The notes under the pieces: generated by a model
Seen by the model: the letters and a program-made list of their open reading frames with translations, nothing else
What the model was told of the DNA's origin: nothing
Database searches by the model: none
Translations under genes and position numbers: made by a program
Part shown: in pieces, positions 1 to 64,000 of the stretch
Layout: every line of letters begins with the position of its first letter
Position numbering within the stretch: the first letter of the stretch is position 1
Origin: Candidatus Hatepunaea meridiana
GTDB lineage: Bacteria > Electryoneota > AABM5-125-24 > Hatepunaeales > Hatepunaeaceae
Direction: 5' to 3'
NCBI GenBank assembly: GCA_030765125.1
Contig: JAVCDD010000180.1
Location: forward strand, 7,033 to 71,032
Length of the DNA: 64,000 bases

Positions 1-3000
1 ATACGGCGCGGGTCGGGATCTTCATCCAGTATTATATCCCCGATATCCTCAATGATTTCAGGTGGATCGTTGACCGGATTGATCACCAACCGGAAGTCCA
101 GATCGGTTGAAGCACCCGGTTCGTCGGTGGCTCGAATGGTAATTTCTACGCCGTCCGGGATATTGTAATTCGGTTCAGGTTCGAAATGCAGTACATTGAA
201 CTGGTCGACCTCCATATTCAACTCTTCTGGAGCGTCGATGACCGAAAAGTTCATTTCGTCTTCTTCTATATCGTAGAACACTTCGTCGAGGTCAGCCACG
301 TCAACCCGGTCAGGGTCTTCGTCAATCCTTATATTTTCAATCTGTTCGACAATCCGCGGTGCATCGTTGATGGCGTTAACGACGACTTCGAAGACGTCTT
401 CCGCCGTTTCTTCACCATCTGAAGCGGTGATCGTAACATCGACGTTCCCGTTCCAATCCGCTTCAGGCTGGACATAGAGCCTGCCCTGTACAATGCGAAT
501 ACTAAGCCCTTCAGCGTCGGACTCCTGGAACTCAAGATCGTCATCATCATCCGGGTCAACGAAGTGATCGTTCAGATCGGCAATTAGCCTTTCACCGTCG
601 TCCTCGTCAAATTCCTGATCGGGGATTTCCTCTACTAATATGGGTGGTTGATTTACGTGACCGACGGTAATATCAACCGTTGCGCGGGTCCTGCGACCTC
701 CCTGGTCACTTACTTCGAAGATCGGGCTGTATTCACCTTCATCATCAAGATCGGTCTGCCAGTTGAATGTGCCCGTGTTATCACCATTATCAGTGAATTC
801 CGCGCCGCGGTCTTCAGTTCCGTCGTCAACCAGCATTAACAGTTCCAGTTCGTCACCTTCAAACTCGATGTCAAAATCGTCAGCGGTCAGAGTGAATTCG
901 ATTTCATCGCCCTCATCAACATTTACCTCATCCAGCGGGTCAACCCAGAAGGGAGGGTCATTGACAGGGGTTATGGTAACCAGGAATACATCGTCAATGC
1001 TGTCATCACGGCGCGGGGAAGAAGAATTTTGGATTTTGGATTTTGAATGTTGAATGTCAGTAGCGTAAGCATTCCCGCTTGCGGAAACCATACACGCTGT
1101 TCGTAGCGCCGACGTCTTAACGGCATTACCGGAATTATAAGATGGTCTGAATACCATTAAGGCTCTACCGCCTTGATCATCGTCTGCTGTTACGGTTACT
1201 TCGAGATCATCACCGTTGAAATTCTCCGGAGCTTCCAACAGCAGCATATTATCATCGTCAATCTCTGCCGTAAGAGGTTCATCCGCTTCAACAGAGAATG
1301 ACAGATCATCGTCATCCGGGTCCTCGAATACCTCATCCAATACTGCGACTTCAAACTGACCGAAGTCCTCGGGTACACGCATATCCGCAATCGGGCTGAC
1401 TACCCGAGGTGGCTGGTTGATGTTGTTAACGGTGATATTAACCGTCAGATCATCGGTTCCATCATCTGTGTCGGTTACGCGGAAGACAGGGGTATAAGGA
1501 TCATCACGACTATCATCAGCGCCAGGCGTCCAGGTAAATTCTGCCGTGCCGTCGTCGTTATCAGCAAATTCCCATCCGTCAGGCAATTCACCTTCGTCGA
1601 ATACCGACCAGACCAGATCGTTGACATCATCTTCAACATCACTTGCCTGGAAGACGATATGGAGTTCTTCCTCTTCAGTAACATCAACGTCAATCTCATC
1701 GCCTAAAGCCTCGCCCTGATCGTCTTCGATAACAGGATCATCGTTAATCGAAAGGACGTTGATCGTGAATTCATCGGTAATTGATTCGTCTCTTCGAGGA
1801 GGAGAAGAATGTAGGATGAATTTTGAATGTTGAATGTTGAATGTTGAATGTTGATTATTGATTCGGGCGGCGATCATAATTCGCTGTCCCCAACTGTCCT
1901 CGGCTTCGATAATCACCTCTGATTCACCGAAGTAGTTCGGATCTGGTTCTACGGACAGGATGTGTGTTTCAATATCAATATTAGCGTTCAATTCTTGAAT
2001 CTCATTAGCTTCGATGATGTCAAACTCTAAATCATCACCATCCGGATCATCGAAAACATCGTCCAGGTCGGCGATTTCGATTACACCGGCGTCCTCGTCA
2101 ATATCTATATCGTCAATCGGATTTACAACTTCCGGAGGACGGTTGAAGTTGCCGACGGCGATGGTGATCTCCAGATCGACATCTTCCTCACCATCGGATA
2201 CCGTGAAGATTGGCGTATATTCACCTTCGTCTTCGAACGTTGTCTGCCAGGTAAAGCTTGCCGTACCGTGCTCGTTATCATTGAGTTCCGCTTCATCCGG
2301 CAGACCACCGCGGTCGCTGAATTCGATGGTCAGATCGTTGTTGTTGTCCACGTCATCCTGGGCAATAAGTTCGAAACGGGCAACGTTTCCTTCGTTTACC
2401 TCGTAACGATTGTCTTCAGGATAGCTCTCCCAGACCGGTGGATCGTTGAGCGGATTAACGGTAACAGTGAATTCATCGGATACGGTCTCGTCGCGGCGGG
2501 GTGGAGGGTTGAAATAGGGGGACAGTATACCTATTTCTGTTAATGGACCATCGTTCTTTTCAAGAGCACTCATGAAATAGGTATACTGTCCCCCTATTTC
2601 TGCGAGGCTTCGAGATGGCTGCACATTAACCATCAAACGCCCACCGTTCTCCTCATCATCTGCTGTCACGGTTACGATTAGATTCTCACCGTAAAAATCA
2701 TCCTCCGGTCTCAACGTCAGGATATTCTCATCGCTGATTTCCAGATTCAGTTCTTCAGTACCTTCCACCGAGAAAGTAAGATCGACGCCGTTCGGATCTA
2801 CGAAAATTTCATCCAGGTCGGCTACCTCCAACAGACCGGAATCTTCGTCGATTTCGACATCGTCAATCGGATTTACAACTTCGGGAGGATCGTTGATGGC
2901 TATGCCGGCGATATCAACCGTCAATTCAGCGTTGTCAGGATCGTTGGAGCTAATTGTTATTACGTCGCGGAACACACCGGCGTCTTCGGGAGCGAAGGTT

Positions 3001-6000
3001 ACAGTCAATTCATAGTTGTCTTCGGATTCAATAGTAAGTTCTTCGGCAAAGTCAAAACTGAAGTCCTCACCATCGGAAGTTATTTCGAATATTGTCAGGT
3101 CTCCATTGCCTTCGTTGCTTATGGTCAATATCAGTTCTTCGCTCTCGTGAATTGAAACGTTGCCAAAGTCCAGAACATTGGGGGATATGACAATTGCAGG
3201 ATGCGGGACAAAGTCTGTTACGTCAATGATTACCAAACCATTCTCACCGTCGGCGACGTATGCCATATCTCCCACGATCTGAACCCGTTTGGATAAGCCG
3301 TCTGTGTTATGGGCAGCAATCTCGCTCATATCTTCGGGGTCGGACACGTCGATAATTCCCAAGCCTTCCTCCCCGTCACAAACAAAGGCACTATTGCCTC
3401 GTACATCGATGCCCGTCGCTTCACCTTCGGTATCAAACGAGCCGACTTCAGCCGGATTTTCAGGATCGGATACATCGACCACAATAAGTCCATCATTCCA
3501 TTGTGCTACATAGGCGTAATCCCCGACGATAACGACATCCCAGGCTTGACCCGGAGTATCAAAGGATCCAATCTCATCCGGGTCCTCAGGATTGGAAACA
3601 TCGATAATACGAAGACCGCCTCCAGCAGCAGCTAAATATGCATAGTTCCCGTTAACGTCGACGCCTCGTGAATTACCCGGTGTTTCGACTGTGCTGATTT
3701 CATCAGGGTTCTCAGGGTCGGAAATGTCAATTATACTAAGTGCACTACTCCCTTGGCTCTCATCTGCTACATAGGCATAATCGCCCTCAACGCAGACATC
3801 CCAGGCATACATTTGCCACCTTTCGAGTGCGCCAACCTCTTCAGGGTTCTCAGGATCGGAAATATCGATTATGCGAAGCCCACTTCCGAAGTCCGCTACA
3901 TAAGCATAGTTTCCGATTACGAAGACCGCGCGAGATGTCCCTGGAGTATTGTAGAATCCGATTTCATCTGGGTTCTCCGGATCGGTTACGTCGATCATGC
4001 GAAGACCGCTGTTTCCATCTGCAACATATGCAAAGTCGTTTACAACAAAAATCCCCTGGGCATCTCCCGGTGTGTCGTAGGAGCCTACCTCGTCAATCTG
4101 CGGCTCCCGTCCTGTGCCGGTCAGGTCAACGGTCAGTTCATCGTTATTGGGATCGTCAGATGAAATGGTCATTGTGGCGGTGAAATCACCGGTTTCTTCA
4201 GGTATAAAGGAAACGATTAACTCGAAACTGCCTTCCGGTTCGATAACTAACTCGTCCTCGAAGTTGCTGCTGAAATAATTTTCATCAATTGAAATATCGG
4301 ATACGGTCAGGTCGGCGTTGCCTTCGTTGCCAATAGTGAGAATCAGATCACTCCGCTGGTGGACTGCCACTCCGCCGAAGTCCAGTGATGCCGGTGTTAC
4401 AGTAATACCTGCTTCCGGTTCTTGATGGAAGTAAAAAGCGCCCATATCCGCCTGTGTTTCATCAGGATCGTCCGGCGCGTCCGGATCACCGGAGTCGATG
4501 CAGGGGCTGTTGCGGGTCAGGGAATAATCATCATTGTCTATGTCCGCGAACAATGGATCGGAATCAATGTTCCCCGCTCCGGCGTATCCACCTTGAATAT
4601 CGGAGTAGGCGATGGTTAAACCAGCAGGAGTAGCTCCCGGTTGGTTACCCCAGAAGATCGAGTTCACGATTTGAGCGGAGGAGTTATCATAAGTATGAAT
4701 TCCACCATTGCCGGTCTCGCCGATGTTGCCGGTTATAGTTACGTTTATCAAAGTGGGATCGCTGTCGTGTGTGCTGTAGATAGCTCCACCCCAACGACGG
4801 GCGTTATTGCCCTGTATCAACAGATGATCCAGCGTCGGGGCAGCGTCATTGATGTATATTCCTCCGCCGTAGTTGGAATTTCCATTGCGGATAGTGAAGC
4901 CCATCAAGACCGCATCTACTCCAATTCCATCGCGCAAAGTAACCACACTGCCACCGGCGTTGCCGTCTATGATGGTCGATTCTATATAAGCCTGATCGCC
5001 GGTAGTCAATAACAGGCTGGCAACGACTATCTCCTTACCAATGAAGTTGATGCGTTCAGAATAGGTTCCGGAATGAACAAGCACGGTGTCACCGTTCTCG
5101 ACGGCGTTGATAGCCGCCTGGATGGTTCCATAGTCATCCGGGACGTTGAACAGATGCCTGCCGGGGATACCAATTCCGGTCAGTTCGATGGTGGTTACCC
5201 TTTCGTCAGGATCGTCCGAAATGAGGGTCATAAAGGCTTCAAAATCACCGATGTCGTCAGGTGTGAAGGTAACAGGCAGAGACGCCTGCCCTTCCGGTTG
5301 GATGACAATGGCGTTCTCGAAAGTCGGTACGAATGTCTCCGATCCGCGGATGGTAACTTCCGAGACGGTAAGATCGGCGGCGCCCTCGTTGCGGATAGTC
5401 AGGATCAGTTCTTCGCTGTCATCTATACTGACCTCGCCGAATTCCAGGATTTCCGGCTCAACGGCAATATCCGGAGCCACACCTGAACCGGTCAAGGTGA
5501 TTGTTATTTCATCCTCTTCAGGGTCGTTGGATGCTATGGTTATTATTCCCTCAAAATCGGCGACAGCATCCGGTGAGAAGGTGACGATCAGGTCGGTGTT
5601 GTCGTCGGGTTCAATATTGATTGCATCTTCAAAATCACTGTTGAAGTTGTCACCTTCAATTGTCACTTCGGATACGGTAAGAGGACCTTCGCCTTCGTTG
5701 CCGATGGTTAAATTCATCCGGGCATTATCATCGATTACAACTTCACCGAAGTCAAGATTGTACGTTGAAACTGTAATTGCCGGGTGCGGCATAAAGTCGG
5801 TCACGTTCAGGATGCGCAGTCCGCTGGCTCCATCAGCAACATAAGCGTGAGTTCCGATCACTGAAACATCGTAAGCCTCGTCAGGCGTGTTATAAGATGC
5901 GGTTTCACCAATATTTCCCAAGTCGGAAATGTCTATTACCTGCAGTCCACTCTCCATATCCGCAACGTAGGCGAATCTTCCCAAAACCGTTACGGCAACG

Positions 6001-9000
6001 GCGCGATCTGGCGTGTCAAGTTCACCGAGTTCTTCAATATTTTCGGGGTCGGATATATCGAGGATATGTAAACCACTCTCGTTGTCTGTAACGTAGGCGA
6101 TAGATTCGATGATGAATATTTCCGTTGCAATGTCGGGAGTATCGTAGCGTCCCGTTTCTTCGATATTCTCAGGATCGGAAATGTTCAATACTAACAATCC
6201 ATTAGCGCCGTCTGCTACGTAAGCATATTCACCAATGACTGTTACAGCGTGCGCCAATCCCTCTGTATTAAAGGATCCAACCTCGCTCGGATGCGCCCTG
6301 TTTGATATATTGACCACCCTCAGACCGCTCTCCATATCTGCTATATAAGCGATTGTGCCGACAACAGCGACATCAACGGCATTTCCGGGAGTGTCGAATT
6401 CACCTGTTGGATTGGGGTCTCCGGGATCAAAGACGTCTATGACTTGTAAGCCGTTTTCATCGGCGGCTACGAAAGCGTAGTCTTCCGACACAACAACGCT
6501 CATTGCGGTTCCGATATCACCGGCTGATGCGACCTCGTCAGGGTTCTCAGGGTCGGTTATGTCTATTACTCTTAAGCCTCCGTCACCATCTGCAACGAAA
6601 GCGAAATCTTCTATGACGGTAACTCCGTAAGCTGTTCCATCGGTGTCATAGTTTCCTACTTCGTCGATGTCCGGTTCGCGTCCGGCGCCGGATAACTGAA
6701 CAATTATTTCACCGTTTTCGGGATCGTTTGAGGTGATGGTTAATGTGCCTTCGAAATCACCTGCTTCTTGGGGGGCGAAGGTGACAGACAGGAATGTCTG
6801 TCCTACCGGGTCGATGACAATGGGGTCTTCGAAGCTGCTACTGAACCAGACTCCTTCAACGGTTACATCGGATACGGTTAAAGGACCGTCGCCTTCGTTG
6901 CTGATGGTGAGTCTTTGATCAATACTGCGTTCTATCTGTATAGCGCCGAAGTCCAGTTGTTCCGGTTCAACGACTATTATTGGAACTACGCCTGTGCCGG
7001 TTAATGCTATGGCTATTACCTCTTCATCCGGATCATCAGAGGATATGGTCAGTGTTGCTTCAAAATCACCTGATTCCTGTGGAGCGAAAGTAACGGTCAG
7101 ATCGAATTCCTCATCCGGTTGGATGACGAACGCTTCGTCGAAGTCGCTGCTGAAGTAATTCCCTTCAATTGCGATGTCAGAGACGTTCAATTCAACCAAA
7201 CCATCATTGCTTAATGTAAGCGTCAGATCAGCGCTCTCGCCTCCTGACACCTGACCGAAGTTCAATTCATTCGGATTAACCATTAGATTCGGTTCTTGCG
7301 CCTGGTGGTAGTAGAGTGCGCCCATATCGGCGCGGGTTTCGTCCGGGTCTTGATCGGCGTTGGGATCACCGGTGTCGACGCAGGGGCTGTTGCGCAAGAT
7401 TTGGTAGTCGCTGTTGTCTGCATCGGCAAATAAGGGATCTTCCTCGATGTTGCCTGCACCGGCATAGCTGCCTTCAATATCTGAGAAGGTGATCGTCATA
7501 CCGTTCTGCAGATCAGGCGGTTCGTTGCCCCATATAATAGAATTAATCACCTGAGCACTCGCTCCACCGCCGCCGATGCCAATAGCAGCGTTGTCGCTGT
7601 TTGCAGTGTTACCGGAGATGGTTACGTTGACGAGAATGGGAATGGAACCGCTGGTGGCGTATAGCCCACCGCCGCGTCCACTGGCGACGTTGTCGACTAT
7701 AGCGAGGTGATCGAGCGTGGGCGTGGTCTGATCGCCGTTGCAATAGATACCACCGCCCCAATCGGTGTCGGCATTTCTAACGGTAAAGCCGGTCAGGATT
7801 GCCGCTTCCGTTTCACCGTTGCGGAAGACGACCGTACTCCTGCCGTTTGCGCCGCCGTCAATTATGGTCGATTCGATGTATTCAGCCTCACCTGTGGTCA
7901 GGTACAGACTGCCGACGGTTACGTCTATGCCGTTGAAGTTGACGTTCTCTTCGTAGGTGCCGGGTTGAACCAGCACGATGTCACCGGCTATGGATACGTC
8001 GATTGCTTCCTGGATGGTTTCATAGTCATCCGGCACGTTGACGGTGCGCGCTTCGGTCTCTATACCGGTGCCACTCAAATCAACGGTTACTTCTCCTTCA
8101 TCGGGATCGTCGCTGGTTATGGTCAATACAGCTTGCAGATCGCCTGTTTCACCGGGCAAGAAGGTTACATTAACTTCAGAACTTTCGTCCGGTTGGATGA
8201 CAATGGGGTTTAAAAAGTCGCTGCTGTAGTAGGCGCCTGCAATCGTTATATCGGAGACGGTCAGTTCGATATTGCCTTCGTTAGAGATAGTTATGGCTAA
8301 CTGGGACGACCTGCCCATTTCAGTTTCAGGGAAGGCGAGGGCTTCGGGATCAACGGCGATGTCAGGTGTAAGTCCCGATCCGGTTAAGGGGATGTTTATC
8401 TCACCCTCATCGGGATCATTGGACGTTATGGTCAGCGTTCCTTCGAAATCACCGGTTTCATTCGGCTGGAAGTTTACGTTGAACTGCCGGTTGCCGTCCG
8501 GTGCAATTACGAATTCCTCCTCAAAGTCCGAGGAGAAATATTGACCTTCGATGGAAATATCCGAAACAGTAAGATCGGAATTTCCATCATTGGTGATTAT
8601 CAATGGCAGAGTGGATATTTGTCCCACCAGGCAGTCGCCAAATGGGAAGGAATTGCGGTTAACGGTAATATCCGGCGCCACGCCTGAACCGCTTAGCGCA
8701 ACCTCAACCTCCGGATCGTCCGGATCATCGGAAAGTATAGTCAGGGTTGCATCAAAATCGTTCACCTCTTCCGGCGCGAACGTAACGGTCAGCTCAAAGT
8801 CCTCAAACGGTTGGATGACGATTTCTTCATCAAAATCGGTCAGGAATGTCTGCGCTCCCCGGATTGAAATATCCGAAATGGTCAATTCCCAGTTGCCATC
8901 GTTGCTGATGGTTAACGTCAGGTCTTCAGTTTCACCGGTTACAACCTCACCGAAGTCGAACGCTTCGTCTGAAAGGGTGATTTCGGGGTATTGGACGAAG

Positions 9001-12000
9001 TCGGAGACGTCGAGGATTAATAAACCGTTATTCCCATCAGCCACATATGCATAGTTTCCTACAACAGAAACATCCCAAGAATGTTGAGTTCGGTGATTAC
9101 CAACCTCATCAGGATTCTCAGGATCTGAAACATCTATTAAACGTAGACTGCTTTGACCGGCGGGAGTAAAGCATGCAACATAAGCTATGTTACCTACAAC
9201 AGTTAAGTCTCGAGCATAATCACGTGTATCTTGAGATCCAACTTCGACCAATTCATCTGGGTTAGAAATATCAATAATTCTTAGACCTTCTGTATAATCT
9301 GCTACATAAGCATAGTTTTCTATGACTGAAACACCCAGAGCTGCACCTGGAGTATCATATATTCCTAATCCTCCAAGGTTACGAGCATTAATCAATATTA
9401 AACCTGTCTGATTATCTGCAACATAAGCGATCTCATCAACTATCACAACATCCCGTGCGATTTGCGGCGTGTTAAATGAACCGGTTAATCTTGGATCTTC
9501 AGGGTCGGATATGTTAATAGCTTGCAAACCGCTACGTCCATCAGCTATGTAAACATAATCTCCGCTGACCGCAATACCTTCTGCCCAATCAGGAGTATCA
9601 CAGCTTCCTATTTCATCAGGTTCCTCAGGATTAGACACATCAATAATACGGAGACCGCTCTCGTAATCCGCTACAAATGCCAAATTATCCGAAACCACCA
9701 CATCATAGGCATTTCCTGGAGTTTCACAGAAACCTATCTCATCTGGATTCTCTGGATCAGAGATATCTATTATCCGTAGACCCCCTGCATTATCTGCTAA
9801 ATAGGCAATATCCCCGACAATATCTATACCAAATGTTACACCATTAGTATTATAATGCCCCACTTCCGGTATCGCCGGTTCCCTGCCGACTCCCACCAAT
9901 GCAACATCCACTTCCCCATTATCCGGGTCGTCGGAAGTTATGGTCAGTGTCCCCTCGAAGTTGTTCTCGCTGTCCGGTGTGAACCGAACGGGTAGTTCGA
10001 AGGTGGCGTCCGGTTCGACGATCATCTCTTCATCGATATCCTCAAAGATACTGCTGAAGTTGTCGTGTCCGATTGATATATCGGATATGGTCAGGTCGCC
10101 GTCACCGTCGTTGCCGATGGTCAGGATGAGCTCGACGGTCTGGTCGATTACGACCTCGCCGAAGTTCAGCGATTCGGGATCATGCGTGAGGATAGGCGCA
10201 ACGCCCAGTCCGCTTAAGTTCACATCCAATTCTCCATTATCCGGATCATCGGATGTTATGGTCAGCGTTGCCTGCAGGTCTCCGGTCGCGTCAGGTGCAA
10301 AGGTTACGGTCAGTTCATAGGGCTCGTCCGGTTCGATGACGACCTCACCGTCGAAGTCGCTGGTGAAGTAGTCACCCGCGATTGATATGTCGGAAACGGT
10401 CAGAGGCGCGCGTCCCTCGTTGTTATCAATAGTGAGAATCATATCTGTCTCGTGACCGACTACCGTGTTGGGGAAGACAAGCTCTGCCGGTGTTACAGCG
10501 ATAACGGGAGCCGCTTCCTGGAAGAAGTAGAGGGCGCCCATATCGGCGCGCGTGGTGTCGGGGTCTTCGGGAGCGTCGGGATCGGCTGCGTCAACGCAGG
10601 GGCTGTCCTCAGTGATGTAGAAGTCGTTGTTGTCTGTGTCAGCGAAAATGGGATCGGAATCAAGGTTGTCTACTCCAGCGTAACCGCCCTCGATGTCGCA
10701 GTATGCAACGGTCAATCCGTTCGGCATTCCGGCGGGTTGGTTGCCCCAGACGATTGAGTTTCCGATAGTGGCTGAGGCGCCTGCAAAGATATTAATAGCG
10801 CCGACCTCTTCGTTTGCCGTGTTGCCGTAAAGGGTTATAAAGTTCAGATCAGGATTGGCGTTGTTGGTGGCGTAGATACCTCCACCGCGGCTGGTGGAGC
10901 TGTTTCCGTAGATTACCAGATGATCCAGCGTCGGGCTCGCGTCGTTGATATAGAGCCCACCGCCGAAGTCGGTTGAGCCGTTGCGAATGGTGAAGCCTAT
11001 CAGTTCCGCTTCGTCTGTCTCACCGTTGCGGAAGGCGACTACACTACGCCCGTTGTCGCCGCCGTCGATTATGGTTGAGGCTATGTCATCCGGATCGTCG
11101 CTCTCGATATATTGGCTGGCAACCGTGATGTTTTTGCCGCGGAAATTGATGTTCTCATTATAAACACCGGGGTCGACCAGAACGCGGTCGATGTCAATGG
11201 CTTCGTCAATGGCTGCCTGGATGGTCTCGAAGTCATCAGGGACGTTGTATTCGCGGGGCTGTGCTTCGATGCCGGTTCCTGACAGGGCAACAGCAAGCTC
11301 ACCGTTGTCGGGATCGTCTGAGGTGATGGTCATAGTGGCTTCGTGGTCACCGGTCTCGGTGGGGGAGAAAACGACAGACAGGAATGTCTGTCCTACCGGT
11401 TCTATGATTATTTCGTCTGTAAAGTCGCTGCTGAAATAATCCCCTTCAAAGGTTACGTCTGTAATGTACAGGTCTGTATCGCCGGTGTTGCTGATGGTTA
11501 TGACAGACAAGGATGTCCGTCCCACCTCAGTATCAGGGAATCCAATGGCTTCGGGGTCTATGGTGATTTCGGGGTATTCTACGATGCCGCCGGTAACTTC
11601 GGAACAGTTGAAGATGTAAAGCCCTTCATCCTCATCGGTGATATAGGCGTAATTGCCGGATACATACAAGCCGATAGCGTAGCCTGGAGTGTCGTGGAAA
11701 CCAATCTCTTCCGGTTCGGCAGGGTTTGAAACGTCTATCAAGCGCAATCCCTCGTCACCATCGGCAACATAAGCGAAATCATGCGCGACAAAGACGCTTT
11801 CGGATGAGCCGGGAGTGTTTACAAAGCCGACCTCTTCCGGTTCTGCGGGGTTTGATACGTTTATAATGCGAAGTCCACTGCCTGAAGCGGCGACATAAGC
11901 ATAGTCACCGGCTGCGAAAACTCCATAGGCACGACTCGGCATTTCGAGATTGCTCACTTCATCCGGATTTTCCGGGTCGGACACGTCGATTATGCGCAGT

Positions 12001-15000
12001 CCACCGGCTTGATCTGCAAGATAAGCGTAGTCACCTGAAACGTAAACTGAAAAAGCTTGACCGGGTGTGTCGAACGCTCCAATCTCATCGGGATCATCGG
12101 GGTTGGAGACATCAATTATACGCAGACCGCTGGCGCCGTCTGCAACGTAGGCAAGATTGTCTTTGTAATAAACAGCATACGCGGCACCCGGGGTGTCGAA
12201 GGTTCCGACCTCATTGGGATTTTCGGGGTCTGAGATGTCGATTATGCGCAGTCCGCTGGCAGCGTCCGCAACGTAAGCATACGAACCAGCAACGTCTATG
12301 CCGGTTGCTTCACCGGGGGTGTCGTAGGAACCGACAGCCTGCGGTTGACCGGGGTCGGATACGTCGACAATCTGCATACCTTCCCAGTAGTCAGCTATGT
12401 AAGCCAGCCCTCGCGAGACGTAGACGCCTTCGGACATTCCGGGCGTTTCGTAATGACCTACCTGCCGGATCTGCGGACCGGTTCCGATGCCGGTTAAATC
12501 AACTTCAATCTCCTCGTTTTGAGGGTCGTTGGAGGTGATGGTCAGTGTGCCAGCGTAATCGATTGTTTCTACAGGTGTAAATGTTACGGTCTGTTCGATG
12601 CTGTTGTCGGGTTCTATGGTGATTTCGTCCTCAAATACGGTTTGGAATACTTCGTCACCCTGAATGGTAATATCAGTGATGATAAGATCCTCATTTCCTA
12701 CATTGGTGATGGTGAGGATAAGATCGCGGTCAATGTCAATGGCAGACTCGCCGAAGTCGAGCGCACCCGGTGAGATCCTGATAGTCGGAGGCTGGGGTTG
12801 CTGTTGGTAGTAGAATGCGCCCATATCGGCACGTGTTTCATCGCTATCCTGGGGCGAGTTCGGATCACCGACGTCTATACAGGGGGAGTCTTCGGTCAGT
12901 TGGAAATCATCATTGTCAAAGTCGGCAAATAAGGGATCCTGATCGATGTTGCCGGCGCCGTTATAACCACCCTGAACGTCAGAATAGGTAATGGTTTGTC
13001 CACCAGGAAGCGCTGCCGGGGTGTTTCCCCAGAATATCGAGTTGACTGCCTGTGTTTGAGCGCCACCCCCTCCAACACCTATTCCGCCGTTACCGCCATC
13101 GGCGTCGTTGTTGGTGAATGTTATGTTATTCAGGAGCGGTTGCGCACCAGTGGTGACATAGATGCCTGCACCTCGTCCGCTGACGTGATTGCCTGTTATC
13201 AATAGATGATGCAATGTAGGATTAGCGCCACGGATGTAAGAGCCGCCGCCGAAGTCGGTATCTGCATTGCGGATTGTGAAGCCTGCGAGGACAGCTTCGT
13301 TTGTCTCACCGTTGCGGAAGACCGTTACGCTTCTGCCGTTGGCGTCACCGTCGATAATGGTCGAAGCGATGTAATCAGGATCACCGGTTGTGATATAGAG
13401 GCTGCCAACGACGATATTCTTACCAATAAAGTCAATGATCTCAGTATAGGTTTCAGGTTGAACCAGTACTGTGTCACCGTCAGCAGCGTTGTCGATTGCT
13501 TCCTGGATGGTGTCGTAGTCGTCCGGAACGTTGATTATAAAATCTCGTCCCGATCCGGAAAGAGCTACTGCGAGATCCTCGTTCTCAGGATCGTCAGATG
13601 CTATGGTAAGTGTTCCAACGAAATCATCAATGTCATCCGGTGAGAAGGTTACGGTTAATTCGCGACTTTCATTCGGTTGGATGACGATCTCATTCTCGAA
13701 ATCGCTGATGAAGTTGTCCCCTTCAATAGTTATATCGGATATAGTCAGATCACCGAAACCGGTGTTGCTGATAGTGAGTATCAGGTCTGCTTCGTCGTCA
13801 ATCGGAACAGCACCGAAGTCCAGGGCATCCGGAGATACGTCAATAGCGGGGATCGCTTCGACACCGATTCCGGTCAGGTTCACATCCAGGTTCTCGTTAT
13901 CCGGATCGTTAGATGTGATTACAAGCGTGCCGGCGAGATCACCGGTATCATCCGGCTGGAAGGTGACAGTTACATCAGAAGTGTTGCCCGGTTCGATGAC
14001 CACTTCATTCTCGAAATCTGAACTGAATATGTCTCCTTCAATAGTAATATCCGAGACATTCAGGTTTTCACGTCCTCTATTTCGGATGGTTAGAATCAGA
14101 TCGGCGCTCTGGTCGACTACTACCTCAGCAAAGTCAAGCGCTTCAGGAGAAACAACGATGCTCGGTCCCTCTGCCTGGAATAACGGGAATGTTCCCATAT
14201 CGGCGCGTGTGCCGTCCGGGTCTTCGGGTGCATCAGGATTGCCTGTATCTTTACAGGGGCTGTCATCGGTCAGGTGAAAATCATCATTGTCGGGATCAAC
14301 GAACAATGGATCTGTATCTATGTTGCCTCTGCCGTTATAACCGCCCTGGATATCAGAGAATGTGATCGTCTGGTTGGCGGGAATATCTGGTGGGGCATTA
14401 TCCCAGAATATGGAGTTTACAATAGTAACCACTGATCCACCGAAAACATCCAGAACACCGTTGTTTTGCTCAGAATCATTGCGGGTCAGGGTAACGTTTG
14501 TCATCGTAGGACTACCGCCGCCATAGGCAATTATCGCACCGCCCCATCTTACGGTATGGTTATCGGTGATCAATAAATGATCCAGTATCGGGCTGCCGCC
14601 ATTACAGAGTATTCCCCCTCCGAAATCAGCGGCGCCGTTGCGAATTGTAAAACCGGACAGGATGGAATTCACTGTCTCACCGTTGGCAAAGGTTACAACG
14701 CTAGTGTTATTAGCATCGCCATCGATTATGGTTGATTCAACGTAATCCGCATCACCTGTAGTAATAAACAGGCTGCCTACAATGATTTCCTTGCCGTTAA
14801 AGTTGATGTTTTCTGTGTATGTCCCGGGCGCTACCAAAACAGTATCCGTGTCGATGGCATTATCAATAGCTTCCTGTATAGTATCGAAATCATCAGGCAC
14901 ATCGTGTACATGATCGAGCGGTTCGATGCCAGTTCCAGTTAAAGCGACGTCAACTTCTTCTTCATTCGGGTCATCGGATGTAATAGTGAGCGTTCCCTGG

Positions 15001-18000
15001 TAATCTTCTATATCATCAGGTGCAAACGTTACCGTAACATCATAACTGTTGTCCGGTTCGATTACGATTTCATCTTCTTCGAAGTCGTGCGTGAAAACAT
15101 CACCTTCAATAGTGATGTCAGTTACGGTCAGATCGGTACGACCATTATTCCTGATTGTGAGCGACAGTTCAGCGCTCAATTCAAGCTCAACCTCTCCAAA
15201 GATAAGTTGAGCCGGTATTACCGATATGTTTGGCTCTTCCGGCAGCTCGAAGTAGAAGGCGCCCATATCATTGCGTGTTTCGTCAGGATCCTGTGGTGAA
15301 TTCGGATCACCTGCATTTATACAAGGGGAGTCTTCAGTTAATTGGAAATCATCATTATCAAAGTCGGCAAATAAGGGATCGGAATCAAGATTCCCTGCTC
15401 CGGCGTATCCACCCTGAACATCGGAATATGTAATAGTCTGACCGCCAGGAAGCGCTGCAGGTGTGTTTCCCCAGAATATCGAGTTGATTACCTGGGTTTG
15501 AGCGCCGCCCCCACCGACTCCGATTCCACCGTTGGCACCGTCGGCATCGTTGTTGGTGAATGTTATGTTATTCAGGAGCGGTTGTGCTCCGGTAGTGGCA
15601 TAAATCCCTGCGCCGCGTCCGCTGACATGGTTGGCGGTTATTAATAGGTGGTGCAATGTTGGACTGGCGTCACGGATGTATGAGCCGCCTCCGAAGTCGG
15701 TATCTGCATTGCGAATTGTGAAACCGGCAAGGACGGCTTCGTTTGTCTCGCCGTTGCGGAAGACCGTTACGCTTCTGCCGTTGGCGTCACCATCAATAAT
15801 GGTCGAAGCGATATAGTCGGGATCACCTGTGGTGATATACAAACTGCCGACAACGATGTTCTTGCCAATAAAGTCAATGATTTCAGTATAGGTCTCAGGT
15901 TGAACCAGCACCGTGTCGCCGTCAACAGCGTTGTCGATTGCTTCCTGAATGGTATCGTAGTCATCCGGAACATTGATTATGTAATCCCGTCCCGATCCTG
16001 AAAGAGCAACAGCGAGATCCTCGTTCTCCGGATCGTTAGATGCTATGGTTAACGTTCCATTAAAATCACCAACGTCATCCGGTGAGAAGGTCACATTTAA
16101 TTCATAGCTGTCATCCGGTTCGATTACAACCTCATTCTCGAAATCGCTGATGAAATTGTCACCTTCAATGGTTACATCGGATATAGTCAGATCACCGAAG
16201 CCGGTGTTGCTGATGGTTAGTATCAAGCCTGCCTCGTCGTCAACCGGAATTGCTCCAAAGTCCAGCGCATCCGGCAATACTACTATTGCAGGAATCGCTT
16301 CGACACCGATTCCGGTCAGGTTCACCTCCAGATCTTCATTGTCCGGATCGTTGGATGTGATTACAAGCGTACCAGCGAAATCTCCGGTAGCATTCGGCTG
16401 GAAGGTAACGATTACTTCAGAAGTGTTGCCTGGCTCGATGACTACTGCATTCTCAAAATTGCTGCGGAAGTTATCCCCCTCAATTGTTATATCGGATACC
16501 CTTAAGTCTTCACGTCCTCTATTTCGGATGGTGAGCGTCAGATCAGCGCCCTGGTCGACTACTACCTCAGCAAAGTCGAGAGCTTCAGGGGAAACAACGA
16601 TACTTGGTCCTTCAACCTGGAACAGCGGGAATGTTCCCATATCAGCGCGTGTGCCGTCCGGGTCTTCGGGTGCATCAGGATTGCCTGTGTCTTTACAGGG
16701 ACTGTCATCGGTCAGGTGAAAATCATCATTGTCGGGGTCAACGAACAATGGGTCTGTATCTATATTGCCTCTGCCGTTATAACCGCCCTGAATGTCGGAG
16801 AAGGTGATTGTTTGGTTAGCCGGTATATCAGGTGGGTCGTTATCCCAGAATATGGAGTTTACAATAGTAACCACTGATCCACCGAAAACATCCAGAGTGC
16901 CGCTATTTTGCTCGGAATCATTACCGGTCAGGGTAACGTTTCTCATCGTAGGACTACCGCCGCCATACGCAATTATCGCACCGCCCCATCTGACGGAATG
17001 GTTGTCGGTGATCAATAAATGATCCAGCATCGGGCTACCGCCATTACAGAGTATTCCCGCTCCGAAGTTAGCACCGCCATTGCGGATAGTAAAACCTGAC
17101 AGGACGGAATTCACTGTCTCACCGTTGGCAAAAGTTACTACGCTCGTGATATTCCCATCACCGTCAATAATTGTTGATTCGACGAAATCTGCATTACCTG
17201 TTGTAATAAATTGACTGCCGACGACGATTTCCTTGCCGCCAAAGTTGATGTTTTCAGTATAAGTTCCGGGCGCTACCAACACAGTATCCGTATCGATGGC
17301 GTTATCGATGGCTTCCTGAATGGTATCGTAGTCGTCGGGAACGTTGATCCTGAAACTTCTCCCGATTCCAGAAAGAGCGACAGCCAACTCTTCGTTCTCC
17401 GGATCATCTGATGCAATAGTAAGTGTCCCATTAAAATCACCTACGTCATCAGGAGAGAATGTAACCGTTAATTCATAACTGTCATCCGGTTCGATTACAA
17501 CCTCATTCTCAAAGTCGCTGCTGAAGTTATCGCCTTCAAAGGTAACGTCCGAAACGGTCAGGTCACCGAAACCCACGTTGGCGATAGTGAGTATCAGATC
17601 CGCATCGCCGTTAACCACTACCGCACCGAAGTCCAAAGCATCTGGAAATGGATCAATAGAAGGGATAGCTTCCACGCCGATTCCTGTCAGATTAACCTCC
17701 AATTCCTCGTTATCCGGATCATTGGATGTAATTACAAGCGTTCCGTTAAAATCACCTGTATCATCAGGCTGGAAAGTGACAGTTACTTCATAAGTGTTGC
17801 CCGGCTCGATGTCCACTTCATTATCAAAATCGCTTCTGAAGATGTTCCCCTCAATCGTTATATCAGATACATTTAAGTCTTCGCGTCCCCTGTTTCTGAT
17901 AGTGAGCGTTAGATCGGCACTCTGGTCGACTACAACCTCAGCAAAGTCAAGCGCTTCAGGAGAAACAACGATACTTGGTCCCTCTGCCTGGAATAGTGGG

Positions 18001-19862
18001 AATGTTCCCATATCGGCGCGTGTGCCGTCCGGGTCTTCTGGGGAGTCAGGATCACCTGTATCGATACAGGGGCTGTCGTCAGTCAGGTGATAATCATTAT
18101 TGTCGGGATCGGCAAATAAAGGATCCGTGTCGATGTTGCCTGCACCTGCATACCCACCCTGGACATCGGAGTAGGTAATCGTTTGATTGGCTGGTATATC
18201 GGGTGGATCGTTATCCCAGAAAATCGAGTTAACCATATTAACAACTGCACCGCTGAAAATGCTCAAAGCTCCGTTGCCTTGATCGGCGCTATTGCCTGTT
18301 AAGGTGATGTTTCGTATAGTAGGGCGGGCGTTGGCGTAAGCAATTATTCCTCCGCCTCGATTGACGGCGTTGTTGCCGGTTATCAGGAGATGATCCAGCG
18401 TCGGGGCAGAACCATTACAGAGTATTCCCGCTCCGAAGTTAGCCCTGCCATTGAAGATAGTAAAACCTGACAGGATGGAGTTCACTGTCTCACCGTTGGC
18501 AAAGGTTACTACACTCGTGTTATTCGCATCGCCGTCAATAATAGTTGATTCAACATAATCCGCATCACCCGTTGTAATAAAAAGGCTGCCGACAAGGATT
18601 TCCTTGCCGCTAAAGTTAATATTCTCCGTGTAAGTTCCGGGAGCAACCAGTACAGTATCCGTATCAAGCGCATTATCAATAGCTTCTTGTATAGTATCAT
18701 AATCATCCGGCACGTCTATTCTGTGATCGCGGGGTTCTACGCCCGTTCCTGTTAAAGCAACGTCAAGTTCTTCCTGGTCCGGGTCGTCGGAGGTAATAAT
18801 TAGCGTTCCCTGATAATCCTGCGTTTCCTCAGGGGCAAAGGTTACAATTACATCATAACTGTTATCCGGGTCGATAACTACTTCATCTTCTTCAAAGTCA
18901 TGCGTGAAACCATCTTCATGAATGGTAATATCCATTACAGTCAAGTCGGTGCGTCCAATATTGCTTATAGTAAGAGTTAATTCAGCGTTTTGTTCAAGCT
19001 CAACATCCCCAAAGTTAAGCTCAGCCGGTGACACGGCAATATTCGGTTCTTCCGGCTGATCGAAGTAGAACGCGCCCATATCGGCGCGTGTCTCGTCGGG
19101 ATCATCGTCTGAATTGGGGTCTCCGGTGTCAATACAGGGGGAGTTCTCTGTGATGTAAAAATCACCTTCACCAGGATCGACAAACAACGGATCCTGGTTG
19201 ATGTTTCCATTACCGGCATAACCACCCTGGATGTCGGAATATGTAACGGTCATCCCATTGGGTCTTCCGGCGGGTTGGTTGCCATAGGATATGCAGTTGA
19301 CCATATTAGCCGAGGCGCCGCCGTAGACATGAATTCCCCCATTGCCGCCTTCAGCCGTATTGTTGGCAATCGTAATGTTGGTCAAACTGGGAAGAGCGTC
19401 GCTGGTGCAATAGATGCCACCTCCCCACCTGGCAGCGTGGTTTCCGGTAATGAGCAGATGATCCAGCGTCGGTCGAGCGTTGTTAATGTATAGTCCACCA
19501 CCGTAATTTGCCGAACCGTTTGTGATCGTAAGACCAATCAACCGCGCTTCCGCGCCTACACCACCGCGAATTGAAACAATAGTACCACCACCACCGCCAT
19601 CGATGATAGTATTTTCGATGTGCTCCGGATCGTTTTCGTTCAGGTAGAGACTGGCAACGGTGATTTCCTTATCCAGGAAATTGATGTTTTCAACGTATCT
19701 ACCGGGCTGAATCAGCACGACATCGCCGTCTTCAGCTTCGATTATCGCTTCCTGAATGGTTTCAAAGTCGTCAGGAACGTTTATCACCTCAGCGTAAACG
19801 GTTGATACACCTGTGATTATTGCAAGTATAAAAGTAATAATTAGAGGAAATTTAGGACGCAT
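1..19862 (-). CDS. Giant secreted multidomain surface protein; N-terminus complete, C-terminus beyond the left window edge (>=6620 codons)
   Basis: Absent from the ORF track, which appears to list only ORFs with a stop in the window. The ATG is at 19862-19860 on the minus strand, followed by the signal-like peptide [24 protein letters not shown]. I hand-translated 1-2700 codon by codon and read through the rest. The nine V-P-D-D module starts (first bases 19778, 18713, 17342, 15971, 14900, 13529, 11243, 8036, 5144) and the RRD codons at 2498 and 1796 all share one phase (coordinate mod 3 = 2). A stop in that phase would have produced a listed ORF starting at 19862, and none is listed. Confidence 0.85.
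   Translation of the reverse strand, partial: [6620 protein letters not shown]
1026..1060 (-). repeat. Heptanucleotide tandem repeat (TGGATTT)2(TGAATGT)2, in frame in the giant ORF
   Basis: Units attttgg (1026-1032, 1033-1039), attttga (1040-1046), atgttga (1047-1053) and atgtcag (1054-1060). Verified translation is ...[22 protein letters not shown]. Confidence 0.8.
1817..1865 (-). repeat. Heptanucleotide tandem repeat (TGAATGT)4 plus degenerate flanking units, in frame in the giant ORF
   Basis: Perfect units lie at 1824-1830, 1831-1837, 1838-1844 and 1845-1851. Degenerate units are tgaattt (1817-1823), tgattat (1852-1858) and tgattcg (1859-1865). The stretch translates on the minus strand as [28 protein letters not shown]. 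Confidence 0.85.
2511..2600 (-). mobile_element. 90-bp palindromic element (family A, GGGGACAGTATACC core) lying in frame inside the giant ORF
   Basis: The perfect 27-bp arms are gaaatagggggacagtatacctatttc (2511-2537) and its reverse complement (2574-2600). The arms are identical to the intergenic copy at 23858-23944. The 36-nt loop resembles that copy's loop in inverted orientation. Codon-by-codon translation gives [31 protein letters not shown] with no stop. Confidence 0.75.
3215..4110 (-). repeat. LVIVD-repeat beta-propeller block 4
   Basis: Repeats such as [25 protein letters not shown] and [25 protein letters not shown]. Confidence 0.7.
5795..6685 (-). repeat. LVIVD-repeat beta-propeller block 3
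   Basis: Repeats such as [24 protein letters not shown] and [23 protein letters not shown]. Confidence 0.7.
6783..6809 (-). repeat. REP-like 27-mer (GTAG head + GACAGACA/TGTCTGTC hairpin) inside the giant ORF
   Basis: The plus strand reads gacagacaggaatgtctgtcctaccgg. The minus strand reads ccGGTAGGACAGACATTCCTGTCTGTC and codes PVGQTFLSV within an Ig-like domain. It is identical to 11373-11399 and near-identical to intergenic copies at 35287, 35349 and 56611. Confidence 0.8.
9000..9885 (-). repeat. LVIVD-repeat beta-propeller block 2
   Basis: Repeats such as [25 protein letters not shown] and [25 protein letters not shown]. Confidence 0.7.
11373..11399 (-). repeat. Second identical copy of the REP-like 27-mer inside the giant ORF
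   Basis: Same 27-mer as 6783-6809, coding [15 protein letters not shown]. A degenerate relative, gacagacaaggatgtccgtcccacc, lies at 11501-11525. Confidence 0.8.
11600..12475 (-). repeat. LVIVD-repeat beta-propeller block 1
   Basis: Translation shows about 7 repeats of the form AYVAD..[24 protein letters not shown], matching my memory of the PF08309 LVIVD consensus. Confidence 0.7.
12465..17348 (-). repeat. Tandem duplication, two units of 2442 bp (beta-helix + 2 Ig + beta-helix + 1 Ig) inside the giant ORF
   Basis: Module starts 17342/14900 and 15971/13529 are each exactly 2442 bp apart. A 60-nt stretch I compared (16981-17040 vs 14539-14598) matches at 55/60. The antisense shadow ORFs 13531..14277 and 16150..16719 have near-identical translations. 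Confidence 0.8.
17349..18719 (-). repeat. Partial third copy (1371-bp sub-unit: beta-helix + 2 Ig) of the tandem repeat
   Basis: The module start at 18713 lies 1371 bp from 17342. The shadow ORF 17794..18090 is near-identical in translation to the corresponding parts of 16150..16719 and 13531..14277. Confidence 0.7.
19794..19862 (-). other. Predicted signal peptide of the giant ORF
   Basis: Translation [32 protein letters not shown] has a basic N-terminus, a hydrophobic core and a VYA-type cleavage motif. No predictor was run. Confidence 0.55.
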
Positions 19863-19910
19863 GATGGGTACCTTTTGTATGATTTCTCGATTGAATTGTG
19901 AAGGTTATGA

Positions 19911-19927
19911 TTGTAGATTATCTACAA
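19911..19927. promoter_or_regulatory. 17-bp perfect palindrome upstream of the giant ORF start (candidate operator)
   Basis: The sequence ttgtagat-t-atctacaa lies 49-65 nt upstream of the ATG at 19862. I recognise no known binding motif. Confidence 0.2.
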
Positions 19928-20002
19928 AACAGCATTATAATTTAACTCTAAACCAGGTTCAAAGTCAAGTCTTTTCATAAGATGAAAATAGAAACTGAAA
20001 TC

Positions 20003-20078
20003 GAGAGACAGTATGCTTGTTTTTACCCATTTCCTTAATAAAGTTCCAGATTGTAATAAAATCAGGTATACTGTCCCC
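20003..20078. repeat. Family A hairpin element (diverged copy)
   Basis: The arms are gagagacagtatgcttgttttt (20003-20024) and aaaatcaggtatactgtcccc (20058-20078), imperfectly complementary. They share the GACAGTAT core with the copies at 2511 and 23858. Confidence 0.55.
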
Positions 20079-20317
20079 GATTCCTTGATTCCTGTGAATA
20101 GATTTACCAATAGGTGTGAATCAGATTCGCATTTGAAAGGATAAAAACGTGTTCAGTTTAAACTGTTAGAGGATATGCTTTGAGTTACCAGTAGGAAGAA
20201 ATGATAACTTGAAACAGATAATAATAACCTAATAAGATGTGCAAAAACCTTGCCGGTTTATTCTATCACTGCGTTGAAAGGAAGCGTCGGGAAGGGCAGA
20301 CATTCTTGTCCGTCACG

Positions 20318-20704
20318 TTAATGATCTTTGTGTTTGTAGTGTCTCTTCCCTTGAGCAGAGCTAACGCTTATCTTCAACGTAGAAGTTGTAATCGGAGGAA
20401 CAAGATCGTTTTTTACCTTCTCAACAGCTTCTCTGACTTTCATACCATGACAAGAATAGACTGTCCAGCCGAAGTTGGCACAATTAGTGAAAGCTCCCGG
20501 TCCAATGTTGCCTACGATGATGCGACCTATATTCATACCTTGAAAACTATCCAAGCCGCGGAATGGTTCTTTTTCTCCTCCGCCCCTTATCGCACTAAAT
20601 TCCATCGTTTCAGGATCAACTATCAGATAATAGGATGCGTGACCGAAGCGTTTGTGAATCTTTGCATCTAAGCTTGGTTCGGTTGCGGTTACTAAGTATT
20701 TCAT
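20318..20704 (-). CDS. NifX/NifB-like (dinitrogenase Fe-Mo cofactor biosynthesis domain, PF02579-type) small protein
   Basis: A 128-aa ORF. HKRFGHASYYLIVDPETMEF and RIIVGNIGPGAF fit the HFGxaxxFxixD ... iG.ga pattern of this family. Confidence 0.7.
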   Translation of the reverse strand: MKYLVTATEPSLDAKIHKRFGHASYYLIVDPETMEFSAIRGGGEKEPFRGLDSFQGMNIGRIIVGNIGPGAFTNCANFGWTVYSCHGMKVREAVEKVKNDLVPPITTSTLKISVSSAQGKRHYKHKDH

Positions 20705-20724
20705 TGTGTTTTCCTTGATAATAA

Positions 20725-20802
20725 ACGTACTGAGTGCGCGCTTTAGGGCGTAAAGTTAATAATATAAACATAGTCAACACGCACTAAAGTGCGCACTCTG
20801 AA
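20725..20802. repeat. Family B long hairpin (TTCAGAGTGCGCGC..GCGCGCACTCTGAA type) between cistrons
   Basis: The arms gtactgagtgcgcgctttagggcgt and acgcactaaagtgcgcactctgaac are related to the hairpins at 50143-50226 and 50667-50760. Confidence 0.7.
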
Positions 20803-21824
20803 CACATGTATCGTTTAGGACAATCTCTACAGGGAACCGGTGGAAAATCGGAATTGACAGCTTTACGGAAATCGTGATATTCCTTACTATGCCAGATCGT
20901 AGAAAGAGACTGTTTGTTAATATTCCCAAATGTGAGAGGTTGATAATTATACTCTATTTTACCACTATAGTATAGAGCATTCTCAACTGGTAAACAAGTG
21001 AATACACAGGGAGATATATCACCGTTTGAAGATACGAAAAGAGCATTCTGTGAGCGCTCTGTGCATTGGGAAAGGTAGTTTTCCGGAGATCGTATCCGGT
21101 AATGTATTCTAACATTATTATCCGCTGCTGAACGTACAATCGTATCAAGTTGTACACATAGTTCATTAAATTCATTCATCGTTTTCGGCGCTATGGTCTC
21201 ACCGACAAGTTGAGTGGATGGAACGAAATCCAGTGTACTGATGATTCCTTCACTGACACCTGTTCCCTTCAACAACTCCGGCAGATTGTATATTTCATTC
21301 AATCCGCTTCGTAAAAGCAAATATGCAATATGAACTCTTGGCAGGTTCGATCCGTTCTTTTTCTTCAACCTGTCTAACTTGCGGATGGTTGTCAAGACCT
21401 GGTCAAGAGTTGTTCCAACTCGTATCCTGTCATTAGCTTCAGTTGCACCTGCCAGCGAGAATGCAATAATATCAATTTGACTAACTACCAAATGATCAAG
21501 CATTTCATCATCCAGGAGCATTCCATTAGTAGAAGTGCCTACTGTACAACCACTTTCCTTCACCATTGTTGCCATTTCAAAGAAGTTACGATTCATAAAC
21601 GGTTCACCCCAACCTTGCAAGAAAACCAAGCGGGTTTTACTGAAAACAGGTTGCAGCCGCTCGAAAGTACTCAACGGCATATATCGGTTTTGCCAACTAT
21701 CACGGTAAATGGTGTGAGGACAATAGATACAGGAAGCATTGCAGTAAGAGCTGATCTCAACCTGTATCCAATCTAAACGGGGGTTGCGTAGAGAAGTCCA
21801 TTGGTTTTGCAGATGTTTGAACAT
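20784..21824 (-). CDS. Radical SAM protein with C-terminal SPASM-type Cys cluster
   Basis: A 346-aa ORF. The CxxxCxxC motif is in EISSYCNASCIYCPH. The C-terminal cysteines are SPCVFTC and CRDCPKRYMCSEC (Cx2Cx5Cx2C). Confidence 0.85.
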   Translation of the reverse strand: MFKHLQNQWTSLRNPRLDWIQVEISSYCNASCIYCPHTIYRDSWQNRYMPLSTFERLQPVFSKTRLVFLQGWGEPFMNRNFFEMATMVKESGCTVGTSTNGMLLDDEMLDHLVVSQIDIIAFSLAGATEANDRIRVGTTLDQVLTTIRKLDRLKKKNGSNLPRVHIAYLLLRSGLNEIYNLPELLKGTGVSEGIISTLDFVPSTQLVGETIAPKTMNEFNELCVQLDTIVRSAADNNVRIHYRIRSPENYLSQCTERSQNALFVSSNGDISPCVFTCLPVENALYYSGKIEYNYQPLTFGNINKQSLSTIWHSKEYHDFRKAVNSDFPPVPCRDCPKRYMCSECAL

Positions 21825-21847
21825 TTGGGGTTTGGGTTTAGCGTGGT

Positions 21848-21918
21848 AAAACCAGCCTGATGGTTGAACTCTGAACTTGAAAACAGCCTAAGGGCTGGAC
21901 TCTGAACTCTAAACTCTG
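21848..21918. repeat. Family C elements: short hairpins followed by GAACTCTGAAC / (AACTCTR)3
   Basis: aaccagcctgatggtt+gaactctgaac is followed by cagcctaagggctgg+actctgaactctaaactctg. Relatives lie at 25747, 50886 and 63787. Confidence 0.65.
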
Positions 21919-21922
21919 TACT

Positions 21923-23830
21923 TCATATTCTGCAAGCCAGTTCAAAACCATCCCGTACCGCGCTGAATATATTTGCTGGTTTGTTAGCGTCACCGATGCT
22001 GTGAACGCTGATGCCTCTGGTTAGAAGCTGTGACTTTAAGCGGTTTTGGGATTTCATACCAATCGCTATTATAACGGTATCAAACTCACCTAATAGTGAT
22101 TTTCCTTTTTTCCCTTTTATAAACGCTTTATCACCATCGAACCATTCAACCTTCGTATTGGTTAAGATAGTAACGTCTTTGGATGTTAGGCTTTTCATCG
22201 TCATTTTCTTGTTGATCGGTATCATATCCCGTCCTACTTCTTCCAACATTTCAACAACGGTAACCTTATGACCTTTCTGCGCCAGAAAATCGGCGGTTTC
22301 CAATCCGACCATACCACCACCTATTATGAGCGCATTTTGACCGATCTTCTCTTTCTCGAAAAGGACGTCATCGCTGAACAGTACTTTCCCCATACCCTTG
22401 ATCTCCGGTATTATCGGGATTGATCCTGTTGATAGAATCACATGATCGGGCTTTTCCCACAGGATATCCTCAGCGGTGGCGTGTTGGTTCAGTTTAAGCG
22501 TTACACTGCTATGCTTTATCTTATTTATCAACCCATCAAGAGGCTTTTTCATCATAGTTTTACCGGGTGGAATTACCGCAGATCTGAATTGACCGCCAAG
22601 CTTTCCCTCATCGAATAGAATGACGTTATGACCTCGTTTATCGGCGGTAACAGCCGCCTGGATACCGGCAGGACCGCCGCCAATAATCACGACCTTTGCG
22701 GGTTTTACGGCAGGTTCTACAGCTTCTGTTTCAAATCCTGCTTCAGGGTTAATCAAACAGCCTATACCCTCACCGGAATGAACCCTGGCAAAGCAACCTT
22801 GCAGACAGGCTCCGCACTGTGCAACCTCAATGTCTCGATTCTCCTTCATTTTCAAAGGTAGGTCCGGGTCAGCAAGCAACGGTCTGCCGAGTGATATTCC
22901 GTCAACGATTCCTTCATTAATGGCATGCCGAATATCAGCCGGATCACCCATTCGACCGGCTACAAAGACAGGAATATTTACCGATTTACGAATAGCGCCC
23001 GCCCACTCCAGATTCTTACCTGCAGGCAGACTCATATATTGAAAATACCAGGGAGGTGAATCGCAGGCTGAACCACTGACGACATGCAATGCTGCTATTC
23101 CCTGTTCTTCAAGGAATTGCGCCAGATTCACTGCATCGCGAAGTGTTATACCACCTTCGATCATTTCATTAGCTGATATTCGCGCAATAATGGGAATATG
23201 ATTGCCGACGGTGTCCTGCACGGCAGCGAGCACTTCTCTACCAAAGCGATAGCGATTGTCAAGGCTTCCGCCATATTCGTCATTTCGGTGATTTGTGTGT
23301 GATGAGATGAATTGCGAGATCAGATAACCGAGCCCGAATTGCAGCTCAATAATGTCAAATCCGGCGTTCACTGCACGTCCTGTTGCCCTGGCGAATTTCT
23401 CGATGATGGTATTAATGCGCTCAATGCTCAGGACTTCAGGCGTCTCACCTGTGCTCGGACAGGTAACAGTTGAAGGGGCTTCGGGGGTCATCCCGGAAGC
23501 TTTCGATCTTACCGCTCTGCCACCGTGGTTGAAGTGAGCTACAGCGAGAGAACCAGCTTGATGAATCGCTGAAGTCAAGTTCGATAATCCTTCAACATGA
23601 TCATCTGTCATTATACTCAGTTGCTTGGGATGTTCGCGGCAGGCTGGATCAATGACAAGAGGCTCGATGATGATTGCAGCGATTTTGCCTTCAGCGCGAC
23701 GCTGATAAAAGGCGATGTGTCTTTCATTTACCATTCCATCCGGCTTACCAAAAGCGGTCTTCAAAGGCGCCATAATAAGCCGGTTGGATAAAACGGTATT
23801 CCCAATCTCTATTTGGGAAAAAGGTTCCAT
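21923..23830 (-). CDS. Old-Yellow-Enzyme-type NADH:flavin oxidoreductase fused to an FAD/NAD(P)-binding domain (2,4-dienoyl-CoA reductase / enoate reductase-like)
   Basis: A 635-aa ORF. The N-terminus LIMAPLKTAFGKPDG...HIAFYQRRAEG...HGGR is OYE-like. It carries a Cys cluster CGACLQGCFARV and two Rossmann GxGxxG motifs (VVIIGGGPAGIQAA, ALIIGGGMVGLETA). Confidence 0.85.
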   Translation of the reverse strand: MEPFSQIEIGNTVLSNRLIMAPLKTAFGKPDGMVNERHIAFYQRRAEGKIAAIIIEPLVIDPACREHPKQLSIMTDDHVEGLSNLTSAIHQAGSLAVAHFNHGGRAVRSKASGMTPEAPSTVTCPSTGETPEVLSIERINTIIEKFARATGRAVNAGFDIIELQFGLGYLISQFISSHTNHRNDEYGGSLDNRYRFGREVLAAVQDTVGNHIPIIARISANEMIEGGITLRDAVNLAQFLEEQGIAALHVVSGSACDSPPWYFQYMSLPAGKNLEWAGAIRKSVNIPVFVAGRMGDPADIRHAINEGIVDGISLGRPLLADPDLPLKMKENRDIEVAQCGACLQGCFARVHSGEGIGCLINPEAGFETEAVEPAVKPAKVVIIGGGPAGIQAAVTADKRGHNVILFDEGKLGGQFRSAVIPPGKTMMKKPLDGLINKIKHSSVTLKLNQHATAEDILWEKPDHVILSTGSIPIIPEIKGMGKVLFSDDVLFEKEKIGQNALIIGGGMVGLETADFLAQKGHKVTVVEMLEEVGRDMIPINKKMTMKSLTSKDVTILTNTKVEWFDGDKAFIKGKKGKSLLGEFDTVIIAIGMKSQNRLKSQLLTRGISVHSIGDANKPANIFSAVRDGFELACRI

Positions 23831-23857
23831 TATCTTTACTCCTAAGATGGGATTGAT

Positions 23858-23944
23858 AAATAGGGGGACAGTATACCTATTTCATAAATACTCTTTGAAA
23901 TAACGACGGTCAATAAAGAAATAGGTATACTGTCCCCCTATTTC
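23858..23944. repeat. Family A palindromic element, intergenic copy
   Basis: The arms aaatagggggacagtatacctatttc (23858-23883) and gaaataggtatactgtccccctatttc (23918-23944) sit in the 131-bp spacer between the Mrp-NifX stop and the OYE start. Confidence 0.8.
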
Positions 23945-23961
23945 CACTTTGTGGTGAGATA

Positions 23962-25176
23962 CTAATGATCACAGATATTCTCACCTGCTGTAAGTGTTCC
24001 ATCAAGATATGATTTTGCAATTACTTCAGGTGTTTCGCAAGGTCCACCGATGATGACATTGATGCCCAGTTGCGTAAATATATCTTTAGCCCGACCACCC
24101 ATACCACCGGCTACTACCACGTTGGTTCCATGCTCCTTAAGCCAACCCGGGAGCATTCCCGGTTGATGACCAGGAGGAGGTATATTAACGGTGTTCTTGA
24201 TTGAATGGCTGCTTTCATCTATGTCGACAAAAGCAAAGGTCTCACAATGACCGAAGTGTTCGCAAAGCTTACCTTGTGCGATAGGAACCGCAATTCGCAA
24301 TAGATCGTCTGTTTTCATTGAAACAGGCGGTTCTTTAATTACTTCAGATAACCCGGATGCATCTACAACCGGTATGGTTATCTGATTGACTATATCATTG
24401 AAAGCAGCCGCGGCGGCAGATGCCATAAAGCTCTTCAGATACGGATTCCCCGCTTCGGCAGCATCGGCAACCTGTTTGTCAAGAGGTATTGCACCCAGGA
24501 AAGGAACGCTCATCTCTGCTGCCATTCGAGCGCCTCCACCGGCGCCGAAGATGTTGACCCTTGCTCCGCAATCAGGGCATATAAAGCCGCTCATATTTTC
24601 AATGACGCCGATGACTTTCACATTCAACTTATGACAAAAATTGATACACTTACGAACATCATCTATTGATATTTGCTGAGGTGTTGTTACGATTATCGCA
24701 CCTTCCGGTTCGGGAAGCTTCTGGGCGATCGAGAGCGGTTCATCGCCAGTTCCCGGTGGTGAATCTATAATCAAATAGTCCAGTTCACCCCATTCTACGT
24801 CACTTAGGAACTGAGTTATCATTTTGTTCTTCAGCGGACCGCGCCAGATTACGGCGTCATCGCGATTTGGCAGCAGAACGCCGATTGACATAATCATAAG
24901 ATTATCGTTGTATTTAACCGGAAGAATCGTGTTCTCTTCCTGACCGATTTTAGCGTGCTGGTCCTGGAGGTTAAAGAGTTGTGGAATATTCGGACCGTGG
25001 ATATCAATGTCCATTAATCCGACCTTTTTGCCTTGCATTGCGAGCGAGGCAGCGAGGTTAGCAGCGACCATACTTTTCCCGACGCCGCCTTTGCCTGAAA
25101 GAACAAGTATCTTTTTATCTATTTTAGACATACGGTTTTTTATTGCTTGATCTTCGTGCGAGTTGTCTTTGTTCAA
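23962..25176 (-). CDS. Mrp/NBP35 (ApbC-like) P-loop Fe-S cluster carrier ATPase fused to a C-terminal NifX/NifB-like domain
   Basis: A 404-aa ORF with Walker A LSGKGGVGKS and the CPxC motif GFICPDCG. The C-terminal roughly 110 aa, EHFGHCETFAFVDID...VVVAGGMGGRAKDIF, is NifX-like. Confidence 0.85.
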   Translation of the reverse strand: MNKDNSHEDQAIKNRMSKIDKKILVLSGKGGVGKSMVAANLAASLAMQGKKVGLMDIDIHGPNIPQLFNLQDQHAKIGQEENTILPVKYNDNLMIMSIGVLLPNRDDAVIWRGPLKNKMITQFLSDVEWGELDYLIIDSPPGTGDEPLSIAQKLPEPEGAIIVTTPQQISIDDVRKCINFCHKLNVKVIGVIENMSGFICPDCGARVNIFGAGGGARMAAEMSVPFLGAIPLDKQVADAAEAGNPYLKSFMASAAAAAFNDIVNQITIPVVDASGLSEVIKEPPVSMKTDDLLRIAVPIAQGKLCEHFGHCETFAFVDIDESSHSIKNTVNIPPPGHQPGMLPGWLKEHGTNVVVAGGMGGRAKDIFTQLGINVIIGGPCETPEVIAKSYLDGTLTAGENICDH

Positions 25177-25230
25177 GATTGTTTCTCCTGTTGAATTTAT
25201 TGTTTTTTTATTTTTGTCCGCAGATTAATG

Positions 25231-25689
25231 TTACCATTTCACTAACACCCGATCATCATCCCCATAGAACTGCGGTGTCTGCAAACCGCTTATCCTATTG
25301 GATGTATCCATAACATTCTCAATGACATAGGACTTTAATTCACCGAGTGTTACTTTCAGGTCATTATTGCCGTCCGCTTTTCCTTTCAAACCTAACGCTA
25401 TATAATACGTAAACAATCCGGTTTCAGATTGGTCGAATCCGAGCGAAGTTTCGCTTCCCGACGATGAATTGATAACTGTGAAATTTGGGTATTGCAGCCA
25501 AGGTTTCTTTATCCGTATACCGATACCGATCGCCTTGTCGGGGCTGAAGCAGGCAGATATAACAATCTTCGAATGCCCATCCAGTGTTTTCCACAGTGAC
25601 ACATCGAATTCGGTTTCATCGGCAGCATTGCAGTTTACTACGATCAGGGCAAGAACGGCTATGATAAGGGGTAAGATTTTAAATTTCAT
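25231..25689 (-). CDS. Hypothetical secreted protein or lipoprotein
   Basis: The track ORF is 25231..25755. I prefer the internal ATG at 25689, which gives MKFKILPLIIAVLALIVVNCNA (signal/lipobox-like). It has weak motifs only: a WD40-like GHSKIVISACFSPD and a tail, DGNNDLKVTLGELKSYV...GLQTPQFYG, resembling the C-terminus of bacterial caspase-family proteins. Confidence 0.45.
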   Translation of the reverse strand: MKFKILPLIIAVLALIVVNCNAADETEFDVSLWKTLDGHSKIVISACFSPDKAIGIGIRIKKPWLQYPNFTVINSSSGSETSLGFDQSETGLFTYYIALGLKGKADGNNDLKVTLGELKSYVIENVMDTSNRISGLQTPQFYGDDDRVLVKW

Positions 25690-25746
25690 TGTGATCGTCT
25701 CTTTTATGAACCACAGATTACGCGGATTTAACAGATTATTTTGTTT

Positions 25747-25810
25747 AGAGTCCAAGCTTCAGCTTGTTTTAGCTATCTAACCAGCAAGCTGAAGCTTGAA
25801 CTCTGAACTG
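25747..25810. repeat. Family C hairpin element
   Basis: agagtccaagcttcagcttg ... caagctgaagcttgaactctgaactg. Confidence 0.65.
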
Positions 25811-26070
25811 AAAAAATCTGCGTAATCTGCGGATGAAAAACAATATCAATTTACTAAAAAACAATTCCAAAGTCAATTATTTCAATCCTTTCTATTGATT
25901 TTGAATAAATGTAATTCCAGCATTTGGTGTGCATACGTTGCATATATTAACAACGGGGAATAAAACCCAATCCTTATTGCGATATGGTTTCTAATGTAAA
26001 AGATATTGGCACGACTTTTGCAACAGAATATTACAGAGAAGAAATTCCCTCGGTTCATATGATGATTTGT

Positions 26071-26155
26071 CCGCCTAACCTGGAAACGCGGCTTGAGCAG
26101 GTACGGTTTACATGGTTAGGACGCGCTGGTGGTCGGCGCGCTTCCCGGTAGGCGG
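26071..26155 (+). ncRNA. Candidate structured RNA or leader upstream of the lytic transglycosylase (family unassigned)
   Basis: ccgcct (26071-26076) can pair with aggcgg (26150-26155). cctaacc (26074-26080) can alternatively pair with ggttagg (26114-26120). A GC hairpin cgcgc/gcgcg lies at 26122-26140. I could not match it to any riboswitch or SRP consensus I know. Confidence 0.15.
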
Positions 26156-26276
26156 AAAAAGTATGGGCTGAGGTTTTTTTATAGATCAATGCAGTCGCCG
26201 TTGGAGACAACTACAACTACAAATACCAATCAACGCCGGACATAATCCGGCGCTATTACTCTATAGGACAAAGAAA

Positions 26277-26891
26277 ATGTCGGAGAAATTCGAACCCATA
26301 ATAAAGCGCGCATTTCTGTTGTTGCTGGCAATCCTGATGCTTGCCGGCGCTGGGAATGCGCCTGAAAATAGAGCGGAATACCGCGAAGAGATGGCAAAGA
26401 TCGAGCTATTATTCGGTGAACTTGACGAATATAAAGGCTACCAGACATTGATGAACCAAATCGGGTTGGACGAAACAATCGAGGTTATTCAACTTATTGA
26501 GAACAGCGATTACCCGGAAATGGTTAAGGCAATTATTGAAGTTGAATCAGCGTGGAAAGTGAGAGCTTTGTCGAATATGGACGCAATCGGATTAATGCAG
26601 ATCAGAATGATTGCGGCAACCGAAGTTGAACCCGGGATTAATTCAAGTCAGTTGTATAACCCGACGGATAACGTTCGTATCGGTATCAGCATCTTTGAAA
26701 ACCACATGGCTTATTTTACAAACTACACCGATACCGAACATTGGGCGTTAACAGCTTACAATAGAGGGCGTACGGGAACGTTCAATCTGAAGCTTAAACC
26801 ACCTCGAACAAGATATTCAAACAAAGTGCTGGATATAAGATCTAACACCGGTTTTCACAGCATCGTAAGCGTCAACAATCAAGTGACATAA
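26277..26891 (+). CDS. Soluble lytic transglycosylase (SLT domain, PF01464-type)
   Basis: A 204-aa ORF with an N-terminal hydrophobic segment. The catalytic-region motif is IIEVESAWKVRALSNMDAIGLMQI, followed by ALTAYNRG. Confidence 0.8.
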   Translation: MSEKFEPIIKRAFLLLLAILMLAGAGNAPENRAEYREEMAKIELLFGELDEYKGYQTLMNQIGLDETIEVIQLIENSDYPEMVKAIIEVESAWKVRALSNMDAIGLMQIRMIAATEVEPGINSSQLYNPTDNVRIGISIFENHMAYFTNYTDTEHWALTAYNRGRTGTFNLKLKPPRTRYSNKVLDIRSNTGFHSIVSVNNQVT

Positions 26892-27067
26892 TGACGGTAT
26901 AATATACGTATATACAATATGATAAGAATGATACAGGATTAATTAATAACGGAATTATGACGCTTATAACTCCATAAATGCACTAATAAAATGATTGGAT
27001 TGAGTTAAATTTAGTCATCTATACATTGACTTTCTAATGATGAGATTTGAGATAATAACAACCGTAC

Positions 27068-30000
27068 TTACTTCAAGTAAATCAGACGTTTATTAACGCT
27101 GTTACCGGAATCGCTGAACTTAATCATGTAAAATCCGTTACTCAGACAGAGTGGTCGCCAGGTTAGGGTATACCAACCTGGATGGTGATGTTTGTCAACC
27201 AACGACGATACTCGCCTGCCGCTAAGGTCATAAACTGTAATCTGAACGGGTCCACTTGTCGGAACCGCATACCTGATAGTTACGCTCGTGTTAAATGGAT
27301 TTGGATAAGGAAAATCAACTATAAACTCATCGGGTATTATTATATCTTCAATTTTATCACTATTGTTGGTTACTATCCTGATGTTATATTGTGAAAAAAC
27401 AACATCGTTTCCATCAGTAACTTCGTAAAGAACGGTATCATAACCGGGCACCCAGTAAAGAATAGAATCATGAAGTGCGTTATCATAAATCTCAACTCGA
27501 TCTTCTTCTAACCAGCTCCAATGGTAATAAAGTAATTCATCATCCTGATCCGATACAAAAGCATCAAAATTACGGTAGAGTCCAACTTCTAAAGTTATAT
27601 TATGAACTCCATTACTCAAAATATGAATCATTGGGCGATGATTTTCATGATCAAAAGGATATGCGCCAATATCAGCAACAGAACCATCCGGATCGCGTTC
27701 ATCATCCGGCATTCCCGCGTCAATTGCAGGTGAGCTTGATCTGATACCATATCTATTTTGTCCAAAACCGATGAATTCAGGCGGAAGATACACATTACCA
27801 TAAATATCACAGGAATCTTCATTAGCATTAAGACTATCGAGTTCTCCAATACCTTCTGGAAATCTTCTAAGATTGAAATCACCAGCGCCATTACTCGATA
27901 TTAAATTGTTTCGTATTTCGTATAAATTGCCTGAAGAACCATCAACACCCCAAACAGTGTTATTGGTAATTATATTATTTCGAATAGAGCCCGTTCGAAT
28001 ATCGTTTCGAGGCGATAAACTAATACCATATAAAACATTATAACTGATCACATTATTATAAACTTGATAATTTGAGATTAAATTCAGAACCATACCTGAG
28101 CGATTATGAGTTATAATATTGTGATGAATCAATCCATACCTGATGATGTTTAGTTGTAACCCGCAACAGTAATCAGGAATGGGGAAATTCAGTCCATTTT
28201 CATAAATATTGTTATCAGCAACAATTATAGAATCCGAATAAATATAAACACCCATTTCCCTGCATCCGTATATACTGTTGTTCGTAATCACAACATTCCT
28301 GCAAAATCTAATAATCTGAATTCCAGATGTACAATAGCCCAATGAGCATCCCTCAACACTGACAGTAGTGCAACTATCAATATCTAAACATTTACTTAGA
28401 CAATATTCTATGCTGGAATTTGACAGACTAACTGACGATCGTCCCGTTATATCCAATCCAGTATATGCATTTCTTATCATAGCAGCGTTGATCTCAACAG
28501 GGTTATCACCCGGATGGATATATATTCCCTCCCAGGCATTGAATTGGTTTTGAGGACAATCGCCTCTGAATATAATTTGAGAATCTTCATTGCCTCGAAA
28601 TTCAATGTCACCGTAGACAGTCATATTCTGACGTATTCTATCACTTATATAATTCATTGTATCATAAGGTGCATAAGGGAAGATTATTTCCACCCCAGGA
28701 AAAATGGTTAGATTTTCACCTTCAGGCACGATCAGATTATCTAATGCAATATAAGGTGAATGATCTCTTGTCAGTTCACCGGATATTTCACCACCTAAGA
28801 TAGTCTCGTCAATTATGTCCACGGAAACGGTTAAAGTATCTTCGCCTTCGTCCTCATCTGTTGCTCTGATAATAAATGTAAAATCCTGTTCATTTTCAGG
28901 TACAACACCCGATACGGTTATGCGATCTTCCGCGTCGTCTCTACGTTCAATTTCCAGCCAATCAGGTAAGCCGATAAAACTGATATCAACTCGATCCCCA
29001 TTGTCAACTGCAATAGCCTCATAGTTAAAATCCCAATCACGGCTTGCCTGTGCATACCAATAAGATGTTATTACGGGCGATGGATCTACTCTATTGTCAA
29101 AGGGAATTGCTCCAATATCCGACCAAGTGCCATCCGGATCATTATTAATGTCAGGATTGCCGGTGTTAATACAGGGACTGTCCCACCTAAGTTGCACTTC
29201 ATAAGGATTGCCTCCTGTAAATAGCGGATCCGCTTCAATATCTTTATCTCCCAATTCAATACCTTCAACCGATGTACCATTGTTATAAAAACAATTATAT
29301 GAAGCGCTGACATTACTTTCCGATACTGCTAGACCCGTGCAGGTAGGTCCGTTGCCAAAAAGGATGTTGTTTGTAAAATTTATTTCTGAATCATCTTCTA
29401 TTCTCACTACTTCACCTTGAGATTCAGGCAGGCGAAACATTATGGTATTGTTAATAATATCAGAATCGATTACTTCATGAATTACCATTGAACTGCTAAC
29501 TCTATTTCGATAAATCTGAATGTTTTCCGAATCAAAACAATACATTATAGAGCTTATAGAATTATTATAAACGCTAATATTATCTGAAATATTTACAACA
29601 ATGCTAATTATTTTATTACTAAATATCTCAATATTATGACCGCCTGTCAGGTTAATCCTACCGCCCTGATTGTTATGAATTGTAATATTGCTATTGTTTA
29701 GGATACCCAGCCTAATATCAAGTCCCGTATTATTATGAATTTCAATGTTGTATGCACCGCTTATCCTAATTTCTGAAACACTAATTCGAGGTGATCGGTT
29801 ATTAGCAATGATACAATCTCTTAGTTCTCTGAAATCGATCTGTGTATTAATAATCAAATTATCTTGAAATTCAAATATATCCGGACTATTATTAGATGCT
29901 ATAACGATTCCACCTCTTGAGAATTCATTATTTGTTACAATAAACTCGTTAACATCAAAAAGTCGTATATGATTACATCTTGAGTTTGTGATAGTTATTT

Positions 30001-30409
30001 TGTCAAATTCACCCCTGATTATACTTCGAAATTCAAAGGTTCTGACAAATCTCAATGTTATTTCTTCACCCATATCTTCCTGGCTGCTGAATCCTCGCCA
30101 GCCATATTCGTCTTGAATAAAAGTAATGGAATCGTTTTCTTCTCCCAGAGCGATTAAACTTCCATTTATCCAGAAGCTTTCAACTGTTCTATATCTTATT
30201 TCAACACCGGGATTTATTAAAAGAGTATCACCTGCAGGTAAGAATGTTTCACCAACGATTAGGTAAGGGTTTCCTTCCATATCCCAAACACCCGACACCT
30301 CCCCCTCAACTTCAGTCTGTGCTACCAAAGAAAACGGCAATGCCATTATAAATAAGACAGAGATTCCCCTGAGGAGTGCTTTAATAGAAGTAAGGTTTGA
30401 TTTCTGCAT
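27068..30409 (-). CDS. Secreted parallel beta-helix repeat protein with He_PIG-like Ig domain and T9SS C-terminal sorting domain
   Basis: A 1113-aa ORF with signal peptide MQKSNLTSIKALLRGISVLFIMALPFSLVAQ. It has many N/I-rich beta-helix turns (NNxI, IxxNxI). GLPDWLEI...ITVSGVVPENEQDFTFIIRATDEDEG is He_PIG-like. The CTD, FPYPNPFNTSVTIRY...FYMIKF...RLIYLK, spans 27071-27313. Confidence 0.85.
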   Translation of the reverse strand: MQKSNLTSIKALLRGISVLFIMALPFSLVAQTEVEGEVSGVWDMEGNPYLIVGETFLPAGDTLLINPGVEIRYRTVESFWINGSLIALGEENDSITFIQDEYGWRGFSSQEDMGEEITLRFVRTFEFRSIIRGEFDKITITNSRCNHIRLFDVNEFIVTNNEFSRGGIVIASNNSPDIFEFQDNLIINTQIDFRELRDCIIANNRSPRISVSEIRISGAYNIEIHNNTGLDIRLGILNNSNITIHNNQGGRINLTGGHNIEIFSNKIISIVVNISDNISVYNNSISSIMYCFDSENIQIYRNRVSSSMVIHEVIDSDIINNTIMFRLPESQGEVVRIEDDSEINFTNNILFGNGPTCTGLAVSESNVSASYNCFYNNGTSVEGIELGDKDIEADPLFTGGNPYEVQLRWDSPCINTGNPDINNDPDGTWSDIGAIPFDNRVDPSPVITSYWYAQASRDWDFNYEAIAVDNGDRVDISFIGLPDWLEIERRDDAEDRITVSGVVPENEQDFTFIIRATDEDEGEDTLTVSVDIIDETILGGEISGELTRDHSPYIALDNLIVPEGENLTIFPGVEIIFPYAPYDTMNYISDRIRQNMTVYGDIEFRGNEDSQIIFRGDCPQNQFNAWEGIYIHPGDNPVEINAAMIRNAYTGLDITGRSSVSLSNSSIEYCLSKCLDIDSCTTVSVEGCSLGYCTSGIQIIRFCRNVVITNNSIYGCREMGVYIYSDSIIVADNNIYENGLNFPIPDYCCGLQLNIIRYGLIHHNIITHNRSGMVLNLISNYQVYNNVISYNVLYGISLSPRNDIRTGSIRNNIITNNTVWGVDGSSGNLYEIRNNLISSNGAGDFNLRRFPEGIGELDSLNANEDSCDIYGNVYLPPEFIGFGQNRYGIRSSSPAIDAGMPDDERDPDGSVADIGAYPFDHENHRPMIHILSNGVHNITLEVGLYRNFDAFVSDQDDELLYYHWSWLEEDRVEIYDNALHDSILYWVPGYDTVLYEVTDGNDVVFSQYNIRIVTNNSDKIEDIIIPDEFIVDFPYPNPFNTSVTIRYAVPTSGPVQITVYDLSGRRVSSLVDKHHHPGWYTLTWRPLCLSNGFYMIKFSDSGNSVNKRLIYLK

Positions 30410-31068
30410 GTTAGATTTCTACCTTTCATTATCACCATTGCCAAAGAAAACGAATTACAAATCTTGAGTTATAAAGTGGAAAGAAACAGGTTAAATTACT
30501 TGGTAATATAATATAATGAGGAAAAACGTTAATAGCAAGAGGTCTTAGGAGTGTCGCGTCTACTTAAGATAATCTAAGCAGGTGTAAAACAAGTGGAATG
30601 AAACACTTAAGTTAAGTATGATTAAGTCGTTTAAGATTAACTATTATTCCTTCAAGTAAACTAATCTTCATAATATCCATATCCCAAAAACTCACATTGG
30701 AACAAATATTGCAGCTATTTAACATAGAGGATGAATTGTACATTTATAATTATGTGATTGTTTGAGTATTCTAATCTACTGTCTTTCTGTATTATAACTG
30801 CGCAAGTTCAACCTCACCATCCAACAATAATATATTTACATAATCCGTAGAAAAATGCAATCGTTCAAATACAACGCATAATATGCACACATAATGATTG
30901 CATCACTTGTCAGAATATACGAGCTGAAATAGATTTAAATGAATCAGGATGCATAAAATGCACTGCAAACAAATATGCTCGTTTTTAAGAAACTAATCAT
31001 CCTGGGCACGGAATCATTCGCGCCTGAGGAAACTATATTCATCAATCACATTTAGCAAGGAGGACATC

Positions 31069-34000
31069 ATGCGCTGCATTATGTTACTAATTCTGTCCAC
31101 TCTGCTTTTATCAGCAGCTACCGGAGATATTTACGCCCAGACCAATTGGCTTAAATGGTCACCGGTGGAAGGCGTGCCTGTTCGTCAGGGTAACGAAATC
31201 AAGTGGACCAACAATGGCGCCACCTGCATTGAGGGTGAACGCGCCGGTGAGACCGCAATCGTCTGGGAAGACACCCGCAATGGCTTTCGTAATATCAGCA
31301 TTCAGATCATAGAAGCCGACGGAGAATTCCACTTTCCGGAAGGCGGCGTTAATATCTTCGAGTCGTCAACTATGCGGTATGACCCTGTTATCTGTTCGGG
31401 ACCGGACGGTGACTGGTTTATCGCCTGGATGGACGTCCAAACGGGTCTTCGCCCGGAAATCCGCTGTACGCGAATCAATGCAGACGGTGAACCGCAATGG
31501 GGCGCCGATGAGAACGGCATCAGCCTTGAGAACCGGGAAACATCAGGCTACCAACCGGCAATAATCAGCGATGACAACGGAGGTTGTATTATTCTCTGGT
31601 GGGGTCACGACGAGAACAACAACCGCGAAATATTTGCTATGCATGTTCTTGAAAACGGTGAACCGGACGAGAACTGGGCTGATGGCGGTTTACCCATTCC
31701 GAACCTGCCTGGATACGACTTAAGTTATAATATTGCATCCGATGGAGAAGGCGGGATTATTATTAGTTGGCTGCATTATCTGGAAAACTACACGCCGATT
31801 CTTATGATTCAACGGTTGTCAATCAATGGCGAATTGCTATGGGGTGATGGTGAAGCGGTTCAAATCTGTGACTCACCGTTTAACGGGGAATCTCCTAAGA
31901 TCGTCTCAGACGGAGACGGTGGAGCAATCATTGAATGGATGGATAGTCGTAACGAGGATGACCGAAATACGGACATCTATGTTCAGCGAGTTGACTCAGA
32001 AGGGAATACACTCTGGGAAGATAACGGCTCGCAACTAATATCAACGGAAGACTTCGAATTGGCGCCACAACTCGTTCCCGTTTCACAAGGTGAAGCCATA
32101 TCCGTATGGTATGTCTATAGACAAGAAAATCGAATATTCGATATCTACGCTATGCGTTTCGGCGGCAATGATGAACTTGAGAAGTTCTGGGAGCCTGAGG
32201 AGGGCCTACCTATCGTCGTTGAACAAGACGGTGAACGGGAACGTATTGATATCTTTCAGGATGGTGAAGGAGGCGTATTCATTACTTGGGTTGACGGTCG
32301 CAACGGTGGCTATTCGGGGGAATACGATATCTATGCGCAACGTCTCAATACCGACGGTGAACCATTGTGGGGTGAAAACGGTATACCGGTGAGTACCGCT
32401 GATGGAAAGCAGGATACCCCACTGATAGCGCCTGTTGCCGGTGATGGCTGTCTGGTTGTATGGGCTAACGGTCAATTCTCAGTCGTTAGAAACATCCAGG
32501 CTCAAATATTGGATTCTGAGGGAGAAGCTGTCTGGGATGAAGACAGTCGAGCCATTGTCAACGCCGATCCTGGTAGTGCATATCAGTCTCGACTTGTTAA
32601 AGCCGCGGACGATGTATTCGCAGTGGGATTCATAGAAAATTGCTTTGTTCGCTCGACTGCATTGCCAAAAGTCAAGTTCTACCGTGACCTGGGAAACCGG
32701 GTTGAATGTTTGAACGATGAAGGCAGCATCACAGTAGTTGACAACTCAAACATTGGATTTTCCGAGTTGGAAATAGCTGCAGATGGAGAAGGTGGCGTTA
32801 TTGTTTTCTGGTCTGAATATAGAGAAAACAATCGTTCTGTCTTTGCGCAGCGGATTACACAGGAAGGCGAACGACTCTGGGATAACGACGGCGTTTCTGT
32901 TTTCGAAACCGAAGGAGAAATATTCAATCCCATTATCTGCTCGGATGAGATGGGAGGTGTATTCATTGCCTGCAACTACTTCCGAGTAGATATGCAAGAA
33001 ATTCTCTTACAACATCTTAATGCAGACGGTGAACGACTCTGGGGTAATGAAGATGTTCGTCTTCTCGATGAAAACTCTGATATGCTTATCCAGGGTATCA
33101 TTCCGGACGGTGAAAACGGCGCTGCTGTGCTGTACTCCACTATTAATCGAAGTGAATATGGACTGCATATAAACCGCATCACTGCTAACGGTGAGCCGGT
33201 CTGGGGCAATGGCGATGGTATTGACATCAACTCCTCAGAAGAATTCCGCCAGGATCAATCCAGGATGTTGAAACACCCGGATGGTTACGCTGTTATCTGG
33301 CAACAAAATCGTTGGATTGATAATCATCGCAATACGTGTTTCGACGTCCTGATTCAGTTCGTAGATACGGATGGCAACACACTATGGGATGAAAACGGTA
33401 TTCAAGTTTGTAATCTGGATGCTCAAGCAAATAACCCGTTCGGAGTCGTTGACGAGGATGGCTACATCTGGGTATTATGGTCGGACGACCGACTGGATGA
33501 AGATCGTGCTTATTCGCTTTATCTGCAGAAAATTGATCCACTGTCAGATGAAAATGATGACCCAAGCTTTATGCTGGAAGAAAATGGTCAACAAGTTATT
33601 TCAGCCGAGGGCTCCCAGTATCAAAGCCTCCTCATACCAGATGACGATGGTGGGGTGTGGGCAGCGTGGACGGATAGTCGCAGGCAATATGAAACGGACA
33701 TCTATGCCACTCATCTCGACTCTCAAGGCGAGCGCTGCGAGGGTTGGGCTGATGACGGCAATATAGTTTGCGATGCAATAATGGGACAGTCTTTCCCGAG
33801 GGGTGCTATGTTACGTTCATCCGGTGAAACAGGGATAATCCTGCTTTGGGACGACTGGCGCAGCAGTCGAGACGAGGACGAGGGGGCAGTTTTGAACCTT
33901 TATTGCCAAAGGGTAGACGATCCATCAGAGAATTTTGCTGGTGACGCTGCGTCAACCGCGCCTGTCTCGTTTGAGATAACCGCTCTGTATCCAAATCCAT

Positions 34001-34227
34001 TCAACAGCAACGTTCGGATAGATTACAAGTTAGAAGCAAACCAGCAGGTTTCACTGAAAGTCTTCGATCTGTCAGGTCGGTTAATATTCAGCGCTGACCC
34101 GCAGTTACGCACCATAGGTTCACATTCGTTGACATTGGATGCGGTAAATTGGGCGTCAGGTATCTACATCGCTCAACTGAATGCAGACAAGAAGGTAAGA
34201 ACAAAACGGTTTGTCTGTCTGAAATAG
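31069..34227 (+). CDS. Secreted repeat protein (about 12 units of about 60-65 aa with a DG(E/N)xxW signature) with T9SS C-terminal sorting domain
   Basis: A 1052-aa ORF with Shine-Dalgarno aaggagga at 31057-31064 and signal peptide MRCIMLLILSTLLLSAATGDIYA. Recurrent motifs include ADGEPQWG, INGELLWG, SEGNTLWE, TDGEPLWG, QEGERLWD, ADGERLWG, ANGEPVWG and TDGNTLWD. The CTD, LYPNPFNSNVRIDY...GIYIAQL...RFVCLK, spans 33976-34224. Confidence 0.85.
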   Translation: MRCIMLLILSTLLLSAATGDIYAQTNWLKWSPVEGVPVRQGNEIKWTNNGATCIEGERAGETAIVWEDTRNGFRNISIQIIEADGEFHFPEGGVNIFESSTMRYDPVICSGPDGDWFIAWMDVQTGLRPEIRCTRINADGEPQWGADENGISLENRETSGYQPAIISDDNGGCIILWWGHDENNNREIFAMHVLENGEPDENWADGGLPIPNLPGYDLSYNIASDGEGGIIISWLHYLENYTPILMIQRLSINGELLWGDGEAVQICDSPFNGESPKIVSDGDGGAIIEWMDSRNEDDRNTDIYVQRVDSEGNTLWEDNGSQLISTEDFELAPQLVPVSQGEAISVWYVYRQENRIFDIYAMRFGGNDELEKFWEPEEGLPIVVEQDGERERIDIFQDGEGGVFITWVDGRNGGYSGEYDIYAQRLNTDGEPLWGENGIPVSTADGKQDTPLIAPVAGDGCLVVWANGQFSVVRNIQAQILDSEGEAVWDEDSRAIVNADPGSAYQSRLVKAADDVFAVGFIENCFVRSTALPKVKFYRDLGNRVECLNDEGSITVVDNSNIGFSELEIAADGEGGVIVFWSEYRENNRSVFAQRITQEGERLWDNDGVSVFETEGEIFNPIICSDEMGGVFIACNYFRVDMQEILLQHLNADGERLWGNEDVRLLDENSDMLIQGIIPDGENGAAVLYSTINRSEYGLHINRITANGEPVWGNGDGIDINSSEEFRQDQSRMLKHPDGYAVIWQQNRWIDNHRNTCFDVLIQFVDTDGNTLWDENGIQVCNLDAQANNPFGVVDEDGYIWVLWSDDRLDEDRAYSLYLQKIDPLSDENDDPSFMLEENGQQVISAEGSQYQSLLIPDDDGGVWAAWTDSRRQYETDIYATHLDSQGERCEGWADDGNIVCDAIMGQSFPRGAMLRSSGETGIILLWDDWRSSRDEDEGAVLNLYCQRVDDPSENFAGDAASTAPVSFEITALYPNPFNSNVRIDYKLEANQQVSLKVFDLSGRLIFSADPQLRTIGSHSLTLDAVNWASGIYIAQLNADKKVRTKRFVCLK

Positions 34228-34242
34228 TATAACCGCCAAATC

Positions 34243-34377
34243 GGGGATAGTATGCCTGTTTTCTGTAAACTTTCTGTCATGGCACCGTCCCTGCCAGCAA
34301 CGTTTACGACAATTCTATCAACCGTGGCAGGTTGACAGCAGTAAAAGCTATCTTTAGAAAAACAGTTATACTGTCCC
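34243..34377. repeat. Composite family A element with a nested GTCAACC..GGTTGAC hairpin
   Basis: The outer arms are ggggatagtatgcctgttttct (34243-34264) and agaaaaacagttatactgtccc (34356-34377). The inner atcaaccgtggcaggttgacagc resembles gtcaaccgcggcgggttgacagc at 50860-50882. Confidence 0.6.
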
Positions 34378-34383
34378 ATTTAT

Positions 34384-34425
34384 TTACTTGTAGTCGGGTT
34401 TGTGAACAAACCCGACTACAAGTAA
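34384..34425. terminator. Perfect 19-bp stem / 4-nt loop hairpin downstream of the 1052-aa gene
   Basis: ttacttgtagtcgggtttg-tgaa-caaacccgactacaagtaa. There is no clean U-tract, so it may be REP-like (it contains GTAG...CTAC) rather than a canonical terminator. Confidence 0.4.
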
Positions 34426-34616
34426 TGATGCTTTTTCCCTCACTCAAGCGCTATAATTTTTAGATGACATAACCTGAAACGATCTCACCGATCATTTTAC
34501 CATCCCAGTTCACCTCAATAACTCCTCCGACTTCGAAATTGAAGTTGAAATATTTCCAATTAGCTGAACATCATTAATGATTCTGTTGATTAAGTCAACA
34601 ATTTCAGAATTACCCT

Positions 34617-34714
34617 CCCATTTTGTCATTCCCGCGAAGGCGGGAATCCAGAGTTTTCAAGTATTTAACAAACACCATCTGGATTCCCGGCCTTCGCGGG
34701 AATGACAAAATGGG
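34617..34714. mobile_element. 98-bp MITE-like element with about 36-bp terminal inverted repeats, each containing an ATTCCCGC-GAAG-GCGGGAAT hairpin
   Basis: The arms are cccattttgtcattcccgcgaaggcgggaatccaga (34617-34652) and tctggattcccggccttcgcgggaatgacaaaatggg (34678-34714). Confidence 0.7.
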
Positions 34715-34848
34715 AAGTATTTCAACAGGATCATTAATATAAGAGATTAAATATTTGGAATTGGGACATAACTCCTCTTGAAAGTGAAATGGATTTTACT
34801 ATATTAGGATAACTAATTCACATTTCCAAACACAAAAGGAGTTACAAA

Positions 34849-35202
34849 ATGGCGAAAAAACACATAGCCATCTTTTACTGCAAGCGCATTCAAGACCACA
34901 CCTGCATAGCTTGTGCTAAATGTTTCAAAGCTGCCCCCTTGAAAAACGGGAAATTCTCACAATACGATGAAGAAATCGAGATAGTGGCAATGACGGATTG
35001 CGGTGATTGTCCAGGGCTGTTAATGCCTCGAGTTCCGATGATCAGGACTCTGGGAGGACATGTGGACGCTGTTCACCTGGGCACCTGTGTCACTCAGGCA
35101 AAGGAACACGGTGAATGTCCGCTTGATCTTGAAGAAATGAAAGTGAAACTTGAAAAGAAATTGGGGATTCCTGTGATTATCGGGACGCATGATTATGTTT
35201 GA
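34849..35202 (+). CDS. Small Cys-rich protein, probable CGGC-domain (PF08821-type) metal-binding protein
   Basis: A 117-aa ORF with Shine-Dalgarno aaggag at 36-41 of 348xx (34836-34841), 7 nt before the ATG. Cys motifs are CIACAKC, DCGDCPG and LGTC...HGECP. The family assignment is from memory of the CGGC pattern. Confidence 0.5.
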   Translation: MAKKHIAIFYCKRIQDHTCIACAKCFKAAPLKNGKFSQYDEEIEIVAMTDCGDCPGLLMPRVPMIRTLGGHVDAVHLGTCVTQAKEHGECPLDLEEMKVKLEKKLGIPVIIGTHDYV

Positions 35203-35251
35203 TTCACCTCACAGGCAGGGTCGCCTGCGGCTCCTGTATTTCGGCTAACAT

Positions 35252-35372
35252 TGTCGGACAAGAGTGTCCAACCTACTAAAACATCGGTAGGATAGGCATT
35301 CCTGTCTGTCGTACACCTCTTAATTATAGGCATCGTTTGACAGACAAGAATGTCTGTCCTACCCTTCGTGTG
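35252..35372. repeat. REP cluster: one type-2 REP plus an inverted pair of type-1 REPs (REPIN/BIME-like), all with GTAG heads
   Basis: 35252-35276 is tgtcggacaagagtgtccaacctac, the reverse complement of GTAGGTTGGACACTCTTGTCCGACA. 35287-35310 is GTAGGATAGGCATTCCTGTCTGTC. 35349-35372 is gacagacaagaatgtctgtcctac, an inverted copy. Confidence 0.75.
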
Positions 35373-35512
35373 ATTGCTTAAACAAATGGCGGGCAATCCA
35401 CCACCCTCCATCCAGAAGTTTTCGCAGGCAGGGACGTCTACTCTACTGGTGAGGGCACTTGACAGCACAGATGACTTACTATCTAAAGCCAAACGCCCAA
35501 AGCTCAAAGACT

Positions 35513-35553
35513 AAAACAAAAGCCCGTCCGGTTAATACCGGACGGGCTTTTGG
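35513..35553. terminator. Bidirectional rho-independent terminator candidate
   Basis: The hairpin agcccgtccgg-ttaata-ccggacgggct (35521-35548) is flanked by aaaacaaa on one side and ttttggg on the other. Confidence 0.65.
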
Positions 35554-35591
35554 GTTTAATTAATATTGTTGCTTCAGGTGTTAACACCTTT

Positions 35592-35633
35592 GTTTATGTT
35601 GCGTCAGGTGTTAACACCTGACGCAACATAAAC
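35592..35633. terminator. Perfect 42-nt palindrome immediately downstream of the 4817-aa gene stop
   Basis: gtttatgttgcgtcaggtgtt|aacacctgacgcaacataaac. Its 14-nt centre is duplicated at 35576-35589 (aggtgttaacacct). Confidence 0.5.
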
Positions 35634-35640
35634 GCAGTGA

Positions 35641-38600
35641 TTACTTCACCAGCATTACCTTGCGTACGGACTTGAAGTTGGCAGCTTCCATCCGGACAAT
35701 GTAGATACCGGAGGTCATACCAGCTCCATCCCAGACCGCAGTGTAACGACCCGCTTTGAGTTCGTTGTTTATCAGAGTCGTAACCAGACGACCTGTCACA
35801 TCGAACACATTGATCGTAACTTTTGCAGCCTCAGGTAAGCCGTAGTTAATGCGTGTAACCGCATTAAATGGGTTAGGATAGTTCTGAGACAGACTGTACT
35901 CATCCGGTATGCCTGCATCAACCCTGACATCTATTATCGTCAAGGCGTTGGTGAGGTAAACAAGTCCCTTACCAGATTTGATGCTTGCTTTCAGGTTCAC
36001 TTCAGTCTCGTTGGCGTTATTCCACATGCGTAAGGTGAATGCTTCATCTTCCTGCAGACCGTCAACGACGTTTTTAGTGTGTTCAGAATCACCCCAGATA
36101 GGTAATCCACACATTTCGTCGGAAATTGTGCCGACACCTATTAGTTTACCGGAAGCGTCAAAGGCGGCAATCTGATCGCCGTCCTCAACAGGTGTTCCGA
36201 TAATCGAAGTTACCAGTACACTCATGTTGACATCGGTCTTTACAGGGGAAGCCCAGTGGCTGCCAGCTTCGCTTGCAGACATCAGAGCCGCGCCTTGGTC
36301 TTCATCCTCCGGATATAGTAATTCGACATCTTCGTCAACGTTGATCTGGTAACCTTGACCAGGTGTCCACGGTTCCATATTCGAGAAGCCATATGAAGGT
36401 ACCATGAAGCCACCTGGTCCATCTTTGGCAATGATAACATTGTCAACAATAGATGACACAACGTGGAAACCGCTACCGCGTGAAGCTTCCAGATCATAGG
36501 TTGGATAGTAGGCAACTATATTCCAACCTGCATCAACACCTGCAACCACAGTCTGTGGATGGATCGGAACGCCTAACCAAGAGGCTTCGAGTTCTTCGTT
36601 AACGTTCATCAGGTAACCTTCAGCGGTGTTCCAGAAGTCAATACCGTAAAAATCCCAATCCGGGACACAGAAATCACCAGCTTCGTCCTTCATAATAACT
36701 ACGTGGTGGTTATCATCCTCATCCTTGTACTGTTCGAGCATTAGCTCAACATCCGGACCATCATCATCATCGAGATTTTCCCAGTAATCAGCAATTGGAA
36801 TGATGTTCAATGAGATCATGTTCCAGCCTTCGAGATGAAGAATGGTCTGCTCGCGAAGTTGGTAGGCTGTTACACAAGTTACTATCGTTTCACCGTTGTT
36901 AACCCAGACACGCGGACCAGCATTATCTTCTATTTCAGCAGTGGCAAGAAGTTCTTCGTCAGCATCCGGGTCCCAGGCACGATAGTTAATATTATCGCCG
37001 TTTTCGAATCCTTCGACATCATCAGCCGCACCATAAGCGATTAACACAGAGCCTTCGCCACGCCAAACAACACCGCCGGCAAGGACGTCATCGTCAGTGT
37101 ATGCAGCGATTTCCCAACCGTTGGGAACAGGTTCTTCGTCAAATGCGACATCTAAAATGCTCAGATAGTGCATCAGGTTGGTCGTTTCGAATTCAGCGAA
37201 GTGCTGTATACGAGCGCCAAGCTGAAGTTCGACGTCAAAGACTATTTCTGCATTTTCAGGATCGTTAGTAAGGATAGTAACGGTAGCATGATAATCAATC
37301 CAGTCTTCAAGGTCTGCAGGATCAAATGTAAGTATTATCTCTGTCGATTCACCGGCATGTACATCACCTTCATCCGGTTCGGCAGTAACCCAGGTTGAAA
37401 CGTTTGCAAGGTGATCAAGATACCAGATGACAGCTTCGCCTGTTCTTCCCCAATGATAATTAGCTGGGACATTATGCAGATAGCCGTCAACCGTAGTAGA
37501 TACGAGGCAGAAGCCGCGACCGTATTGATAAGTCAGGATGATTGGCTCATTTGTAGGATTACCCATCGCCATTATTTGCACCCATTCGACGTTATCCATA
37601 TTGTCAATGTCCCTCTGGAGAAATACACCATGTGCGCATCCACCGCCGACCAGTCTCTGTCCTTCACCCCATTCCCAGTTAAAGGGATCGTTCTCGTTCA
37701 TATAATTGATGAGGAAGTTCTCTTCAGGGTCCAACTGGAGCGGACACTGATTCTGAGATTGACTACCATTATATACGAGACCACCAGGATTTGTCGGTCT
37801 GGTATTATGATTATTTGTCCCGGAACTGTGATAGAGGGCTCCGCCACCATCAACGAATTCCTCTATACGTTCAAGGTTCTGGTTATATTGAGCTACCCAC
37901 GCATCCGCCTCGTAGTTCCCGATCCACATAAAGTCGTACTCTGTGAAATCAACGTCCTGCACTTGATTCCAGGTGCGATAGCGATCATAATCCAGATCAT
38001 CTATCGCTTGGAAATATCGTTCGAAGTCCCAGTTCGACCAGCCGCAGCGCTCTGCAATCAGAATGCCTCGTCCTTCCGGCTGATCGCGGCGAGGTCCGAT
38101 TGCGCGTTTAGTTGAACGCAGGGAGCGAACAGCGTCATCGCGTTCCTCTTCCTCGATATCTTCGATCTCGATCTCAAAATGCAGGTCACGTCTTTCACCT
38201 TCTTCGTTGGCAAGTACGATGATTTCCTCAACAGGATCGTCACCCATTAGCATCTGAACGATGATTTCGGTTGGGTTATCCGGATCTGTTTCAGGATCGG
38301 TTGATGCGATCGGGGCTAATTCACCTACACCGATCAAATCCCACCAGATTCGGTCATCGTCACCAATATCCTGGTTTTCAGCGTCGGAAAAGATGCTGAA
38401 CGTCGCTTCACGTACTCCAGTCTGACTGGGACTGAAGGTTAATGTGAATGCGAGTTCCTGTTCAGGATCCAGGACCGCCTGGTCATCTATATCCGTGCTG
38501 TAATCGTCGGCAGCATCCCCAGTAAATTCGACACCGTCAATTATAAGATCTGTCGAACCGCAGTTCACGACTGTAATACTTATTTCGGAATCGCCATTTA

Positions 38601-41600
38601 CGTAGGTGTCTTCGAATTCAATATCCTGCGCATTTTCAAACGGTTGCGCTATCGGTTCATATTCCTCATCCCATATAGGAACACCGATAACATCCGCAAT
38701 GACGTTTACAACAAACTCGTCGTTTTCAGGATCGTTGGTAATGAAGATTATATCTGCTTCGTAAGTAAATTCGATCAAACCTTCAGTGTTAAGGGTTACG
38801 AAGACGTCCATATCAGCACCGGGGTCGATGCCACTATCATTTGGACGATCGGGATCCCATGGTGAAGTATCAGGATCAAGTGTGATCCATTTCGCGCCAC
38901 CCATCTCGGTCAGGTATAACAGGAGTTCTGATGCGATAGAGCCCCACTCACCACCGTTACGAGCATAATTGAACCAGCAGTGACCTGTCGAGTGACCGAC
39001 GGTCAGAACAGTACCCTTACCGAAGCCGTAAGCGACAGCGCCAGGTACGTCCTGATTCTGCTTAGTGGCAATAACCTGATACCATTCGAGAGTGCCGTCA
39101 TCTACCTTTTGAACGAACTGGTTTTCAAGGTAACCGGAATGCAGCCATGAGCCGCCTTCAATGAGTTCGCCCTCTTCCCAGTAGTTCGGTTCGGATCTGT
39201 GACAGATCTCGGCAAACAGACTGTAATTGTCATCATTCGGGTCAGGGCTGACAACCAATGTGCCGTTACTGGTTCCTCCGGCTGAATTGTTGACAATATC
39301 GCCGGGACCATGCATGGGGCTGTTGGCGTCAGCAGTTTCATAGTAACATGCGCCACCGTCCGCAACATACTCTTCCAGCCGCTCAAAGTTGTTCTGGTAA
39401 TTCTGGCTGTTCATTGTACTGCGAGCAGCTATTACGATGACGTCATAATCTTCGAATTCAACGTTATCCCAGTCGGCGGCTTGACGATAGGAATGATAGT
39501 TATCGTTGTTCAGGAGCGGATCCCTACGCATACCATCGTCCACCCAGCCCCATGTGGTGCTGGTCTGGAAGGCGGCAAACAACAGTCCGTCGAGTTCGTC
39601 ATCTTCGAGTGGGTCGCGACGCGCCCCAACCGAACCGACTGCATTCAGAGTACGAGCGTTGTTATCACGCTCAGGCTCGCTAATGATTTCGATCTCGGTT
39701 TCGAAATGGAGTTGAGCGCCGTCGTCCCCGGCTTCGTTGGCGACATTCAGGTTATGGATTTCTTCCTGACCGTTGGGAACCTCGGTATCAATCGACTGAG
39801 GTGCGACGGAGAACATTGGCGGTGAAAACGCTTGAGCTACTAAACTCACTGCATATTCCGCGTCGTCTTCGTCGTTATTGAATATAATCAGATCCGGGGT
39901 GAACTCACCGGTTTCACCAGGCATAAAGGTTAAGGTGACAACCTCTTCCTCTCCCGGACCGATTACGAAATCAGCATGATCAACCTCAAAGAATTCATGA
40001 TCAATCTCGCAACCTTCTATTTCAAGATCTTCGGTGCCGACGTTTTGAACGACTATTTCAAGGTCGTAATCGCCGTCAGCATATAATATTTCAGGCCAGA
40101 AGTGATCCTCTGATTCACTATAAGCTGCATTCCAGTCAACGATGCCATGATCGTCCGGATCATCCGGAATGTAGCCCCATTCTTCGGGCCAGATAACATT
40201 GATACCGGGAGCTCCAGATACGTGAATAAGGATATTTACAACTGCATCCTGATTAGCCGGATCGTTGCTTAAGAAATGGAGATTGACTTCGTATTCACCA
40301 CTATATAGACCGAATGTATTAATTGTGATGAATATATCCATTTCTTCATCAGCTCCAAGTCCATCTTCCGGGGATTCCTTTGGATCATACGAGAACCATC
40401 TGACTTCATCAACACCGTCATCGTAAACACGGATGTTTGCCTGCTGGTAGCCACTGCACCAGATATACTCACCGTCATGACCAACCGCACAATAAGGCTG
40501 ACCATTGTTGACTTGGAAGCTTACTACATCGTCTACCTCAACGCATGTCCAATCATCCCTGTCAACGCCAATCTGGTATACGTTGTTTTGGGCGGCATCA
40601 GTCATCCAGAGAGGAGCATCGACATGCGCCGGTACCCACTCAAGGGCAAAAGTAACGACATTGCCGTGGAATGCCTGATGATTGGCAATCACACCGATTT
40701 CCTCACCCACATCGAGACCGTCCACCTCATAGACGTGGATGGAATTAGGAGCGGCATTTTGCATTACGAATATAAGGCTTTCCTCAACGTCAGCCGCGAG
40801 ACCGTAAGCGACGAACGGGAAATTATGAGTTCCAACCAACTGACCATCGCCGTCATATCGACGTACCTGTGCATTTGACCAGTTACCTATCCATAGGTGA
40901 CCGTTAAGCCAGCATCCGTCCATGCAGCTACCGCCTGTGGCGATGCTAATTTCTTCATTGAAATTCTCATAATTAGCGTCATGGGAATAAGCCGCGGCAC
41001 GTTGATTATTGTAGTTAGACACCCACATGCGCTCGTTATCCCAGTCCCAACCAACGCAGGAGCTGTAATGGTTCACGACATTAATACCGTTGAACTGGGC
41101 AATCAGGTCGCCCGGCTCGTCGCGACGCGGACCGGTAGCGCTCCTGGTGCTGCGCAGAGTGCGTGAAGCATTATCACGCTCTTCTTCAGGACCTTCCTGA
41201 ATCATTTCAGCTTCAGTAGTGAAGTGAAGGTCTGCTCTACCTATGTTGGCAACGTTAATAGTCAGCTCTTCCTCGTCGCCGGTGTCCATTTCACGTTCAA
41301 TCTCTCCAGGATCAAGGGAGATCATGGGTGGATCTTGACAGTCTGCGCTTAAATCGAATATGAACTCTTCCAGATCCGGGTCGTTTGTGGATAAGGTAAC
41401 GGTTCCGATGTATTCACCCGCTTCTTCAGCCATGAAGCTGACGGTAATTATACCCTCTTGCGCAGCGATGATGGCGTTATCATCAACGAAGTCTGCAGGA
41501 TCAACGAAGAAGACTTCCACGTCGCCTTCGGTGTCCACGATGATTTCGTCAATAATCAGATCGTCCGTACCTACGTTAATGATAGTTACCGGAATCTGAT

Positions 41601-44600
41601 AGCGGTCATCAGCGCCGCCGTTGAACAGGTTCGGGTTGAATTCTACGTTGAAGTCAACTACACTGTTGGGAATATCATCAGGATCAAAGCCCGGACCCCA
41701 CTCTATAGCGAAGTCAGGAACACCTGTAACGTCAAGATTGACCGTTACGGTTACATTACGATGAGCAGGATCATTGGTTGTGAAGTACATTTCAGCAACG
41801 TACATACCACCAATCAAGCCATCAGCATTGAGGAGGACAATGATTTCCTCTATGTCATCCGCTTCAACTGTGCCTTCTTTGACCATTTCTTCTTCGCCTA
41901 CTCCGTAATCCAGCCATCTGACTTCGGAGACGCCGTCGTCGTAACAATAGAGCCTCGAGTCAGCATGACACGACACGTAGAGGTTTTCACCATCATGTGC
42001 GATCACTGCGTACTCGTTGTTGCTCCTCGTCGGGAAGTTGACGACCGCCTGGTTGCCCACGAACTCAAAATTATCGGTGTCAATATCGATCTGCCAGGCA
42101 CGGTCGCGGGTGTTAACCCACAGCTCGCCGTCCGGGTGCAACGCCACGAATTCAATGGAGCGGAACAGCTGGTTGTTCACAAAGGGCTGGATGTTGCCGA
42201 TTTGACCAATCCGTTCCCCTTCGAGGTTGAAGACACTCAGGTTGAATGGAGCGCCTGAACCCTCGACCGCGTAAATTAATCCTTCTTCCTGGTCTGTGGC
42301 AACGCCGTTGATGCCGCGGTGCCCCTGCAATGCAAGAGCGCCGAGGTTGTTACCCTCGATATCATAGCGGTTCAACGTGGGCACCCACAAATACATTATA
42401 TAGATCACTCCGTCGTAGTATGCCAGATCCATCGGGTTAAGTCCGGTGTTGAATCGTACCATTTCCTCACCATCCGAGGGATCAATGGCAGCCATCAGGT
42501 ACGGATTATTGTACTGCTGGAACCAGAACCACTCGTTGTCCGGGTCATAGCAGCCGTTTTTGTATTGATTGGCGGGAATCGGATGGTTGAAATCGAGGTC
42601 TTCGAGTCTATCACCGGGATTGTCACGGCGAGGACTGGTAACACTCTTTGTACTGCGCAGGGTGCGCGAGGCGTTGTCACGTTCCTCTTCATCACCCGGT
42701 TGGCGGATGATTTCGGCTTCAAGCCGCCATCTCAGCAAAGCGTCACCGGCATTGTAGATCTCCATAGCATGCTCTGCTTGCTCACCCGTAACGAGATCAT
42801 CGTTGATGACAGCGTCTTCATTATCGATATCAATTTGATCACCGTCAACCGAGAGCTCAAAGACCGGTGGAAGCGAGGCTTCTGCGTGCAGATTTACTAT
42901 GAGTTCATCCTCATCGGGATCGTTAGAGATGAATACCAACTCTGCTTCAAAATCATTCGGGTCGTCCACGTCGGCGTCAAAGGTAATCGTAACTACTACA
43001 TCCTCACCATCTTCCCATTCCAGAAAAGCCTCCTGTGGTTCAACGCTGAAGTAATCGTGATCACAGAAGATGTCTTCAACGTCGAGGTCAGCGGTTCCAA
43101 GGTTGGCAAGTATAACCGTCATTTCATAAGGACCGCCTGTAAACAGGTCCTCATACATTAGATTCCAGTCGACGACAGACTCATTGTTCTGATCCTCTAT
43201 CGGATCAATATAACCGTAGGCTTCATCCCATGTAACTTCAATGTCCGGAGCGCCGGTAACGTGTAACAACACGTTAACCGCTTCATCAGGACTTGCGGGA
43301 TCGTTGGAAAGGAAGTGTATATCAGCTTCCCAATCACCTTCAATCAAGCCGGCGGCGTCAAGGAATACGGTAACTGTCATCTCGTCGTCGCCTTCAACAG
43401 CGCCTTCGGCGGGATCAACGGAGACCCATCGCGTCCAGGCGCCTGCAGGACCGCAGCCGATGGCGCGACCCTCAACTATATAGTCTTGACCCTGTCCATA
43501 GTTGACCATACTGAAGCCGTACATGTTGTTATCAATGAAGGCACCGTTAATGCCGGTATGACTGGCTTGCCACCAACGAGGTATGTCATTTATACGATCA
43601 CCATACTGGAATGTGATCATTCCAGCATCATTCAGGATAATCTGGAAACAACCGCCGATACCACCACGAGAATTCCAATTGTGGTAAGTAATGACCATCA
43701 AATCTCTCTCGTTGGTCCATGTATATAATGGTCCACCGCCACCGGAACCGTGCCAGTCACCGTTTAGAATGGCGAGGGTATAGAACCACCCCGCTTGATT
43801 CTGCGGGAACGGACGAGGTGTGTTGATGCTTTGTGCCGAGCGGACGAATCCCGCCCAGCCATCAGTATCGATAAAGATCCGGTTGAAGTTCTCTACGTAG
43901 AACGGGAAGTCCCAACCAAGTTCGACAGCGCCAGTAATCGCATCATCACCCATAACGAACTCACGAACGCCTTCGAACTCCCGGATATCGATCCATTCAT
44001 ACTCAGGACCGTCATCCTCAAGATTATCACGCCACTCGTAGCCCATATCATCGGGGCCACCGCGACGGTCGCGACGGGGACCATCAGCGCGACGGGTGCT
44101 TCGCAGGGTGCGCGAGGCATTATCACGATCGTCGCCAGGCTCTACAATGATTTCAATATCAGTAGTGAATCGCAGCTCTGCATCGCCACTATTTTCAACA
44201 ACTAAGTCATGCTCTTCGAAGCCACCGGTGAAGAGATCGGTCTCGATTGAACCGGGAACGATACGGATAATCGGGGGCAACTCACAGATAACATGCATAG
44301 GAAGTTCAAAGTTTTCCTCATCCGGATCGTCACAGACGAAGGTCATTACTTCCTCATATTCACCCGGATCATCTGCTTCAGCTTCAAATGTTATGGTTAA
44401 ATTAGCGCTTGCGTCCGGTTCGAGAAGCATATCACCCTGATCAACGGTGAAGTATTCGTTATCACAGAAGATATCCTCGATGTCAAGGTCGGCAGTTCCT
44501 TCGTTGGAAACTTGGACGACCATTGTATAGGGACCGCCAGCGAAGACGTCTTCATAAGCAGGATTCCAGTTGAGAACATCGGGATAACCGAAGTCTTCAG

Positions 44601-47600
44601 ACCATTCGACTTCGATGTCCGACGCGGCGGTGAGATGAAGCTGGATATTTATCACCACTCCTTCTTCCTCATTGGGATCGTTGGAAAGGAAGGTCAGATC
44701 AGCTTCGTAATCACCCTCAGCTAAACCAGCGCCGTCAAGTGTAACGGTAACGATCATTGCATCGTCACCTGCAACGGTTCCTTCGACAGGATCGTACGCC
44801 AGCCAGTTTGTTTCAGCGATACCGTCATCGACGATCTGGAATTCCTGTACGACCCGGACGCCGAGCCAGAGGTTTTCACCGTCATGACCGGGGTCACTCC
44901 ACTGGTCGTTGCCGTTATTCCAGGCGGTGTTCTGGACTACTTCAACAAACGACCAATCATCTGTGTCAATCGAGACCTCCATAAGGCGGCTCTGAGTATT
45001 TATCCAGAGCTGACCGTCGGGATGCTCGTCAACCCAGCAGATGCCGCGGCTGAACTGGTTAACAAGAGGACCCTGTCGCCAGTTGATCGTGGCGACACGT
45101 TCCACATTATCGTTAACCGGTCTGACTACGTGCATTCCCCAGGCGCCTGTGCCTTCTATAGCGATAAGCACACCGTTCTCGGGGGAAGCAGCCAGGGCTG
45201 TAACCGAATTGAAGCCCATTGGCAGGTTGCCAAGGTTTTCTCCCTCAGCGTCATGCCTGCCGACAAAGGCGCCCGACCAGGCGACATTGTAGACAACGCC
45301 GTCCATCCAGGCAATGTCCATCACGTTTTGACCCTGGGGTTGATAGGCAATTTCCTCAGTGAAGTTTTCGTAATCACCGTCCCATGATATTGCGGCGATC
45401 CAGTTTGGACTGTAAGTAGCTACCCACATCCATTCGTTGTCAGTGTCGAAATTGGAAGAGTGCTTGTAACCGGCAGCTCCACGAGCCCACCTGTAGGTTG
45501 CTATCACGTCCATGAAATCATCACGACGCGGTCCTTCGGCATTCCTTGTGCTGCGCAGTGAGCGAGCGTTTGCATCGCGATCCGGTTCTGCGACAATCTC
45601 ATGCTCGACAGTGAAGCGCAGATCGGCTTCGCCTTCGTTGGCTACCGTTAGTTCAACATCGACAAGACCACCGGTATACAGATCTTCTTCGATAGAACCG
45701 GGATTAATAGCAATTTCCGGAGGCACGCCTGCATCAGCCAGCAGCGCTATTTCAAAATCCTCTTCATTTGGATCGTTCCAGACGATTACCATCGCCTCTT
45801 CAAACGCATCCCCGCTTGAAGCATCGAACGTAAATGTAAATTCATCGCTCTCGCCGGGTTCTAATGAAGCATCCACCGGATCTGATGTGAAGAGATCGTT
45901 TTCACAGTAGATATCTTCAATTTCCAGATCGTCTGTGCCTGTGTTTTCGATTTCAACGAGAACATCATACGTTTGGTCAACGAAAAGATTAAGATAAGCG
46001 AGATTCCAATCTATTACCGCTACTTCCGGATCTTCATCCCAGCCAATATCCGCAGACCATGTAGCTCCAAGCGCAGGCGCTCCGGTTACGTGCATTATTA
46101 TGTTAAATACTAATTCTTCATTGTCGGGATCGTTGGTAGTGAAAGTCATATCAGCTTCATAGTCACCAGTGAATAAACCTGAGCAATCAAGCGTAACGGT
46201 AACTTCTGCCTGATCGTCAGCTTCAATGGTTCCTTCATCCGGTTCATAAGCGAGCCACTTTGCGCCACCCATCTCGGTCAGGTATAACAGGATTTCAGAG
46301 GCCATGGAGCCCCACTCACCACCGTTACGAGCGTAATTGAACCAGCAGTGACCTGTCGGGTGACCGACGGTCAGAACAGTACCCTTACCGAAGCCGTAAG
46401 CGACAGCGCCAGGTACGTCCTGATTCTGCTTAGTGGCAATAACCTGGTACCATTCAAGAGTGCCGTCCTCTACCTTTTGAACGAACTGGTTTTCAAGGTA
46501 ACCGGAATGCAGCCATGAGCCGCCTTCAATGATTTCGCCCTCTTCCCAGTAGTTCGGTTCGGATCTGTGACAGATCTCGGCAAACAGACTGTAGTTGTCA
46601 TCATTCGGGTCAGGGCTGACAACCAATGTGCCGTTACTGGTTCCTCCGGCTGAATTGTTGACAATATCTCCGGGACCATGCATGGGGCTGTTGGCGTCAG
46701 CAGTTTCATAGTAACATGCGCCACCACCGTCAACATACTCTTCCAATCTTTCAAAGTTGTTCTGGTAATTCTGGCTGTTCATTGAACTGCGAGCAGCTAC
46801 TACGATGACATCATACTCGCTGAAGTCAACATTGTCCCAGTCGCCTGCTTGACGATAGGAATGATAGTTGTCGTTGTTCAGGAGCGGATCCTGACGCATA
46901 CCATCGTCCACCCAGCCCCATGTGCTGTTGATCTGGAAGGCGGCAAACAACAATCCGTCGAGTTCGTTATCTTCGAGTGGGTCACGACGGGGACCATCAG
47001 CGCGACGTGCTGTACTGCGCAGGGTGCGCGAGGCATTATCGCGATCGTCATCACCCGGTTCAGCGATGATCTCAGACGCAATACTCCAATTCAGATCCGC
47101 TCCACCGGTGTTGGAAAGTGTCAACACGTGTTCTTCAATGTCGCCGGTGAAGTAATCTTCCTCAACTGAACCGGGAGCTAACTCAAATGCAGGAGGTGTG
47201 AATGCCTGCGCAACAAGATTTATTTCAATATCCGCAGGCTCATCAGCCGGATCATTCCAAACGATTACCATAACCGCTTCGTGTTGATCCGTATCCTCGG
47301 AATTGAAGATAAAGTTAACTTCAAGGCTCGAATGTCCAATAATCACTGCATCGGCAGGATCACAGGTGAAGCGTTGGTTCTCACAGGTGATACTTTCTAT
47401 TTCGGTGTCGTCTGTTCCCGGATTAATCAATTCGATTGTGACGGGGTAGTCGTGCCCTGCATAAAGTTCTTCATGAGCGGCGTTAAAATCGACTACAGAA
47501 TCACCATTATCCGGATCGAAGCCGTGATCCTCAGACCATGCAACCTCAAGGGCAGGCACGCCTGTTACGTGCATTATAACACTAATTACGACTTCATCAT

Positions 47601-54000: not shown

Positions 54001-56562
54001 ATTGATTTCAGCGGTAGTTCAGATTTCAACATCGGTGAGTCTGAAGTTATCGACCTTGGGTTCACCACCAACTTCTACGGTTATTCTTATGATTGTATTA
54101 CCGTTGGTACCAACGGCTTCATCGCCCCGGGTGATCAGGGTGAAATCACCAACTTTATGAATTGGCCTATGGATCGGGCTATGGGTGGCGGCTGTGGAAT
54201 GATAGCTCCTCTATGGGATAATCTTAGACTAAGCGGTAATGATGCTGGTATTTACTATTACTATGATGAAGACCAGGGACGGTTTATTGTCGAATGGTAC
54301 AAACTGCGGCATAGAACTGGCGGGAATACGGATCTGACTTTCCAGGTAATACTTTACGACAGCGATGTATGGAGAACTGTAACCGGAGATCAGAACGTTC
54401 TTTTTCAATATAAAAGCGTTTCCAATGTAAGAGGGAATCAAGATCACGATTCTTCACCGACACCTTATGAGAACGCTTTTGCTTCTGTCGGCATCTCAAG
54501 TCCTGACGGCTTTGGTTTAAGCTATTCATATAAAGACGAATACCCAACCGGGGCAGCGGCATTAGCAAATCGCAGAGCGATCCTGTTCACGACGTCGCTC
54601 GTATATAAGAAAGGCGACCTTTTTGGAGAAGTCCTGGATGTGGCAACCGGTGATCCGATTCCCGATGTAACAGTCTATACCGAACACGGCTTCATCGGAA
54701 CTACCGATGAGGATGGGCAATGGATAATCGAGGAGGCTCTGGCAGAGATACACTTTGATATAACTGCATCGTTATTCGGGTATAACGATTCAACCTTAAC
54801 CGATATGGAAGTCGAAGAGGATGGTGAACTTGAAATTAATTTCTCTCTTCTCCACCCTGAATTCACACCGTCTATTCGTTCAATCGTTCATTATCTGGAT
54901 CCGGATCAAAGCTGGGTGTATAATTTCACTGTTGAGAATACGGGCAATGGGATAATGACGTGGGAACTGGATAGACGACTGCCGCTCGGTGCAGACGTGG
55001 AACCATGGGAACACCGTCTGTCCTATCCGGTTGGTCAAACGATAAATGACTCGCGAATTGAAGGTGTTGTGTTTTTTGATGGAAGATTTTATATATCCGG
55101 TTCCAATCAAGTTGGCAGAGAAAACGGTCCAAATATGATATATATCCTTAATCAGGAAGGTGAGGAAATAGACAGGTATGAACAGCCGTGTGATTCGAGT
55201 TCAAGATACGGTATGCGCGACCTTGCATATGATGGGGAACTGCTGTGGGGATCCGGTGAACGCAATGTATATGGATTCGTTCCGGAAACCGGAGAAGTAG
55301 TTGATACTATCGAGGGTGAATATTCTTCTCAGCAGGCGCTCGCCTGGGATACTGATCGGGAAATTCTCTGGACAAGCGGCATCACCAGCCAGGAAATCAT
55401 CGGTTTCAACAATAACGGTGAAGAGGTTGCTGACCTTCCGCGCAACGGTTTACGCATATATGGCTTGGCTTATTGGCCTGAAGACCCGGACGATCATCCT
55501 CTTTACATCTTCCACAGCCCGGGTGATGGAAGATCGGTCATTCATAAATACAACACTGTTGAAGAAGATACAATGTTTGTCAGGGAGTTGCAGCTGGAAC
55601 AAGGTGGCACGCCAAACGGCGCTTATGCAACTAACCAGTTCGACGTGTACAGTTGGGTATTTATGAACATAGCGAACGAAGGCGCTAATGACAGGATTGA
55701 CATCTGGCAGCTTGAAGCAAATCGCGACTGGTTCCGAGTATCTATGGATACCGATACCGGACACGTTCAGGCAGAGCACGGAACGGTTGAAGCAACCTGG
55801 GATAAGGAATTCACCTTAACACTTGATACAAGGGATCTGCCTGACTCAGTTGAATTCGAAGGCTATCTGATTTTTCGTCATAACGCCGGTATAGGTGTTG
55901 ATACAATCAATGTAATATTGGACGTTATCGGACCGGAACAACCTTTACCGTTCAGACTGCTCGTTCCCCGCAACGGTTCAGCTATTGATGCAAACGTTGA
56001 CGACACCGAGATGACGTTTGGCTGGGAACCTTCGGTTGATTATAATCATAACGATACTTTAAGATACCTTGCCTGGTTTAAGAGCGGTGATGATTCTACT
56101 ATGTTCAATACTGAGAACAACGTTATAACGCTTGACATCGCTGAAATTGCAGATAGTCTTGAACTATCGATAGAAGATGATTTTATCATAGACTGGTGGG
56201 TTAAGGCTATATCCGGTGAGGATACGGTTGCTTGTAATGATATTTTTATGTTCTTTTTCACACCTAACGCTACTGACGAATACGGAAACATACCGGTAGA
56301 ATTCGGTTTGCAATCAATCTATCCTTCACCGTTTAATTCAATGACGACGGTAAGATTCGGAATCGACCGTCCTGCGTCAGCGACGCTTCAGATTTACGAT
56401 CTTCGCGGGCGCGAAGTTACTACATTATATAATAATCACAATTCCTCAGTTGGTTATCACAACGTAGTCTGGGATGCATCATCAATGCCATCAGGACTGT
56501 ATATAGTTCGTCTCGAATCCGAAGGGCGGGTGCAAACGAAGAAGATTGCTCTTGTTAGATAA
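51070..56562 (+). CDS. Gingipain-like (peptidase C25 family) multidomain protein with propeptide-like N-terminus and T9SS C-terminal sorting domain
   Basis: A 1830-aa ORF with signal peptide MNRLTLSLLLSLILTSYTTAYE. GKPLLPAINRFVVVPP...VRMVKITTYPIQYNP is C25-propeptide-like. HYCVVTNSLCLQYIQPFIEWRRKSGYKVDIISL...YLLLVGD is C25-like. It also has a CarboxypepD_reg-like segment, a propeller-like region and the CTD IYPSPFNSMTTVRF...GLYIVRL...KIALVR (56308-56559). Confidence 0.8.
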   Translation: MNRLTLSLLLSLILTSYTTAYEGPTSSADPHAAIISSSDQAIRIGFELADLEVREVVKDDETFDAHILTGEGTTYDYGKPLLPAINRFVVVPPQSALELVIEADEPRCMPASNPPALCTNDNITGSIWGNLRENAVYPPVIAEMSEPTIIRGVRMVKITTYPIQYNPVTNEYLHRDHIRTEIQFSDGDPINPVEHPERRHRSQTFLKVIENMAINGDQVRRDQPPDVEPPYVGHYCVVTNSLCLQYIQPFIEWRRKSGYKVDIISLSGGSATNANGIKNAIQNLYDEYDENGIDPFEYLLLVGDRSAYSYSPPVGWQLAAPAGNSSWGGAPHADYELGLLEGNDIHPDVGIGRWWVGQPDKLQLAVGRTLNYEATPYMDDTDWFNAAGAFSQHWGNQANIAWHITIHTTVRWGKEVLEHLGYEDVRTYERYQHDQMGGEIGPVLTRWFNDGMSIMVGRGELYNWRNSFGGVNNRNVNPIFITFSGHGEWACEAMTRTGNGNNTIGPVNMTCGWGWSVIPTTNAMWLELVNAVLVKDIPMGWAYCSAITLFELYFPNVAAHRNTMLYPNIKTDNIHFGDPGILPWIGVPRVVEADFPETITDHTSTILVHVSEGENDTAVEGAQVTLYAPGDIPDADDNDYAEYDDISMLTTLSDEDGNARFVLEDDFILENGTTAYITVTGRDIKPYFGEIDIEDPDVAIEIAEYELIEVDGNDDDEVNPGETFRLEITAANVGGDETAEDVTAVVRTLSSWIEVENRDITFGDIEEGEEVEGDGEVNLIISPACPDGASRPITRPEILITFASDDIEWESAIVLTPEAPNYEVKEIVGNDILEVGARDFDVEIENIGSQNGPAVTAELFTIGMGASVVNSESSYPSIRTGRSSRLSGNDFIISGNRLSVPGYINEMMLIFTTEDGFNDTAYFEIQVREPMDNTPIGPDPYGYICFDDTDEGWDISPAYRWVEISPREDEFDFRGERIDFSGSSDFNIGESEVIDLGFTTNFYGYSYDCITVGTNGFIAPGDQGEITNFMNWPMDRAMGGGCGMIAPLWDNLRLSGNDAGIYYYYDEDQGRFIVEWYKLRHRTGGNTDLTFQVILYDSDVWRTVTGDQNVLFQYKSVSNVRGNQDHDSSPTPYENAFASVGISSPDGFGLSYSYKDEYPTGAAALANRRAILFTTSLVYKKGDLFGEVLDVATGDPIPDVTVYTEHGFIGTTDEDGQWIIEEALAEIHFDITASLFGYNDSTLTDMEVEEDGELEINFSLLHPEFTPSIRSIVHYLDPDQSWVYNFTVENTGNGIMTWELDRRLPLGADVEPWEHRLSYPVGQTINDSRIEGVVFFDGRFYISGSNQVGRENGPNMIYILNQEGEEIDRYEQPCDSSSRYGMRDLAYDGELLWGSGERNVYGFVPETGEVVDTIEGEYSSQQALAWDTDREILWTSGITSQEIIGFNNNGEEVADLPRNGLRIYGLAYWPEDPDDHPLYIFHSPGDGRSVIHKYNTVEEDTMFVRELQLEQGGTPNGAYATNQFDVYSWVFMNIANEGANDRIDIWQLEANRDWFRVSMDTDTGHVQAEHGTVEATWDKEFTLTLDTRDLPDSVEFEGYLIFRHNAGIGVDTINVILDVIGPEQPLPFRLLVPRNGSAIDANVDDTEMTFGWEPSVDYNHNDTLRYLAWFKSGDDSTMFNTENNVITLDIAEIADSLELSIEDDFIIDWWVKAISGEDTVACNDIFMFFFTPNATDEYGNIPVEFGLQSIYPSPFNSMTTVRFGIDRPASATLQIYDLRGREVTTLYNNHNSSVGYHNVVWDASSMPSGLYIVRLESEGRVQTKKIALVR

Positions 56563-56567
56563 TGTTT

Positions 56568-56599
56568 GTGGTGTCGTGGTGTCGTGGTGTTGTGGTGTC
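56568..56599. repeat. Octanucleotide tandem repeat (GTGGTGTY)4 just after the 1830-aa gene stop
   Basis: Units are gtggtgtc (56568-56575), gtggtgtc (56576-56583), gtggtgtt (56584-56591) and gtggtgtc (56592-56599). Confidence 0.85.
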
Positions 56600-56610
56600 G
56601 GGATTTAAGG

Positions 56611-56660
56611 GTAGGACAGACATTCCTATCTGTCGGTAGGTTGGACACTCCTGTCCGACA
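56611..56660 (+). repeat. Two tandem REPs with GTAG heads (type 1 then type 2)
   Basis: GTAGGACAGACATTCCTATCTGTC (56611-56634) is followed by GTAGGTTGGACACTCCTGTCCGACA (56636-56660). Confidence 0.8.
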
Positions 56661-56884
56661 ATCATCGTGTCAGACAATCCCGAAGTTTCGGGATGACCTA
56701 CTGGAAAGTTTTAATCAAGATGGACACTTTTTAGAAACCAGCAGGCGTTTTGCTTGCTGGTTTTTTTATTAGCTTCTGTTTTATCTGATAAAAATGTCTT
56801 CGCAACTCTGTTTAATTCTTGGTAAGCAGGAGTTTTTTATATTATATTATAGAAACAGACGTTCAAGAACAACCGGAGAATAAA

Positions 56885-59800
56885 ATGTCCAAAAAAACCA
56901 TTCTTTTATTAGCATTTATAATCTTTTTAACATTAACCCTTTTCAATCAGGGGTATACAACCACCCGCCCAACGGGATTGTCAACCGGATCAAACGAATT
57001 CGCTCAAATCTTATCCCAATCCGGTACGGATCTACATATAAGATTCACACCACCGGCATCGCATAAACGGCTTCTTGATGAAATCACAGCATCGCAAAAT
57101 CAGAACATCACGAATCTTGCCTACACCTATTGGTTGGTCGTTCCGCCAATGGATCATGTTGAACTCGAAATAGTTGAGCAGAATGGACGGCGGTTGTCAA
57201 TCTCGGACAGGGATGCACCTGATCCGTACATAGATAGAGAAGATGTAAAAATTCAGACAGACAAGTATTATCCTCCAGCTCCTGTAATAATGGGCAAACC
57301 GCAGATTATGCGCGGTATCAGGATGGTTCCGATAACAGTTTTTCCAATACAGTTACTACAGGAATCATCACAGGCAGGGACGCCTGTGTCACCCGATGGT
57401 ATACAGAAATCACAGCATCACAACATCACAACATCACAACATCAAATTGCTGTTGAAAACAGTCAGATTGAAATAAAACTCAATTTCACTAATGACGAAG
57501 CAATAAATCCTTTATTGAATTCTGCCCCTCGACAGATGTCGCACAGCTTTGCCAATATAATCAATTCCTACACACTCAATCCCCCACCCCACTTGATCCC
57601 TCGACGGGATCTGGCAGCGACGGAACTCGCCAAATCGCTGATCCTGTACCCTCAAGTCTTTGATGATAACGAGGATGCCGCGGAAGCTATGATATGGCTC
57701 AATCATCTGGTTCATTGGAAGCGCCGACAGGGTTACTATGTTGAATTGGCAGCAGTTGAAGTCGACCGTGAAAACGAAGATAACAGCGATGATATAAAGG
57801 ACTTGATCGGTGACTACTATGAGGATGGTTTTGAGTTTGTAACCTTGATTGGCAACGAAGATTACGATGAGCTTAATACCGTTGAAGGAAACAATACCGA
57901 ACTCTATTTTCCATCCTGGATGTTTATCATCCGCGTTGTTCAGGATACTCTCGGGAATGACGTTATCATCCGGGGTTATCGCGAGCACGAGTATTCGCTG
58001 CTCGAAGGTGACGACGAGATGCCTGACATTATCATCAGCCGTATCAAAGTTCCCACTTACGACAGGCTTGTCGGTGCGCTCCGGAAAACTATCGCATATC
58101 AAATTGACCCGTATCTGGATAATGATAATGACTGGTATTCACATTCTCTGGTTACGATTGAAGAAGACTCGATTGGCATTATTGTCCTTTCCCCTGAATA
58201 TTTATCGCTGGCATATTGGGAACAAGCTCGGCTCACACAAAAAGGATATAATGATATTGATGTTATCCTCGGTCCTGTAGGATCATTTGAAGATGGCGTT
58301 TACGTTGGAGATGACATTAAAGAAGTACTTGAAGAAGGCGTTTCATTAGCATTAGGAGAGGGCTGGCTGTATGATTGTGTTGCACATCGTAACTGGGAAC
58401 AATGGGAAGATTACGCTGAAACCGGAAGGATGCACCCATTTGTCATCGCTAATCTATCCTATTACGAGCAACAGGTAATGTATCCGTTCTATGCTTCCGG
58501 AACTTCAGACAACCTGAATGGTCCTATCGCGGGATTGGGCATCTACGATACAGGAGGACGCTCAGTATATATGACTCATATAATCGGAAGCGCGCTTATG
58601 GCGATGACAATGAACGATGTTTATACACCCGGACATCTTCAGATTATTACAAAGATGTATCTGTCAGGTCTCATTGACAGTGTAAGAATCTACGAAGAGG
58701 ACCCGGAAGAAGCTTATATTAGCGGGATTATCACAGCCTTACGCCTCCATTGGACATTAGGAGATCCGACGGTTGACGTCTTTTCAGAATTTCCCGTTCA
58801 GATAACCGTTGATCATCCCGAATCATATCTAATTGGTGAAACATCAATAATACTAAATGTAATAGATGATAATGATAATAACGTTGCCGATGCTAACGTT
58901 TGCATTTATCAGGAAGATGGCATTCATTATGTAACCCAAACAAACGATGCAGGTATGGTAGTCTTCACCATCCCAGGAGATGGGCTCGAAGAAGGTGAAC
59001 TACTGATAACCGCCAGCAAACACAACTGCATACCATATCTTCCTCCCGATCCTGTACCTGTGAGAACGGGTAATATTAATCTTGTGCTTGAAGATGCTGG
59101 TTTCGACGATGAAGACAACGGCGACGATAATGATGATCACTTTCGGAACGGCGAAGAGGTCGTGCTGATTCTTACGCTGACTAACACCGGCGATCAGGAT
59201 GCGGAAGGCGTCTCTGCAACTCTTAGCTGCGACAGCGAATGGCTCAGTTTCTCACGGGAAGGAATTGAATTCGGGGATATAGATTCGGATGAAACGACTA
59301 CCTATCAAGGTGATCAGGTTATAATGACCCTTGATATGGACTGCCCTGATCGTTCTCTTCTACGAATCCAGGCAGACATTAATATTGATGAGGAAACAAT
59401 TACATCCGTTGCTTTTGAAATCACTACCTACGGACCGAAGCTCTTTACCGCACCACATCTGATTGATGTTGACGAGGGTTTTGTTGGGGGCGGAGAGAAT
59501 GCTTCTTTTTCACCGACTATTCAAAATCTGGGCAGGACAGGAATATCAACATTCACTGCTGAATTAGTAAGTCTCAACGAACTTATCACCGTTACTGAAG
59601 CTGAACGTAACTATGGTGCTATTGAGCCTTGGCTGGATCCTGAAGAGGATCCAGACGAACAATCGCCGAATGAACCGTTCATTATTGATTTTGACGAACT
59701 TTTCGTAGCTGGAAATGAAGCACGATTCGAACTGCGAATATCTGCTGAGGATGACTATGATACAACAATGATAATCTCCAAGTTCGTTCCCAGTCGTGAA

Positions 59801-62233
59801 GCCGGTGAACCGATAGGACCGGATGATTACGGTTATATATGCTTTGACAGTCAGGACGAAGACTGGTTTGAAAGTCCTTTCTATTACTGGTATGAAATTA
59901 ATAGTGATGTTGAAGATCACGAATTCCAGGGCACAAAGCTGGATTTTCAACCTGATGCCAATGCGCGCTGGAATGATGCTGAAGTTGTCGAACTCCCATT
60001 CACATTCCAATACTATGGTGATGATTTCGATAATATAACCATTTGCACCAACGGCTTCATTACCATTGGAGATGTCGACACCTTCTTCTATTCACCAAAT
60101 AACCACCAGATACCCGACTATGCTGCACCCGATGGTCAGTTATGTATTCTTTGGCAGGATATTTCCTGCGTGCGACCGCTATACACCGGAGTTTATTACT
60201 ATTATATAGAAGAGGAAGGTGTCTTTGTCGTGGAATGGAGCAATGTTCAAATATGGAGTTCAGATGGTGTCCATAACGTTACTTTCCAAATACTTCTATT
60301 CGATCCTGAATTATATCCAACTGCAACGGGGGATGGTGAGATCGTCTTCCAATACCAGCAATTCCAGGCAATAGAAGGCGCCGATTACCCTCGCTACTCC
60401 ACAATCGGTATTCGAAACCTCGATGGCAGTGGAGGTCTTCAGTACGCTTTCTGGAACCATTATGTCGATCAGGCAAATCCCATTGAGAATGAGTTTGCGA
60501 TTAAGTTTACTACAGCAACCGAGAATGAATATGGATCCGTAGTGGGTCGTGTAGTTAGACTTGAAGATGAGAATGCTGGATTAGAGAGTGTTAGAATAAG
60601 CAGTCTGCGCTTCAGTTCGGTTTTCAGCGATGAGGATGGTTATTTCCGAATCAGAAACCTGCGAACCAGCCGTTTCAATGATGTAAGAGTCTTAAAAGAG
60701 GGCTTCAATACTCGTTTCATTGAGTTTGACATTGCACCCGATGAAGAAACAAACGTCGGGAATGTTACTCTCGCCCACCCGGAATTTTCAGTCGAAACAA
60801 GCCCTGAAGAAGCAGATACACTCTACCTTCGACCTGACGGAACACAACTGCATCTTCGTGTGAATATTGAGAACGATGGCAATGGCGCTTTAGATTATCA
60901 AATCGGTATAGTCAATCACGACGGCAGTGATCTCGATTACGATAACGTTCAAAATATAGGTCTACCCCAAGTGCTTAACGAACCGAGGTGTTACGGCGCT
61001 GTTTATGTGGATTCCCTCTTTTACATCCCAGGCACTAACAGGCACATTAACAACAATGAAGGCGGTCATCTTATTTACGTCATCAATCAGGCAGGAGAGT
61101 TTGTTCGCAGCTTCGAACAACCAATGGCGGAAATCGATTCCAGTGCGAACGGTTTTAATAATCTTGCCTGGGATGGTGAGTATTTATGGGGAGTTGTTAA
61201 AGACTATACCGGTGAGGAAAGAGGACACCTATTTCGCTTTGATCTTGATGGTAATGAAAACCTTCGCATTGTCAACCCGTTTGACCGTTACATGGGGCTG
61301 TCAATAGCAATCAATCCGGAAACCGGTAATCTCTACCTTGCAGATCAAGGTACCGGAGTGGTTGAATTCGAGATCGATAGCTGCAACAACCTTAACGAGG
61401 TCAATCGCTTTTCCATTCACCGTCCCTCATTGGAAGTGCGTATTGTTGGAATTGGCTGGAACGAATATGACCCGGACGGTATGAAGTTGTATTTACTCGA
61501 AAAACAGATGCCGGTTGAAGGTGAATCAATACCAATGCTTCTGAAGATGAACCATGAGACCGGGGAATGGAGGGAAGCTAACCAACTTTACTACACGAGA
61601 GATGCTCCTGCACATCGCGGAATGGCGATTATTCACAACCTTAGCTATGAACGTTCTATGATTGCTATTGTAGAAGACTTTGGCGGTGGTCGTATGGATA
61701 CAGCACGTGACAGCCTGCGCATTTATGAGATCGGTCCAAATTTATCCTTCCTGACAGATGGAGGTATTAGTAACAGGTTGGGAACAATTAATGCAGGAGA
61801 GCAAGGTCAAGCCGGTTTGTTAATGGATGTGAATGGCTGGACTGAGTATAGTTCCGTTTCATTTGGCATCAGGATTGACCACAACGCTGCTGAAGAGGCT
61901 GCTATTATTCCAATTGTATTAAATGTGGATCCAACCACATTCGGATCGAAGAACAATGCTTCTAAACCAACCGATTTCGGGATAACATCCGTTTATCCGA
62001 ACCCGTTCAATTCCGTTGTCAGGATTGAATTCTACATAGACGCCGCTATGCCGACAGCGCTGAAGATATTCGATCTGACAGGTCGGGAAGTAAAAACGCT
62101 ATACGAAGGATTGCCAGAGGTTGGCTATCATCAATTGATATGGGATGGAGCTAAGACTGCTTCCGGCGTGTATTTCTTAAAACTTGAATCGGAAGGACGA
62201 GTGAAGACGGTGAAGATGGCAATTGTGAAGTAA
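56885..62233 (+). CDS. Second gingipain-like (C25 family) paralogue with T9SS C-terminal sorting domain
   Basis: The track ORF starts at a TTG (56819). I prefer the ATG at 56885, which gives MSKKTILLLAFIIFLTLTLFNQG (signal-like). The domain order matches the 1830-aa neighbour: propeptide-like, C25-like (FVTLIGNED..), DxYGYICFD domain, CarboxypepD_reg-like, propeller-like. The CTD, VYPNPFNSVVRIEF...GVYFLKL...KMAIVK, spans 61982-62230. Confidence 0.8.
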   Translation: MSKKTILLLAFIIFLTLTLFNQGYTTTRPTGLSTGSNEFAQILSQSGTDLHIRFTPPASHKRLLDEITASQNQNITNLAYTYWLVVPPMDHVELEIVEQNGRRLSISDRDAPDPYIDREDVKIQTDKYYPPAPVIMGKPQIMRGIRMVPITVFPIQLLQESSQAGTPVSPDGIQKSQHHNITTSQHQIAVENSQIEIKLNFTNDEAINPLLNSAPRQMSHSFANIINSYTLNPPPHLIPRRDLAATELAKSLILYPQVFDDNEDAAEAMIWLNHLVHWKRRQGYYVELAAVEVDRENEDNSDDIKDLIGDYYEDGFEFVTLIGNEDYDELNTVEGNNTELYFPSWMFIIRVVQDTLGNDVIIRGYREHEYSLLEGDDEMPDIIISRIKVPTYDRLVGALRKTIAYQIDPYLDNDNDWYSHSLVTIEEDSIGIIVLSPEYLSLAYWEQARLTQKGYNDIDVILGPVGSFEDGVYVGDDIKEVLEEGVSLALGEGWLYDCVAHRNWEQWEDYAETGRMHPFVIANLSYYEQQVMYPFYASGTSDNLNGPIAGLGIYDTGGRSVYMTHIIGSALMAMTMNDVYTPGHLQIITKMYLSGLIDSVRIYEEDPEEAYISGIITALRLHWTLGDPTVDVFSEFPVQITVDHPESYLIGETSIILNVIDDNDNNVADANVCIYQEDGIHYVTQTNDAGMVVFTIPGDGLEEGELLITASKHNCIPYLPPDPVPVRTGNINLVLEDAGFDDEDNGDDNDDHFRNGEEVVLILTLTNTGDQDAEGVSATLSCDSEWLSFSREGIEFGDIDSDETTTYQGDQVIMTLDMDCPDRSLLRIQADINIDEETITSVAFEITTYGPKLFTAPHLIDVDEGFVGGGENASFSPTIQNLGRTGISTFTAELVSLNELITVTEAERNYGAIEPWLDPEEDPDEQSPNEPFIIDFDELFVAGNEARFELRISAEDDYDTTMIISKFVPSREAGEPIGPDDYGYICFDSQDEDWFESPFYYWYEINSDVEDHEFQGTKLDFQPDANARWNDAEVVELPFTFQYYGDDFDNITICTNGFITIGDVDTFFYSPNNHQIPDYAAPDGQLCILWQDISCVRPLYTGVYYYYIEEEGVFVVEWSNVQIWSSDGVHNVTFQILLFDPELYPTATGDGEIVFQYQQFQAIEGADYPRYSTIGIRNLDGSGGLQYAFWNHYVDQANPIENEFAIKFTTATENEYGSVVGRVVRLEDENAGLESVRISSLRFSSVFSDEDGYFRIRNLRTSRFNDVRVLKEGFNTRFIEFDIAPDEETNVGNVTLAHPEFSVETSPEEADTLYLRPDGTQLHLRVNIENDGNGALDYQIGIVNHDGSDLDYDNVQNIGLPQVLNEPRCYGAVYVDSLFYIPGTNRHINNNEGGHLIYVINQAGEFVRSFEQPMAEIDSSANGFNNLAWDGEYLWGVVKDYTGEERGHLFRFDLDGNENLRIVNPFDRYMGLSIAINPETGNLYLADQGTGVVEFEIDSCNNLNEVNRFSIHRPSLEVRIVGIGWNEYDPDGMKLYLLEKQMPVEGESIPMLLKMNHETGEWREANQLYYTRDAPAHRGMAIIHNLSYERSMIAIVEDFGGGRMDTARDSLRIYEIGPNLSFLTDGGISNRLGTINAGEQGQAGLLMDVNGWTEYSSVSFGIRIDHNAAEEAAIIPIVLNVDPTTFGSKNNASKPTDFGITSVYPNPFNSVVRIEFYIDAAMPTALKIFDLTGREVKTLYEGLPEVGYHQLIWDGAKTASGVYFLKLESEGRVKTVKMAIVK
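57369..57448 (+). repeat. In-frame insertion in the second C25 paralogue: CACAGGC-AGGGAC-GCCTGTG hairpin plus (ATCACAAC) octamer array
   Basis: The hairpin spans 57369-57388, and its core caggcagggacg recurs intergenically at 35425-35436 (and as caggcagggtcg at 35212). The octamers are atcacagc (57409-57416), atcacaac x3 (57417-57440) and atcaaatt (57441-57448). The region codes SSQAGTPVSPDGIQKSQHHNITTSQH, about 25 aa absent from the aligned position of the 1830-aa paralogue. Confidence 0.7.
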
Positions 62234-62250
62234 ATAATATTTAGAAAATG

Positions 62251-62552
62251 TTAAATTGCTGTATTGTTATATTGCTTTATCGGTTATGCCTTTAGCTCAG
62301 CAATGTATAAACCTAATAACACCGGAGTAGCGCAGCTTGCTGCGCGTCCACTTAACAATACCGGAGTAGTAAAGCTTGCTGCGTTCTTGCACTGTGGCGC
62401 ATGCATGTCTGCTTGCGAGCGCGCAGCAAGCTGCGCTACTCCGGTTGAGCTAAAGGCATAACCGATTGCTTTATTGCTGTTTAACAATATAACAATACAG
62501 CAATATAACAATACAACAATTTAACAATGAGACAATCAAACAATTCTATTTA
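62251..62552. repeat. ~300-bp composite inverted-repeat element between convergent genes: octamer arrays + three GTAG-CGCAGCTTGCTGCG REPs
   Basis: The outer arms are ttaaattgctgtattgttatattgctttatcggttatgcctttagctca (62251-62299) and tgagctaaaggcataaccgat...caatataacaatacagcaat (62447-62505). REPs lie at 62327-62345 (+), 62366-62383 (+) and 62421-62439 (-). Octamer arrays are (ATTGYTNT)3 at 62255-62278 and (AACAATNN)8 at 62483-62546. Confidence 0.75.
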
Positions 62553-62582
62553 ATCCGCTAAATCTAATATGAATTTCTTTCA

Positions 62583-64000: not shown

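What the first reader, a model, noticed from the sequence alone, without database searches (positions are those of the whole stretch)
6783..6809. GTAG-headed REP 27-mer occurs twice inside Ig-like domains of the giant ORF without changing domain length
The minus strand reads ccGGTAGGACAGACATTCCTGTCTGTC, that is GTAG plus an 8-bp stem and a TTCC loop. This is the canonical REP layout, in which a GT(A/G)G tetranucleotide next to the palindrome is what RAYT transposases recognise.

The identical 27-mer is at 11373-11399. Near-identical copies are intergenic at 35287-35310, 35349-35372 and 56611-56634.

In the ORF it encodes PVGQTFLSV at a position where paralogous domains have PDNSYDVIV, PDDSYELTV or PEGQASLPV. 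It has therefore replaced a beta-strand segment without adding length. A chance 27-mer identity is not credible. The alternatives are that the REP overwrote coding sequence by conversion, or that the REP family derives from this gene.
Basis: partly seen in the sequence, partly recalled or inferred. Interest (0 to 1): 0.75.

Follow-up and report, generated by a model that had tools for sequence, protein, structure and literature searches.

The report
REP hairpins overwriting Ig-domain beta-strands
Two exact copies of a small mobile DNA hairpin (a REP element, normally found between genes) sit in frame inside a giant bacterial surface-protein gene, where each replaces eight codons for a beta-strand without changing domain length, and related genomes show the same swap happening repeatedly.

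Summary
GTAGGACAGACATTCCTGTCTGTC is exact at 6783-6806 and 11373-11396 on the minus strand. Both copies lie in frame in a 6901-aa T9SS surface protein of Candidatus Hatepunaea meridiana. Each encodes VGQTFLSV where 18 of 19 other paralogous Ig-like domains have D-x-S-Y-E-L-T-V-type sequence. Domain length is unchanged.

It is a genuine REP. The same 24-mer occurs with unrelated flanks in at least 73 genome assemblies from about ten phyla. In three of them it directly flanks a RAYT (REP-associated tyrosine transposase) gene. The REP family therefore does not derive from this gene.

Two further points came from this work.
- The window holds more in-frame relics, at 11502, 8835 and 5271.
- Three related genomes carry 12 REP-type hairpin cassettes in the same domain family. 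All are sense and frame 0. They show compensatory stem changes.

In two collinear orthologous proteins, six domain pairs disagree. One has the cassette and the other has native sequence, as a roughly 8-9-codon block replacement.

Intragenic REPs are already known, but as insertions. Length-neutral, recurrent replacement of a core beta-strand appears to be new. The mechanism is unresolved: it could be REP-templated overwrite or conversion between paralogous domains. No RAYT was seen in the 64-kb window.

The parts
6783..6806 (-). Exact REP (GTAG + 8-bp stem + TTCC loop), in frame 0. It encodes VGQTFLSV in the Ig domain at aa 4311-4408 (E-strand site).
   Evidence: The AlphaFold2 model (pLDDT 96.8) places V57-G58 in a turn and Q59-F66 in a beta-strand.
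11373..11396 (-). Second exact REP at the same domain position and in the same frame, in the Ig domain at aa 2781-2878. It lies 4590 nt (1530 codons) from the first, in direct orientation.
11502..11525 (-). Degenerate REP copy GTGGGACGGACATCCTTGTCTGTC, 20/24, with the stem kept through a G-T pair. Frame 0, encodes VGRTSLSV. It replaces the A-strand segment of the same domain with no length change.
8835..8858 (-). Relic cassette GGAGCGCAGACATTCCTGACCGAT, frame 0, encoding GAQTFLTD, at the C/C' strand site of the domain at aa 3643. It shares 18 nt with a cassette at the same site in L122.
   Evidence: A 17/24 match alone is near chance level. The shared site and the L122 match make it credible.
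5271..5294 (-). Probable decayed cassette GAAGGGCAGGCGTCTCTGCCTGTT, encoding EGQASLPV, at the same E-strand site in the domain at aa 4814. It matches the REP variant GTAGGACAGGCATTCCTGCCTGTC at 18/24 nt and its peptide VGQAFLPV at 6/8 aa.
   Evidence: The variant is seen next to the main REP in L022, L024, L057, L085 and L100. This is suggestive only.
3..19904 (-). Host gene: a giant choice-of-anchor D protein (6901 aa in full, MDP8239314.1). It has a signal peptide, beta-helix modules, 21 HYDIN/ASH Ig domains, LVIVD repeats, cadherin-like domains and a T9SS C-terminal sorting domain. Its 3' end lies beyond the window.
35253..35362 (.). Intergenic REP cluster downstream of two convergent genes: 35253-35276(-) variant GTAGGTTGGACACTCTTGTCCGAC, 35287-35310(+) and 35339-35362(-). 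The last two form an inverted pair 28 nt apart.
56611..56659 (+). Two adjacent intergenic REPs after the stop codon of ORF 51070-56562: 56611-56634 (23/24) and 56636-56659 (variant).
20291..20314 (+). Intergenic REP-like copy GAAGGGCAGACATTCTTGTCCGTC (20/24).
50422..50445 (+). Intergenic GTAG-headed hairpin of a related stem family (GTAGATGCGACACTCCTGTCGCAT).

Best explanation
The two 24-mers are genuine copies of a widespread, RAYT-associated GTAG REP family. They were written into the coding sequence of a giant T9SS surface-protein gene by a copy-and-overwrite event, not by simple insertion.

Each replaces eight native codons at the turn plus E-strand of an Ig-like domain. The donor was either an extragenic REP or the other in-gene copy.

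The copies survive because the REP read in sense frame 0 gives V-G-Q-T-F-L-S-V, a turn followed by an alternating beta-strand that the fold accepts. A protein with 21 redundant domains also buffers any cost.

This is one instance of a birth-and-decay process in this protein family. Cassettes arrive as perfect hairpins. Some are kept palindromic through compensatory changes, and others decay into ordinary coding sequence.

Shown:
- REP identity.
- Block replacement with no length change.
- Recurrence of the process.
- Discordance between orthologous domains.
- Covariation in the stem.

Inferred:
- The molecular route (template switching or short-patch conversion, with or without RAYT).
- That the copies are passengers rather than functional.
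For: REP identity:
- The same 24-mer gives 146 matches in 119 loci from 73 assemblies of about ten phyla. Flanks are unrelated and the copies are mostly extragenic.
- RAYT genes are flanked by it in L094 and L032, and L008 has a copy near its RAYT.
- The window holds at least 6 intergenic family members, including an inverted pair.

Replacement, not insertion:
- There is no gap at the site in 21 paralogs or in the closest homologs.
- The model places the REP-coded residues in a core strand.

Recent arrival or homogenisation:
- Flanks are 58% identical, as for average paralogs. Inside the REP 0 of 9 codons differ, against 18 of 44 elsewhere.

Recurrence:
- L122, L124 and L125 carry 12 cassettes at the C/C' site. 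All are sense and frame 0.
- A phmmer search of 1.84 billion representatives found the motif only in this clade.

Ortholog discordance:
- P0243 and P0245 are collinear and 68% identical.
- In 6 domain pairs the cassette is present in one and native sequence in the other. Identity is 0.34 in the block, against 0.66 in the flanks and 0.75 beyond.

Link between in-gene variants and the REP pool:
- GTGGGTCAGACATTCTTGTCTGAC and GTAGGGCAGACATTCCTGTCTGCC occur as extragenic REPs in other phyla.
- L125 has extragenic GGCGGACA-type hairpins close to its own in-gene GGCAGACA type.

Hairpin maintenance:
- 88.5% of cells are paired. Four of 8 pairs show changes on both sides. None of 500 shuffles reaches the covariation score.
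Against: - No flanking homology is visible that could anchor classical gene conversion at the window's two sites.
- No RAYT is in the 64 kb, and the rest of the MAG could not be reached.
- No close relative of the source genome exists, so the ancestral state at 6783 and 11373 is inferred from paralogs only. The nearest housekeeping homolog is 58-59% identical.
- In some discordant ortholog pairs the divergent tract extends about 10 codons beyond the hairpin. This fits paralog conversion better than a REP-sized patch.
- One cassette pair (L122 12355 and its L124 orthologue in the domain at aa 1601) is old yet still a perfect palindrome in L122. That hints at maintenance rather than pure passenger decay.
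- All sequences come from metagenome assemblies.
Confidence: 0.55

Rival explanations
1. One rare REP capture, then spread between paralogous Ig domains. After a single founding event, the cassette moves to the same position of other domains by short-tract gene conversion. The conversion is anchored on the conserved flanking motifs and perhaps stimulated by the hairpin. Extragenic REPs are not the direct donors of most copies.
For: - Copies always sit at homologous domain positions and in the same frame, with net length change of 0 or +1 codon.
- In some discordant ortholog pairs the divergent tract runs about 10 codons beyond the hairpin: up10 identity is 0.47 and 0.53, down10 is 0.42.
- Nearly the same GGAG-AGCCGACA cassette sits in non-orthologous domains of L122 and L124.
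Against: - In the window, identity ends exactly at the REP edges and the flanks are only 58% identical.
- Cassettes occupy three different domain sites (A, C/C', E) and two registers (GTGG type +0, GGAG type +1 codon). This needs several founding events anyway.
- Variants within one gene differ by compensated stem pairs that also exist as extragenic REP variants.
- The window copies equal the cross-phylum master sequence 24/24, including GTAG.
Confidence: 0.2
2. The hairpin is functional in place and is kept by selection. One role could be an mRNA structure in a transcript over 20 kb, for example a barrier to 3' exonucleases, a processing site or a translation pause. Another could be a DNA recombination hot spot that remodels the domain array. 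The two identical direct repeats lie 1530 codons apart and in register, so recombination between them would give a clean in-frame deletion.
For: - Compensatory changes keep perfect 8-bp stems even at the price of amino-acid changes such as Q/P, T/I and V/A/D.
- An old cassette is still a perfect palindrome in L122, while its flanks have diverged about 25% from the L124 orthologue.
- The two window copies are the only perfect 8-bp hairpins in the 19.9-kb gene.
- The 11373 copy is followed by GTTTTCT, which looks like a terminator.
- REPs are known to act on mRNA stability (established knowledge; PMC3733652).
Against: - Several cassettes have decayed (8835, L124 domain at aa 1601, L125 domains at aa 1078 and 2795), as expected without constraint.
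- Only 2-6 of about 20 domains carry one, and orthologs do without.
- Terminator-like sites in the region are not above chance: 6 found, 7.2 expected.
- Intra-strand quasi-palindrome correction would give the same covariation without selection (established mechanism, not tested here).
Confidence: 0.12
3. Ordinary RAYT-type insertion of a 24-nt REP (+8 codons), followed each time by a compensating in-frame deletion of the displaced native strand.
For: - Known intragenic REPs are insertions (PMC3733652).
- In other genomes this same REP adds residues within real genes: the L094 methyltransferase and the L089 doublet. L110 (Lhr-type helicase) and L010 (C-terminal tail) also carry it in open frames, but no added length was checked there.
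Against: - It needs an exact 24-nt compensating deletion at least 3 times in the window and about 8 times in L122/L124.
- None of about 60 aligned domains shows a +8-codon intermediate.
Confidence: 0.05
4. The REP family originated from this coding sequence. A coding hairpin was adopted by a RAYT and spread from there.
For: - GQT and LSV can be encoded by mutually complementary codons.
- The domain family has G..F.S and L.V at the sites involved.
Against: - The identical REP is extragenic in about ten phyla and flanks RAYT genes there.
- The peptide is absent from 147 of the 150 best domain relatives among 1.84 billion representatives. It is also absent from the closest homologs at the E site.
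- Two metagenome scans for the domain context found nothing real.
Confidence: 0.04
5. Artefact or chance: a metagenome mis-assembly, or coincidental similarity driven by the amino-acid motif.
For: - The source is a short-read MAG from Ace Lake.
- The gene is highly repetitive.
Against: - The match is 24/24 twice, with 0 expected.
- Both junctions are in frame inside well-aligned domains.
- The same phenomenon appears in three independent assemblies from different projects.
Confidence: 0.03

Closest known systems
GTAG-type REPs and their RAYT / TnpA_REP transposases (REPtrons). Sources: Nunvar 2010 PMC2817692; Messing 2012 PMC3479197; Di Nocera 2013 PMC3733652; Corneloup 2021 PMC8266576.
   Same: - GTAG directly 5' of a short perfect palindrome.
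- Multi-copy, mostly extragenic, downstream of genes, with inverted pairs.
- The same repeat flanks a RAYT gene in other genomes.
- Head variants GTGG and stem variants with compensated pairs.
   Different: - The copies studied here are inside a gene and replace codons.
- The family is identical at 24/24 across about ten phyla, while the associated RAYTs are only about 47% identical.
- No RAYT could be shown in the source genome.
Intragenic REPs and Rickettsia palindromic elements (RPE). Source: Di Nocera 2013 PMC3733652 and references in it.
   Same: - Palindromic repeats that persist in frame inside protein-coding genes, often in modular proteins.
- This window also has a classical case: the 90-bp inverted-repeat element at 2511-2600.
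   Different: - Those are described as insertions that add 20-80 residues.
- Here 8 codons substitute for 8 native codons of a core beta-strand, at homologous positions of repeated domains. The state differs between orthologous domains.
Cassette-type gene conversion in surface proteins, such as pilE/pilS antigenic variation (from my own knowledge, not tested here).
   Same: A short segment of a surface-protein gene is overwritten without length change. A DNA secondary structure may trigger the event.
   Different: - The donor here appears to be a selfish repeat, or a paralogous domain, rather than a silent gene copy.
- There is no evidence of programmed variation.
Quasi-palindrome correction by intra-strand template switching (from my own knowledge, not tested here).
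   Same: It would explain how a change in one arm is copied to the other, giving compensated stems inside coding DNA without selection.
   Different: It cannot by itself create identity to the REP head and loop.

Membership tests
GTAG REP (RAYT-associated repetitive extragenic palindrome) | GT(A/G)G tetranucleotide directly 5' of a short stem-loop that is stable as single-stranded DNA | tested here: met
   The sequence is GTAG + GACAGACA / TTCC / TGTCTGTC. It folds at -8 kcal/mol with z = -4. The role of GTAG is taken from PMC8266576 and PMC3479197.
GTAG REP (RAYT-associated repetitive extragenic palindrome) | Many dispersed copies with unrelated flanks, mostly extragenic | tested here: met
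Flanks are unrelated. The window has at least 6 intergenic members in 5.4 kb of spacer. The copy number in the source genome is unknown.
GTAG REP (RAYT-associated repetitive extragenic palindrome) | The same repeat flanks a RAYT gene (REPtron) | tested here: met
   This is met in other genomes only. The RAYT segment of L094 scores 88.3 bits on NF047646 (cut-off 80) and hits Pfam Y1_Tnp. Homologs of 47% identity in L032 and L008 have the REP or close variants on both sides.
GTAG REP (RAYT-associated repetitive extragenic palindrome) | A cognate RAYT in the same genome | not testable with these tools
   tblastn finds none in the 64-kb window. Other contigs of the MAG could not be fetched.
GTAG REP (RAYT-associated repetitive extragenic palindrome) | Cleavage and strand transfer of the single-stranded REP by the RAYT | not testable with these tools
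   This needs biochemistry.
REPIN (inverted REP doublet as the replicating unit) | Two REPs in inverted orientation at a short, fixed distance | tested here: not met
   The in-gene copies are singletons in direct orientation. An inverted pair exists only in the spacer at 35287/35339.
Intragenic REP / RPE-type insertion | The repeat lies in frame inside a real gene | tested here: met
   The frame is open for 6634 codons. Pfam domains lie on both sides, and the product is annotated as MDP8239314.1.
Intragenic REP / RPE-type insertion | The repeat adds residues relative to homologs (an insertion, usually in a loop) | tested here: not met
   There is no length change against 19 paralogs and against homologs. 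The coded residues form a turn plus a core strand. This feature is met for the separate 90-bp element at 2511-2600.
   The motif is present in 2-6 of about 20 domains. Orthologous domains disagree on its presence. It is absent from 147 of the 150 best relatives. Intergenic copies share no flanking similarity with the domains.

The most novel reading that the evidence does not exclude
REP hairpins act as mobile beta-strand cassettes. Through a RAYT- or hairpin-driven copy-and-overwrite reaction, a REP can replace a stretch of unrelated DNA of its own length.

Repeated Ig-domain arrays of giant surface proteins would then record these events with a known 'before' state, given by paralogs and orthologs. 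That would expose how REPs spread, by overwrite without target duplication. This is still an open question.

It would also make REPs a source of rapid sequence change, and perhaps of in-register deletions, in surface proteins.
Probability: 0.3. Interest if true: 0.8.

Novelty: new variant of a known kind. Interest (0 to 1): 0.62.

Why it matters
How REPs multiply is unsettled. RAYTs cleave and rejoin single-stranded REPs in vitro, but no insertion pathway has been shown (PMC8266576). In spacers the ancestral state is lost, so new copies cannot be compared with what was there before.

In this gene, 19 paralogs give that 'before' state. In related genomes, collinear orthologs give it too. The REP arrives as a block of its own length, with no target duplication and no added residues. 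This points to an overwrite or conversion type of spread.

It also shows that a selfish hairpin can survive in a structured protein core, not only in loops, when one reading frame mimics a beta-strand.

The practical lesson for annotation is that identical short repeats inside giant repeat proteins need not be domain homology.

Tried and rejected
- **Source contig.** Exact look-ups of window proteins and of other proteins of the same MAG found nothing. No genome-wide census or RAYT search in the source organism was therefore possible.
- **First homolog search.** It listed only proteins of 700 aa or less, with best identity 43-48% and no REP peptide. The giant relatives appeared only in the exhaustive phmmer search.
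- **Metagenome scans for the REP in its domain context.** The strict pattern gave 0 hits. The relaxed pattern gave 2 hits, both intergenic chance matches.
- **Literature.** No paper holds the REP 20-mer or its six-frame peptides.
- **Rfam.** Nothing in the window reaches a gathering score.
- **Insertion check in L110.** A PDB sequence search with the L110 segment (which looks like an Lhr-type helicase), meant to show that its REP is an insertion, found no match.
- **Rejected ideas.** Chance. Shared ancestry of the two host domains. An extended conversion tract around the window copies. Intergenic copies as decayed domain fragments. A terminator role, because terminator-like counts are at chance.
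- **Weak matches.** Matches of 17-18/24 are near the chance level for a 128-kb search. They were accepted only where domain position and frame agree with clearer cases.
Full report
**1. What is at the coordinates**

On the minus strand, 6809-6783 reads CCGGTAGGACAGACATTCCTGTCTGTC. The 25-mer from the G before GTAG is exact at 6783-6807 and 11373-11397. It recurs with 1-2 mismatches at 35286-35310(+), 35339-35363(-) and 56610-56634(+). None is expected in shuffled sequence.

The element is GTAG, then an 8-bp stem GACAGACA/TGTCTGTC, with a TTCC loop. As single-stranded DNA it folds at -8 kcal/mol, z = -4.

A looser family pattern finds 9 members against 0.24 expected. These include a second stem variant (GTAGGTTGGACACTCYTGTCCGAC at 35253 and 56636) and a third in-gene copy at 11502.

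**2. The host gene**

Both exact copies lie in one frame that is open from 19904 to the window edge, a run of 6634 codons. Pfam finds about 20 HYDIN/ASH-type Ig-like domains, LVIVD repeats and cadherin-like domains.

The full product is in the public record as MDP8239314.1. It is a 6901-aa choice-of-anchor D protein of Candidatus Hatepunaea meridiana, with a signal peptide and a T9SS C-terminal sorting domain.

A neighbouring window gene is 100% identical to a protein of the same MAG. The next best homolog is 58-59% identical. The organism belongs to Ca. Electryoneota and was assembled from Ace Lake, Antarctica (PMC9324843). No close relative is therefore available.

**3. Replacement, not insertion**

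I extracted the 21 paralogous Ig domains and threaded codons on the protein alignment.

- The site has no gap in any copy.
- The REP supplies codons V-G-Q-T-F-L-S-V between a conserved Pro (CCG in most paralogs) and the conserved x-F-x-P.
- Other paralogs match the 27-mer at 7-14 positions. One, encoding PEGQASLPV, matches at 19.
- The closest homologs from other contigs have EPD..ELTVTF-type sequence here.
- An AlphaFold2 model built with the paralogs as alignment (pLDDT 96.8) places V57-G58 in a turn and Q59-F66 in a beta-strand of the sandwich. The confidence of that model rests largely on the alignment.

**4. Not shared ancestry of the two domains**

Outside the REP the two host domains are 58% identical in DNA and 49% in protein. 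This equals the mean for all paralog pairs (59%), and they are not each other's nearest paralogs. Among 44 columns with the same amino acid, 18 use different codons, against 0 of 9 inside the REP. Identity ends at the REP edges.

**5. It is a real REP family, and it does not come from this gene**

It returned 119 loci and 146 matches from 73 assemblies. The taxa include:

- Acidobacteriota, which dominate
- Planctomycetota
- Chloroflexota
- Bacteroidota
- Ignavibacteria
- KSB1
- Zixibacteria
- Nitrospirae
- Kiritimatiellia
- Sumerlaeota
- Eremiobacterota

Flanks are unrelated and most copies sit in short spacers.

In L094 the REP arrays bracket a segment that scores 88.3 bits on NCBIfam 'REP-associated tyrosine transposase' (cut-off 80) and hits Pfam Y1_Tnp. 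Homologs of 47% identity in L032 (Ca. Xenobia) and L008 (Chitinophagaceae) have the REP or close variants on both sides. The window itself has no RAYT.

The role of GTAG and of the hairpin in RAYT binding and cleavage is established (PMC8266576; PMC3479197).

**6. Not a general feature of the domain**

Two metagenome scans for the REP in its P-REP-x-F-x-P context gave nothing real. An exhaustive phmmer search of 1.84 billion representatives with the domain returned 150 giant relatives. REP-type peptides occur only in the window's own protein and in three of its nearest relatives.

**7. The same process in related genomes**

Those three relatives were fetched as DNA:

- P0243 = L122 (GCA_021734165.1)
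- P0245 = L124 (JGI 3300033064)
- P0248 = L123/L125 (GCA_013202285.1)

This was done.

They carry REP-type cassettes at a different domain position, the C/C' strand. There the native I-E-G-D-N-F-S-S-D-F becomes V-V-G-Q-T-F-L-S-[AD]-F or R-G-[AE]-P-T-F-L-S-A-F. The DNA variants are:

| Head | Stem-loop-stem |
|---|---|
| GTGG | GGCAGACA-TTCC-TGTCTGCC |
| GTGG | GTCAGACA-TTCC-TGTCTGAC |
| GGAG | CGCCGACA-TTCC-TGTCGGCG |
| GGAG | CGCCGATA-TTCC-TATCGGCG |
| GGAG | AGCCGACA-TTCY-TGTCGGCT |

Each has a perfect 8-bp stem. All are on the sense strand in frame 0. A perfect hairpin of this form is expected about 0.006 times per gene by my estimate.

On 13 distinct in-gene cassettes, 88.5% of stem cells pair. 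Four of eight pairs show changes on both sides. No shuffle out of 500 reaches the covariation score. Relatedness of the sequences inflates this kind of test.

Non-synonymous changes in the 5' arm (Q to P, T to I) are matched by synonymous changes in the 3' arm.

**8. Orthologs disagree**

P0243 and P0245 are collinear and 68% identical over 2872 residues. Their domains pair one to one at 70-77% DNA identity.

- In six pairs, one partner has the cassette and the other has native sequence. Five of these cassettes are in L122 and one is in L124.
- In one pair both have it, and the L124 copy has lost its 3' arm.
- In discordant pairs, identity is 0.34 in the 8-9-codon block, 0.66 in the ten codons on either side and 0.74-0.76 beyond. 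Concordant pairs show 0.69 throughout.
- Net length change is 0 for the GTGG type and +1 codon for the GGAG type.

The cassettes are therefore gained or lost as blocks after speciation.

**9. Link between in-gene variants and the extragenic pool**

GTGGGTCAGACATTCTTGTCTGAC and GTAGGGCAGACATTCCTGTCTGCC occur as extragenic REPs in other phyla. L125 has two extragenic hairpins of GGCGGACA type, close to its in-gene GGCAGACA type. In the window, the in-gene copies equal the cross-phylum master sequence. The samples of extragenic DNA from these genomes are small.

**10. Further relics in the window**

- 11502-11525 (20/24, VGRTSLSV) replaces the A-strand segment of the same domain that holds the 11373 copy.
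- 8835-8858 (GAQTFLTD) is at the C/C' site and shares 18 nt with an L122 cassette.
- 5271-5294 (EGQASLPV) is at the E site and matches the variant GTAGGACAGGCATTCCTGCCTGTC at 18/24.

The last two are individually weak.

All in-gene copies in all four genomes are sense and frame 0. The REP is open in five of six frames, since only sense frame 1 has TAG. The bias therefore points to a filter on the peptide.

**11. What is known**

Intragenic GTAG REPs and Rickettsia RPEs are documented. They are described as insertions encoding 20-80 residues, and some GTAG families are shared by distant organisms (PMC3733652). I found no description of length-neutral replacement of a structured strand, and no paper containing this REP. 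The library is limited to open-access text.

**12. Mechanism**

Simple insertion followed by an exact compensating deletion would have to recur about ten times. No +8-codon intermediate is seen among about 60 domains. A copy-and-overwrite event fits better.

Two donors are possible.

- **Extragenic REPs as donors.** This is supported by three sites, two registers, variants shared with the extragenic pool, and a tract equal to the REP in the window.
- **Another in-gene copy as donor, through short-tract conversion between paralogous domains.** This is supported by the constant position and by tracts that in some ortholog pairs run beyond the hairpin.

Stem symmetry could be kept in three ways: by selection on an RNA or DNA hairpin, by fresh arrivals, or by quasi-palindrome correction. 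These could not be separated here.

**13. Verdict**

The REP reading is right. The 'derived from this gene' alternative is wrong. The 'overwrite' idea gains real support from orthologs in related genomes.

It is a new variant of a known kind. It has some value for the open question of how REPs spread. The limits are that all data are metagenome assemblies and that the source genome could not be surveyed.

Noticed in passing
window 2511-2600 (in the giant ORF) and 23858-23944 (intergenic): A second small mobile element: two perfect 27-nt inverted arms (GAAATAGGGGGACAGTATACCTATTTC) around a spacer of about 36 nt. It sits in frame in a loop of a cadherin-like domain, where it adds about 30 residues. 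It has an 87.6%-identical twin in a spacer. This is a classical RPE-like in-frame insertion in the same gene.
   Followed up: partly
window about 1000-1100 and 1790-1850 (giant ORF, cadherin-like domains): In-frame runs of CATTCAA / AATCCAA heptamer-like repeats give odd peptides (NIQHSTFNIQHSKF, DIQHSKSKIQNS). They lie in the same variable loop, which always ends in [PS]PRRD[ED]. Three of the cadherin-like repeats carry 35-55 extra residues here.
   Followed up: no
L094 2365-7296 (QNEE01000060.1, MAG from Guaymas): A 1643-aa ORF that looks like an N6-adenine DNA methyltransferase / restriction-type protein (family not scanned) stays open through several REP arrays and through a whole RAYT segment (aa about 700-860). 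It also stays open through a long PVGQTQQ repeat made of half-REPs. This is a REPtron lying in frame inside a gene.
   Followed up: partly
L001-L119, L032, L008, L094: The REP is identical at 24/24 in about ten phyla, although the RAYTs next to it are only about 47% identical in protein. REP families are usually lineage-specific. This suggests strong constraint on the hairpin or frequent horizontal transfer of the RAYT-REP unit.
   Followed up: partly
L110 3234, L089 224, L010 2636: The same REP lies inside other apparently real genes. It is in an antisense frame (TDRNVCPT) in a protein that looks like an Lhr-type helicase. It forms a sense + antisense doublet (VGQTFLSV...TDKNVSPT) in a 631-aa protein. 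It forms the last 11 codons and stop of a membrane protein. That these are insertions was not verified (one search found no PDB match).
   Followed up: partly
window 20733-20800, 50141-50215, 50672-50750: Another intergenic palindromic family (GTTCAGAGTGCGCGCTTCAGCGCG and its complement) occurs in inverted pairs.
   Followed up: no
window 34620-34720: A large inverted repeat built on TGTCATTCCCGCGAAGGCGGGAATCC, with arms about 45 nt apart, lies in the spacer after ORF 31069-34227.
   Followed up: no
window 57369-57392(-) and 35209-35227: A hairpin-like 19-mer (CACAGGCAGGG.CGCCTG) is shared between a spacer and the antisense strand of ORF 56819-62233 (E = 0.02). It may be another repeat caught in coding DNA, or it may be chance.
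   Followed up: no
window 11373-11392 plus the downstream GTTTTCTCCC: The 11373 REP followed by a T-rich run scores as terminator-like inside the gene. Such sites are not above chance in the region.
   Followed up: no
L125 (= L123) domains at aa 1832, 2337 and 2441 of P0248: Three domains encode VGQVS[AV]PA at the A-strand site as GTGGGGCAGGTCTCCG[CT]GCCTGCC. This is a 6-bp GGCAGG/CCTGCC palindrome that resembles the second REP variant, so it may be another cassette type.
   Followed up: no

What the first reader, a model, noticed from the sequence alone, without database searches (positions are those of the whole stretch)
11373..11525. Second REP 27-mer copy plus a degenerate relative 100 bp away in the same Ig-like domain
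11373-11399 is identical to 6783-6809 and codes IEPVGQTFLSVVFSP. At 11501-11525, gacagacaaggatgtccgtcccacc codes EVGRTSLSVI at the start of the same domain. One Ig domain thus holds two hairpin-capable segments of the same family. These could pair in the mRNA or template recombination between distant Ig domains 4.6 kb apart.
Basis: seen in the sequence. Interest (0 to 1): 0.5.

Follow-up and report, generated by a model that had tools for sequence, protein, structure and literature searches.

The report
REP palindromes written into Ig-domain codons
Two perfect copies and two degraded copies of a small selfish palindromic repeat that normally lies between genes sit in-frame inside a giant surface-protein gene, where they encode a beta-strand without changing the domain's length; this is an unusual variant of a phenomenon that is already known.

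Summary
11373-11399 and 6783-6809 are an identical 27-mer.

Both lie on the minus strand in a giant ORF (window 3-19862, >6600 aa) of Candidatus Hatepunaea meridiana. The ORF contains 21 HYDIN/ASH-type Ig-like domains.

The shared block is not paralogue conservation. Outside it, the two domains are 58.5% identical, which is the family average, and they are not sister copies. At the same 24 nt, 18 of the other 19 copies match at chance level (5-12/24).

The block is a 24-nt GTAG-type REP: GTAG, an 8-bp stem and a YTCY loop. Its other copies in the window are intergenic. The same core occurs in MAGs of many phyla, sometimes next to RAYT transposase genes.

In ORF1 it reads VGQTFLSV, a turn plus a beta-strand, with no length change. 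The degenerate copy (20/24) and a fourth site at 5271-5294 keep all 8 stem pairs.

Best reading: REP sequence copied into codons by short templated replacement and tolerated. The copying mechanism is inferred, not shown. Intragenic REPs are known, but as insertions. mRNA cross-pairing is not predicted. Recombination could not be tested.

The parts
11373..11396 (-). Perfect 24-nt GTAG REP (GTAG GACAGACA TTCC TGTCTGTC), in-frame in Ig domain A. It encodes VGQTFLSV. The identity to the other copy extends to 11399 through the conserved Pro codon CCG.
   Evidence: Hairpin of -11.8 kcal/mol. Encodes the turn plus the start of strand 60-67 in the AF2 model.
6783..6806 (-). Second perfect 24-nt REP, at the homologous position (motif 2) of Ig domain B. 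The identity extends to 6809.
   Evidence: Hairpin of -12.7 kcal/mol.
11502..11525 (-). Degenerate REP-like hairpin GTGG GACGGACA TCCT TGTCTGTC. It matches the core 20/24, is in the same frame, and encodes VGRTSLSV in the first long strand of domain A.
   Evidence: All four differences from the consensus preserve the structure.
5271..5294 (-). Fourth in-frame REP-like hairpin, GAAG GGCAGGCG TCTC TGCCTGTT (EGQASLPV), at the same motif-2 position of the domain at aa 4813-4912. It matches the core 16/24, but all 8 stem pairs form, including one compensatory A-U to G-C change.
   Evidence: (-11.0 kcal/mol).
11271..11567 (-). Ig-like domain A (ORF1 aa 2780-2878), HYDIN/VesB/ASH/DUF1573 type.
   Evidence: Pfam, self-HMM, alignment, AF2 pLDDT 96.9.
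6681..6977 (-). Ig-like domain B (ORF1 aa 4310-4408).
3..19862 (-). Giant ORF1. It is more than 6600 aa and runs off the window start. It has a signal peptide, 21 Ig-like domains, LVIVD repeats, beta-helix units and C-terminal cadherin-like repeats.
35253..35362 (.). Intergenic REP cluster downstream of the 4817-aa ORF: 35253-35276(-), 35287-35310(+) and 35339-35362(-). The last two form an inverted REPIN-like doublet.
56611..56659 (+). Two tandem intergenic REPs (56611-56634 and 56636-56659) downstream of the 1830-aa ORF.
50422..50445 (+). Intergenic REP of another stem subfamily: GTAG ATGCGACA CTCC TGTCGCAT.
20291..20314 (+). Intergenic REP-like hairpin GAAG GGCAGACA TTCT TGTCCGTC, upstream of ORF1.

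Best explanation
The 27-mer is a 24-nt member of a GTAG-type REP family (repetitive extragenic palindrome, the kind mobilised by RAYT Y1 transposases) plus the domain's own conserved Pro codon. The REP is GTAG, an 8-bp stem, a YTCY tetraloop and the return stem.

Shown:
- REP-family sequence sits in-frame on the coding strand at four places in ORF1.
- Two copies are perfect and lie at the homologous position of two non-sister Ig domains. One is 20/24 and lies in the first long strand of the same domain as a perfect copy. One is 16/24 and lies at the homologous position of a third domain.
- At all four sites, 8 codons are replaced with no change in domain length.
- The only sense frame that is both stop-free and suited to a beta-strand is the one used (VGQTFLSV). 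It encodes a turn plus the first six residues of a strand.
- All four sites keep a full 8-bp hairpin.

Inferred:
- The sequence arrived by short, templated, length-neutral copying from genomic REPs. This could be gene conversion, template switching or strand swapping.
- Native partial similarity may have helped: CCGG at the 5' edge and CTG-NCN-GT at the 3' edge.
- The copies did not arrive by transposon-style insertion.
- They persist because the encoded peptide fits the fold in a highly redundant, repeat-tolerant adhesin-like gene. On this view they are passengers that form hairpins of about -12 kcal/mol in mRNA or ssDNA, with no demonstrated benefit to the host.
For: Foreign to the domain family:
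- Outside the 27-mer, domains A and B are 58.5% identical. The mean of all 210 pairs is 58.9%, and this pair ranks 94th.
- Domain A's sister copy is aa 3849-3947 (76% bootstrap), which matches the REP only 8/24. A and B are sisters in 1.5% of bootstraps.
- At the homologous 24 nt, 18 of the other 19 copies match the REP 5-12/24. The 19th is the 16/24 site at 5271-5294.
- Among conserved residues outside the block, codon identity is 26/45, so nine identical codons in a row has a probability of about 0.007.

Member of a REP family:
- Intergenic copies matching 22-23/24 lie at 35287, 35339 and 56611, and stem-variant copies at 35253, 56636 and 50422.
- Across 13 copies, 97.9% of stem cells are paired, 5 of 8 pairs show double changes, and 0 of 500 shuffles reach this.
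- About 7 copies lie in 5.8 kb of intergenic DNA, against 2-4 in 58 kb of coding DNA.
- The same core is present in at least 119 loci from many phyla, almost all extragenic and often as inverted doublets.
- RAYT genes lie within about 120 nt of the core in four loci.

Length-neutral and structurally tolerated:
- There is no gap at any of the sites in the 21-copy alignment.
- The AF2 model of domain A has pLDDT 96.9, with the REP-encoded residues inside strands 19-26 and 60-67.

Directional change at the degenerate site:
- Of the 10 differences from the sister copy, 9 are toward the REP (p = 3.6e-4). The 3 non-REP bases are shared with the sister. This mosaic pattern is what patchy conversion would give.
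- All differences between the degraded copies and the consensus preserve the stem.

Precedent:
- Intragenic GTAG REPs are described in PMC3733652.
- In-frame REP or REPIN copies of this same family occur in L112 and L125.
Against: - No donor-recipient pair or orthologue is available to show the state before the change. No close homologue of ORF1 was retrievable, and short-read assemblies of the same strain break at the gene.
- No RAYT gene lies in the 64-kb window, and the rest of the genome could not be examined.
- Only 2-4 nt of microhomology exists at the patch edges, far below what RecA-dependent conversion normally needs.
- Known intragenic REPs, and the L112 and L125 cases, are insertions rather than replacements.
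- Full stem preservation in the two degraded copies could instead mean that the hairpin is under selection in place, which is a functional reading.
- The domain tree rests on about 260 nt, and the deeper nodes are weak.
Confidence: 0.55

Rival explanations
1. The hairpins are functional and kept by selection inside the 20-kb gene. Possible roles are mRNA-stabilising or processing barriers, DNA-gyrase or nucleoid-protein sites in a very long transcription unit that has no intergenic space, or ribosome pause sites that help domain folding.
For: All four in-frame sites keep 8/8 stem pairs, including G-U-compatible and compensatory changes. All lie on the coding strand. Extragenic REPs flank every giant gene in the window. 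REPs elsewhere are credited with roles in mRNA stability and supercoiling (PMC3733652).
Against: The neighbouring 14.4-kb ORF with related domains has none. An 8-bp hairpin is a weak barrier to a ribosome. Intact stems are equally expected if each site is a fairly recent copy of an intact REP variant. Three of the four sites cluster in one domain clade rather than being spaced along the gene. No expression data are available.
Confidence: 0.15
2. Each REP entered by ordinary RAYT or transposition-type insertion, adding 8 codons. A later 8-codon deletion of the now redundant native strand restored the domain length.
For: This family does insert in-frame with a length increase elsewhere: REP arrays plus a RAYT in L112, and a REPIN in a T9SS C-terminal domain in L125. 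ORF1 itself carries insertion-type palindromic elements in its C-terminal repeats.
Against: It needs two precise events at each of four sites. No intermediate with extra length is seen in any of the 21 copies. The degenerate site keeps three bases shared with its sister copy inside the patch, which a clean insertion plus deletion would not leave.
Confidence: 0.15
3. Only one site acquired the REP. The second perfect copy arose by short-tract gene conversion between the paralogous Ig domains, so the 27-nt identity reflects homogenisation within the gene.
For: The domains are paralogous and in the same frame. The identity tract includes the domain's own CCG codon. ORF1 shows much recent duplication or homogenisation elsewhere.
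Against: The tract ends exactly at the 3' end of the REP and within 3 nt of its 5' end, and the flanks are about 40% divergent right up to it. This does not explain the third and fourth REP-like sites, which differ in sequence. It still needs a first length-neutral acquisition.
Confidence: 0.1
4. The block is ordinary conservation or convergence of a protein motif in the Ig-domain family, or an assembly artefact, with no link to REP elements.
For: Motif 2 of HYDIN/ASH domains has a P-x-G-x-S/T-x-x-L-x-V pattern, which VGQTFLSV satisfies.
Against: The block is 24/24 identical to a core found in intergenic DNA of this window and of many phyla. Most other copies of the domain match at chance level. 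Synonymous sites are all identical. Both flanks align in-frame to the domain family, so there is no chimeric join. Independent assemblies of the same strain are 100% identical where they overlap.
Confidence: 0.03

Closest known systems
Intragenic GTAG/CGTC REPs (Di Nocera, De Gregorio and Rocco 2013, BMC Genomics 14:522; PMC3733652)
   Same: These are GTAG-tagged palindromic repeats that are mostly extragenic but occasionally lie wholly inside ORFs and are translated. Sometimes they occur twice in one ORF. They are interpreted as tolerated in modular proteins.
   Different: Those cases are described as insertions. More than half are dimers or groups that add 20-30 aa or more, and they are thought to sit in linkers or loops, notably in DNA repair and replication genes. 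Here, single 24-nt units replace 8 codons in register inside core beta-strands of an Ig-like domain, with no length change, at homologous positions of paralogous domains.
Rickettsia palindromic elements (RPE), inserted in-frame in protein-coding genes (from my own knowledge, Ogata et al. 2000; cited in PMC3733652)
   Same: Small palindromic repeats found in-frame inside functional genes and translated.
   Different: RPEs are 100-150 bp insertions that add a peptide segment. The Ig-domain REPs here add nothing. The RPE analogy fits the 90-nt palindromic element at 2511-2600 and the other C-terminal inserts of ORF1 better.
REP/REPIN-RAYT systems (REPtrons) of Proteobacteria (Nunvar 2010, Bertels and Rainey 2011 and Ton-Hoang 2012 from my own knowledge; PMC5581495 and PMC3733652 in the library)
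   Same: A GTAG head, a short imperfect palindrome with compensatory variation, inverted doublets, location downstream of genes, and association with an IS200-like Y1 transposase.
   Different: The core found here is shared nearly unchanged by MAGs of many phyla (Acidobacteriota, Planctomycetota, Bacteroidota, Zixibacteria, KSB1, Electryoneota and others), whereas most described families are confined to a genus or order. RAYT linkage was shown only in other genomes, not in this window.
Gene conversion or mosaicism among tandem Ig-like repeats of bacterial giant adhesins (general knowledge)
   Same: Short identical tracts shared by otherwise diverged repeat units of one gene.
   Different: The donor sequence here is not a paralogous repeat unit. 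It is an unrelated, genome-wide non-coding repeat.

Membership tests
GTAG-type REP (RAYT-associated repetitive extragenic palindrome) | Conserved unpaired 5' tetranucleotide GTAG (GT[A/G]G) | tested here: met
   Both perfect ORF1 copies and 6 intergenic copies start with GTAG. The degenerate copy has GTGG. The sites at 5271 and 20291 have GAAG.
GTAG-type REP (RAYT-associated repetitive extragenic palindrome) | Short stem-loop kept by compensatory changes among copies | tested here: met
   The stem is 8 bp and the loop is YTCY. 97.9% of cells are paired, 5 of 8 pairs have changes on both sides, and 0 of 500 shuffles reach the observed covariation. Slid controls give 23-46% paired.
GTAG-type REP (RAYT-associated repetitive extragenic palindrome) | Multi-copy and predominantly extragenic, near the 3' ends of genes | tested here: met
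   In the window, about 7 copies lie in 5.8 kb of intergenic DNA, against 2-4 in 58 kb of coding DNA. Of 145 matches in other genomes, only those in L112 lie in a credible ORF. The whole-genome copy number for this organism could not be obtained.
GTAG-type REP (RAYT-associated repetitive extragenic palindrome) | Inverted doublets (REPIN/BIME-like) | tested here: met
   35287-35310(+) and 35339-35362(-) form a doublet in the window. Many +/- pairs 30-80 nt apart occur in other genomes, and there is one in L125.
GTAG-type REP (RAYT-associated repetitive extragenic palindrome) | Cognate RAYT (IS200-like Y1 transposase) gene flanked by the REPs | tested here: inconclusive
   A Y1_Tnp domain flanked by these REPs is present in L112. 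Homologues 45-49% identical lie within about 120 nt of the core in L043, L013 and L065.
In-frame palindromic insertions (RPE-like / intragenic REP inserts) | The element adds extra residues relative to homologues that lack it | tested here: not met
   The REP-bearing Ig domains are 99 aa (100 aa for the fourth-site domain, aa 4813-4912, whose extra residue lies away from the REP site), within the 99-102 aa range of the other copies, and have no gap at the sites. The feature is met for other elements in the same ORF: C-terminal units are 133-152 aa, against 95-99 aa for units without the insert, and the 90-nt element has an 88-nt intergenic twin.
HYDIN/VesB/CFA65-like (ASH, DUF1573) Ig-like domain | Profile match above the curated threshold and a beta-sandwich fold | tested here: met
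   PF22544, PF15780 and PF07610 all score far above their cut-offs. The AF2 model is all-beta with 9 strands and pLDDT 96.9.
Diversity-generating retroelement variable region (considered because it also involves length-neutral replacement in surface proteins) | A template repeat / variable repeat pair of about 100 nt that differs at adenines, plus a nearby reverse transcriptase | tested here: not met
   The patch is 24 nt. The copies are identical rather than adenine-mutated. No reverse-transcriptase domain appears among the window ORFs that were scanned.

The most novel reading that the evidence does not exclude
REP elements of this family can spread by a length-neutral 'overwrite'. A RAYT-type cleave-and-rejoin, or a hairpin-driven template switch, would swap a canonical 24-nt REP into any proto-REP-like site, including codons. 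On this reading REPs act as a source of templated, in-register rewriting of beta-strand coding sequence. This would also explain the concerted evolution of REPs in general. A related possibility is that the in-gene hairpins are themselves selected.
Probability: 0.2. Interest if true: 0.75.

Novelty: new variant of a known kind. Interest (0 to 1): 0.5.

Why it matters
How REPs multiply is still unclear. RAYTs cleave and rejoin REP DNA in vitro, but no insertion pathway has been shown.

Four in-frame, length-neutral REP patches in one gene argue for a copying route that replaces sequence rather than inserting it. One of the four is a mosaic with its native sequence. If correct, this is a new way for selfish repeats to rewrite coding sequence, and a candidate mechanism for REP homogenisation.

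It also shows that a REP reading frame can supply a working beta-strand, so giant repeat proteins may act as sinks for such elements.

In practical terms, the same 24-nt core in many phyla is a useful marker for a widespread REP/RAYT family that, as far as my text searches show, has not been described. Embedded palindromes of this kind can also confuse repeat-based gene annotation.

Tried and rejected
- Paralogue conservation was rejected. The flanks are at the family-average 58.5% identity, and 18 of the other 19 copies match at chance level.
- Sister-copy inheritance was rejected. Domain A's sister lacks the block, and A and B are sisters in only 1.5% of bootstraps.
- Search for Ig-embedded copies elsewhere. 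A metagenome scan for the REP core plus domain context returned only 2 extragenic chance hits.
- Search for orthologues of ORF1. The first protein search was dominated by LVIVD repeats, with a best hit of 53% identity over 39% of the query. The last search, with a 63-aa REP-centred query, found no candidate at all. It should at least have retrieved translated REPs, so I treat it as uninformative.
- Recovery of the source contig. Only short-read contigs of the same strain were found. They are 100% identical to the window and break at 19408 and about 35623, at the giant genes. P0004 was not on record.
- Rfam gave no family in the window.
- Literature string search for the REP core returned only unrelated primer hits.
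- In-frame REPs in other genomes. Long ORFs spanning the core in L004, L062, L089, L028, L095 and L100 look like spurious high-GC ORFs.
- A DGR-type mechanism was considered and rejected (see the membership test).
- mRNA cross-pairing of the two hairpins is not predicted.
Full report
**Observation**

The 27-mer GACAGACAGGAATGTCTGTCCTACCGG occurs exactly twice in the window, at 6783-6809 and 11373-11399. Both copies lie in a minus-strand ORF that is open from 19904 to the window start. Its start codon is at 19862, followed by a signal-peptide-like N-terminus.

On the coding strand the block reads CCG GTA GGA CAG ACA TTC CTG TCT GTC, which is PVGQTFLSV.

It encodes EVGRTSLSVI in the same domain.

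**Gene and organism**

- ORF1 is built from HYDIN/VesB/ASH/DUF1573-type Ig-like domains, LVIVD repeats, beta-helix units and C-terminal cadherin-like repeats.
- A self-built HMM finds 21 copies of the roughly 99-aa Ig domain in ORF1, and 16 more distant copies in the neighbouring 4817-aa ORF.
- Several neighbouring proteins carry T9SS sorting domains.
- A 404-aa protein of the window is 100% identical to an NCBI protein of Candidatus Hatepunaea meridiana (Ca. Electryoneota, FCB group), on a 74.6-kb contig.
- Short-read contigs of the same strain from two metagenomes are 100% identical to the window and break at the giant genes.

**The block is foreign to the domain family**

- In a codon alignment of the 21 copies, the two REP-bearing domains are A (aa 2780-2878) and B (aa 4310-4408). 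Outside the 27-mer they are 58.5% identical. The mean of all 210 pairs is 58.9%, and this pair ranks 94th.
- Identity drops to 40-60% immediately on both sides of the block.
- Other exact runs of 24 nt or more occur only in pairs at least 76% identical.
- At 20-nt resolution, nearly all exact repeats belong to the recently duplicated 12.9-18.5 kb block. The 27-mer is the only run of 23 nt or more outside it.
- At the homologous 24 nt, 18 of the other 19 copies match 5-12/24, which is chance level. They encode the family consensus D-x-S-Y-E-L-T-V. A and B encode VGQTFLSV with no gap.
- With the block removed, domain A's sister is the copy at aa 3849-3947 (76% bootstrap), which matches only 8/24. 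A and B pair in 1.5% of bootstraps.
- Among conserved residues elsewhere, only 26/45 codons are identical between A and B, so nine identical codons in a row has a probability of about 0.007.

**What the block is**

Near-copies of the 27-mer (24/27) are intergenic, at 35284-35310, 35339-35365 and 56608-56634. They sit in clusters of similar elements.

All share one layout: GTAG, an 8-bp stem, a YTCY loop and the return stem. The stem variants are GACAGACA/TGTCTGTC, GTTGGACA/TGTCCGAC and ATGCGACA/TGTCGCAT.

Across 13 copies, 97.9% of stem cells pair, 5 of 8 pairs show changes on both sides, and no shuffle or slid register comes close.

One pair in the window, 35287(+) and 35339(-), is an inverted doublet. 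Density is about 7 copies in 5.8 kb of intergenic DNA against 2-4 in 58 kb of coding DNA. These are the defining features of GTAG-type REPs.

They come from Acidobacteriota, Planctomycetota, Bacteroidota, Zixibacteria, KSB1, Chloroflexota, Verrucomicrobiota, Nitrospirota and others. The loops are TTCC (82), TTCT (34), CTCT (10) and CTCC (10).

Almost all of these matches are extragenic.

In L112 the REPs flank an IS200-like Y1 transposase (Pfam Y1_Tnp). Homologues 45-49% identical lie within about 120 nt of the core in three other phyla. The family is therefore RAYT-associated, although no RAYT lies in this window. Rfam has no model for it. Text searches for the sequence returned only unrelated primers.

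**More sites in ORF1**

- The degenerate copy GTGGGACGGACATCCTTGTCTGTC (11502-11525, minus strand) matches the core 20/24. The other 20 domains match 8-12/24 at that position, and no shuffle reached 20/24. It is in the same frame (VGRTSLSV).
- Its four differences are one in the tag, one A-to-G that keeps a G-U pair, and two in the loop.
- Against its sister domain, 9 of 10 differences are toward the REP (p = 3.6e-4). The three non-REP bases are shared with the sister. This mosaic is what patchy templated conversion would give.
- A fourth site, 5271-5294(-), is GAAGGGCAGGCGTCTCTGCCTGTT (EGQASLPV). It lies at the same motif-2 position of the domain at aa 4813-4912. It matches only 16/24 but forms all 8 pairs, including a compensatory A-U to G-C change, and folds at -11.0 kcal/mol.
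- The homologous segments of the remaining copies fold at 0 to -6.8 kcal/mol at motif 2, against -11.8 and -12.7 for the perfect REPs. At motif 1, one other copy (aa 4207-4305) reaches -10.5 with an unrelated sequence.

**Protein context**

An AlphaFold2 model of domain A, built with the 21 copies as the alignment, is an all-beta domain with pLDDT 96.9. The REP-encoded residues are the turn (V-G) plus the first six residues of strands 19-26 and 60-67. They are core strand residues, not loop.

Of the three sense frames, one contains the TAG stop. Frame 0 gives the alternating pattern VGQTFLSV, which fits the domain's P-x-G-x-S/T-x-x-L-x-V motif.

**RNA**

The 191-nt mRNA segment containing both sites of domain A is predicted to form two independent local hairpins, not a pairing between them.

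**Interpretation**

I regard it as shown that REP-family sequence is embedded in-frame, without length change, at four places in ORF1.

How it arrived is inference. Transposon-like insertion is contradicted by the unchanged length at all four sites. Simple paralogue conversion does not explain the origin of the sequence or the variant sites.

I favour short templated replacement from genomic REPs, followed by tolerance. Native similarity at the edges may have helped: CCGG at the 5' edge and CTG-NCN-GT at the 3' edge.

Stem preservation in the degraded copies leaves room for a functional hairpin. Insertion plus a compensating deletion cannot be excluded.

**Comparison with the literature**

Di Nocera et al. 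2013 (PMC3733652) describe GTAG and CGTC REPs inside ORFs in several species. These are insertions that add 20-82 aa. The authors suggest they may sit in flexible linkers or loops. They also recall the Rickettsia RPEs. They note that some GTAG families occur in evolutionarily distant organisms.

The phenomenon is therefore known. The register-preserving replacement of a beta-strand at homologous positions of paralogous domains is the new feature.

**Verdict**

It is a new variant of a known kind and of moderate interest.

Noticed in passing
window 2511-2600 (in ORF1, minus-strand coding) and 23857-23944 (intergenic): A 90-nt palindromic element with 27-nt perfect terminal inverted repeats (GAAATAGGGGGACAGTATACCTATTTC) is translated in-frame in a loop of a C-terminal cadherin-like repeat of ORF1. 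Its intergenic twin is 88 nt, so only the coding copy has a length divisible by 3. This is an RPE-like in-frame insertion.
   Followed up: partly
window 1021-1083 and 1801-1865 (ORF1 C-terminal repeats): Two more loop inserts of 32-53 aa are made of tandem 7/8-mers (GGATTTT, GAATGTT). In the first, a GTAG hairpin (GTAGCGTAAGCATTCCCGCTTGCG) follows on the antisense strand. Units without inserts are 95-99 aa, against 133-152 aa with them. The layout resembles the intergenic cluster at 56563-56660, which has tandem GGTGTCGT 8-mers followed by REPs.
   Followed up: partly
L112:2365-7296 (Guaymas MAG QNEE01000060.1): A 1643-aa ORF encodes a Type ISP restriction-modification enzyme (N6_Mtase, Type_ISP_C). 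It is interrupted in-frame by several arrays of this REP family (VGQTFLSV / EQAGMPVLP peptides), a QTQQP repeat and a whole RAYT (Y1_Tnp) gene, all in one frame.
   Followed up: partly
L125:6115-6172 (GCA_964606695.1, an organism with T9SS-type proteins): An inverted REP doublet of the same family lies in-frame inside the T9SS C-terminal sorting domain of a GH57 protein (..AVTIS-VEQTFLSV-QNA-GQTGMSGLP-MEIEIFD..). A second small palindrome (GAGAAATCT...AGATTTCTC) lies further downstream in the same domain.
   Followed up: partly
loci L001-L119 (genome-contig scan): The same 20 specified bases of the REP core occur in MAGs of many phyla. The RAYT genes next to them in four of these loci (L112, L043, L013, L065) are only 45-49% identical. 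REP families are usually far more lineage-specific. It is not resolved whether this reflects horizontal spread of the REPtron or strong constraint.
   Followed up: no
loci such as L068, L069, L062, L085: In several genomes a long open frame ends exactly at the TAG of the REP's GTAG head. The REP may therefore supply the stop codon of the upstream gene, as reported for other GTAG REPs. I did not check whether these frames are real genes.
   Followed up: no
window 8835-8858 (minus strand, ORF1 domain aa 3642-3741): GGAGCGCAGACATTCCTGACCGAT (GAQTFLTD) matches the REP 17/24 and contains the exact 12-nt core CAGACATTCCTG. It could be a further relic or chance.
   Followed up: no
window 19408 and about 35623: Independent short-read assemblies of the same strain (ENA ERZ27315452, JGI 3300025649) end at these points, just inside or next to the giant repeat genes. 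These genes are therefore systematically missing from such assemblies.
   Followed up: partly
window 35560-35630: A long perfect palindrome (GTTGCGTCAGGTGTTAACACCTGACGCAAC) with a partial upstream duplicate lies immediately downstream of the stop codon of the 4817-aa ORF. It is probably a terminator, distinct from the REP cluster.
   Followed up: no

What the first reader, a model, noticed from the sequence alone, without database searches (positions are those of the whole stretch)
12465..18719. 2442-bp tandem duplication (two full units plus a 1371-bp partial third) at about 90% identity inside the giant ORF
Module starts are spaced exactly 2442 bp apart (17342/14900 and 15971/13529) and 1371 bp apart (18713/17342). 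A sampled 60-nt comparison gave 55/60 identity, much higher than between other modules of the gene.

This indicates recent in-gene amplification. It is also a hazard for short-read assembly, so the true copy number may differ.
Basis: seen in the sequence. Interest (0 to 1): 0.5.

Follow-up and report, generated by a model that had tools for sequence, protein, structure and literature searches.

The report
Old module duplications in giant surface-protein gene
A giant secreted-protein gene of an uncultured Antarctic-lake bacterium enlarged its front end by copying blocks of beta-helix and Ig-like domains, but the copies are old, mosaic and kept by selection, so this is ordinary repeat-protein evolution and not a recent amplification or a likely assembly error.

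Summary
The repeat is real but is described too simply. The module starts (18713, 17342, 15971, 14900, 13529) and the 2442- and 1371-bp spacings are exact.

**Where it lies.** The ORF is on the minus strand (19862 down past position 3, at least 6,620 aa). It encodes signal peptide, 9 beta-helix domains, 21 choice-of-anchor-D Ig domains, 4 LVIVD blocks and cadherin-like repeats. It is not a PKS or NRPS.

**How similar the copies are.**
- High identity at lag 2442 covers 2,078 of 2,442 bp (12809-14886 vs 15251-17328) at 85.7%, not about 90%.
- The last Ig domain of each unit (I6 vs I9) is only 60% identical, which is background.
- I6 instead pairs with I1 at 76%.
- The "partial third" copy is 78% identical.

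**Age and selection.** dS is 0.6-1.1 and dN/dS is 0.05-0.14. The copies are therefore old and under purifying selection.

**History.** Similarity blocks switch at a motif (DPDETRxDMGAFYF) that ends every beta-helix, and the three H-Ig-Ig modules are mosaic. This points to at least two unequal-recombination events plus gene conversion. These events appear to follow the split from the nearest homologue (60% aa identity).

**Assembly risk.** The longest exact run shared between units is 57 bp, so short-read collapse is unlikely. Copy number could not be checked independently.

Interest is low.

The parts
3..19862 (-). Giant ORF. ATG at 19862; the frame is stop-free from 19904 and runs off the window start. 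At least 6,620 aa: signal peptide, 9 beta-helix domains, 21 choice-of-anchor-D/ASH Ig-like domains, 4 LVIVD blocks, then Big_9/cadherin-like repeats.
   Evidence: The N-terminus is collinear with P0001, including the signal peptide.
19050..19790 (-). Beta-helix H1 (aa 39-285). It is not amplified, apart from its last ~18 codons, which resemble the end of H4.
18729..19049 (-). Ig-like domain I1 (aa 286-392), the partner of I6 (76% nt identity, dS about 1.4).
17355..18725 (-). Module A2 = H2-I2-I3 (aa 394-850). It is 78% nt identical to A3 and to A5.
15984..17354 (-). Module A3 = H3-I4-I5 (aa 851-1307), 85% nt and 88% aa identical to A5.
   Evidence: structure model
15237..15983 (-). Beta-helix H4 (aa 1308-1556), 84% nt and 92% aa identical to H6.
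15249..15290 (-). Junction motif DPDETRNDMGAFYF at the end of H4. Here similarity switches from H6-like (upstream in the protein) to H1/I1-like (downstream). The same 42-nt motif ends all nine beta-helices. It is the inferred crossover site.
14916..15236 (-). Ig-like domain I6 (aa 1557-1663). It resembles I1 (76%), not I9 (60%).
13542..14912 (-). Module A5 = H5-I7-I8 (aa 1665-2121).
12792..13541 (-). Beta-helix H6 (aa 2122-2371).
12471..12791 (-). Ig-like domain I9 (aa 2372-2478).
12809..14886 (-). Copy 2 of the high-identity block (H5-I7-I8-H6). It matches 15251-17328 at 85.7% without gaps.
15251..17328 (-). Copy 1 of the high-identity block (H3-I4-I5-H4).
17158..19103 (-). Older block (end of H1, I1, H2, I2, I3, start of H3). 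It matches 13345-15290 at 77.5% at lag 3813.

Best explanation
**What it is.** The region is the N-terminal, most recently expanded part of a giant secreted multi-domain protein gene. The gene belongs to the uncultured FCB-group bacterium Ca. Hatepunaea meridiana.

**Domain order.** SP-H1-I1-[H2-I2-I3]-[H3-I4-I5]-H4-I6-[H5-I7-I8]-H6-I9, followed by LVIVD blocks. H is a pectin-lyase-like right-handed beta-helix of about 248 aa. I is a choice-of-anchor-D/ASH Ig-like domain of about 105 aa.

**How it arose (inferred).** The array grew from a shorter ancestor, most simply H1-I1-H-I-I-H-I9, through at least two in-frame duplications.
- These were made by unequal homologous recombination between the conserved sequences that begin (VPDDYDTIQEAID) and end (DPDETRxDMGAFYF) every beta-helix.
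- An older event of 2442 bp copied I1-H2-I2-I3-H into I6-H5-I7-I8-H6.
- A younger event added a further 1371-bp H-I-I module (H3-I4-I5, closest to H5-I7-I8).
- Patches of gene conversion then blurred the relationships.

**What is shown.**
- The copy relationships, the breakpoints and the mosaicism.
- The age of the copies: dS is 0.6-1.1.
- Strong purifying selection on every copy: dN/dS is 0.05-0.14.

**What is inferred.**
- The order and mechanism of the events.
- The protein's role. The likeliest is a long cell-surface protein exported by the type IX secretion system that binds or processes polymers or other cells. Added beta-helix/Ig modules would lengthen it and multiply its binding units.
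For: **Anatomy**
- Minus-strand open frame and domain content.
- Module starts and lags.

**Copy relationships**
- Domain identity matrices give H3/H5 87%, I4/I7 83%, I5/I8 83%, H4/H6 84%, I1/I6 76% and I6/I9 60%. H2 is 78% identical to both H3 and H5.
- There is a clean switch of similarity inside module B4 at the DMGAFYF motif.

**Age and selection**
- dS and dN values with bootstrap intervals.
- Codon-position identities are 0.94/0.93/0.67.

**Mosaicism**
- Informative sites among A2, A3 and A5 are clustered. There are 177 runs against 224 +/- 8 in shuffles; 0 of 5000 shuffles were as low.

**Lineage-specific grouping**
- Amplified domains group together relative to the collinear homologue P0001 (60% aa identity over 815 aa).

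**Fold**
- AlphaFold model of H3-I4-I5: mean pLDDT 83.
- Foldseek best matches for the Ig domains are HYDIN/CFAP and CEP192 ASH domains.

**Secretion context**
- Five neighbouring large genes carry the T9SS C-terminal sorting domain.
- Many homologues carry it too.

**Source**
- Flanking proteins match the Ca. Hatepunaea meridiana MAG exactly.
Against: - No orthologue spanning the array was found, so the ancestral arrangement and the order of events are not tested. P0001 ends within I3.
- A plain tandem 1371-bp duplication of H2-I2-I3 predicts that H3 is closest to H2, but H3 is closest to H5. This needs either later conversion or a duplication followed by a deletion.
- The dS interval for H4/H6 (0.67-1.31) overlaps those of both proposed events.
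- The C-terminus is outside the window, so T9SS export of this protein is unverified.
- Single beta-helix domains fall below Pfam's Beta_helix cut-off.
- Residues 178-247 of the model have low confidence.
- No function has been tested.
Confidence: 0.78

Rival explanations
1. One recent 2442-bp tandem amplification produced two full units and a truncated third, with about 10% divergence since.
For: The 2442- and 1371-bp spacings are exact, and an 86% identical block exists.
Against: - 364 bp of the unit (I6 vs I9) are at background identity, and I6 is related to I1 instead.
- The third copy is clearly more diverged: 78% identity, dS about 1.1 against 0.6.
- dS of 0.6-0.9 is not recent.
- Informative sites are mosaic.
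Confidence: 0.04
2. Assembly artefact. The short-read co-assembler expanded, collapsed or mis-joined repeat units, so the order or number of modules in the contig is not that of any real genome.
For: - The source is a MEGAHIT co-assembly of about 120 metagenomes (PMC9324843).
- No second assembly covers the region.
- Searches with two stretches of the gene found no near-identical fragments in public data.
Against: - The units differ at about 1 base in 7.
- The longest shared exact run is 57 bp, and only ten runs of 31 bp or more exist.
- The frame stays open through every junction, and junctions fall at domain boundaries.
- Substitutions between copies are overwhelmingly synonymous, as expected for real paralogous coding copies.
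- Public contigs of this organism are also short in non-repetitive regions, which points to low coverage and not repeat breakage.
Confidence: 0.06
3. Ancient array kept similar by concerted evolution alone. All six modules predate the split from related lineages. The 76-87% identities then reflect the time since the last gene-conversion event, not the time since duplication.
For: - Clustered, conflicting informative sites show that exchange between copies has occurred.
- I2, I4 and I7 are equidistant.
- Within-genome grouping of paralogues in trees is what conversion also produces.
Against: - Clean, long collinear blocks (2.08 kb and 1.95 kb) with sharp ends at one motif look like duplication junctions, not scattered conversion tracts.
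- H1 and I9, which flank the array and carry the same motifs, have not been homogenised.
Confidence: 0.12

Closest known systems
Internal domain amplification in very long bacterial surface and adhesin proteins (the 'giant genes' literature; recent survey of Omnitrophota long proteins, bioRxiv 10.64898/2026.06.07.730766)
   Same: - In-frame repeats of whole folded domains occur inside a multi-kilobase ORF.
- Repeated Pfam domains are the rule in long proteins.
- Nucleotide tandems have mostly decayed through synonymous change while the architecture persists.
   Different: - The unit here is a composite 814-aa, five-domain block (beta-helix plus Ig domains), not a single ~100-aa domain.
- It is still recognisable at 86% nt identity.
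- It has a traceable chimeric junction.
Choice-of-anchor D (NF012200) / ASH-HYDIN Ig-like plus LVIVD (PF08309) plus right-handed beta-helix T9SS cargo proteins of FCB-group MAGs (Calditrichota, Zixibacteria, Electryoneota)
   Same: - The domain vocabulary is the same.
- P0001 (NQU05243.1) is collinear with the N-terminus at 60% aa identity.
- Smaller paralogues from the same MAG carry the T9SS sorting domain.
   Different: - Homologues found are mostly 0.8-1.4 kaa with one to a few modules, whereas this ORF has 9 + 21 + 4 modules.
- Its C-terminus, and therefore its sorting signal, is outside the window.
Pectin-lyase-fold polysaccharide lyases, epimerases and phage tailspikes (6kfn alginate lyase, 1ru4 Pel9A, AlgE4/AlgG)
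   Different: - Sequence identity is only 9-16%.
- No catalytic residues were examined.
- The domain is shorter (about 175 well-modelled residues), and nine copies are strung along one chain.
Module duplication in modular PKS/NRPS megasynthases
   Same: Kilobase-scale 'modules' repeat in a giant ORF and arise by recombination between conserved motifs.
   Different: No PKS or NRPS domain is present. This is a secreted structural or binding protein.

Membership tests
Simple recent tandem duplication (two full units plus a partial unit) | Head-to-tail copies at a constant lag | tested here: met
   Lag 2442 block of 2,078 bp at 85.7%; module starts are exactly 2442 and 1371 bp apart.
Simple recent tandem duplication (two full units plus a partial unit) | Similarity extends evenly over the whole unit | tested here: not met
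   I6 vs I9 is 56-60% identical (background). I6 pairs with I1.
Simple recent tandem duplication (two full units plus a partial unit) | Little synonymous divergence between copies | tested here: not met
   dS is 0.61-0.92 for the best pairs and about 1.1 for the third copy.
Choice-of-anchor D domain-containing protein (NCBIfam NF012200) | HMM score above the curated cut-off | tested here: met
   349 and 518 bits against a cut-off of 45; 9 + 12 matched stretches.
LVIVD repeat protein (Pfam PF08309) | HMM score above the gathering cut-off | tested here: met
   813 bits, 26 stretches, all downstream of the duplicated region.
Right-handed parallel beta-helix (pectin-lyase-like) domain | Sequence match to Pfam Beta_helix/NosD/DUF1565 above the cut-off | tested here: inconclusive
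   - Single domains: PF13229 scores 21.9 bits against 25.9, and H3 alone has no hit.
- The NosD N-terminal model gives partial matches.
Right-handed parallel beta-helix (pectin-lyase-like) domain | Beta-helix fold | tested here: met
Type IX secretion system cargo | C-terminal Por_Secre_tail sorting domain | not testable with these tools
   - The C-terminus lies beyond the window start.
- Neighbouring genes and homologues have the domain.
- An N-terminal signal peptide is present.
Modular PKS/NRPS | KS/AT/ACP or C/A/T domains | tested here: not met
   No such Pfam or NCBIfam hits over 6,634 aa.
Polysaccharide lyase (catalytic) | Conserved catalytic and Ca-binding residues of a PL family | not tested
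   Only fold similarity at 9-16% identity.

The most novel reading that the evidence does not exclude
The mosaic pattern may reflect continuing recombination among the beta-helix/Ig modules. If so, module number and composition at the exposed N-terminal end of this surface protein would vary between cells or strains. That would be a length- or epitope-variation mechanism for a T9SS surface protein in an uncultured phylum, and the contig would be only one of several coexisting forms.
Probability: 0.08. Interest if true: 0.4.

Novelty: new member of a known kind. Interest (0 to 1): 0.15.

Why it matters
- It shows step by step how a protein of more than 6,600 aa was built. Whole multi-domain blocks were copied by recombination at a short motif shared by every beta-helix, and each copy was then kept under strong constraint.
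- That constraint is also good evidence that the giant ORF is a real, translated gene.
- Practically, the repeat is diverged enough that the contig is probably assembled correctly.
- It does not reveal a new mechanism or a new kind of system.

Tried and rejected
- **Tandem Repeats Finder** does not report the repeat, because its longest period is 500.
- **Scans of genome contigs and metagenome contigs** with the 814-aa unit found no relative above 53% aa identity. Orthologues could therefore not date the duplication or give a second assembly.
- **A second protein search** with H6-I9-LVIVD found no fragment spanning the end of the array.
- **Exact-protein look-ups of flanking genes** found only two short contigs, both ending at window position 19408, before the repeat.
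  - I considered a repeat-induced break there and rejected it. No exact repeat of 20 nt or more occurs at that position.
  - Other contigs of that sample are equally short.
- **PKS/NRPS reading of 'modules'** was rejected.
- **Rfam** found nothing in the window.
- **First tree script** timed out and was rewritten.
- **First two queries** used the wrong frame.

Full report
**Where the feature lies**

The finding sits in a stop-free frame on the minus strand that runs from 19904 to the window start (6,634 codons). The likely start is the ATG at 19862. It is followed by a signal-peptide-like sequence (MRPKFPLIITFILAIITGVSTVYA), and a sigma-70-like promoter match lies at 19962-19934.

Pfam and NCBIfam scans show what the ORF encodes. 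A jackhmmer pass placed 21 Ig-like domains.
- It is not a PKS or NRPS.
- It is a secreted repeat protein with nine ~248-aa beta-helix domains (H1-H9) and 21 ~105-aa choice-of-anchor-D/ASH Ig-like domains (I1-I21).
- It also has four LVIVD blocks and C-terminal Big_9/cadherin-like repeats.
- The N-terminal order is SP-H1-I1-H2-I2-I3-H3-I4-I5-H4-I6-H5-I7-I8-H6-I9-LVIVD.

**Checking the observation**

Ungapped identity at lag 2442 is high only for 12809-14886 vs 15251-17328: 2,078 bp at 85.7%. Other in-frame lags give a mean of 28% and a maximum of 38%.

A global alignment of the two 2442-bp units gives 81.5%. Identity is about 86% for the first ~2,100 nt in coding direction and about 56% for the last ~340 nt.

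Domain-by-domain nucleotide identities:

| Pair | nt identity |
|---|---|
| H3/H5 | 87% |
| I4/I7 | 83% |
| I5/I8 | 83% |
| H4/H6 | 84% |
| I6/I9 | 60% |
| I1/I6 | 76% |
| H2 vs H3, H2 vs H5 | 78% |
| I2 vs I4, I7 | 82-83% |
| I3 vs I5, I8 | 74-75% |

Background for non-amplified pairs is 58-66% for H and 50-65% for I.

A further collinear relation exists at lag 3813: 13345-15290 vs 17158-19103 at 77.5%. The repeat is therefore real and far above background. However, it is about 86% identical, not 90%. The two 'full units' share only H-I-I-H, and the third copy is more distant.

**Age and selection**

Nei-Gojobori estimates with bootstrap intervals:

| Comparison | dS | 95% interval |
|---|---|---|
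| H3-I4-I5 vs H5-I7-I8 | 0.61 | 0.48-0.75 |
| H4 vs H6 | 0.92 | 0.67-1.31 |
| H2-I2-I3 vs H5-I7-I8 | 1.08 | 0.86-1.37 |
| H2-I2-I3 vs H3-I4-I5 | 1.17 | 0.92-1.60 |
| I1 vs I6 | about 1.4 | 0.78-saturated |

- dN/dS is 0.05-0.14 throughout.
- Identity by codon position in the best block is 0.94/0.93/0.67.
- The copies are old at synonymous sites. As a rough yardstick from memory, dS near 0.9-1 separates E. coli from Salmonella.
- All copies are under strong purifying selection. This also shows that the giant ORF is a genuine coding sequence.

**Breakpoints and mosaicism**

A three-way comparison of H1-I1, H4-I6 and H6-I9 shows a clean switch.
- H4 is about 85% identical to H6 up to the end of the helix.
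- After that point the linker and I6 follow H1/I1 at 72-83%.
- The switch lies in the 42-nt motif encoding DPDETRxDMGAFYF (15249-15290). This motif ends all nine beta-helices.
- The lag-2442 and lag-3813 blocks overlap exactly there.
- The other end of the 86% block is at the conserved VPDDYDTIQ start of H3/H5.

Among the three H-I-I modules, the informative sites favour H3=H5: 187 sites against 86 and 89 for the other two groupings. The minority sites are clustered, with 177 runs against 224 +/- 8 in shuffles (0 of 5000 shuffles as low). The first ~270 nt and the first Ig domain are equidistant among the three copies. This is the signature of exchange between copies.

**Inferred history**

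The simplest account starts from H1-I1-H-I-I-H-I9.
- Unequal recombination between the end motifs of the two helices duplicates 2442 bp (I1-H2-I2-I3-H). This yields H4 (a copy of H6) followed by I6-H5-I7-I8-H6. It fits the dS values of about 0.9-1.4 for those pairs.
- A later event added a 1371-bp H-I-I module (H3-I4-I5).
- H3-I4-I5 is closest to H5-I7-I8 and not to its neighbour H2-I2-I3. This step therefore needs one of two routes:
  - conversion after a local tandem duplication; or
  - a further 2442-bp unit duplication followed by deletion of one H-I pair.
- The data do not separate these two routes.

**Relatives**

Searches with the 814-aa unit gave no close relative in genome or metagenome contigs (53% aa identity or less). 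The best protein is P0001 (NQU05243.1, Calditrichota MAG, partial, on a 2.7-kb contig). It is collinear with SP-H1-I1-H2-I2-I3 at 60% identity.

NJ trees give the following groupings:
- (P1_H2,(H2,(H3,H5))) with support 98/100/100
- (P1_H1,H1) with 95
- (H4,H6) with 100
- (P1_I1,(I1,I6)) with 73/78

The amplification, or the last homogenisation, therefore post-dates the split from that lineage. P0001 ends in I3, so the ancestral arrangement beyond that point is untested. A second search found no fragment covering the end of the array.

**Source and assembly**

The flanking radical-SAM and oxidoreductase proteins are exact matches to MDP8239316.1 and MDP8239317.1. These belong to Ca. Hatepunaea meridiana (phylum Ca. 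Electryoneota, FCB group) and lie on a 74,618-bp contig. That MAG came from a MEGAHIT v1.1.1 meta-large co-assembly of Ace Lake metagenomes (PMC9324843).

- The longest exact run shared by the units is 57 bp, and only ten runs of 31 bp or more are shared. Collapse or mis-joining at large k is therefore unlikely.
- The only other public contigs of this organism (L027, L028) are identical to the window but stop at 19408, upstream of the repeat.
- Contigs of that sample are also short in unique regions, so the stop is probably a matter of coverage.
- Copy number remains unverified by independent data.

**What the protein is like**

An AlphaFold model of H3-I4-I5 has mean pLDDT 83. It shows a right-handed beta-helix (residues 1-175), a poorly modelled choice-of-anchor-Q-like stretch (178-247) and two Ig sandwiches.
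- Foldseek and phmmer match the Ig domains to HYDIN, CFAP and CEP192 ASH domains.
- Five neighbouring large genes carry T9SS sorting domains, among them two C25-peptidase-like paralogues. Many homologues carry the domain as well.
- By inference, this is a long T9SS-exported surface protein whose beta-helix/Ig modules bind or act on polymers.
- Its own C-terminus is outside the window, and no activity can be assigned.

**Verdict**

This is a real, old, multi-step and mosaic intragenic module amplification in a giant surface-protein gene. Repeat architecture of this kind, with decayed nucleotide tandems, is described as the rule for very long bacterial proteins (bioRxiv 10.64898/2026.06.07.730766). 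It is an ordinary feature with low interest.

Noticed in passing
window 2511-2600 (inside the giant ORF, minus strand) and 23857-23944 (intergenic): An ~89-nt palindromic element with perfect 27-nt arms (GAAATAGGGGGACAGTATACCTATTTC) occurs twice.
- One copy lies between two genes. The other sits in frame (90 nt = 30 codons) inside a cadherin-like repeat of the giant ORF.
- The copies are 87.6% identical over 89 nt, loop included.
- The predicted hairpins are -50 and -47 kcal/mol (z about -8).
- There is no Rfam match.
- From memory, it is reminiscent of Rickettsia palindromic elements inserted in coding genes.
   Followed up: partly
window 1817-1861 and about 1024-1057 (giant ORF, minus strand): A heptamer TGAATGT repeated 5.4 times lies inside the coding sequence and is translated as NNQHSTFNIQHSKF.
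- A related simple stretch occurs in the next cadherin-like repeat.
- Both lie in odd insert loops just before a PRRD[DE] motif.
- A 7-nt unit is not a multiple of 3, so slippage would shift the frame.
   Followed up: partly
window 38900-39650 and 46268-47018 (second giant ORF 35641-50094, minus strand): This 4,817-aa T9SS cargo gene holds a dispersed, in-frame internal duplicate of about 750 bp (lag 7368). It is about 94% identical and its longest exact run is 87 bp. It is much younger than the repeat under study and a greater assembly risk.
   Followed up: partly
window 19408: Two public short contigs (ENA ERZ27315452 k141_196848 and JGI 3300025649 Ga0208279_1014975) are 100% identical to the window and both end at exactly 19408, inside H1. 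No exact repeat of 20 nt or more lies there. The cause is probably shared reads or low coverage.
   Followed up: partly
window 51070-56562 and 56819-62233 (plus strand): Two adjacent ~1,800-aa paralogues carry a C25 (gingipain-like) peptidase domain, a CarboxypepD_reg domain and a T9SS sorting domain. Short 8-bp tandem repeats lie at 56568-56600, 57409-57444 and 62482-62544, at or near their ends.
   Followed up: no
window 20237-20704: The public gene call here is a 144-aa plus-strand ORF with no Pfam hit. The overlapping 128-aa minus-strand ORF (20318-20704) looks by eye more like a real protein and is co-oriented with the radical-SAM/SPASM, flavin oxidoreductase and NUBPL + Nitro_FeMo-Co genes upstream of it. 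I did not scan the 128-aa ORF against any family library.
   Followed up: no
giant ORF, aa 2479-5673 (window about 2900-12470): The rest of the gene is an older super-repeat of H, Ig(1-2), LVIVD block, Ig(1-3), present four times. LVIVD blocks are 40-49% aa identical and H7-H9 are 55-57% aa identical to each other. The N-terminal amplification is therefore the latest layer of a hierarchical build-up.
   Followed up: partly

What the first reader, a model, noticed from the sequence alone, without database searches (positions are those of the whole stretch)
20318..25176. Four-gene Fe-S/radical-SAM operon without nitrogenase: Mrp-NifX fusion, OYE-FAD oxidoreductase, rSAM-SPASM, NifX-like
The genes are co-oriented with spacers of 79-131 bp. 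NifX/NifB-type domains (two here, one fused to an Mrp/NBP35 cluster-carrier ATPase) bind complex Fe-S cofactor precursors in nitrogen fixers, but no nif structural gene is present. A CGGC-domain protein lies 10 kb away.

A SPASM radical-SAM enzyme beside cluster carriers and a large flavin/Fe-S reductase suggests maturation of an unknown metallocofactor or a modified substrate. I found no obvious precursor-peptide ORF.

Each inter-cistronic spacer is occupied by a different repeat-family hairpin (20725-20802, 21848-21918, 23858-23944). These could act as mRNA stabilisers or processing sites.
Basis: partly seen in the sequence, partly recalled or inferred. Interest (0 to 1): 0.5.

Follow-up and report, generated by a model that had tools for sequence, protein, structure and literature searches.

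The report
Orange-protein (ORP) type Fe-S operon variant
This four-gene cluster from an uncultured Antarctic-lake sulfate reducer is a rearranged version of the little-understood "orange protein" iron-sulfur cluster-handling system of anaerobes. It carries two extra iron-sulfur enzymes, one of which turns out to be a frequent and apparently unreported partner of that system.

Summary
Four co-oriented minus-strand genes have spacers of 131, 98 and 79 nt, each filled by a repeat hairpin.

Gene 1 is MrpORP (NCBIfam equivalog, 513 bits against a cutoff of 450). Gene 4 is a NifX-domain protein whose nearest solved structure is the Desulfovibrio gigas orange protein. So the NifX domains without nitrogenase belong to the known, functionally unresolved, anaerobe-specific ORP system.

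Gene 2 is a FadH-type FMN/[4Fe-4S]/FAD reductase of an unnamed subfamily. In 26 evaluable metagenome contigs:
- 50% of its orthologues lie within 5 kb of Mrp/NBP35, ParA-ferredoxin or NifX genes.
- 14 loci carry a sigma-54 activator with the OrpR cysteine motif.

Gene 3 is a radical-SAM enzyme with a truncated SPASM domain, from a large unnamed family. It fails TIGR04317. Only 11% of 63 genomes place it near ORP-type genes, and only one other MAG shares the reductase–rSAM–NifX order.

The hairpins are genome-wide REP/MITE-like repeats that expanded once-tight junctions. One supplies the last six codons and the stop of the rSAM gene.

Verdict: a new variant of a known kind. The metallocofactor reading is partly supported, and the function remains inferred.

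The parts
23962..25176 (-). MrpORP (Orp9-type). An Mrp/NBP35 P-loop ATPase with Walker A GKGGVGKS at residue 28 and CPDC at residue 200, fused to a C-terminal NifX-like (Nitro_FeMo-Co) domain at residues 302-388.
   Evidence: NCBIfam NF041136 scores 513.3 bits against a cutoff of 450. Pfam gives ParA 1.4e-99 and Nitro_FeMo-Co 1.7e-17.
23858..23943 (.). Family-A MITE-like element in spacer 1: perfect 26-nt terminal inverted repeats around a 34-nt loop.
   Evidence: A second copy with a related loop lies at 2511-2600.
21923..23830 (-). FadH-type multidomain Old Yellow Enzyme. It has an FMN TIM barrel, a CX2CX3CX11C [4Fe-4S] motif (C339, C342, C346, C358), and an FAD/NAD(P)H domain with two GxGxxG motifs.
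   Evidence: Pfam Oxidored_FMN 1.8e-65 and Pyr_redox_2 5e-32. It is below every NCBIfam cutoff. The best solved structures are 6QKG (2-naphthoyl-CoA reductase) and 1PS9 (FadH). The cysteines are invariant in 21 orthologues.
21849..21910 (-). Two tandem 31-nt REP-like units in spacer 2. Each is GTTCAGAGT plus a small stem-loop and a U-run, in the sense orientation of the operon.
   Evidence: Predicted folding energies are -8.6 and -4.7 kcal/mol.
20784..21824 (-). Radical-SAM enzyme (CX3CX2C at C28, C32, C35) with a truncated SPASM domain. Only C254, C273, C332 and C335 are conserved. There is no N-terminal RiPP-recognition domain.
   Evidence: Pfam Radical_SAM and SPASM. TIGR04317 scores 176 bits against a cutoff of 380. 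Alignment A1. The AF2 model has pLDDT 90, and the nearest folds are SuiB, SkfB, DesII, BlsE and anSME.
20732..20803 (.). REP-like inverted pair in spacer 3. Its right arm overlaps the rSAM 3' end and encodes the last six residues (CSECAL) and the stop codon.
   Evidence: The homologues in A1 end about 5 residues earlier.
20318..20704 (-). ORP-like small NifX-domain protein of 128 aa.
   Evidence: Pfam Nitro_FeMo-Co 5.3e-11. The best solved structure is 2WFB, D. gigas ORP, at 4.5e-7. Orthologues at 46-62% identity include some beside DUF364, CGGC, MrpORP or OrpR-like genes.
25231..25755 (-). Upstream co-oriented 174-aa ORF with a hydrophobic, signal-peptide-like N-terminus, 54 nt from MrpORP. 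Whether it belongs to the operon is unknown.
   Evidence: There are no Pfam or NCBIfam hits.
34849..35202 (+). Stand-alone CGGC-domain protein. It is a likely functional associate but is not part of the operon: it lies 9.7 kb away on the opposite strand, beyond two secreted-protein genes.
   Evidence: Pfam CGGC 4e-24. CGGC genes recur in orthologous clusters.

Best explanation
The locus is a compact, rearranged version of the anaerobe-specific ORP (orange protein) gene cluster, in a sulfate-reducing member of Candidatus Electryoneota.

MrpORP is an ATP-dependent carrier. In Desulfovibrio it holds a bridging [4Fe-4S] cluster on its CXXC motif and a [3Fe-4S] cluster on its NifX-like domain, and it can hand clusters to apo-proteins. 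Here MrpORP and a small ORP-like NifX protein bracket two Fe-S enzymes. One is a FadH-type NAD(P)H/FAD/[4Fe-4S]/FMN reductase. The other is a radical-SAM enzyme with a truncated SPASM domain.

The most likely working model is that the carrier pair assembles, holds and delivers Fe-S clusters (or related metal clusters) for the two co-encoded redox enzymes under low-potential conditions. The reductase is a regular member of the extended OrpR/sigma-54 ORP neighbourhood in other anaerobes. The radical-SAM gene is an occasional, lineage-specific recruit.

**Shown here:**
- Family identities.
- Conserved cofactor motifs.
- Neighbourhood statistics.
- The repeat insertions.

**Inferred:**
- Co-transcription.
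- Cluster delivery to these two particular enzymes.
- Any substrate.
For: **Identity of the carrier pair.**
- MrpORP passes its equivalog cutoff and has the Walker A, CXXC and Di-Nase features. These features are defined in PMC6345978.
- The small protein's nearest solved structure is ORP.
- Its orthologues lie 1-3 kb from MrpORP in L173 and L174, and beside an OrpR-like activator in L172.

**The reductase subfamily.** Among 26 evaluable contigs of orthologues:
- 50% have Mrp/NBP35, ParA-Fer4 or NifX genes within 5 kb.
- 42% have a sigma-54 activator.
- 12% have a CGGC gene.

Further support:
- Mrp is the commonest identified immediate neighbour.
- The Mrp-then-reductase order of the window recurs in L113, L120, L121 and L145.
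- 14 loci carry an activator with CX8CX3C in its PAS domain, matching OrpR C52, C61 and C65 (PMC8359166).
- The density of ORP-type genes falls with distance from both anchors.

**Shared gene order.** L012 has an OrpR-like activator followed by reductase, rSAM and NifX. The junctions are a 15-nt gap and a 4-nt overlap.

**Precedent.** PMC6345978 reports Mrp-type carriers tied to particular clients: ApbC is required for maturation of TcuB, and DVU2330 lies in a hydrogenase-biogenesis operon.
Against: - No experiment links MrpORP to these clients.
- The physiological role of the ORP complex is itself unresolved; a role in cell division has been proposed.
- The window lacks Orp3/4-type ParA-ferredoxin genes and an OrpR gene. 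It also has no sigma-54 promoter upstream of the operon on the coding strand.
- The rSAM link is weak. Only 11% of 63 genomes place it near ORP-type genes, and the nearest homologue has no ORP-type or reductase gene beside it.
- Strong hairpins and terminator-like units sit between the genes, so the four genes may not be one transcript.
- The contig counts include related populations and are not independent events.
Confidence: 0.5

Rival explanations
1. The operon is a dedicated biosynthetic pathway for an unknown complex metallocofactor, built on NifB-like logic. The radical-SAM enzyme remodels clusters assembled on the Mrp scaffold. The NifX-like proteins carry the product. The flavoenzyme supplies electrons.
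For: - The rSAM gene is directly followed by a NifX-domain gene, and in L012 the two overlap by 4 nt. NifB itself is a radical-SAM domain fused to a NifX domain (general knowledge).
- ORP binds a Mo-Cu cluster in D. gigas (cited in PMC6345978).
- The nearest NCBIfam models are putative metalloenzyme maturases, TIGR04317 and TIGR04311.
- Neighbours in related loci include DUF364 (a putative metal-chelation domain), a CDF transporter fused to NifX, ArsP_2, FeoB and TusA.
Against: - The rSAM is not NifB-like beyond the superfamily. NifB ranks 50th by fold and is absent from the top 25 NCBIfam hits listed.
- It scores less than half the TIGR04317 cutoff.
- No candidate target metalloenzyme is encoded in the 64-kb window.
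- The rSAM is absent from most ORP-type clusters.
Confidence: 0.2
2. There is no four-gene functional unit. The radical-SAM gene is an independent, widely distributed anaerobe gene that landed between ORP-type genes. Only the reductase and ORP genes are functionally linked.
For: - The rSAM family has more than 1,400 homologues across phyla. At least 568 places in the GTDB species-representative genomes encode a relative.
- Its neighbourhoods are highly variable: a YeiH-like PF03601 protein in 22 of 85 loci, ars-like operons in 8, and ORP-type genes in about 11%.
- The sister genus Electryonea and most reductase loci use a different, roughly 308-aa non-SPASM radical-SAM gene.
- Mobile repeats fill all the junctions.
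Against: - ORP-type genes are about 4-5 times denser within 2.5 kb of the rSAM than at 7.5-10 kb.
- The association recurs in several unrelated groups labelled by the source records: Desulfotomaculales and Bacillota, Ignavibacteriales, Desulfobacterales and Desulfomonilaceae.
- The same reductase–rSAM–NifX order occurs in L012 at only 50-57% identity.
Confidence: 0.25
3. The SPASM radical-SAM enzyme is a RiPP maturase acting on an unannotated precursor peptide.
For: - The SPASM domain.
- The top fold matches are the RiPP maturases SuiB, SkfB and CteB.
Against: - There is no N-terminal RiPP-recognition domain; the radical-SAM core starts at about residue 17.
- There is no credible small ORF in the spacers or flanks.
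- No small ORF recurs next to the rSAM across the loci as a whole. The only recurring one, of about 95 aa, occurs in 5 of 85 loci.
- The SPASM cysteine set is truncated.
Confidence: 0.03

Closest known systems
Desulfovibrio vulgaris orp cluster (orp3-4-5 / orpR / orp7-8-9) encoding the orange protein complex
   Same: - An MrpORP (Orp9) equivalog.
- An ORP-like (Orp8-type) NifX-domain protein.
- An anaerobic, sulfate-reducing host with no nitrogenase genes at the locus.
- Related loci carry OrpR-like PAS/sigma-54 activators with the CX8CX3C motif.
   Different: - The window has no ParA-ferredoxin (Orp3/4) genes, no Orp5/7 genes and no orpR.
- There are no divergent sigma-54 promoters serving the operon.
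- Two extra enzymes, a FadH-type reductase and a radical-SAM/SPASM protein, sit between the carrier genes.
- MrpORP lacks the N-terminal cysteine motif of the Desulfovibrio proteins.
FadH / 2-naphthoyl-CoA reductase / BaiCD class of FMN-[4Fe-4S]-FAD Old Yellow Enzymes
   Same: The same three-cofactor architecture and the same CX2CX3CX11C motif. The best solved matches are 6QKG and 1PS9.
   Different: - It is below the curated cutoffs of all named subfamilies: mycofactocin OYE_2, BaiCD and bilirubin reductase.
- Its genomic context is Fe-S and metal handling, not fatty-acid, bile-acid or aromatic catabolism.
- The substrate is unknown.
TIGR04317 tungsten-cofactor oxidoreductase radical-SAM maturase, and SPASM/Twitch enzymes generally (anSME, BtrN, BlsE)
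   Same: - The CX3CX2C radical-SAM core with a C-terminal auxiliary-cluster domain.
- TIGR04317 is the nearest NCBIfam model.
   Different: - It scores 176 bits against a cutoff of 380.
- No aldehyde:ferredoxin oxidoreductase is nearby.
- Only four of the seven SPASM cysteines are conserved.
NifB (radical-SAM domain fused to a NifX domain)
   Same: A radical-SAM gene immediately followed by, or overlapping, a NifX-domain gene. Cluster-carrier proteins are present in the same operon.
   Different: There is no specific sequence or fold similarity to the NifB radical-SAM domain, and no nitrogenase. The resemblance is in architecture only.

Membership tests
MrpORP (NCBIfam NF041136; Orp9) | Whole-protein score above the curated equivalog cutoff. 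| tested here: met
   513.3 bits against 450, covering model positions 1-365.
MrpORP (NCBIfam NF041136; Orp9) | Deviant Walker A GKGGhGK[ST] and a CXXC motif in the P-loop domain. | tested here: met
   GKGGVGKS at residue 28 and CPDC at residue 200. The motifs are as defined in PMC6345978.
MrpORP (NCBIfam NF041136; Orp9) | C-terminal dinitrogenase FeMo-cofactor (Di-Nase, PF02579) domain. | tested here: met
   Nitro_FeMo-Co at residues 302-388, E 1.7e-17.
MrpORP (NCBIfam NF041136; Orp9) | Binds [4Fe-4S] and [3Fe-4S] clusters and transfers clusters to apo-proteins. | not testable with these tools
   The biochemistry is known only for the Desulfovibrio proteins (PMC6345978).
Canonical orp gene cluster (D. 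vulgaris type) | Presence of Orp3/4 ParA-ferredoxin ATPases, and an OrpR activator with divergent sigma-54 promoters. | tested here: not met
   - The window has no ORF of activator size and no ParA-Fer4 gene.
- There is no sigma-54 motif on the operon strand upstream.
- These genes are present in related loci.
Orange protein (ORP/Orp8) | A small single-domain PF02579 protein closest to D. gigas ORP. | tested here: met
   PF02579 at 5.3e-11. The best solved structure is 2WFB ORP at 4.5e-7, but with only 33 bits.
Orange protein (ORP/Orp8) | Non-covalent binding of a Mo-Cu heterometallic cluster. | not testable with these tools
   This needs metal analysis of the purified protein.
TIGR04317 tungsten-cofactor radical-SAM maturase | Score above the cutoff, and adjacency to an AOR-family tungsten enzyme. 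| tested here: not met
   176.4 bits against 380. No AOR-sized candidate ORF is present in the window.
SPASM-domain radical SAM | The seven-cysteine motif CX9-15GX4C ... CX2CX5CX3C ... C. | tested here: not met
   - Only C254-X13-G-X4-C273 and C332-X2-C335 are conserved in 25 homologues, although the Pfam SPASM model matches full length.
- The window copy gains C341 and C344 from the repeat-derived tail.
FadH-class OYE | Oxidored_FMN domain, CX2CX3CX11C [4Fe-4S] motif, and an FAD/NAD(P)H domain. | tested here: met
Named FadH-class subfamilies (mycofactocin OYE_2, BaiCD, BilR long) | Score above the curated equivalog cutoff. | tested here: not met
   460 against 793, 453 against 825, and 425 against 750.
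RiPP maturase system | An adjacent precursor peptide and a RiPP-recognition element. | tested here: not met
   No candidate ORF. No N-terminal extension before the radical-SAM core.

The most novel reading that the evidence does not exclude
The FadH-type flavoenzyme could be the missing NAD(P)H-driven electron donor for cluster assembly on Mrp/NBP35-type scaffolds in anaerobes. It would then be a single-polypeptide analogue of the eukaryotic Tah18-Dre2 chain, which combines FAD, FMN and Fe-S cofactors and serves Nbp35-Cfd1.

In the same reading, the radical-SAM and NifX pair is a split NifB-like module. It would convert Mrp-assembled clusters into the cluster carried by ORP proteins.

This would give the long-enigmatic ORP system a concrete biochemical pathway.
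Probability: 0.12. Interest if true: 0.75.

Novelty: new variant of a known kind. Interest (0 to 1): 0.4.

Why it matters
The ORP complex was described in 2011, is specific to anaerobes, and is redox-regulated through OrpR. Its biochemical job is still unknown.

Two results here give concrete, testable partners for that system:
- A particular FadH-type NAD(P)H flavoenzyme subfamily recurrently sits next to Mrp/NBP35, NifX-like, CGGC and OrpR-like genes. It does so in contigs that source records assign to several phyla, including KSB1, Zixibacteria, Calditrichaeota and Electryoneota.
- Radical-SAM genes of two different families join these clusters.

The searchable literature did not mention this link.

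The result also corrects a likely misreading, that NifX without nitrogenase is anomalous. It further shows how dispersed repeats have reshaped an operon, including rewriting a gene's C-terminus.

Tried and rejected
- **Sigma-54 promoter upstream of the operon.** There is none on the coding strand. The only perfect match, at 26007-26022, points the other way.
- **Sigma-54 motifs upstream of reductase orthologues.** No significant enrichment: 0.19 against 0.115 per kb.
- **Rfam.** No family reached its gathering score anywhere in the window. Permissive hits in the region were chance-level miRNA and sRNA models.
- **Precursor-peptide search.** Nothing credible.
- **TIGR04317 and TIGR04311 membership of the rSAM.** It fails the cutoffs.
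- **Structure prediction and Foldseek of the rSAM.** The model is confident, but it matches only the generic SPASM/Twitch class and gives no functional assignment.
- **An OrpR-specific NCBIfam model.** None exists in the library. The activators hit only generic sigma-54 regulator models below cutoff. OrpR-likeness therefore rests on the cysteine motif alone.
- **Literature.** No paper in the held library links ORP or MrpORP with Old Yellow Enzyme or FadH-type enzymes or with radical SAM. The founding paper (Fievet 2011, PMC3133258) is not held.
- **The antisense 144-aa ORF used by the ENA and JGI gene calls.** Rejected. It has no Pfam hit and is conserved only within this genome. The NifX-like frame, by contrast, has orthologues at 46-62% identity.


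Full report
**1. What is in the sequence**

Four ORFs lie head to tail on the minus strand:

| Gene | Coordinates | Length |
|---|---|---|
| 1 | 25176..23962 | 404 aa |
| 2 | 23830..21923 | 635 aa |
| 3 | 21824..20784 | 346 aa |
| 4 | 20704..20318 | 128 aa |

The spacers are 131, 98 and 79 nt. Protein names attached to identical database entries place the window in a MAG of Candidatus Hatepunaea meridiana. This organism belongs to the FCB-superphylum candidate phylum Electryoneota. It comes from the anoxic zone of Ace Lake, Antarctica, and is inferred to be a sulfate reducer (PMC9324843).

Most of the rest of the window is giant secreted-protein genes.

**2. Gene identities**

*Gene 1* is MrpORP.
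- It passes the NCBIfam equivalog model at 513 bits against a cutoff of 450.
- It has the deviant Walker A (GKGGVGKS), the CXXC motif (CPDC at residue 200) and a C-terminal Nitro_FeMo-Co domain.
- These features define MrpORP/Orp9 of Desulfovibrio. There the CXXC motif binds a bridging [4Fe-4S] cluster, the Di-Nase domain binds a [3Fe-4S] cluster, and the protein matures apo-aconitase (PMC6345978).

*Gene 4* is a single Nitro_FeMo-Co domain. Its best solved relative is the D. gigas orange protein 2WFB, at E 4.5e-7.

*Gene 2* is a FadH-type Old Yellow Enzyme.
- It combines an FMN barrel, a CX2CX3CX11C cluster motif and an FAD/NAD(P)H domain.
- Its nearest solved structures are 2-naphthoyl-CoA reductase and E. 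coli FadH.
- It is below the cutoff of every named subfamily.

*Gene 3* is a radical-SAM enzyme.
- Its C-terminal domain matches Pfam SPASM full length.
- In 25 homologues it conserves only four auxiliary cysteines.
- TIGR04317 is the best model but scores 176 bits against 380, so gene 3 is not a member.
- A confident AF2 model (pLDDT 90) resembles the SPASM/Twitch class generically. It has no N-terminal peptide-recognition domain.

**3. Is the neighbourhood conserved?**

*Anchoring on the radical-SAM family* used 80 GTDB species genomes plus extra contigs. The context is highly variable:
- A YeiH-like PF03601 membrane protein is adjacent in 22 of 85 loci.
- An ars-like operon occurs in 8 loci. 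Where the source records name a lineage, it is Syntrophaceae, Smithellaceae or Syntrophales.
- ORP-type genes (NifX, Mrp/NBP35, ParA-ferredoxin) lie within 5 kb in only 7 of 63 evaluable loci, or 11%.

The association is still above background.
- ORP-type gene density falls from 4.2 per 100 kb within 2.5 kb of the rSAM to 0.9 per 100 kb at 7.5-10 kb.
- It recurs in groups that the source records label Desulfotomaculales, Bacillota, Ignavibacteriales, Desulfobacterales and Desulfomonilaceae.

The closest homologue (55% identity) has no ORP-type or reductase gene beside it.

*Anchoring on the reductase subfamily* used 79 metagenome loci plus four long contigs. The picture is different. Of 26 contigs with enough flank:

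| Feature within 5 kb | Share of contigs |
|---|---|
| Mrp/NBP35, ParA-Fer4 or NifX genes | 50% |
| Sigma-54 activator | 42% |
| A different, roughly 308-aa non-SPASM radical-SAM gene | 38% |
| CGGC gene | 12% |

Further points:
- Mrp is the commonest recognisable immediate neighbour.
- The window's Mrp-then-reductase order recurs in L113, L120, L121 and L145.
- Activators in 14 of these loci carry C-x-[DE]-[VI]-F-[RH]-x3-C-x3-C in the N-terminal PAS region. This has exactly the spacing of the three cysteines (C52, C61, C65) that bind the redox-sensing [4Fe-4S] cluster of OrpR (PMC8359166).
- Only 3 of 13 activators near radical-SAM-anchored loci have the motif. Two of those three loci (L042, L046) also carry ORP-type genes.

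*Anchoring on gene 4*. Its orthologues sit in clusters with these gene orders:
- CGGC, NifX, an unknown protein of 152-161 aa, DUF364 and TauE.
- These continue to an OrpR-like activator with further NifX genes in L172, or to MrpORP in L173 and L174. The L174 protein scores 534 bits on the MrpORP model.

*Shared order.* Only one other genome, L012 (MAG Tobar14m-G34), shares reductase–rSAM–NifX.
- Identities to the window proteins are 57%, about 50% and 49%.
- The block is preceded by an OrpR-like activator.
- The junctions are tight: a 15-nt gap and a 4-nt overlap.

*Caveats on the counts.* They come from simple ORF calling, BLAST clustering and HMMs built here. Some contigs are near-duplicates or come from related populations. 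The percentages therefore describe contigs, not independent evolutionary events.

**4. The spacer hairpins**

*Spacer 1* holds a roughly 86-nt element with perfect 26-nt inverted ends. A second copy with a related loop lies at 2511-2600.

*Spacers 2 and 3* hold units of a single family: GTTYAGAGT, then a 5-6 bp G+C-rich stem, a TTCA-like loop and a T-run.
- The 9-mer occurs 14 times against 0.66 expected. Every copy lies outside the genes called here or at a gene's 3' end.
- The stem sequences differ between copies but stay complementary: CAGCC/GGCTG, CGCGC/GCGCG, CAACC/GGTTG and CAAGC/GCTTG.
- The units often occur as inverted pairs.

Neither family occurs in any of the 172 loci from other organisms. 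No Rfam family matches.

They are therefore genome-specific REP/MITE-like repeats. Set against the tight L012 junctions, they probably explain the 79-131-nt spacers.

The spacer-3 copy overlaps the radical-SAM 3' end. It encodes the last six residues (CSECAL) and the stop codon, a tail that homologues lack.

In the sense orientation the small units look like weak terminators, at -4.7 to -9.6 kcal/mol. The 26-bp perfect duplex would be a strong RNA structure. Effects on mRNA fate are plausible but untested.

**5. Interpretation**

The locus is best filed as a new variant of the ORP-type cluster. It is not a nitrogenase-less oddity.

What is shown:
- Family membership of the two carrier proteins.
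- Cofactor motifs of the two enzymes.
- A statistically clear neighbourhood link between the reductase subfamily and ORP/OrpR-type genes.
- A weaker link for the radical-SAM family.

What is inferred:
- The carriers serve the two co-encoded Fe-S enzymes. PMC6345978 gives precedents for client-linked Mrp carriers in ApbC-TcuB and in DVU2330 in a hydrogenase-biogenesis operon.
- The four genes act together.

Rival readings remain open. They are a NifB-like metallocofactor pathway, a fortuitous insertion of the rSAM gene, and (very unlikely) RiPP maturation.

The most novel reading not excluded is that the FAD/FMN/Fe-S reductase is a bacterial counterpart of Tah18-Dre2, feeding electrons to an Nbp35-like scaffold.

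**6. Verdict**

- Novelty: a new variant of a known kind.
- Interest is moderate (0.4). It rests mainly on the reductase-ORP-OrpR association, which I did not find in the searchable literature and which offers a handle on an unresolved system.

Noticed in passing
window 26007-26022 (+): A perfect sigma-54 promoter consensus, TGGCACGACTTTTGCA, with 0 mismatches. It lies in the divergent intergenic region and points away from the operon. It is 255 nt upstream of an SLT-domain lytic transglycosylase gene (26277-26891). The ORP complex has been linked to cell division, so a sigma-54-driven cell-wall hydrolase next door may not be a coincidence.
   Followed up: partly
window 2511-2600: The second copy of the perfect 26/27-nt inverted-repeat element lies inside the stop-free frame of a giant minus-strand ORF (3..19904, more than 6,634 codons, running off the window). 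It is in frame and adds about 30 codons (…AEIGGQYTYFMSALEKNDGPLTEIGILSPYF…). This looks like an in-frame MITE insertion in a giant surface-protein gene.
   Followed up: partly
window 19945, 20795, 21868, 21899, 21906, 25743, 25800, 50145, 50674, 50745, 50905, 63788, 63802, 63883: A REP-like family made of a conserved 9-mer (GTTYAGAGT), then a short hairpin whose stem sequence covaries between copies, then a T-run. Copies are often in inverted pairs. It occurs 14 times against 0.66 expected. It is absent from all the other fetched loci, including the sister genus.
   Followed up: partly
window 20784-20803: The radical-SAM gene's last six codons and its stop codon are supplied by a REP-like unit. 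The new tail creates C332-X2-C335-X5-C341-X2-C344, which resembles the part of the SPASM cysteine motif that the family has otherwise lost.
   Followed up: partly
window 20237-20671 (+) versus 20318-20704 (-): The ENA and JGI gene calls for this organism annotate an antisense 144-aa ORF with no homologues in place of the NifX-like gene. NCBI annotates the NifX-like gene.
   Followed up: yes
window 3-19904 (-), 35641-50094 (-), 51070-56562 (+), 56819-62233 (+), 27068-30409 (-), 31069-34227 (+): The window is dominated by giant ORFs of more than 6,634, 4,817, 1,830 and 1,804 aa, plus two proteins of about 1,100 aa. One of the two carries a type-IX-secretion C-terminal sorting domain (Pfam Por_Secre_tail). 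The other has a similar C-terminal tail that I read by eye and did not scan against Pfam.
   Followed up: no
L050, L053, L060, L061, L063 (also L025, L083, L085): In these loci the radical-SAM family sits near the end of an ars-like gene string. The two members checked against Pfam are a PF03773 (ArsP_1) permease and a PF01758 (SBF, Acr3-type) transporter. The other recurring members, of about 117, 80 and 140 aa, were not scanned. From size and order I guess they are an ArsR-like regulator, a thioredoxin-like protein and an ArsC-like phosphatase. This hints at a role in metalloid or thiol chemistry. Where the source records name a lineage, it is Syntrophaceae, Smithellaceae or Syntrophales.
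   Followed up: partly
L089:4450-5397, L090:5999-6919, L091:5383-6309 and about 10 further loci: A different, roughly 308-aa radical-SAM protein without a SPASM domain is the usual radical-SAM partner of the reductase subfamily. It is often accompanied by a Cupin_7 protein and an ArsP_2 permease. The window and L012 carry the SPASM type instead, which may be a non-orthologous replacement.
   Followed up: partly
L092:5004-6218: A cation-diffusion-facilitator transporter fused to a C-terminal NifX-like domain lies directly upstream of a reductase orthologue in a KSB1 MAG.
   Followed up: no
window 34384-34425, 34616-34715, 35517-35633: The stand-alone CGGC gene is flanked by several further strong inverted repeats. 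One is a 29-nt pair with the core GTCATTCCCGCGAAGGCGGG, and there is a nested set just upstream of the giant gene's 3' end.
   Followed up: no

What the first reader, a model, noticed from the sequence alone, without database searches (positions are those of the whole stretch)
35203..35640. REPIN/BIME-like cluster with GTAG heads between the CGGC gene and the 4817-aa gene
Three REPs of two sequence types lie within 120 bp (35252-35372), including an inverted pair separated by 38 bp, which is REPIN geometry. The spacer also holds two CAGGCAGGG(A/T)CG hairpin units (35210-35229, 35423-35439) and two terminator-like palindromes.

The GTAG head is the recognition feature of RAYT-mobilised REPs in Proteobacteria. 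Finding the same grammar in a T9SS-bearing lineage is noteworthy. No RAYT gene is in the window.
Basis: partly seen in the sequence, partly recalled or inferred. Interest (0 to 1): 0.55.

Follow-up and report, generated by a model that had tools for sequence, protein, structure and literature searches.

The report
REP hairpin cluster between two genes
The spacer holds five copies of a 24-base hairpin repeat (REP) that, in many other bacterial phyla, flanks a small domesticated transposase (RAYT), so it is an ordinary member of a known class of selfish DNA, here seen in a candidate phylum.

Summary
Window 35210-35446 holds five 24-nt units, each a GT[A/G]G head, an 8-bp stem and a 4-nt loop. 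They are of three sequence types. A bidirectional terminator and a 21-bp perfect palindrome follow. The two 'CAGGCAGGG' units are decayed REPs of a third type.

The same family recurs in the window at least 13 times in about 5 kb of intergenic DNA. It also occurs five times inside giant genes.

A truncated scan of species-representative genomes found exact matches in about 90 genomes of at least 12 phyla.

A roughly 150-aa Y1 transposase sits next to these units. It meets NCBIfam 'REP-associated tyrosine transposase', and its best solved relative is E. coli TnpA-REP. In 43 of 80 metagenome loci a perfect unit lies within 300 bp of the gene, and in 31 on both sides, mostly as inverted pairs. 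This is the REPtron arrangement.

The source is Candidatus Hatepunaea meridiana (Electryoneota, FCB group). No RAYT lies in the window, and the rest of that genome could not be searched.

REP/RAYT systems are already described in Bacteroidetes, Planctomycetes and other phyla, so this is a new member of a known kind.

One thing is unexplained. Four REP 24-mers replace exactly eight codons, in frame and without a length change, in a 6,901-aa adhesin gene.

The parts
35210..35233 (-). Type C REP remnant, GAGCCGCAGGCGACCCTGCCTGTG (head decayed from GT[A/G]G to GAGC)
Evidence: 20 of 24 identical to GTGGCACAGGCGTCCCTGCCTGTG, the unit that flanks a RAYT in L198. All 8 stem positions pair, counting G.T. 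Folds at -5.9 kcal/mol, z -3.3.
35253..35276 (-). Type B REP, GTAGGTTGGACACTCTTGTCCGAC
   Evidence: R1 model 33.9 bits, E 1e-6. Folds ....((((((((....)))))))) at -5.3 kcal/mol. The identical 24-mer flanks the RAYT of a Spirosoma MAG on both sides (L032).
35287..35310 (+). Type A REP variant, GTAGGATAGGCATTCCTGTCTGTC
   Evidence: R1 31.0 bits, E 6e-6. 8 of 8 stem pairs, two of them G.T. Forms a tail-to-tail pair with the type B unit, 10 nt apart.
35339..35362 (-). Type A REP, GTAGGACAGACATTCTTGTCTGTC (family consensus)
   Evidence: R1 40.9 bits, E 1.3e-8. -7.5 kcal/mol, z -5.6. It is the second most common exact variant in other phyla (14 of 145 matches).
35286..35363 (.). Inverted REP doublet with GTAG heads outside and a 28-nt spacer (REPIN-like geometry)
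   Evidence: Inverted repeat I1, 25-nt arms, 88% complementary. As one strand it folds at -17.6 kcal/mol, z -5.8. The same geometry dominates in other genomes: 34 of 50 adjacent pairs, gaps mostly 20-65 nt.
35423..35446 (-). Decayed type C REP, GTAGAGTAGACGTCCCTGCCTGCG
Evidence: 19 of 24 to the type C consensus. GTAG head intact, stem 6 of 8. R1 9.5 bits. No stable fold.
35517..35552 (.). Bidirectional intrinsic terminator (16-bp stem, 10 G-C pairs, 4-nt loop)
   Evidence: Called on both strands. The minus-strand tail is TTTTAGTCTT (preceded by the stem's own TTTTG); the plus-strand tail GGTTTAATTA is weaker. -22 kcal/mol, z -8.1. It lies between the REP block and the giant gene, so the REPs would sit in the 3' UTR of the CGGC transcript only (inference).
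35567..35633 (.). Palindrome block: 21-bp perfect palindrome at 35592-35633 plus a partial copy at 35567-35589
   Evidence: I2, I3, D2; -25.8 kcal/mol, z -9.5. It starts 8 nt after the stop codon of the 4817-aa gene. It is not repeated elsewhere in the window. It is not a member of the REP family.
34849..35202 (+). Upstream flanking gene, CGGC-domain protein (117 aa)
   Evidence: Pfam PF08821, E 4e-24. Its stop codon ends 7 nt before the first REP remnant.
35641..50094 (-). Convergent flanking gene, 4817-aa T9SS-sorted surface protein
   Evidence: ORF list. Its C-terminal region matches T9SS sorting-domain proteins.
56611..56659 (+). Second cluster: type A (56611-56634) and type B (56636-56659) in tandem, 1 nt apart
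   Evidence: 30.0 and 33.9 bits. It begins 49 nt after the stop of the 1830-aa gene, upstream of a terminator-like hairpin.
50422..50445 (+). Type D REP, GTAGATGCGACACTCCTGTCGCAT
   Evidence: R1 28.9 bits, E 2.4e-5. Perfect 8-bp stem. Lies in a divergent spacer.
20291..20314 (+). Type A remnant with head GAAG, GAAGGGCAGACATTCTTGTCCGTC
   Evidence: 3 mismatches to type A. Lies 4 nt beyond the 3' end of the ORF at 20318-20704 (-).
62327..62439 (.). Inverted pair of a further GTAG-headed type (E): GTAGCGCAGCTTGCTGCG, 6-bp stem
   Evidence: R1 13.5 bits for each arm. Sequence. Lies in a convergent spacer.
6783..6806 (-). Intragenic type A REP, in frame, encodes VGQTFLSV in the giant ORF 3-19904 (-)
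   Evidence: R1 41 bits. It replaces 8 codons without a length change relative to 20 paralogous domain repeats.
11373..11396 (-). Intragenic type A REP, identical 24-mer, at the same position of another domain repeat
   Evidence: 41 bits.
11502..11525 (-). Intragenic REP, GTGGGACGGACATCCTTGTCTGTC, encodes VGRTSLSV
   Evidence: R1 30.6 bits. It replaces 8 codons of the first strand of the same domain repeat.
5271..5294 (-). Intragenic type-C-like hairpin, GAAGGGCAGGCGTCTCTGCCTGTT, encodes EGQASLPV
   Evidence: Same domain position as 6783 and 11373. All 8 stem positions pair, counting G.T.
57369..57392 (-). Intragenic type C REP, GTGACACAGGCGTCCCTGCCTGTG, antisense in the 1804-aa gene
   Evidence: 1 mismatch to the type C consensus. 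R1 21.9 bits. The sense strand reads SSQAGTPVS in a low-complexity stretch.

Best explanation
The spacer is a BIME-like cluster of repetitive extragenic palindromes (REPs).

**The unit.** Each is 24 nt: a 5' GT[A/G]G foot, an 8-bp stem and a 4-nt loop (usually YTCY).

**The enzyme.** The units belong to a family that is the cognate substrate of one clade of REP-associated tyrosine transposases (RAYT, also called TnpA-REP). These are HUH/Y1 enzymes of about 150 aa.

**Inferred mechanism, by analogy with E. coli TnpA-REP.**
1. On single-stranded DNA the unit folds into a hairpin.
2. A RAYT encoded elsewhere in the genome binds the hairpin, reads the GTAG foot, and cuts and rejoins the strand.
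3. Units spread in trans and pile up where they do little harm, mainly just downstream of genes.

**This locus.** Five units of three types (C, B, A, A, C') have accumulated between the stop codon of the CGGC gene and a bidirectional terminator. Two of the five are already decaying. They would be transcribed only as the 3' UTR of the CGGC mRNA, where the hairpins may incidentally slow 3' exonucleases.

**What is shown:**
- the anatomy of the units;
- that the family is repeated in the window and across phyla;
- that the family is physically linked to RAYT genes in other genomes.

**What is inferred:**
- that a RAYT exists and is active in this genome;
- the cleavage chemistry;
- any effect on mRNA.
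For: **1. Anatomy and significance.**
- The three core units score 31-41 bits (E 6e-6 or lower) with a covariance model built only from units of other genomes.
- No matches occurred in shuffled controls.
- The units fold as predicted.

**2. Family size.**
- At least 13 intergenic units lie in about 5.0 kb of intergenic DNA in the window.
By my count from the titles these come from about 90 genomes in at least 12 phyla.
- The expectation by chance is about 2.

**3. Stem variants.** Variants keep pairing through double changes at all 8 pairs. This set was pre-selected for pairing, so only the diversity is informative.

**4. RAYT linkage.**
- Y1_Tnp genes abut the units in L020, L032 and L076.
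- NCBIfam NF047646 'REP-associated tyrosine transposase' is met above its cut-off by three of four proteins tested.
- The best solved relative is 4ER8, TnpA-REP.
- Of 80 metagenome loci fetched by the protein alone, 43 have a perfect unit within 300 bp and 31 have one on both sides.
- In 19 of those 31 the nearest units are inverted, plus-strand upstream and minus-strand downstream.
- Unit density is 2.52 per kb near the gene, 0.052 per kb more than 600 bp away, and 0.006 per kb in shuffled sequence.

**5. Co-variation of enzyme and unit.** The closest RAYTs carry GxCAGACA-TTCY stems. More distant ones carry CACAGGCA, CACAGGCT or CACAGGCG types.

**6. Catalytic and recognition residues.**
- Invariant D-H-x-H, W-x-x-E-S-x-D-R-I (the Q after the W is near-invariant), and the catalytic Tyr with a nearby Asn (Y127 and N131 of the Y-M-x-x-N-P motif, whose P is not invariant) in 26 sequences.
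- The D and R at the E. coli E100/H101 positions match those reported for GTAG-reading subclasses 2.5 and 2.7 (PMC6006769).

**7. Position.** Units lie 3' of genes in convergent or co-directional spacers. This is as described for REPs in PMC3733652.
Against: - No RAYT is in the 64-kb window.
- Genome-wide copy number in this organism is therefore extrapolated, not counted.
- Two of the five units are degenerate. That also fits a family no longer being renewed.
- Nobody has shown cleavage or transposition for this RAYT clade. The mechanism rests on E. coli work (PMC3479197, PMC8266576).
- Four intragenic copies replace 8 codons with no length change. Simple insertion does not predict this.
Confidence: 0.8

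Rival explanations
1. Fossil family. The units were spread by a RAYT that this lineage has since lost, as in many E. coli strains. They now persist only by drift or by host use.
For: - No RAYT is in the window.
- Several units are decayed: 35210, 35423 and 20291.
- REPtron loss is documented in E. coli strains (PMC3733652).
Against: - Several copies are identical to the cross-phylum consensus: 35339, 6783 and 11373, at 40.9-41 bits.
- Two intragenic copies are 24 of 24 identical to each other while their flanks differ, which suggests recent origin.
- RAYT contigs are usually about 1 kb long. They would be missed by binning, so absence from a MAG would be weak evidence.
Confidence: 0.25
2. Host-function elements. 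The hairpins are kept mainly because they act as RNA 3' stabilisers, terminators or protein-binding sites (as with BIME, gyrase and IHF in E. coli). The transposase link would be secondary.
For: - Units lie 3' of genes in convergent or co-directional spacers.
- G.T pairs occur on the GTAG strand. Di Nocera et al. take this as a hint of RNA function (PMC3733652).
- The 24-mer is nearly constant across phyla.
Against: - In this spacer four of five units are antisense to the only transcript likely to cross them. In that orientation the G.T pairs become C.A mismatches.
- Strong canonical terminators are present anyway.
- No flanks are conserved and no spacer motif is conserved.
- Enrichment next to RAYT genes is about 50-fold.
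- This reading is not exclusive of the main explanation.
Confidence: 0.2
3. The units are ends or miniature derivatives of an IS200/IS605-type insertion sequence or another MITE, not REPs.
For: RAYTs and IS200 TnpA share the Y1 fold, and both use subterminal hairpins. There are weak secondary NCBIfam hits to transpos_IS200, at 21-30 bits against a cut-off of 55.
Against: - The associated proteins meet the RAYT model, not the IS200 model.
- No TnpB gene and no longer element surrounds the units, and the repeat is exactly 24 nt with random flanks.
- No other protein family recurs next to the units in 116 loci.
Confidence: 0.03
4. Chance palindromes or an assembly artefact.
For: None beyond the fact that all data come from metagenome assemblies.
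Against: - No matches in shuffles.
- E down to 1e-8 with an independent model.
- Three independent assemblies are 100% identical across the spacer.
- Units are shorter than assembly k-mers.
Confidence: 0.01

Closest known systems
E. coli REP/BIME and TnpA-REP (RAYT; PDB 4ER8; Quentin subclass 2.2, Bertels group 2)
   Same: - A 5' GTAG foot directly at the base of a short hairpin.
- Units in alternating orientation, of more than one type, clustered 3' of genes.
- A small HUH/Y1 enzyme flanked by its own units (REPtron).
- 4ER8 is the best solved match to the clade profile, E 4.5e-11.
   Different: - Units here are shorter and simpler: an uninterrupted 8-bp stem and a 4-nt loop.
- There are no conserved inter-REP linker motifs.
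- The enzyme has D-R where E. coli has E100-H101.
- Only about 20-25% of residues are identical in the HMMER alignment.
- Binding of IHF or gyrase is unknown.
Pseudomonas/Xanthomonas REPIN-RAYT systems (Quentin subclass 2.5, Bertels group 3) and subclass 2.7
   Same: - RAYT length of about 150 aa.
- DH-x-H, WQ and Y-x-x-x-NP signatures, with D and R at the GTAG-reading positions (PMC6006769).
- Short REPs with a GT[AG]G foot.
- Inverted doublets with the foot outside.
   Different: - Those systems are described as largely lineage-specific (Proteobacteria, or Cyanobacteria plus a few others). This clade and its 24-mer are shared by at least 12 phyla.
- Whether the doublet rather than the single unit is what replicates here is not shown.
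- The assignment to 2.5 or 2.7 rests on motifs only, not on a tree.
GTAG-tagged REP families of Rhodopirellula baltica, Opitutus terrae and Thermomicrobium roseum (Di Nocera et al. 2013, PMC3733652)
   Same: - Non-proteobacterial GTAG or GTGG-headed hairpins with 6-9 bp stems.
- Several families per genome.
- Head-to-head dimers.
- Repeat-specific REPtrons.
- REPs inside genes.
   Different: - The consensus sequences are only in that paper's figure, so identity of families could not be checked.
- Bacteroidetes and FCB lineages were reported there only for CGTC repeats.
- The intragenic REPs there are inserts that add residues. Here they are length-neutral.

Membership tests
GTAG-tagged REP (repetitive extragenic palindrome) | Unpaired 5' GTAG (GT[AG]G) tetranucleotide directly at the foot of the stem | tested here: met
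   35253, 35287, 35339 and 35423 carry GTAG; 35210 has decayed to GAGC. Across 87 distinct units G1, T2 and G4 are invariant.
GTAG-tagged REP (repetitive extragenic palindrome) | Short (20-40 nt) imperfect palindrome that folds into a stem-loop | tested here: met
   24 nt, with an 8-bp stem and a 4-nt loop. The three core units fold at -2.1 to -7.5 kcal/mol, and the 35210 remnant at -5.9.
GTAG-tagged REP (repetitive extragenic palindrome) | High copy number in the genome (typically more than 100) | tested here: inconclusive
   At least 13 intergenic and 5 intragenic units lie in 64 kb. This density would give hundreds per genome, but only this window of the genome was available.
GTAG-tagged REP (repetitive extragenic palindrome) | Mostly extragenic, downstream of genes, in convergent or co-directional spacers | tested here: met
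   The clusters at 35210-35446 and 62327-62439 are in convergent spacers. Those at 56611-56659 and 20291 are just 3' of a gene. One unit (50422) is in a divergent spacer.
REPIN (REP doublet forming hairpin; Bertels and Rainey) | Two REPs in inverted orientation separated by a short spacer | tested here: met
   35286-35310 and 35339-35363 with a 28-nt spacer. Folds at -17.6 kcal/mol.
REPIN (REP doublet forming hairpin; Bertels and Rainey) | The doublet as a whole, spacer included, is the repeated unit, and doublets outnumber singlets | tested here: inconclusive
   The spacer is not repeated elsewhere in the window. In other genomes 96 of 189 units lie within 100 bp of another, with 34 inverted pairs at variable gaps of 6-74 nt. 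Genome-wide counts for this organism were not possible.
REPIN (REP doublet forming hairpin; Bertels and Rainey) | A cognate RAYT, usually single copy, in the same genome | not testable with these tools
   None in the window.
BIME (bacterial interspersed mosaic element, E. coli sense) | REPs of different types in alternating orientation | tested here: met
   The order is C(-), B(-), A(+), A(-), C'(-). B/A and A/A alternate, but the outer units do not.
BIME (bacterial interspersed mosaic element, E. coli sense) | Conserved linker motifs between REPs; binding of IHF, gyrase or Pol I | tested here: not met
   No linker sequence recurs between clusters in the window. Protein binding is not testable. 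Hence 'BIME-like', not a BIME.
RAYT / TnpA-REP (the enzyme found next to this REP family in other genomes) | HUH motif and catalytic Tyr in a Y-x-x-x-N-P context; curated family model | tested here: met
   D-H-V-H and Y-M-x-x-N-P; of these D66, H67, H69, Y127, M128 and N131 are invariant in 26 sequences. NF047646 scores 93.7, 81.8 and 83.8 bits against a cut-off of 80, and one protein scores 71.9, below the cut-off. Pfam Y1_Tnp hit. Best PDB match 4ER8.
RAYT / TnpA-REP (the enzyme found next to this REP family in other genomes) | Gene flanked by its cognate REPs (REPtron) | tested here: met
   43 of 80 loci have a perfect unit within 300 bp, and 31 have one on both sides. Enrichment is about 50-fold over DNA more than 600 bp away. 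L076 and L032 are flanked on both sides.
Intrinsic (Rho-independent) terminator | G+C-rich stem-loop followed by a T run | tested here: met
   35552-35517 on the minus strand has 16 pairs, 10 of them G-C, and the tail TTTTAGTCTT. The plus-strand tail is weaker.

The most novel reading that the evidence does not exclude
This 24-nt REP family and its RAYT clade form one pan-bacterial system kept almost unchanged in at least 12 phyla. Its units can also overwrite exactly eight codons in frame. Four such cases sit at domain-equivalent beta-strand positions of a 6,901-aa adhesin, with no length change, and none occurs in 149 homologous giant proteins. If this reflects a real replacement-type route, REPs would be a source of coding variation in repeat-domain surface proteins, not just extragenic passengers. 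Candidate routes are RAYT-linked strand exchange, or insertion followed by microhomology-mediated deletion at the shared CTGTC end.
Probability: 0.15. Interest if true: 0.65.

Novelty: new member of a known kind. Interest (0 to 1): 0.33.

Why it matters
- It extends a documented class of domesticated-transposase/REP systems to the candidate phylum Electryoneota.
- It shows that one REP sequence family with its RAYT clade is shared by many poorly studied phyla: Acidobacteriota, Planctomycetota, Bacteroidota, Zixibacteria, KSB1, Eremiobacterota and others.
- Practical consequence: these 24-mers and their clusters break short-read assemblies. Two other assemblies of this population end inside this spacer, and most RAYT contigs are about 1 kb. 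They also generate spurious ORFs with peptides such as VGQTFLSV or DRQECLSY in MAG annotations.
- The covariance model built here could mask or count them.
- The in-frame, length-neutral copies in a giant adhesin are the only part that could change how REP spread is understood.

Tried and rejected
- **Rfam.** A search of 34200-35700 at permissive E-values gave only sub-threshold hairpin look-alikes (Thr leader at 46.8 bits against a gathering score of 55, plant miRNAs). No family fits.
- **Neighbouring ORFs.** I clustered all ORFs of 116 REP-bearing loci to look for any recurrent neighbour. Nothing was found in more than 8 loci (response regulators, ABC ATPases). The RAYT trio surfaced as a small cluster.
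- **Literature.** Searches for the 12-mers found only unrelated primers.
- **Reaching the rest of the source genome.**
  - The CGGC protein gave three short contigs, all 100% identical to the window.
  - The last gene gave a 2.3-kb contig.
  - The NCBI MAG protein P0121 is not in the contig index.
  - None of the 80 metagenome RAYT loci comes from the same samples.
- **Viral vectors.** Only 6 of 2.9 million viral contigs hold the pattern, so phage carriage is not a general explanation for the cross-phylum spread.
- **Apparent intragenic units in other genomes.** 35 of 145 fell inside stop-free stretches. On inspection these were stretches of high-GC DNA or regions upstream of true starts, not real coding insertions.
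- **Conserved flanks or a target site.** None was found.
- **VGQTFLSV as an ordinary motif of the Ig-like domain.** It is absent from the 149 other best homologues.
Full report
**What is in the spacer**

The 438-nt spacer lies between two convergent genes. One is a CGGC-domain gene at 34849-35202 (+), Pfam PF08821. The other is a 4817-aa T9SS-type gene at 35641-50094 (-).

The spacer contains three clear 24-nt units:
- 35253-35276 (-): GTAGGTTGGACACTCTTGTCCGAC, type B.
- 35287-35310 (+): GTAGGATAGGCATTCCTGTCTGTC, type A variant.
- 35339-35362 (-): GTAGGACAGACATTCTTGTCTGTC, type A.

Each unit is a GTAG foot, an 8-bp stem and a 4-nt loop. Folding as single-stranded DNA agrees with this.

The last two units form an inverted doublet with the feet outside.

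This became clear only after related loci were in hand.
- In minus-strand register, 35210-35233 is 20 of 24 identical to GTGGCACAGGCGTCCCTGCCTGTG.
- 35423-35446 is 19 of 24 identical to the same sequence.
- That sequence is the unit flanking a RAYT gene in locus L198.

Downstream lie two structures:
- a 16-bp-stem bidirectional terminator at 35517-35552;
- a 21-bp perfect palindrome at 35592-35633, next to the giant gene's stop codon.

Neither is repeated elsewhere, and neither belongs to the REP family.

**More than chance, and not only here**

The type A and B patterns had no matches in shuffled windows.

I built a covariance model (R1) from 87 distinct units taken only from other genomes. 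I ran it over the window with filters off.
- It recovered the three core units at 31-41 bits.
- It also found a tandem A+B pair at 56611-56659, a type D unit at 50422-50445, and weaker hits to a type E inverted pair at 62327-62439.
- A GAAG-headed remnant lies at 20291-20314.

By my tally the window has about 5.0 kb of intergenic DNA (ORF map). It carries at least 13 such units. Most lie just 3' of genes, in convergent or co-directional spacers.

**Source organism**

A window protein is 100% identical to a protein of the MAG 'Candidatus Hatepunaea meridiana'. This organism belongs to phylum Candidatus Electryoneota in the FCB group. It was described from Ace Lake, Antarctica (PMC9324843).

Three other assemblies are 100% identical across the spacer. 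Two of them end inside it.

**Related sequences elsewhere**

I scanned one genome per species with an exact degenerate pattern (39 bits, about 2 matches expected by chance).

By my count from the record titles these come from about 90 different genomes. They include:
- Planctomycetota and Acidobacteriota;
- Bacteroidota and Ignavibacteria;
- Chloroflexota, Zixibacteria, KSB1 and Calditrichaeota;
- Sumerlaeales and Xenobia (Eremiobacterota);
- Spirochaetia, Verrucomicrobiota and Kiritimatiellia.

The 145 matches are dominated by GTAGGACAGACATTCCTGTCTGTC, with 43 copies. Variants keep the stem paired.

All eight pairs show double (compensatory) changes among 87 distinct units. There is a caveat: I pre-selected units that pair fully. 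The 100% pairing is therefore by construction, and only the diversity of stems is informative.

No flanking bases are conserved, so the repeat is exactly the 24-mer.

**The link to a transposase**

I clustered all ORFs of the 116 loci. A small cluster of roughly 150-200-aa proteins directly abuts the units in three MAGs:
- L020, a Chitinophagaceae MAG;
- L032, a Spirosoma MAG, flanked on both sides by the window's exact type B 24-mer;
- L076, a Xenobia MAG, with inverted units 23 nt and 49 nt from the gene ends.

Evidence that these proteins are RAYTs:
- They hit Pfam Y1_Tnp.
- Three of the four proteins tested (the L076 and L032 RAYTs and a further ORF from the Zixibacteria locus L022) pass NCBIfam NF047646 'REP-associated tyrosine transposase'; the L020 protein scores 71.9 bits, just below the cut-off of 80.
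- The best solved relative of the clade profile is E. coli TnpA-REP, 4ER8.

A database search with the L076 protein found 547 relatives at E of 1e-10 or lower. Most are about 150 aa. JGI names them 'REP element-mobilizing transposase RayT'. The NCBI names span Acidobacteriota, Ignavibacteriota, Planctomycetota and Bacteroidota, at 55-70% identity.

The independent test was a metagenome scan with the protein alignment alone, which returned 80 loci.
- 43 have a perfect GT[AG]G-8-4-8 unit within 300 bp of the gene.
- 31 have one on both sides.
- In 19 of those 31 the nearest units are inverted, plus-strand upstream and minus-strand downstream.
- Density is 2.52 units per kb near the gene, 0.052 per kb more than 600 bp away, and 0.006 per kb in shuffled DNA.

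The unit type tracks enzyme similarity. The closest RAYTs have GxCAGACA-TTCY stems. More distant ones have CACAGGCA, CACAGGCT or CACAGGCG types. This is the REPtron arrangement.

The 26-sequence alignment keeps these motifs:
- D-H-V-H;
- W-Q-D-E-S-x-D-R-I;
- Y-M-x-x-N-P.

The D and R correspond to E. coli E100 and H101. Quentin et al. report the same substitutions for the GT[AG]G-reading subclasses 2.5 and 2.7 (PMC6006769). That subclass assignment rests on motifs only.

**How it most likely works**

The mechanism is inferred from E. coli TnpA-REP work (PMC3479197, PMC8266576).
1. The unit folds on single-stranded DNA.
2. The RAYT binds the hairpin and reads the GTAG foot.
3. It cleaves and rejoins the strand, spreading units in trans.
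4. Units accumulate and decay in tolerant places.

In this spacer the REP block lies between the CGGC stop codon and the bidirectional terminator. It would therefore be part of the CGGC 3' UTR only. Any stabilising effect on that mRNA is speculation.

Inverted doublets with feet outside and gaps of 20-65 nt are the commonest arrangement in other genomes: 34 of 50 adjacent pairs. The window's doublet fits that geometry. I could not show that the doublet, rather than the single unit, is what replicates.

**What could not be tested**

No RAYT is in the window. I could not search the rest of the genome.

RAYT contigs are typically about 1 kb long. A MAG would often miss the gene even if the organism has it.

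**Comparison with what is known**

- GTAG-tagged REPs, their dimers, REPtrons and intragenic REPs are described for Proteobacteria, Cyanobacteria, Chloroflexi, Planctomycetes and Verrucomicrobia (PMC3733652).
- TnpA-REP subclasses with REPs are described for Bacteroidetes and 'various phyla', with a patchy distribution attributed to horizontal transfer (PMC6006769).
- The kind is therefore known, and a T9SS-bearing host is not in itself surprising.
- I did not find in the searchable literature this particular 24-mer family, or its near-identity across a dozen phyla. The published consensus sequences are in figures I cannot read, so I do not claim it as new.

**An unexplained side observation**

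The window's giant ORF at 3-19904 (-) is part of a 6,901-aa protein, P0241. It contains four REP-like 24-mers in frame:
- 6783-6806 and 11373-11396, which are identical and encode VGQTFLSV;
- 11502-11525, encoding VGRTSLSV;
- 5271-5294, type-C-like, encoding EGQASLPV.

I aligned 21 paralogous Ig-like repeats of about 105 aa. The 24-mers occupy exactly the eight codons that read DDSYELTV, GNTYEVTV and similar in the other repeats. Those native codons match the REP at only 3-12 of 24 bases. There is no length change.

Three of the four sit at the same strand position. None of the other 149 best giant homologues contains such peptides.

One possible route is insertion followed by a 24-nt deletion between the CTGTC that ends the REP and the ACTGTC that ends the native strand in some repeats. 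This is my inference only.

A fifth intragenic unit, type C, lies at 57369-57392. It is antisense in the 1804-aa gene, within a low-complexity stretch.

**Verdict**

The finding is a genuine REP cluster of a RAYT-associated family. It is a new member of a known kind, in a candidate phylum. Interest is moderate to low, with one side observation worth a follow-up.

Noticed in passing
window 5271-5294, 6783-6806, 11373-11396, 11502-11525 (all minus strand, inside ORF 3-19904): Four REP-type 24-mers lie in frame in a 6,901-aa adhesin gene. Each replaces exactly 8 codons of an Ig-like domain repeat with no length change, and three are at the same strand position. Such peptides are absent from 149 homologous giant proteins. 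The mechanism is unexplained.
   Followed up: partly
window 57369-57392 (-), inside the 1804-aa gene 56819-62233 (+): A type C REP (GTGACACAGGCGTCCCTGCCTGTG, 1 mismatch to the RAYT-flanking consensus) lies antisense within the coding region. The sense strand reads SSQAGTPVS in a low-complexity stretch near the N-terminus.
   Followed up: partly
window 2511-2604 (inside the giant ORF, in frame) and 23857-23948; single copies near 20064-20080 and 34367: Inverted pairs of AAATAGGGGGACAGTATACCTATTTC, about 40 nt apart. The core GGGGACAG fits the GGGGWSAS motif reported for inverted repeats that flank TIRYT / subclass 2.1 tyrosine transposases. One copy is translated as a linker of the giant protein.
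   Followed up: no
window 34626-34705; half copies near 50651 and 50927: An inverted doublet of GTCATTCCCGCGAAGGCGGGAATCCAG, a different hairpin repeat. It produces the spurious peptides VIPAKAGIQ and SFPRRRESR.
   Followed up: no
window 50150-50240, 50670-50750, 20720-20800: Another inverted-repeat family, roughly CAGAGTGCGCGCTTCAGCGCG paired with its complement, found in three spacers.
   Followed up: no
window 62327-62439: A further GTAG-headed family (GTAGCGCAGCTTGCTGCG, 6-bp stem, 2-nt loop) forms an inverted pair, with a degenerate third copy, in a convergent spacer.
   Followed up: partly
window 1823-1850 and linkers of the giant ORF (aa about 5700-6300): Linkers between domains of the giant protein contain tandem heptamer DNA repeats (TCAACATTCAA-type, read as FNIQHS...) and other small repeat-derived stretches. 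The gene seems to tolerate small repeats in frame.
   Followed up: no
L117 (ends at window 35623) and L118 (ends at window 35407): Independent short-read assemblies of the same population break inside this spacer. Most RAYT-bearing contigs elsewhere are about 1 kb. REP clusters and REPtrons fragment assemblies and are likely to be under-represented in MAGs.
   Followed up: partly
L022 2042-3378 (Zixibacteria MAG): A 201-aa protein that passes the RAYT model lies about 600 bp from three GTAG units, with an unrelated 168-aa ORF in between. This is not a classical REPtron.
   Followed up: no
L200-L205 (IMG/VR): Only 6 of 2.9 million viral contigs contain the REP pattern. One of them (L200) has three copies.
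   Followed up: no
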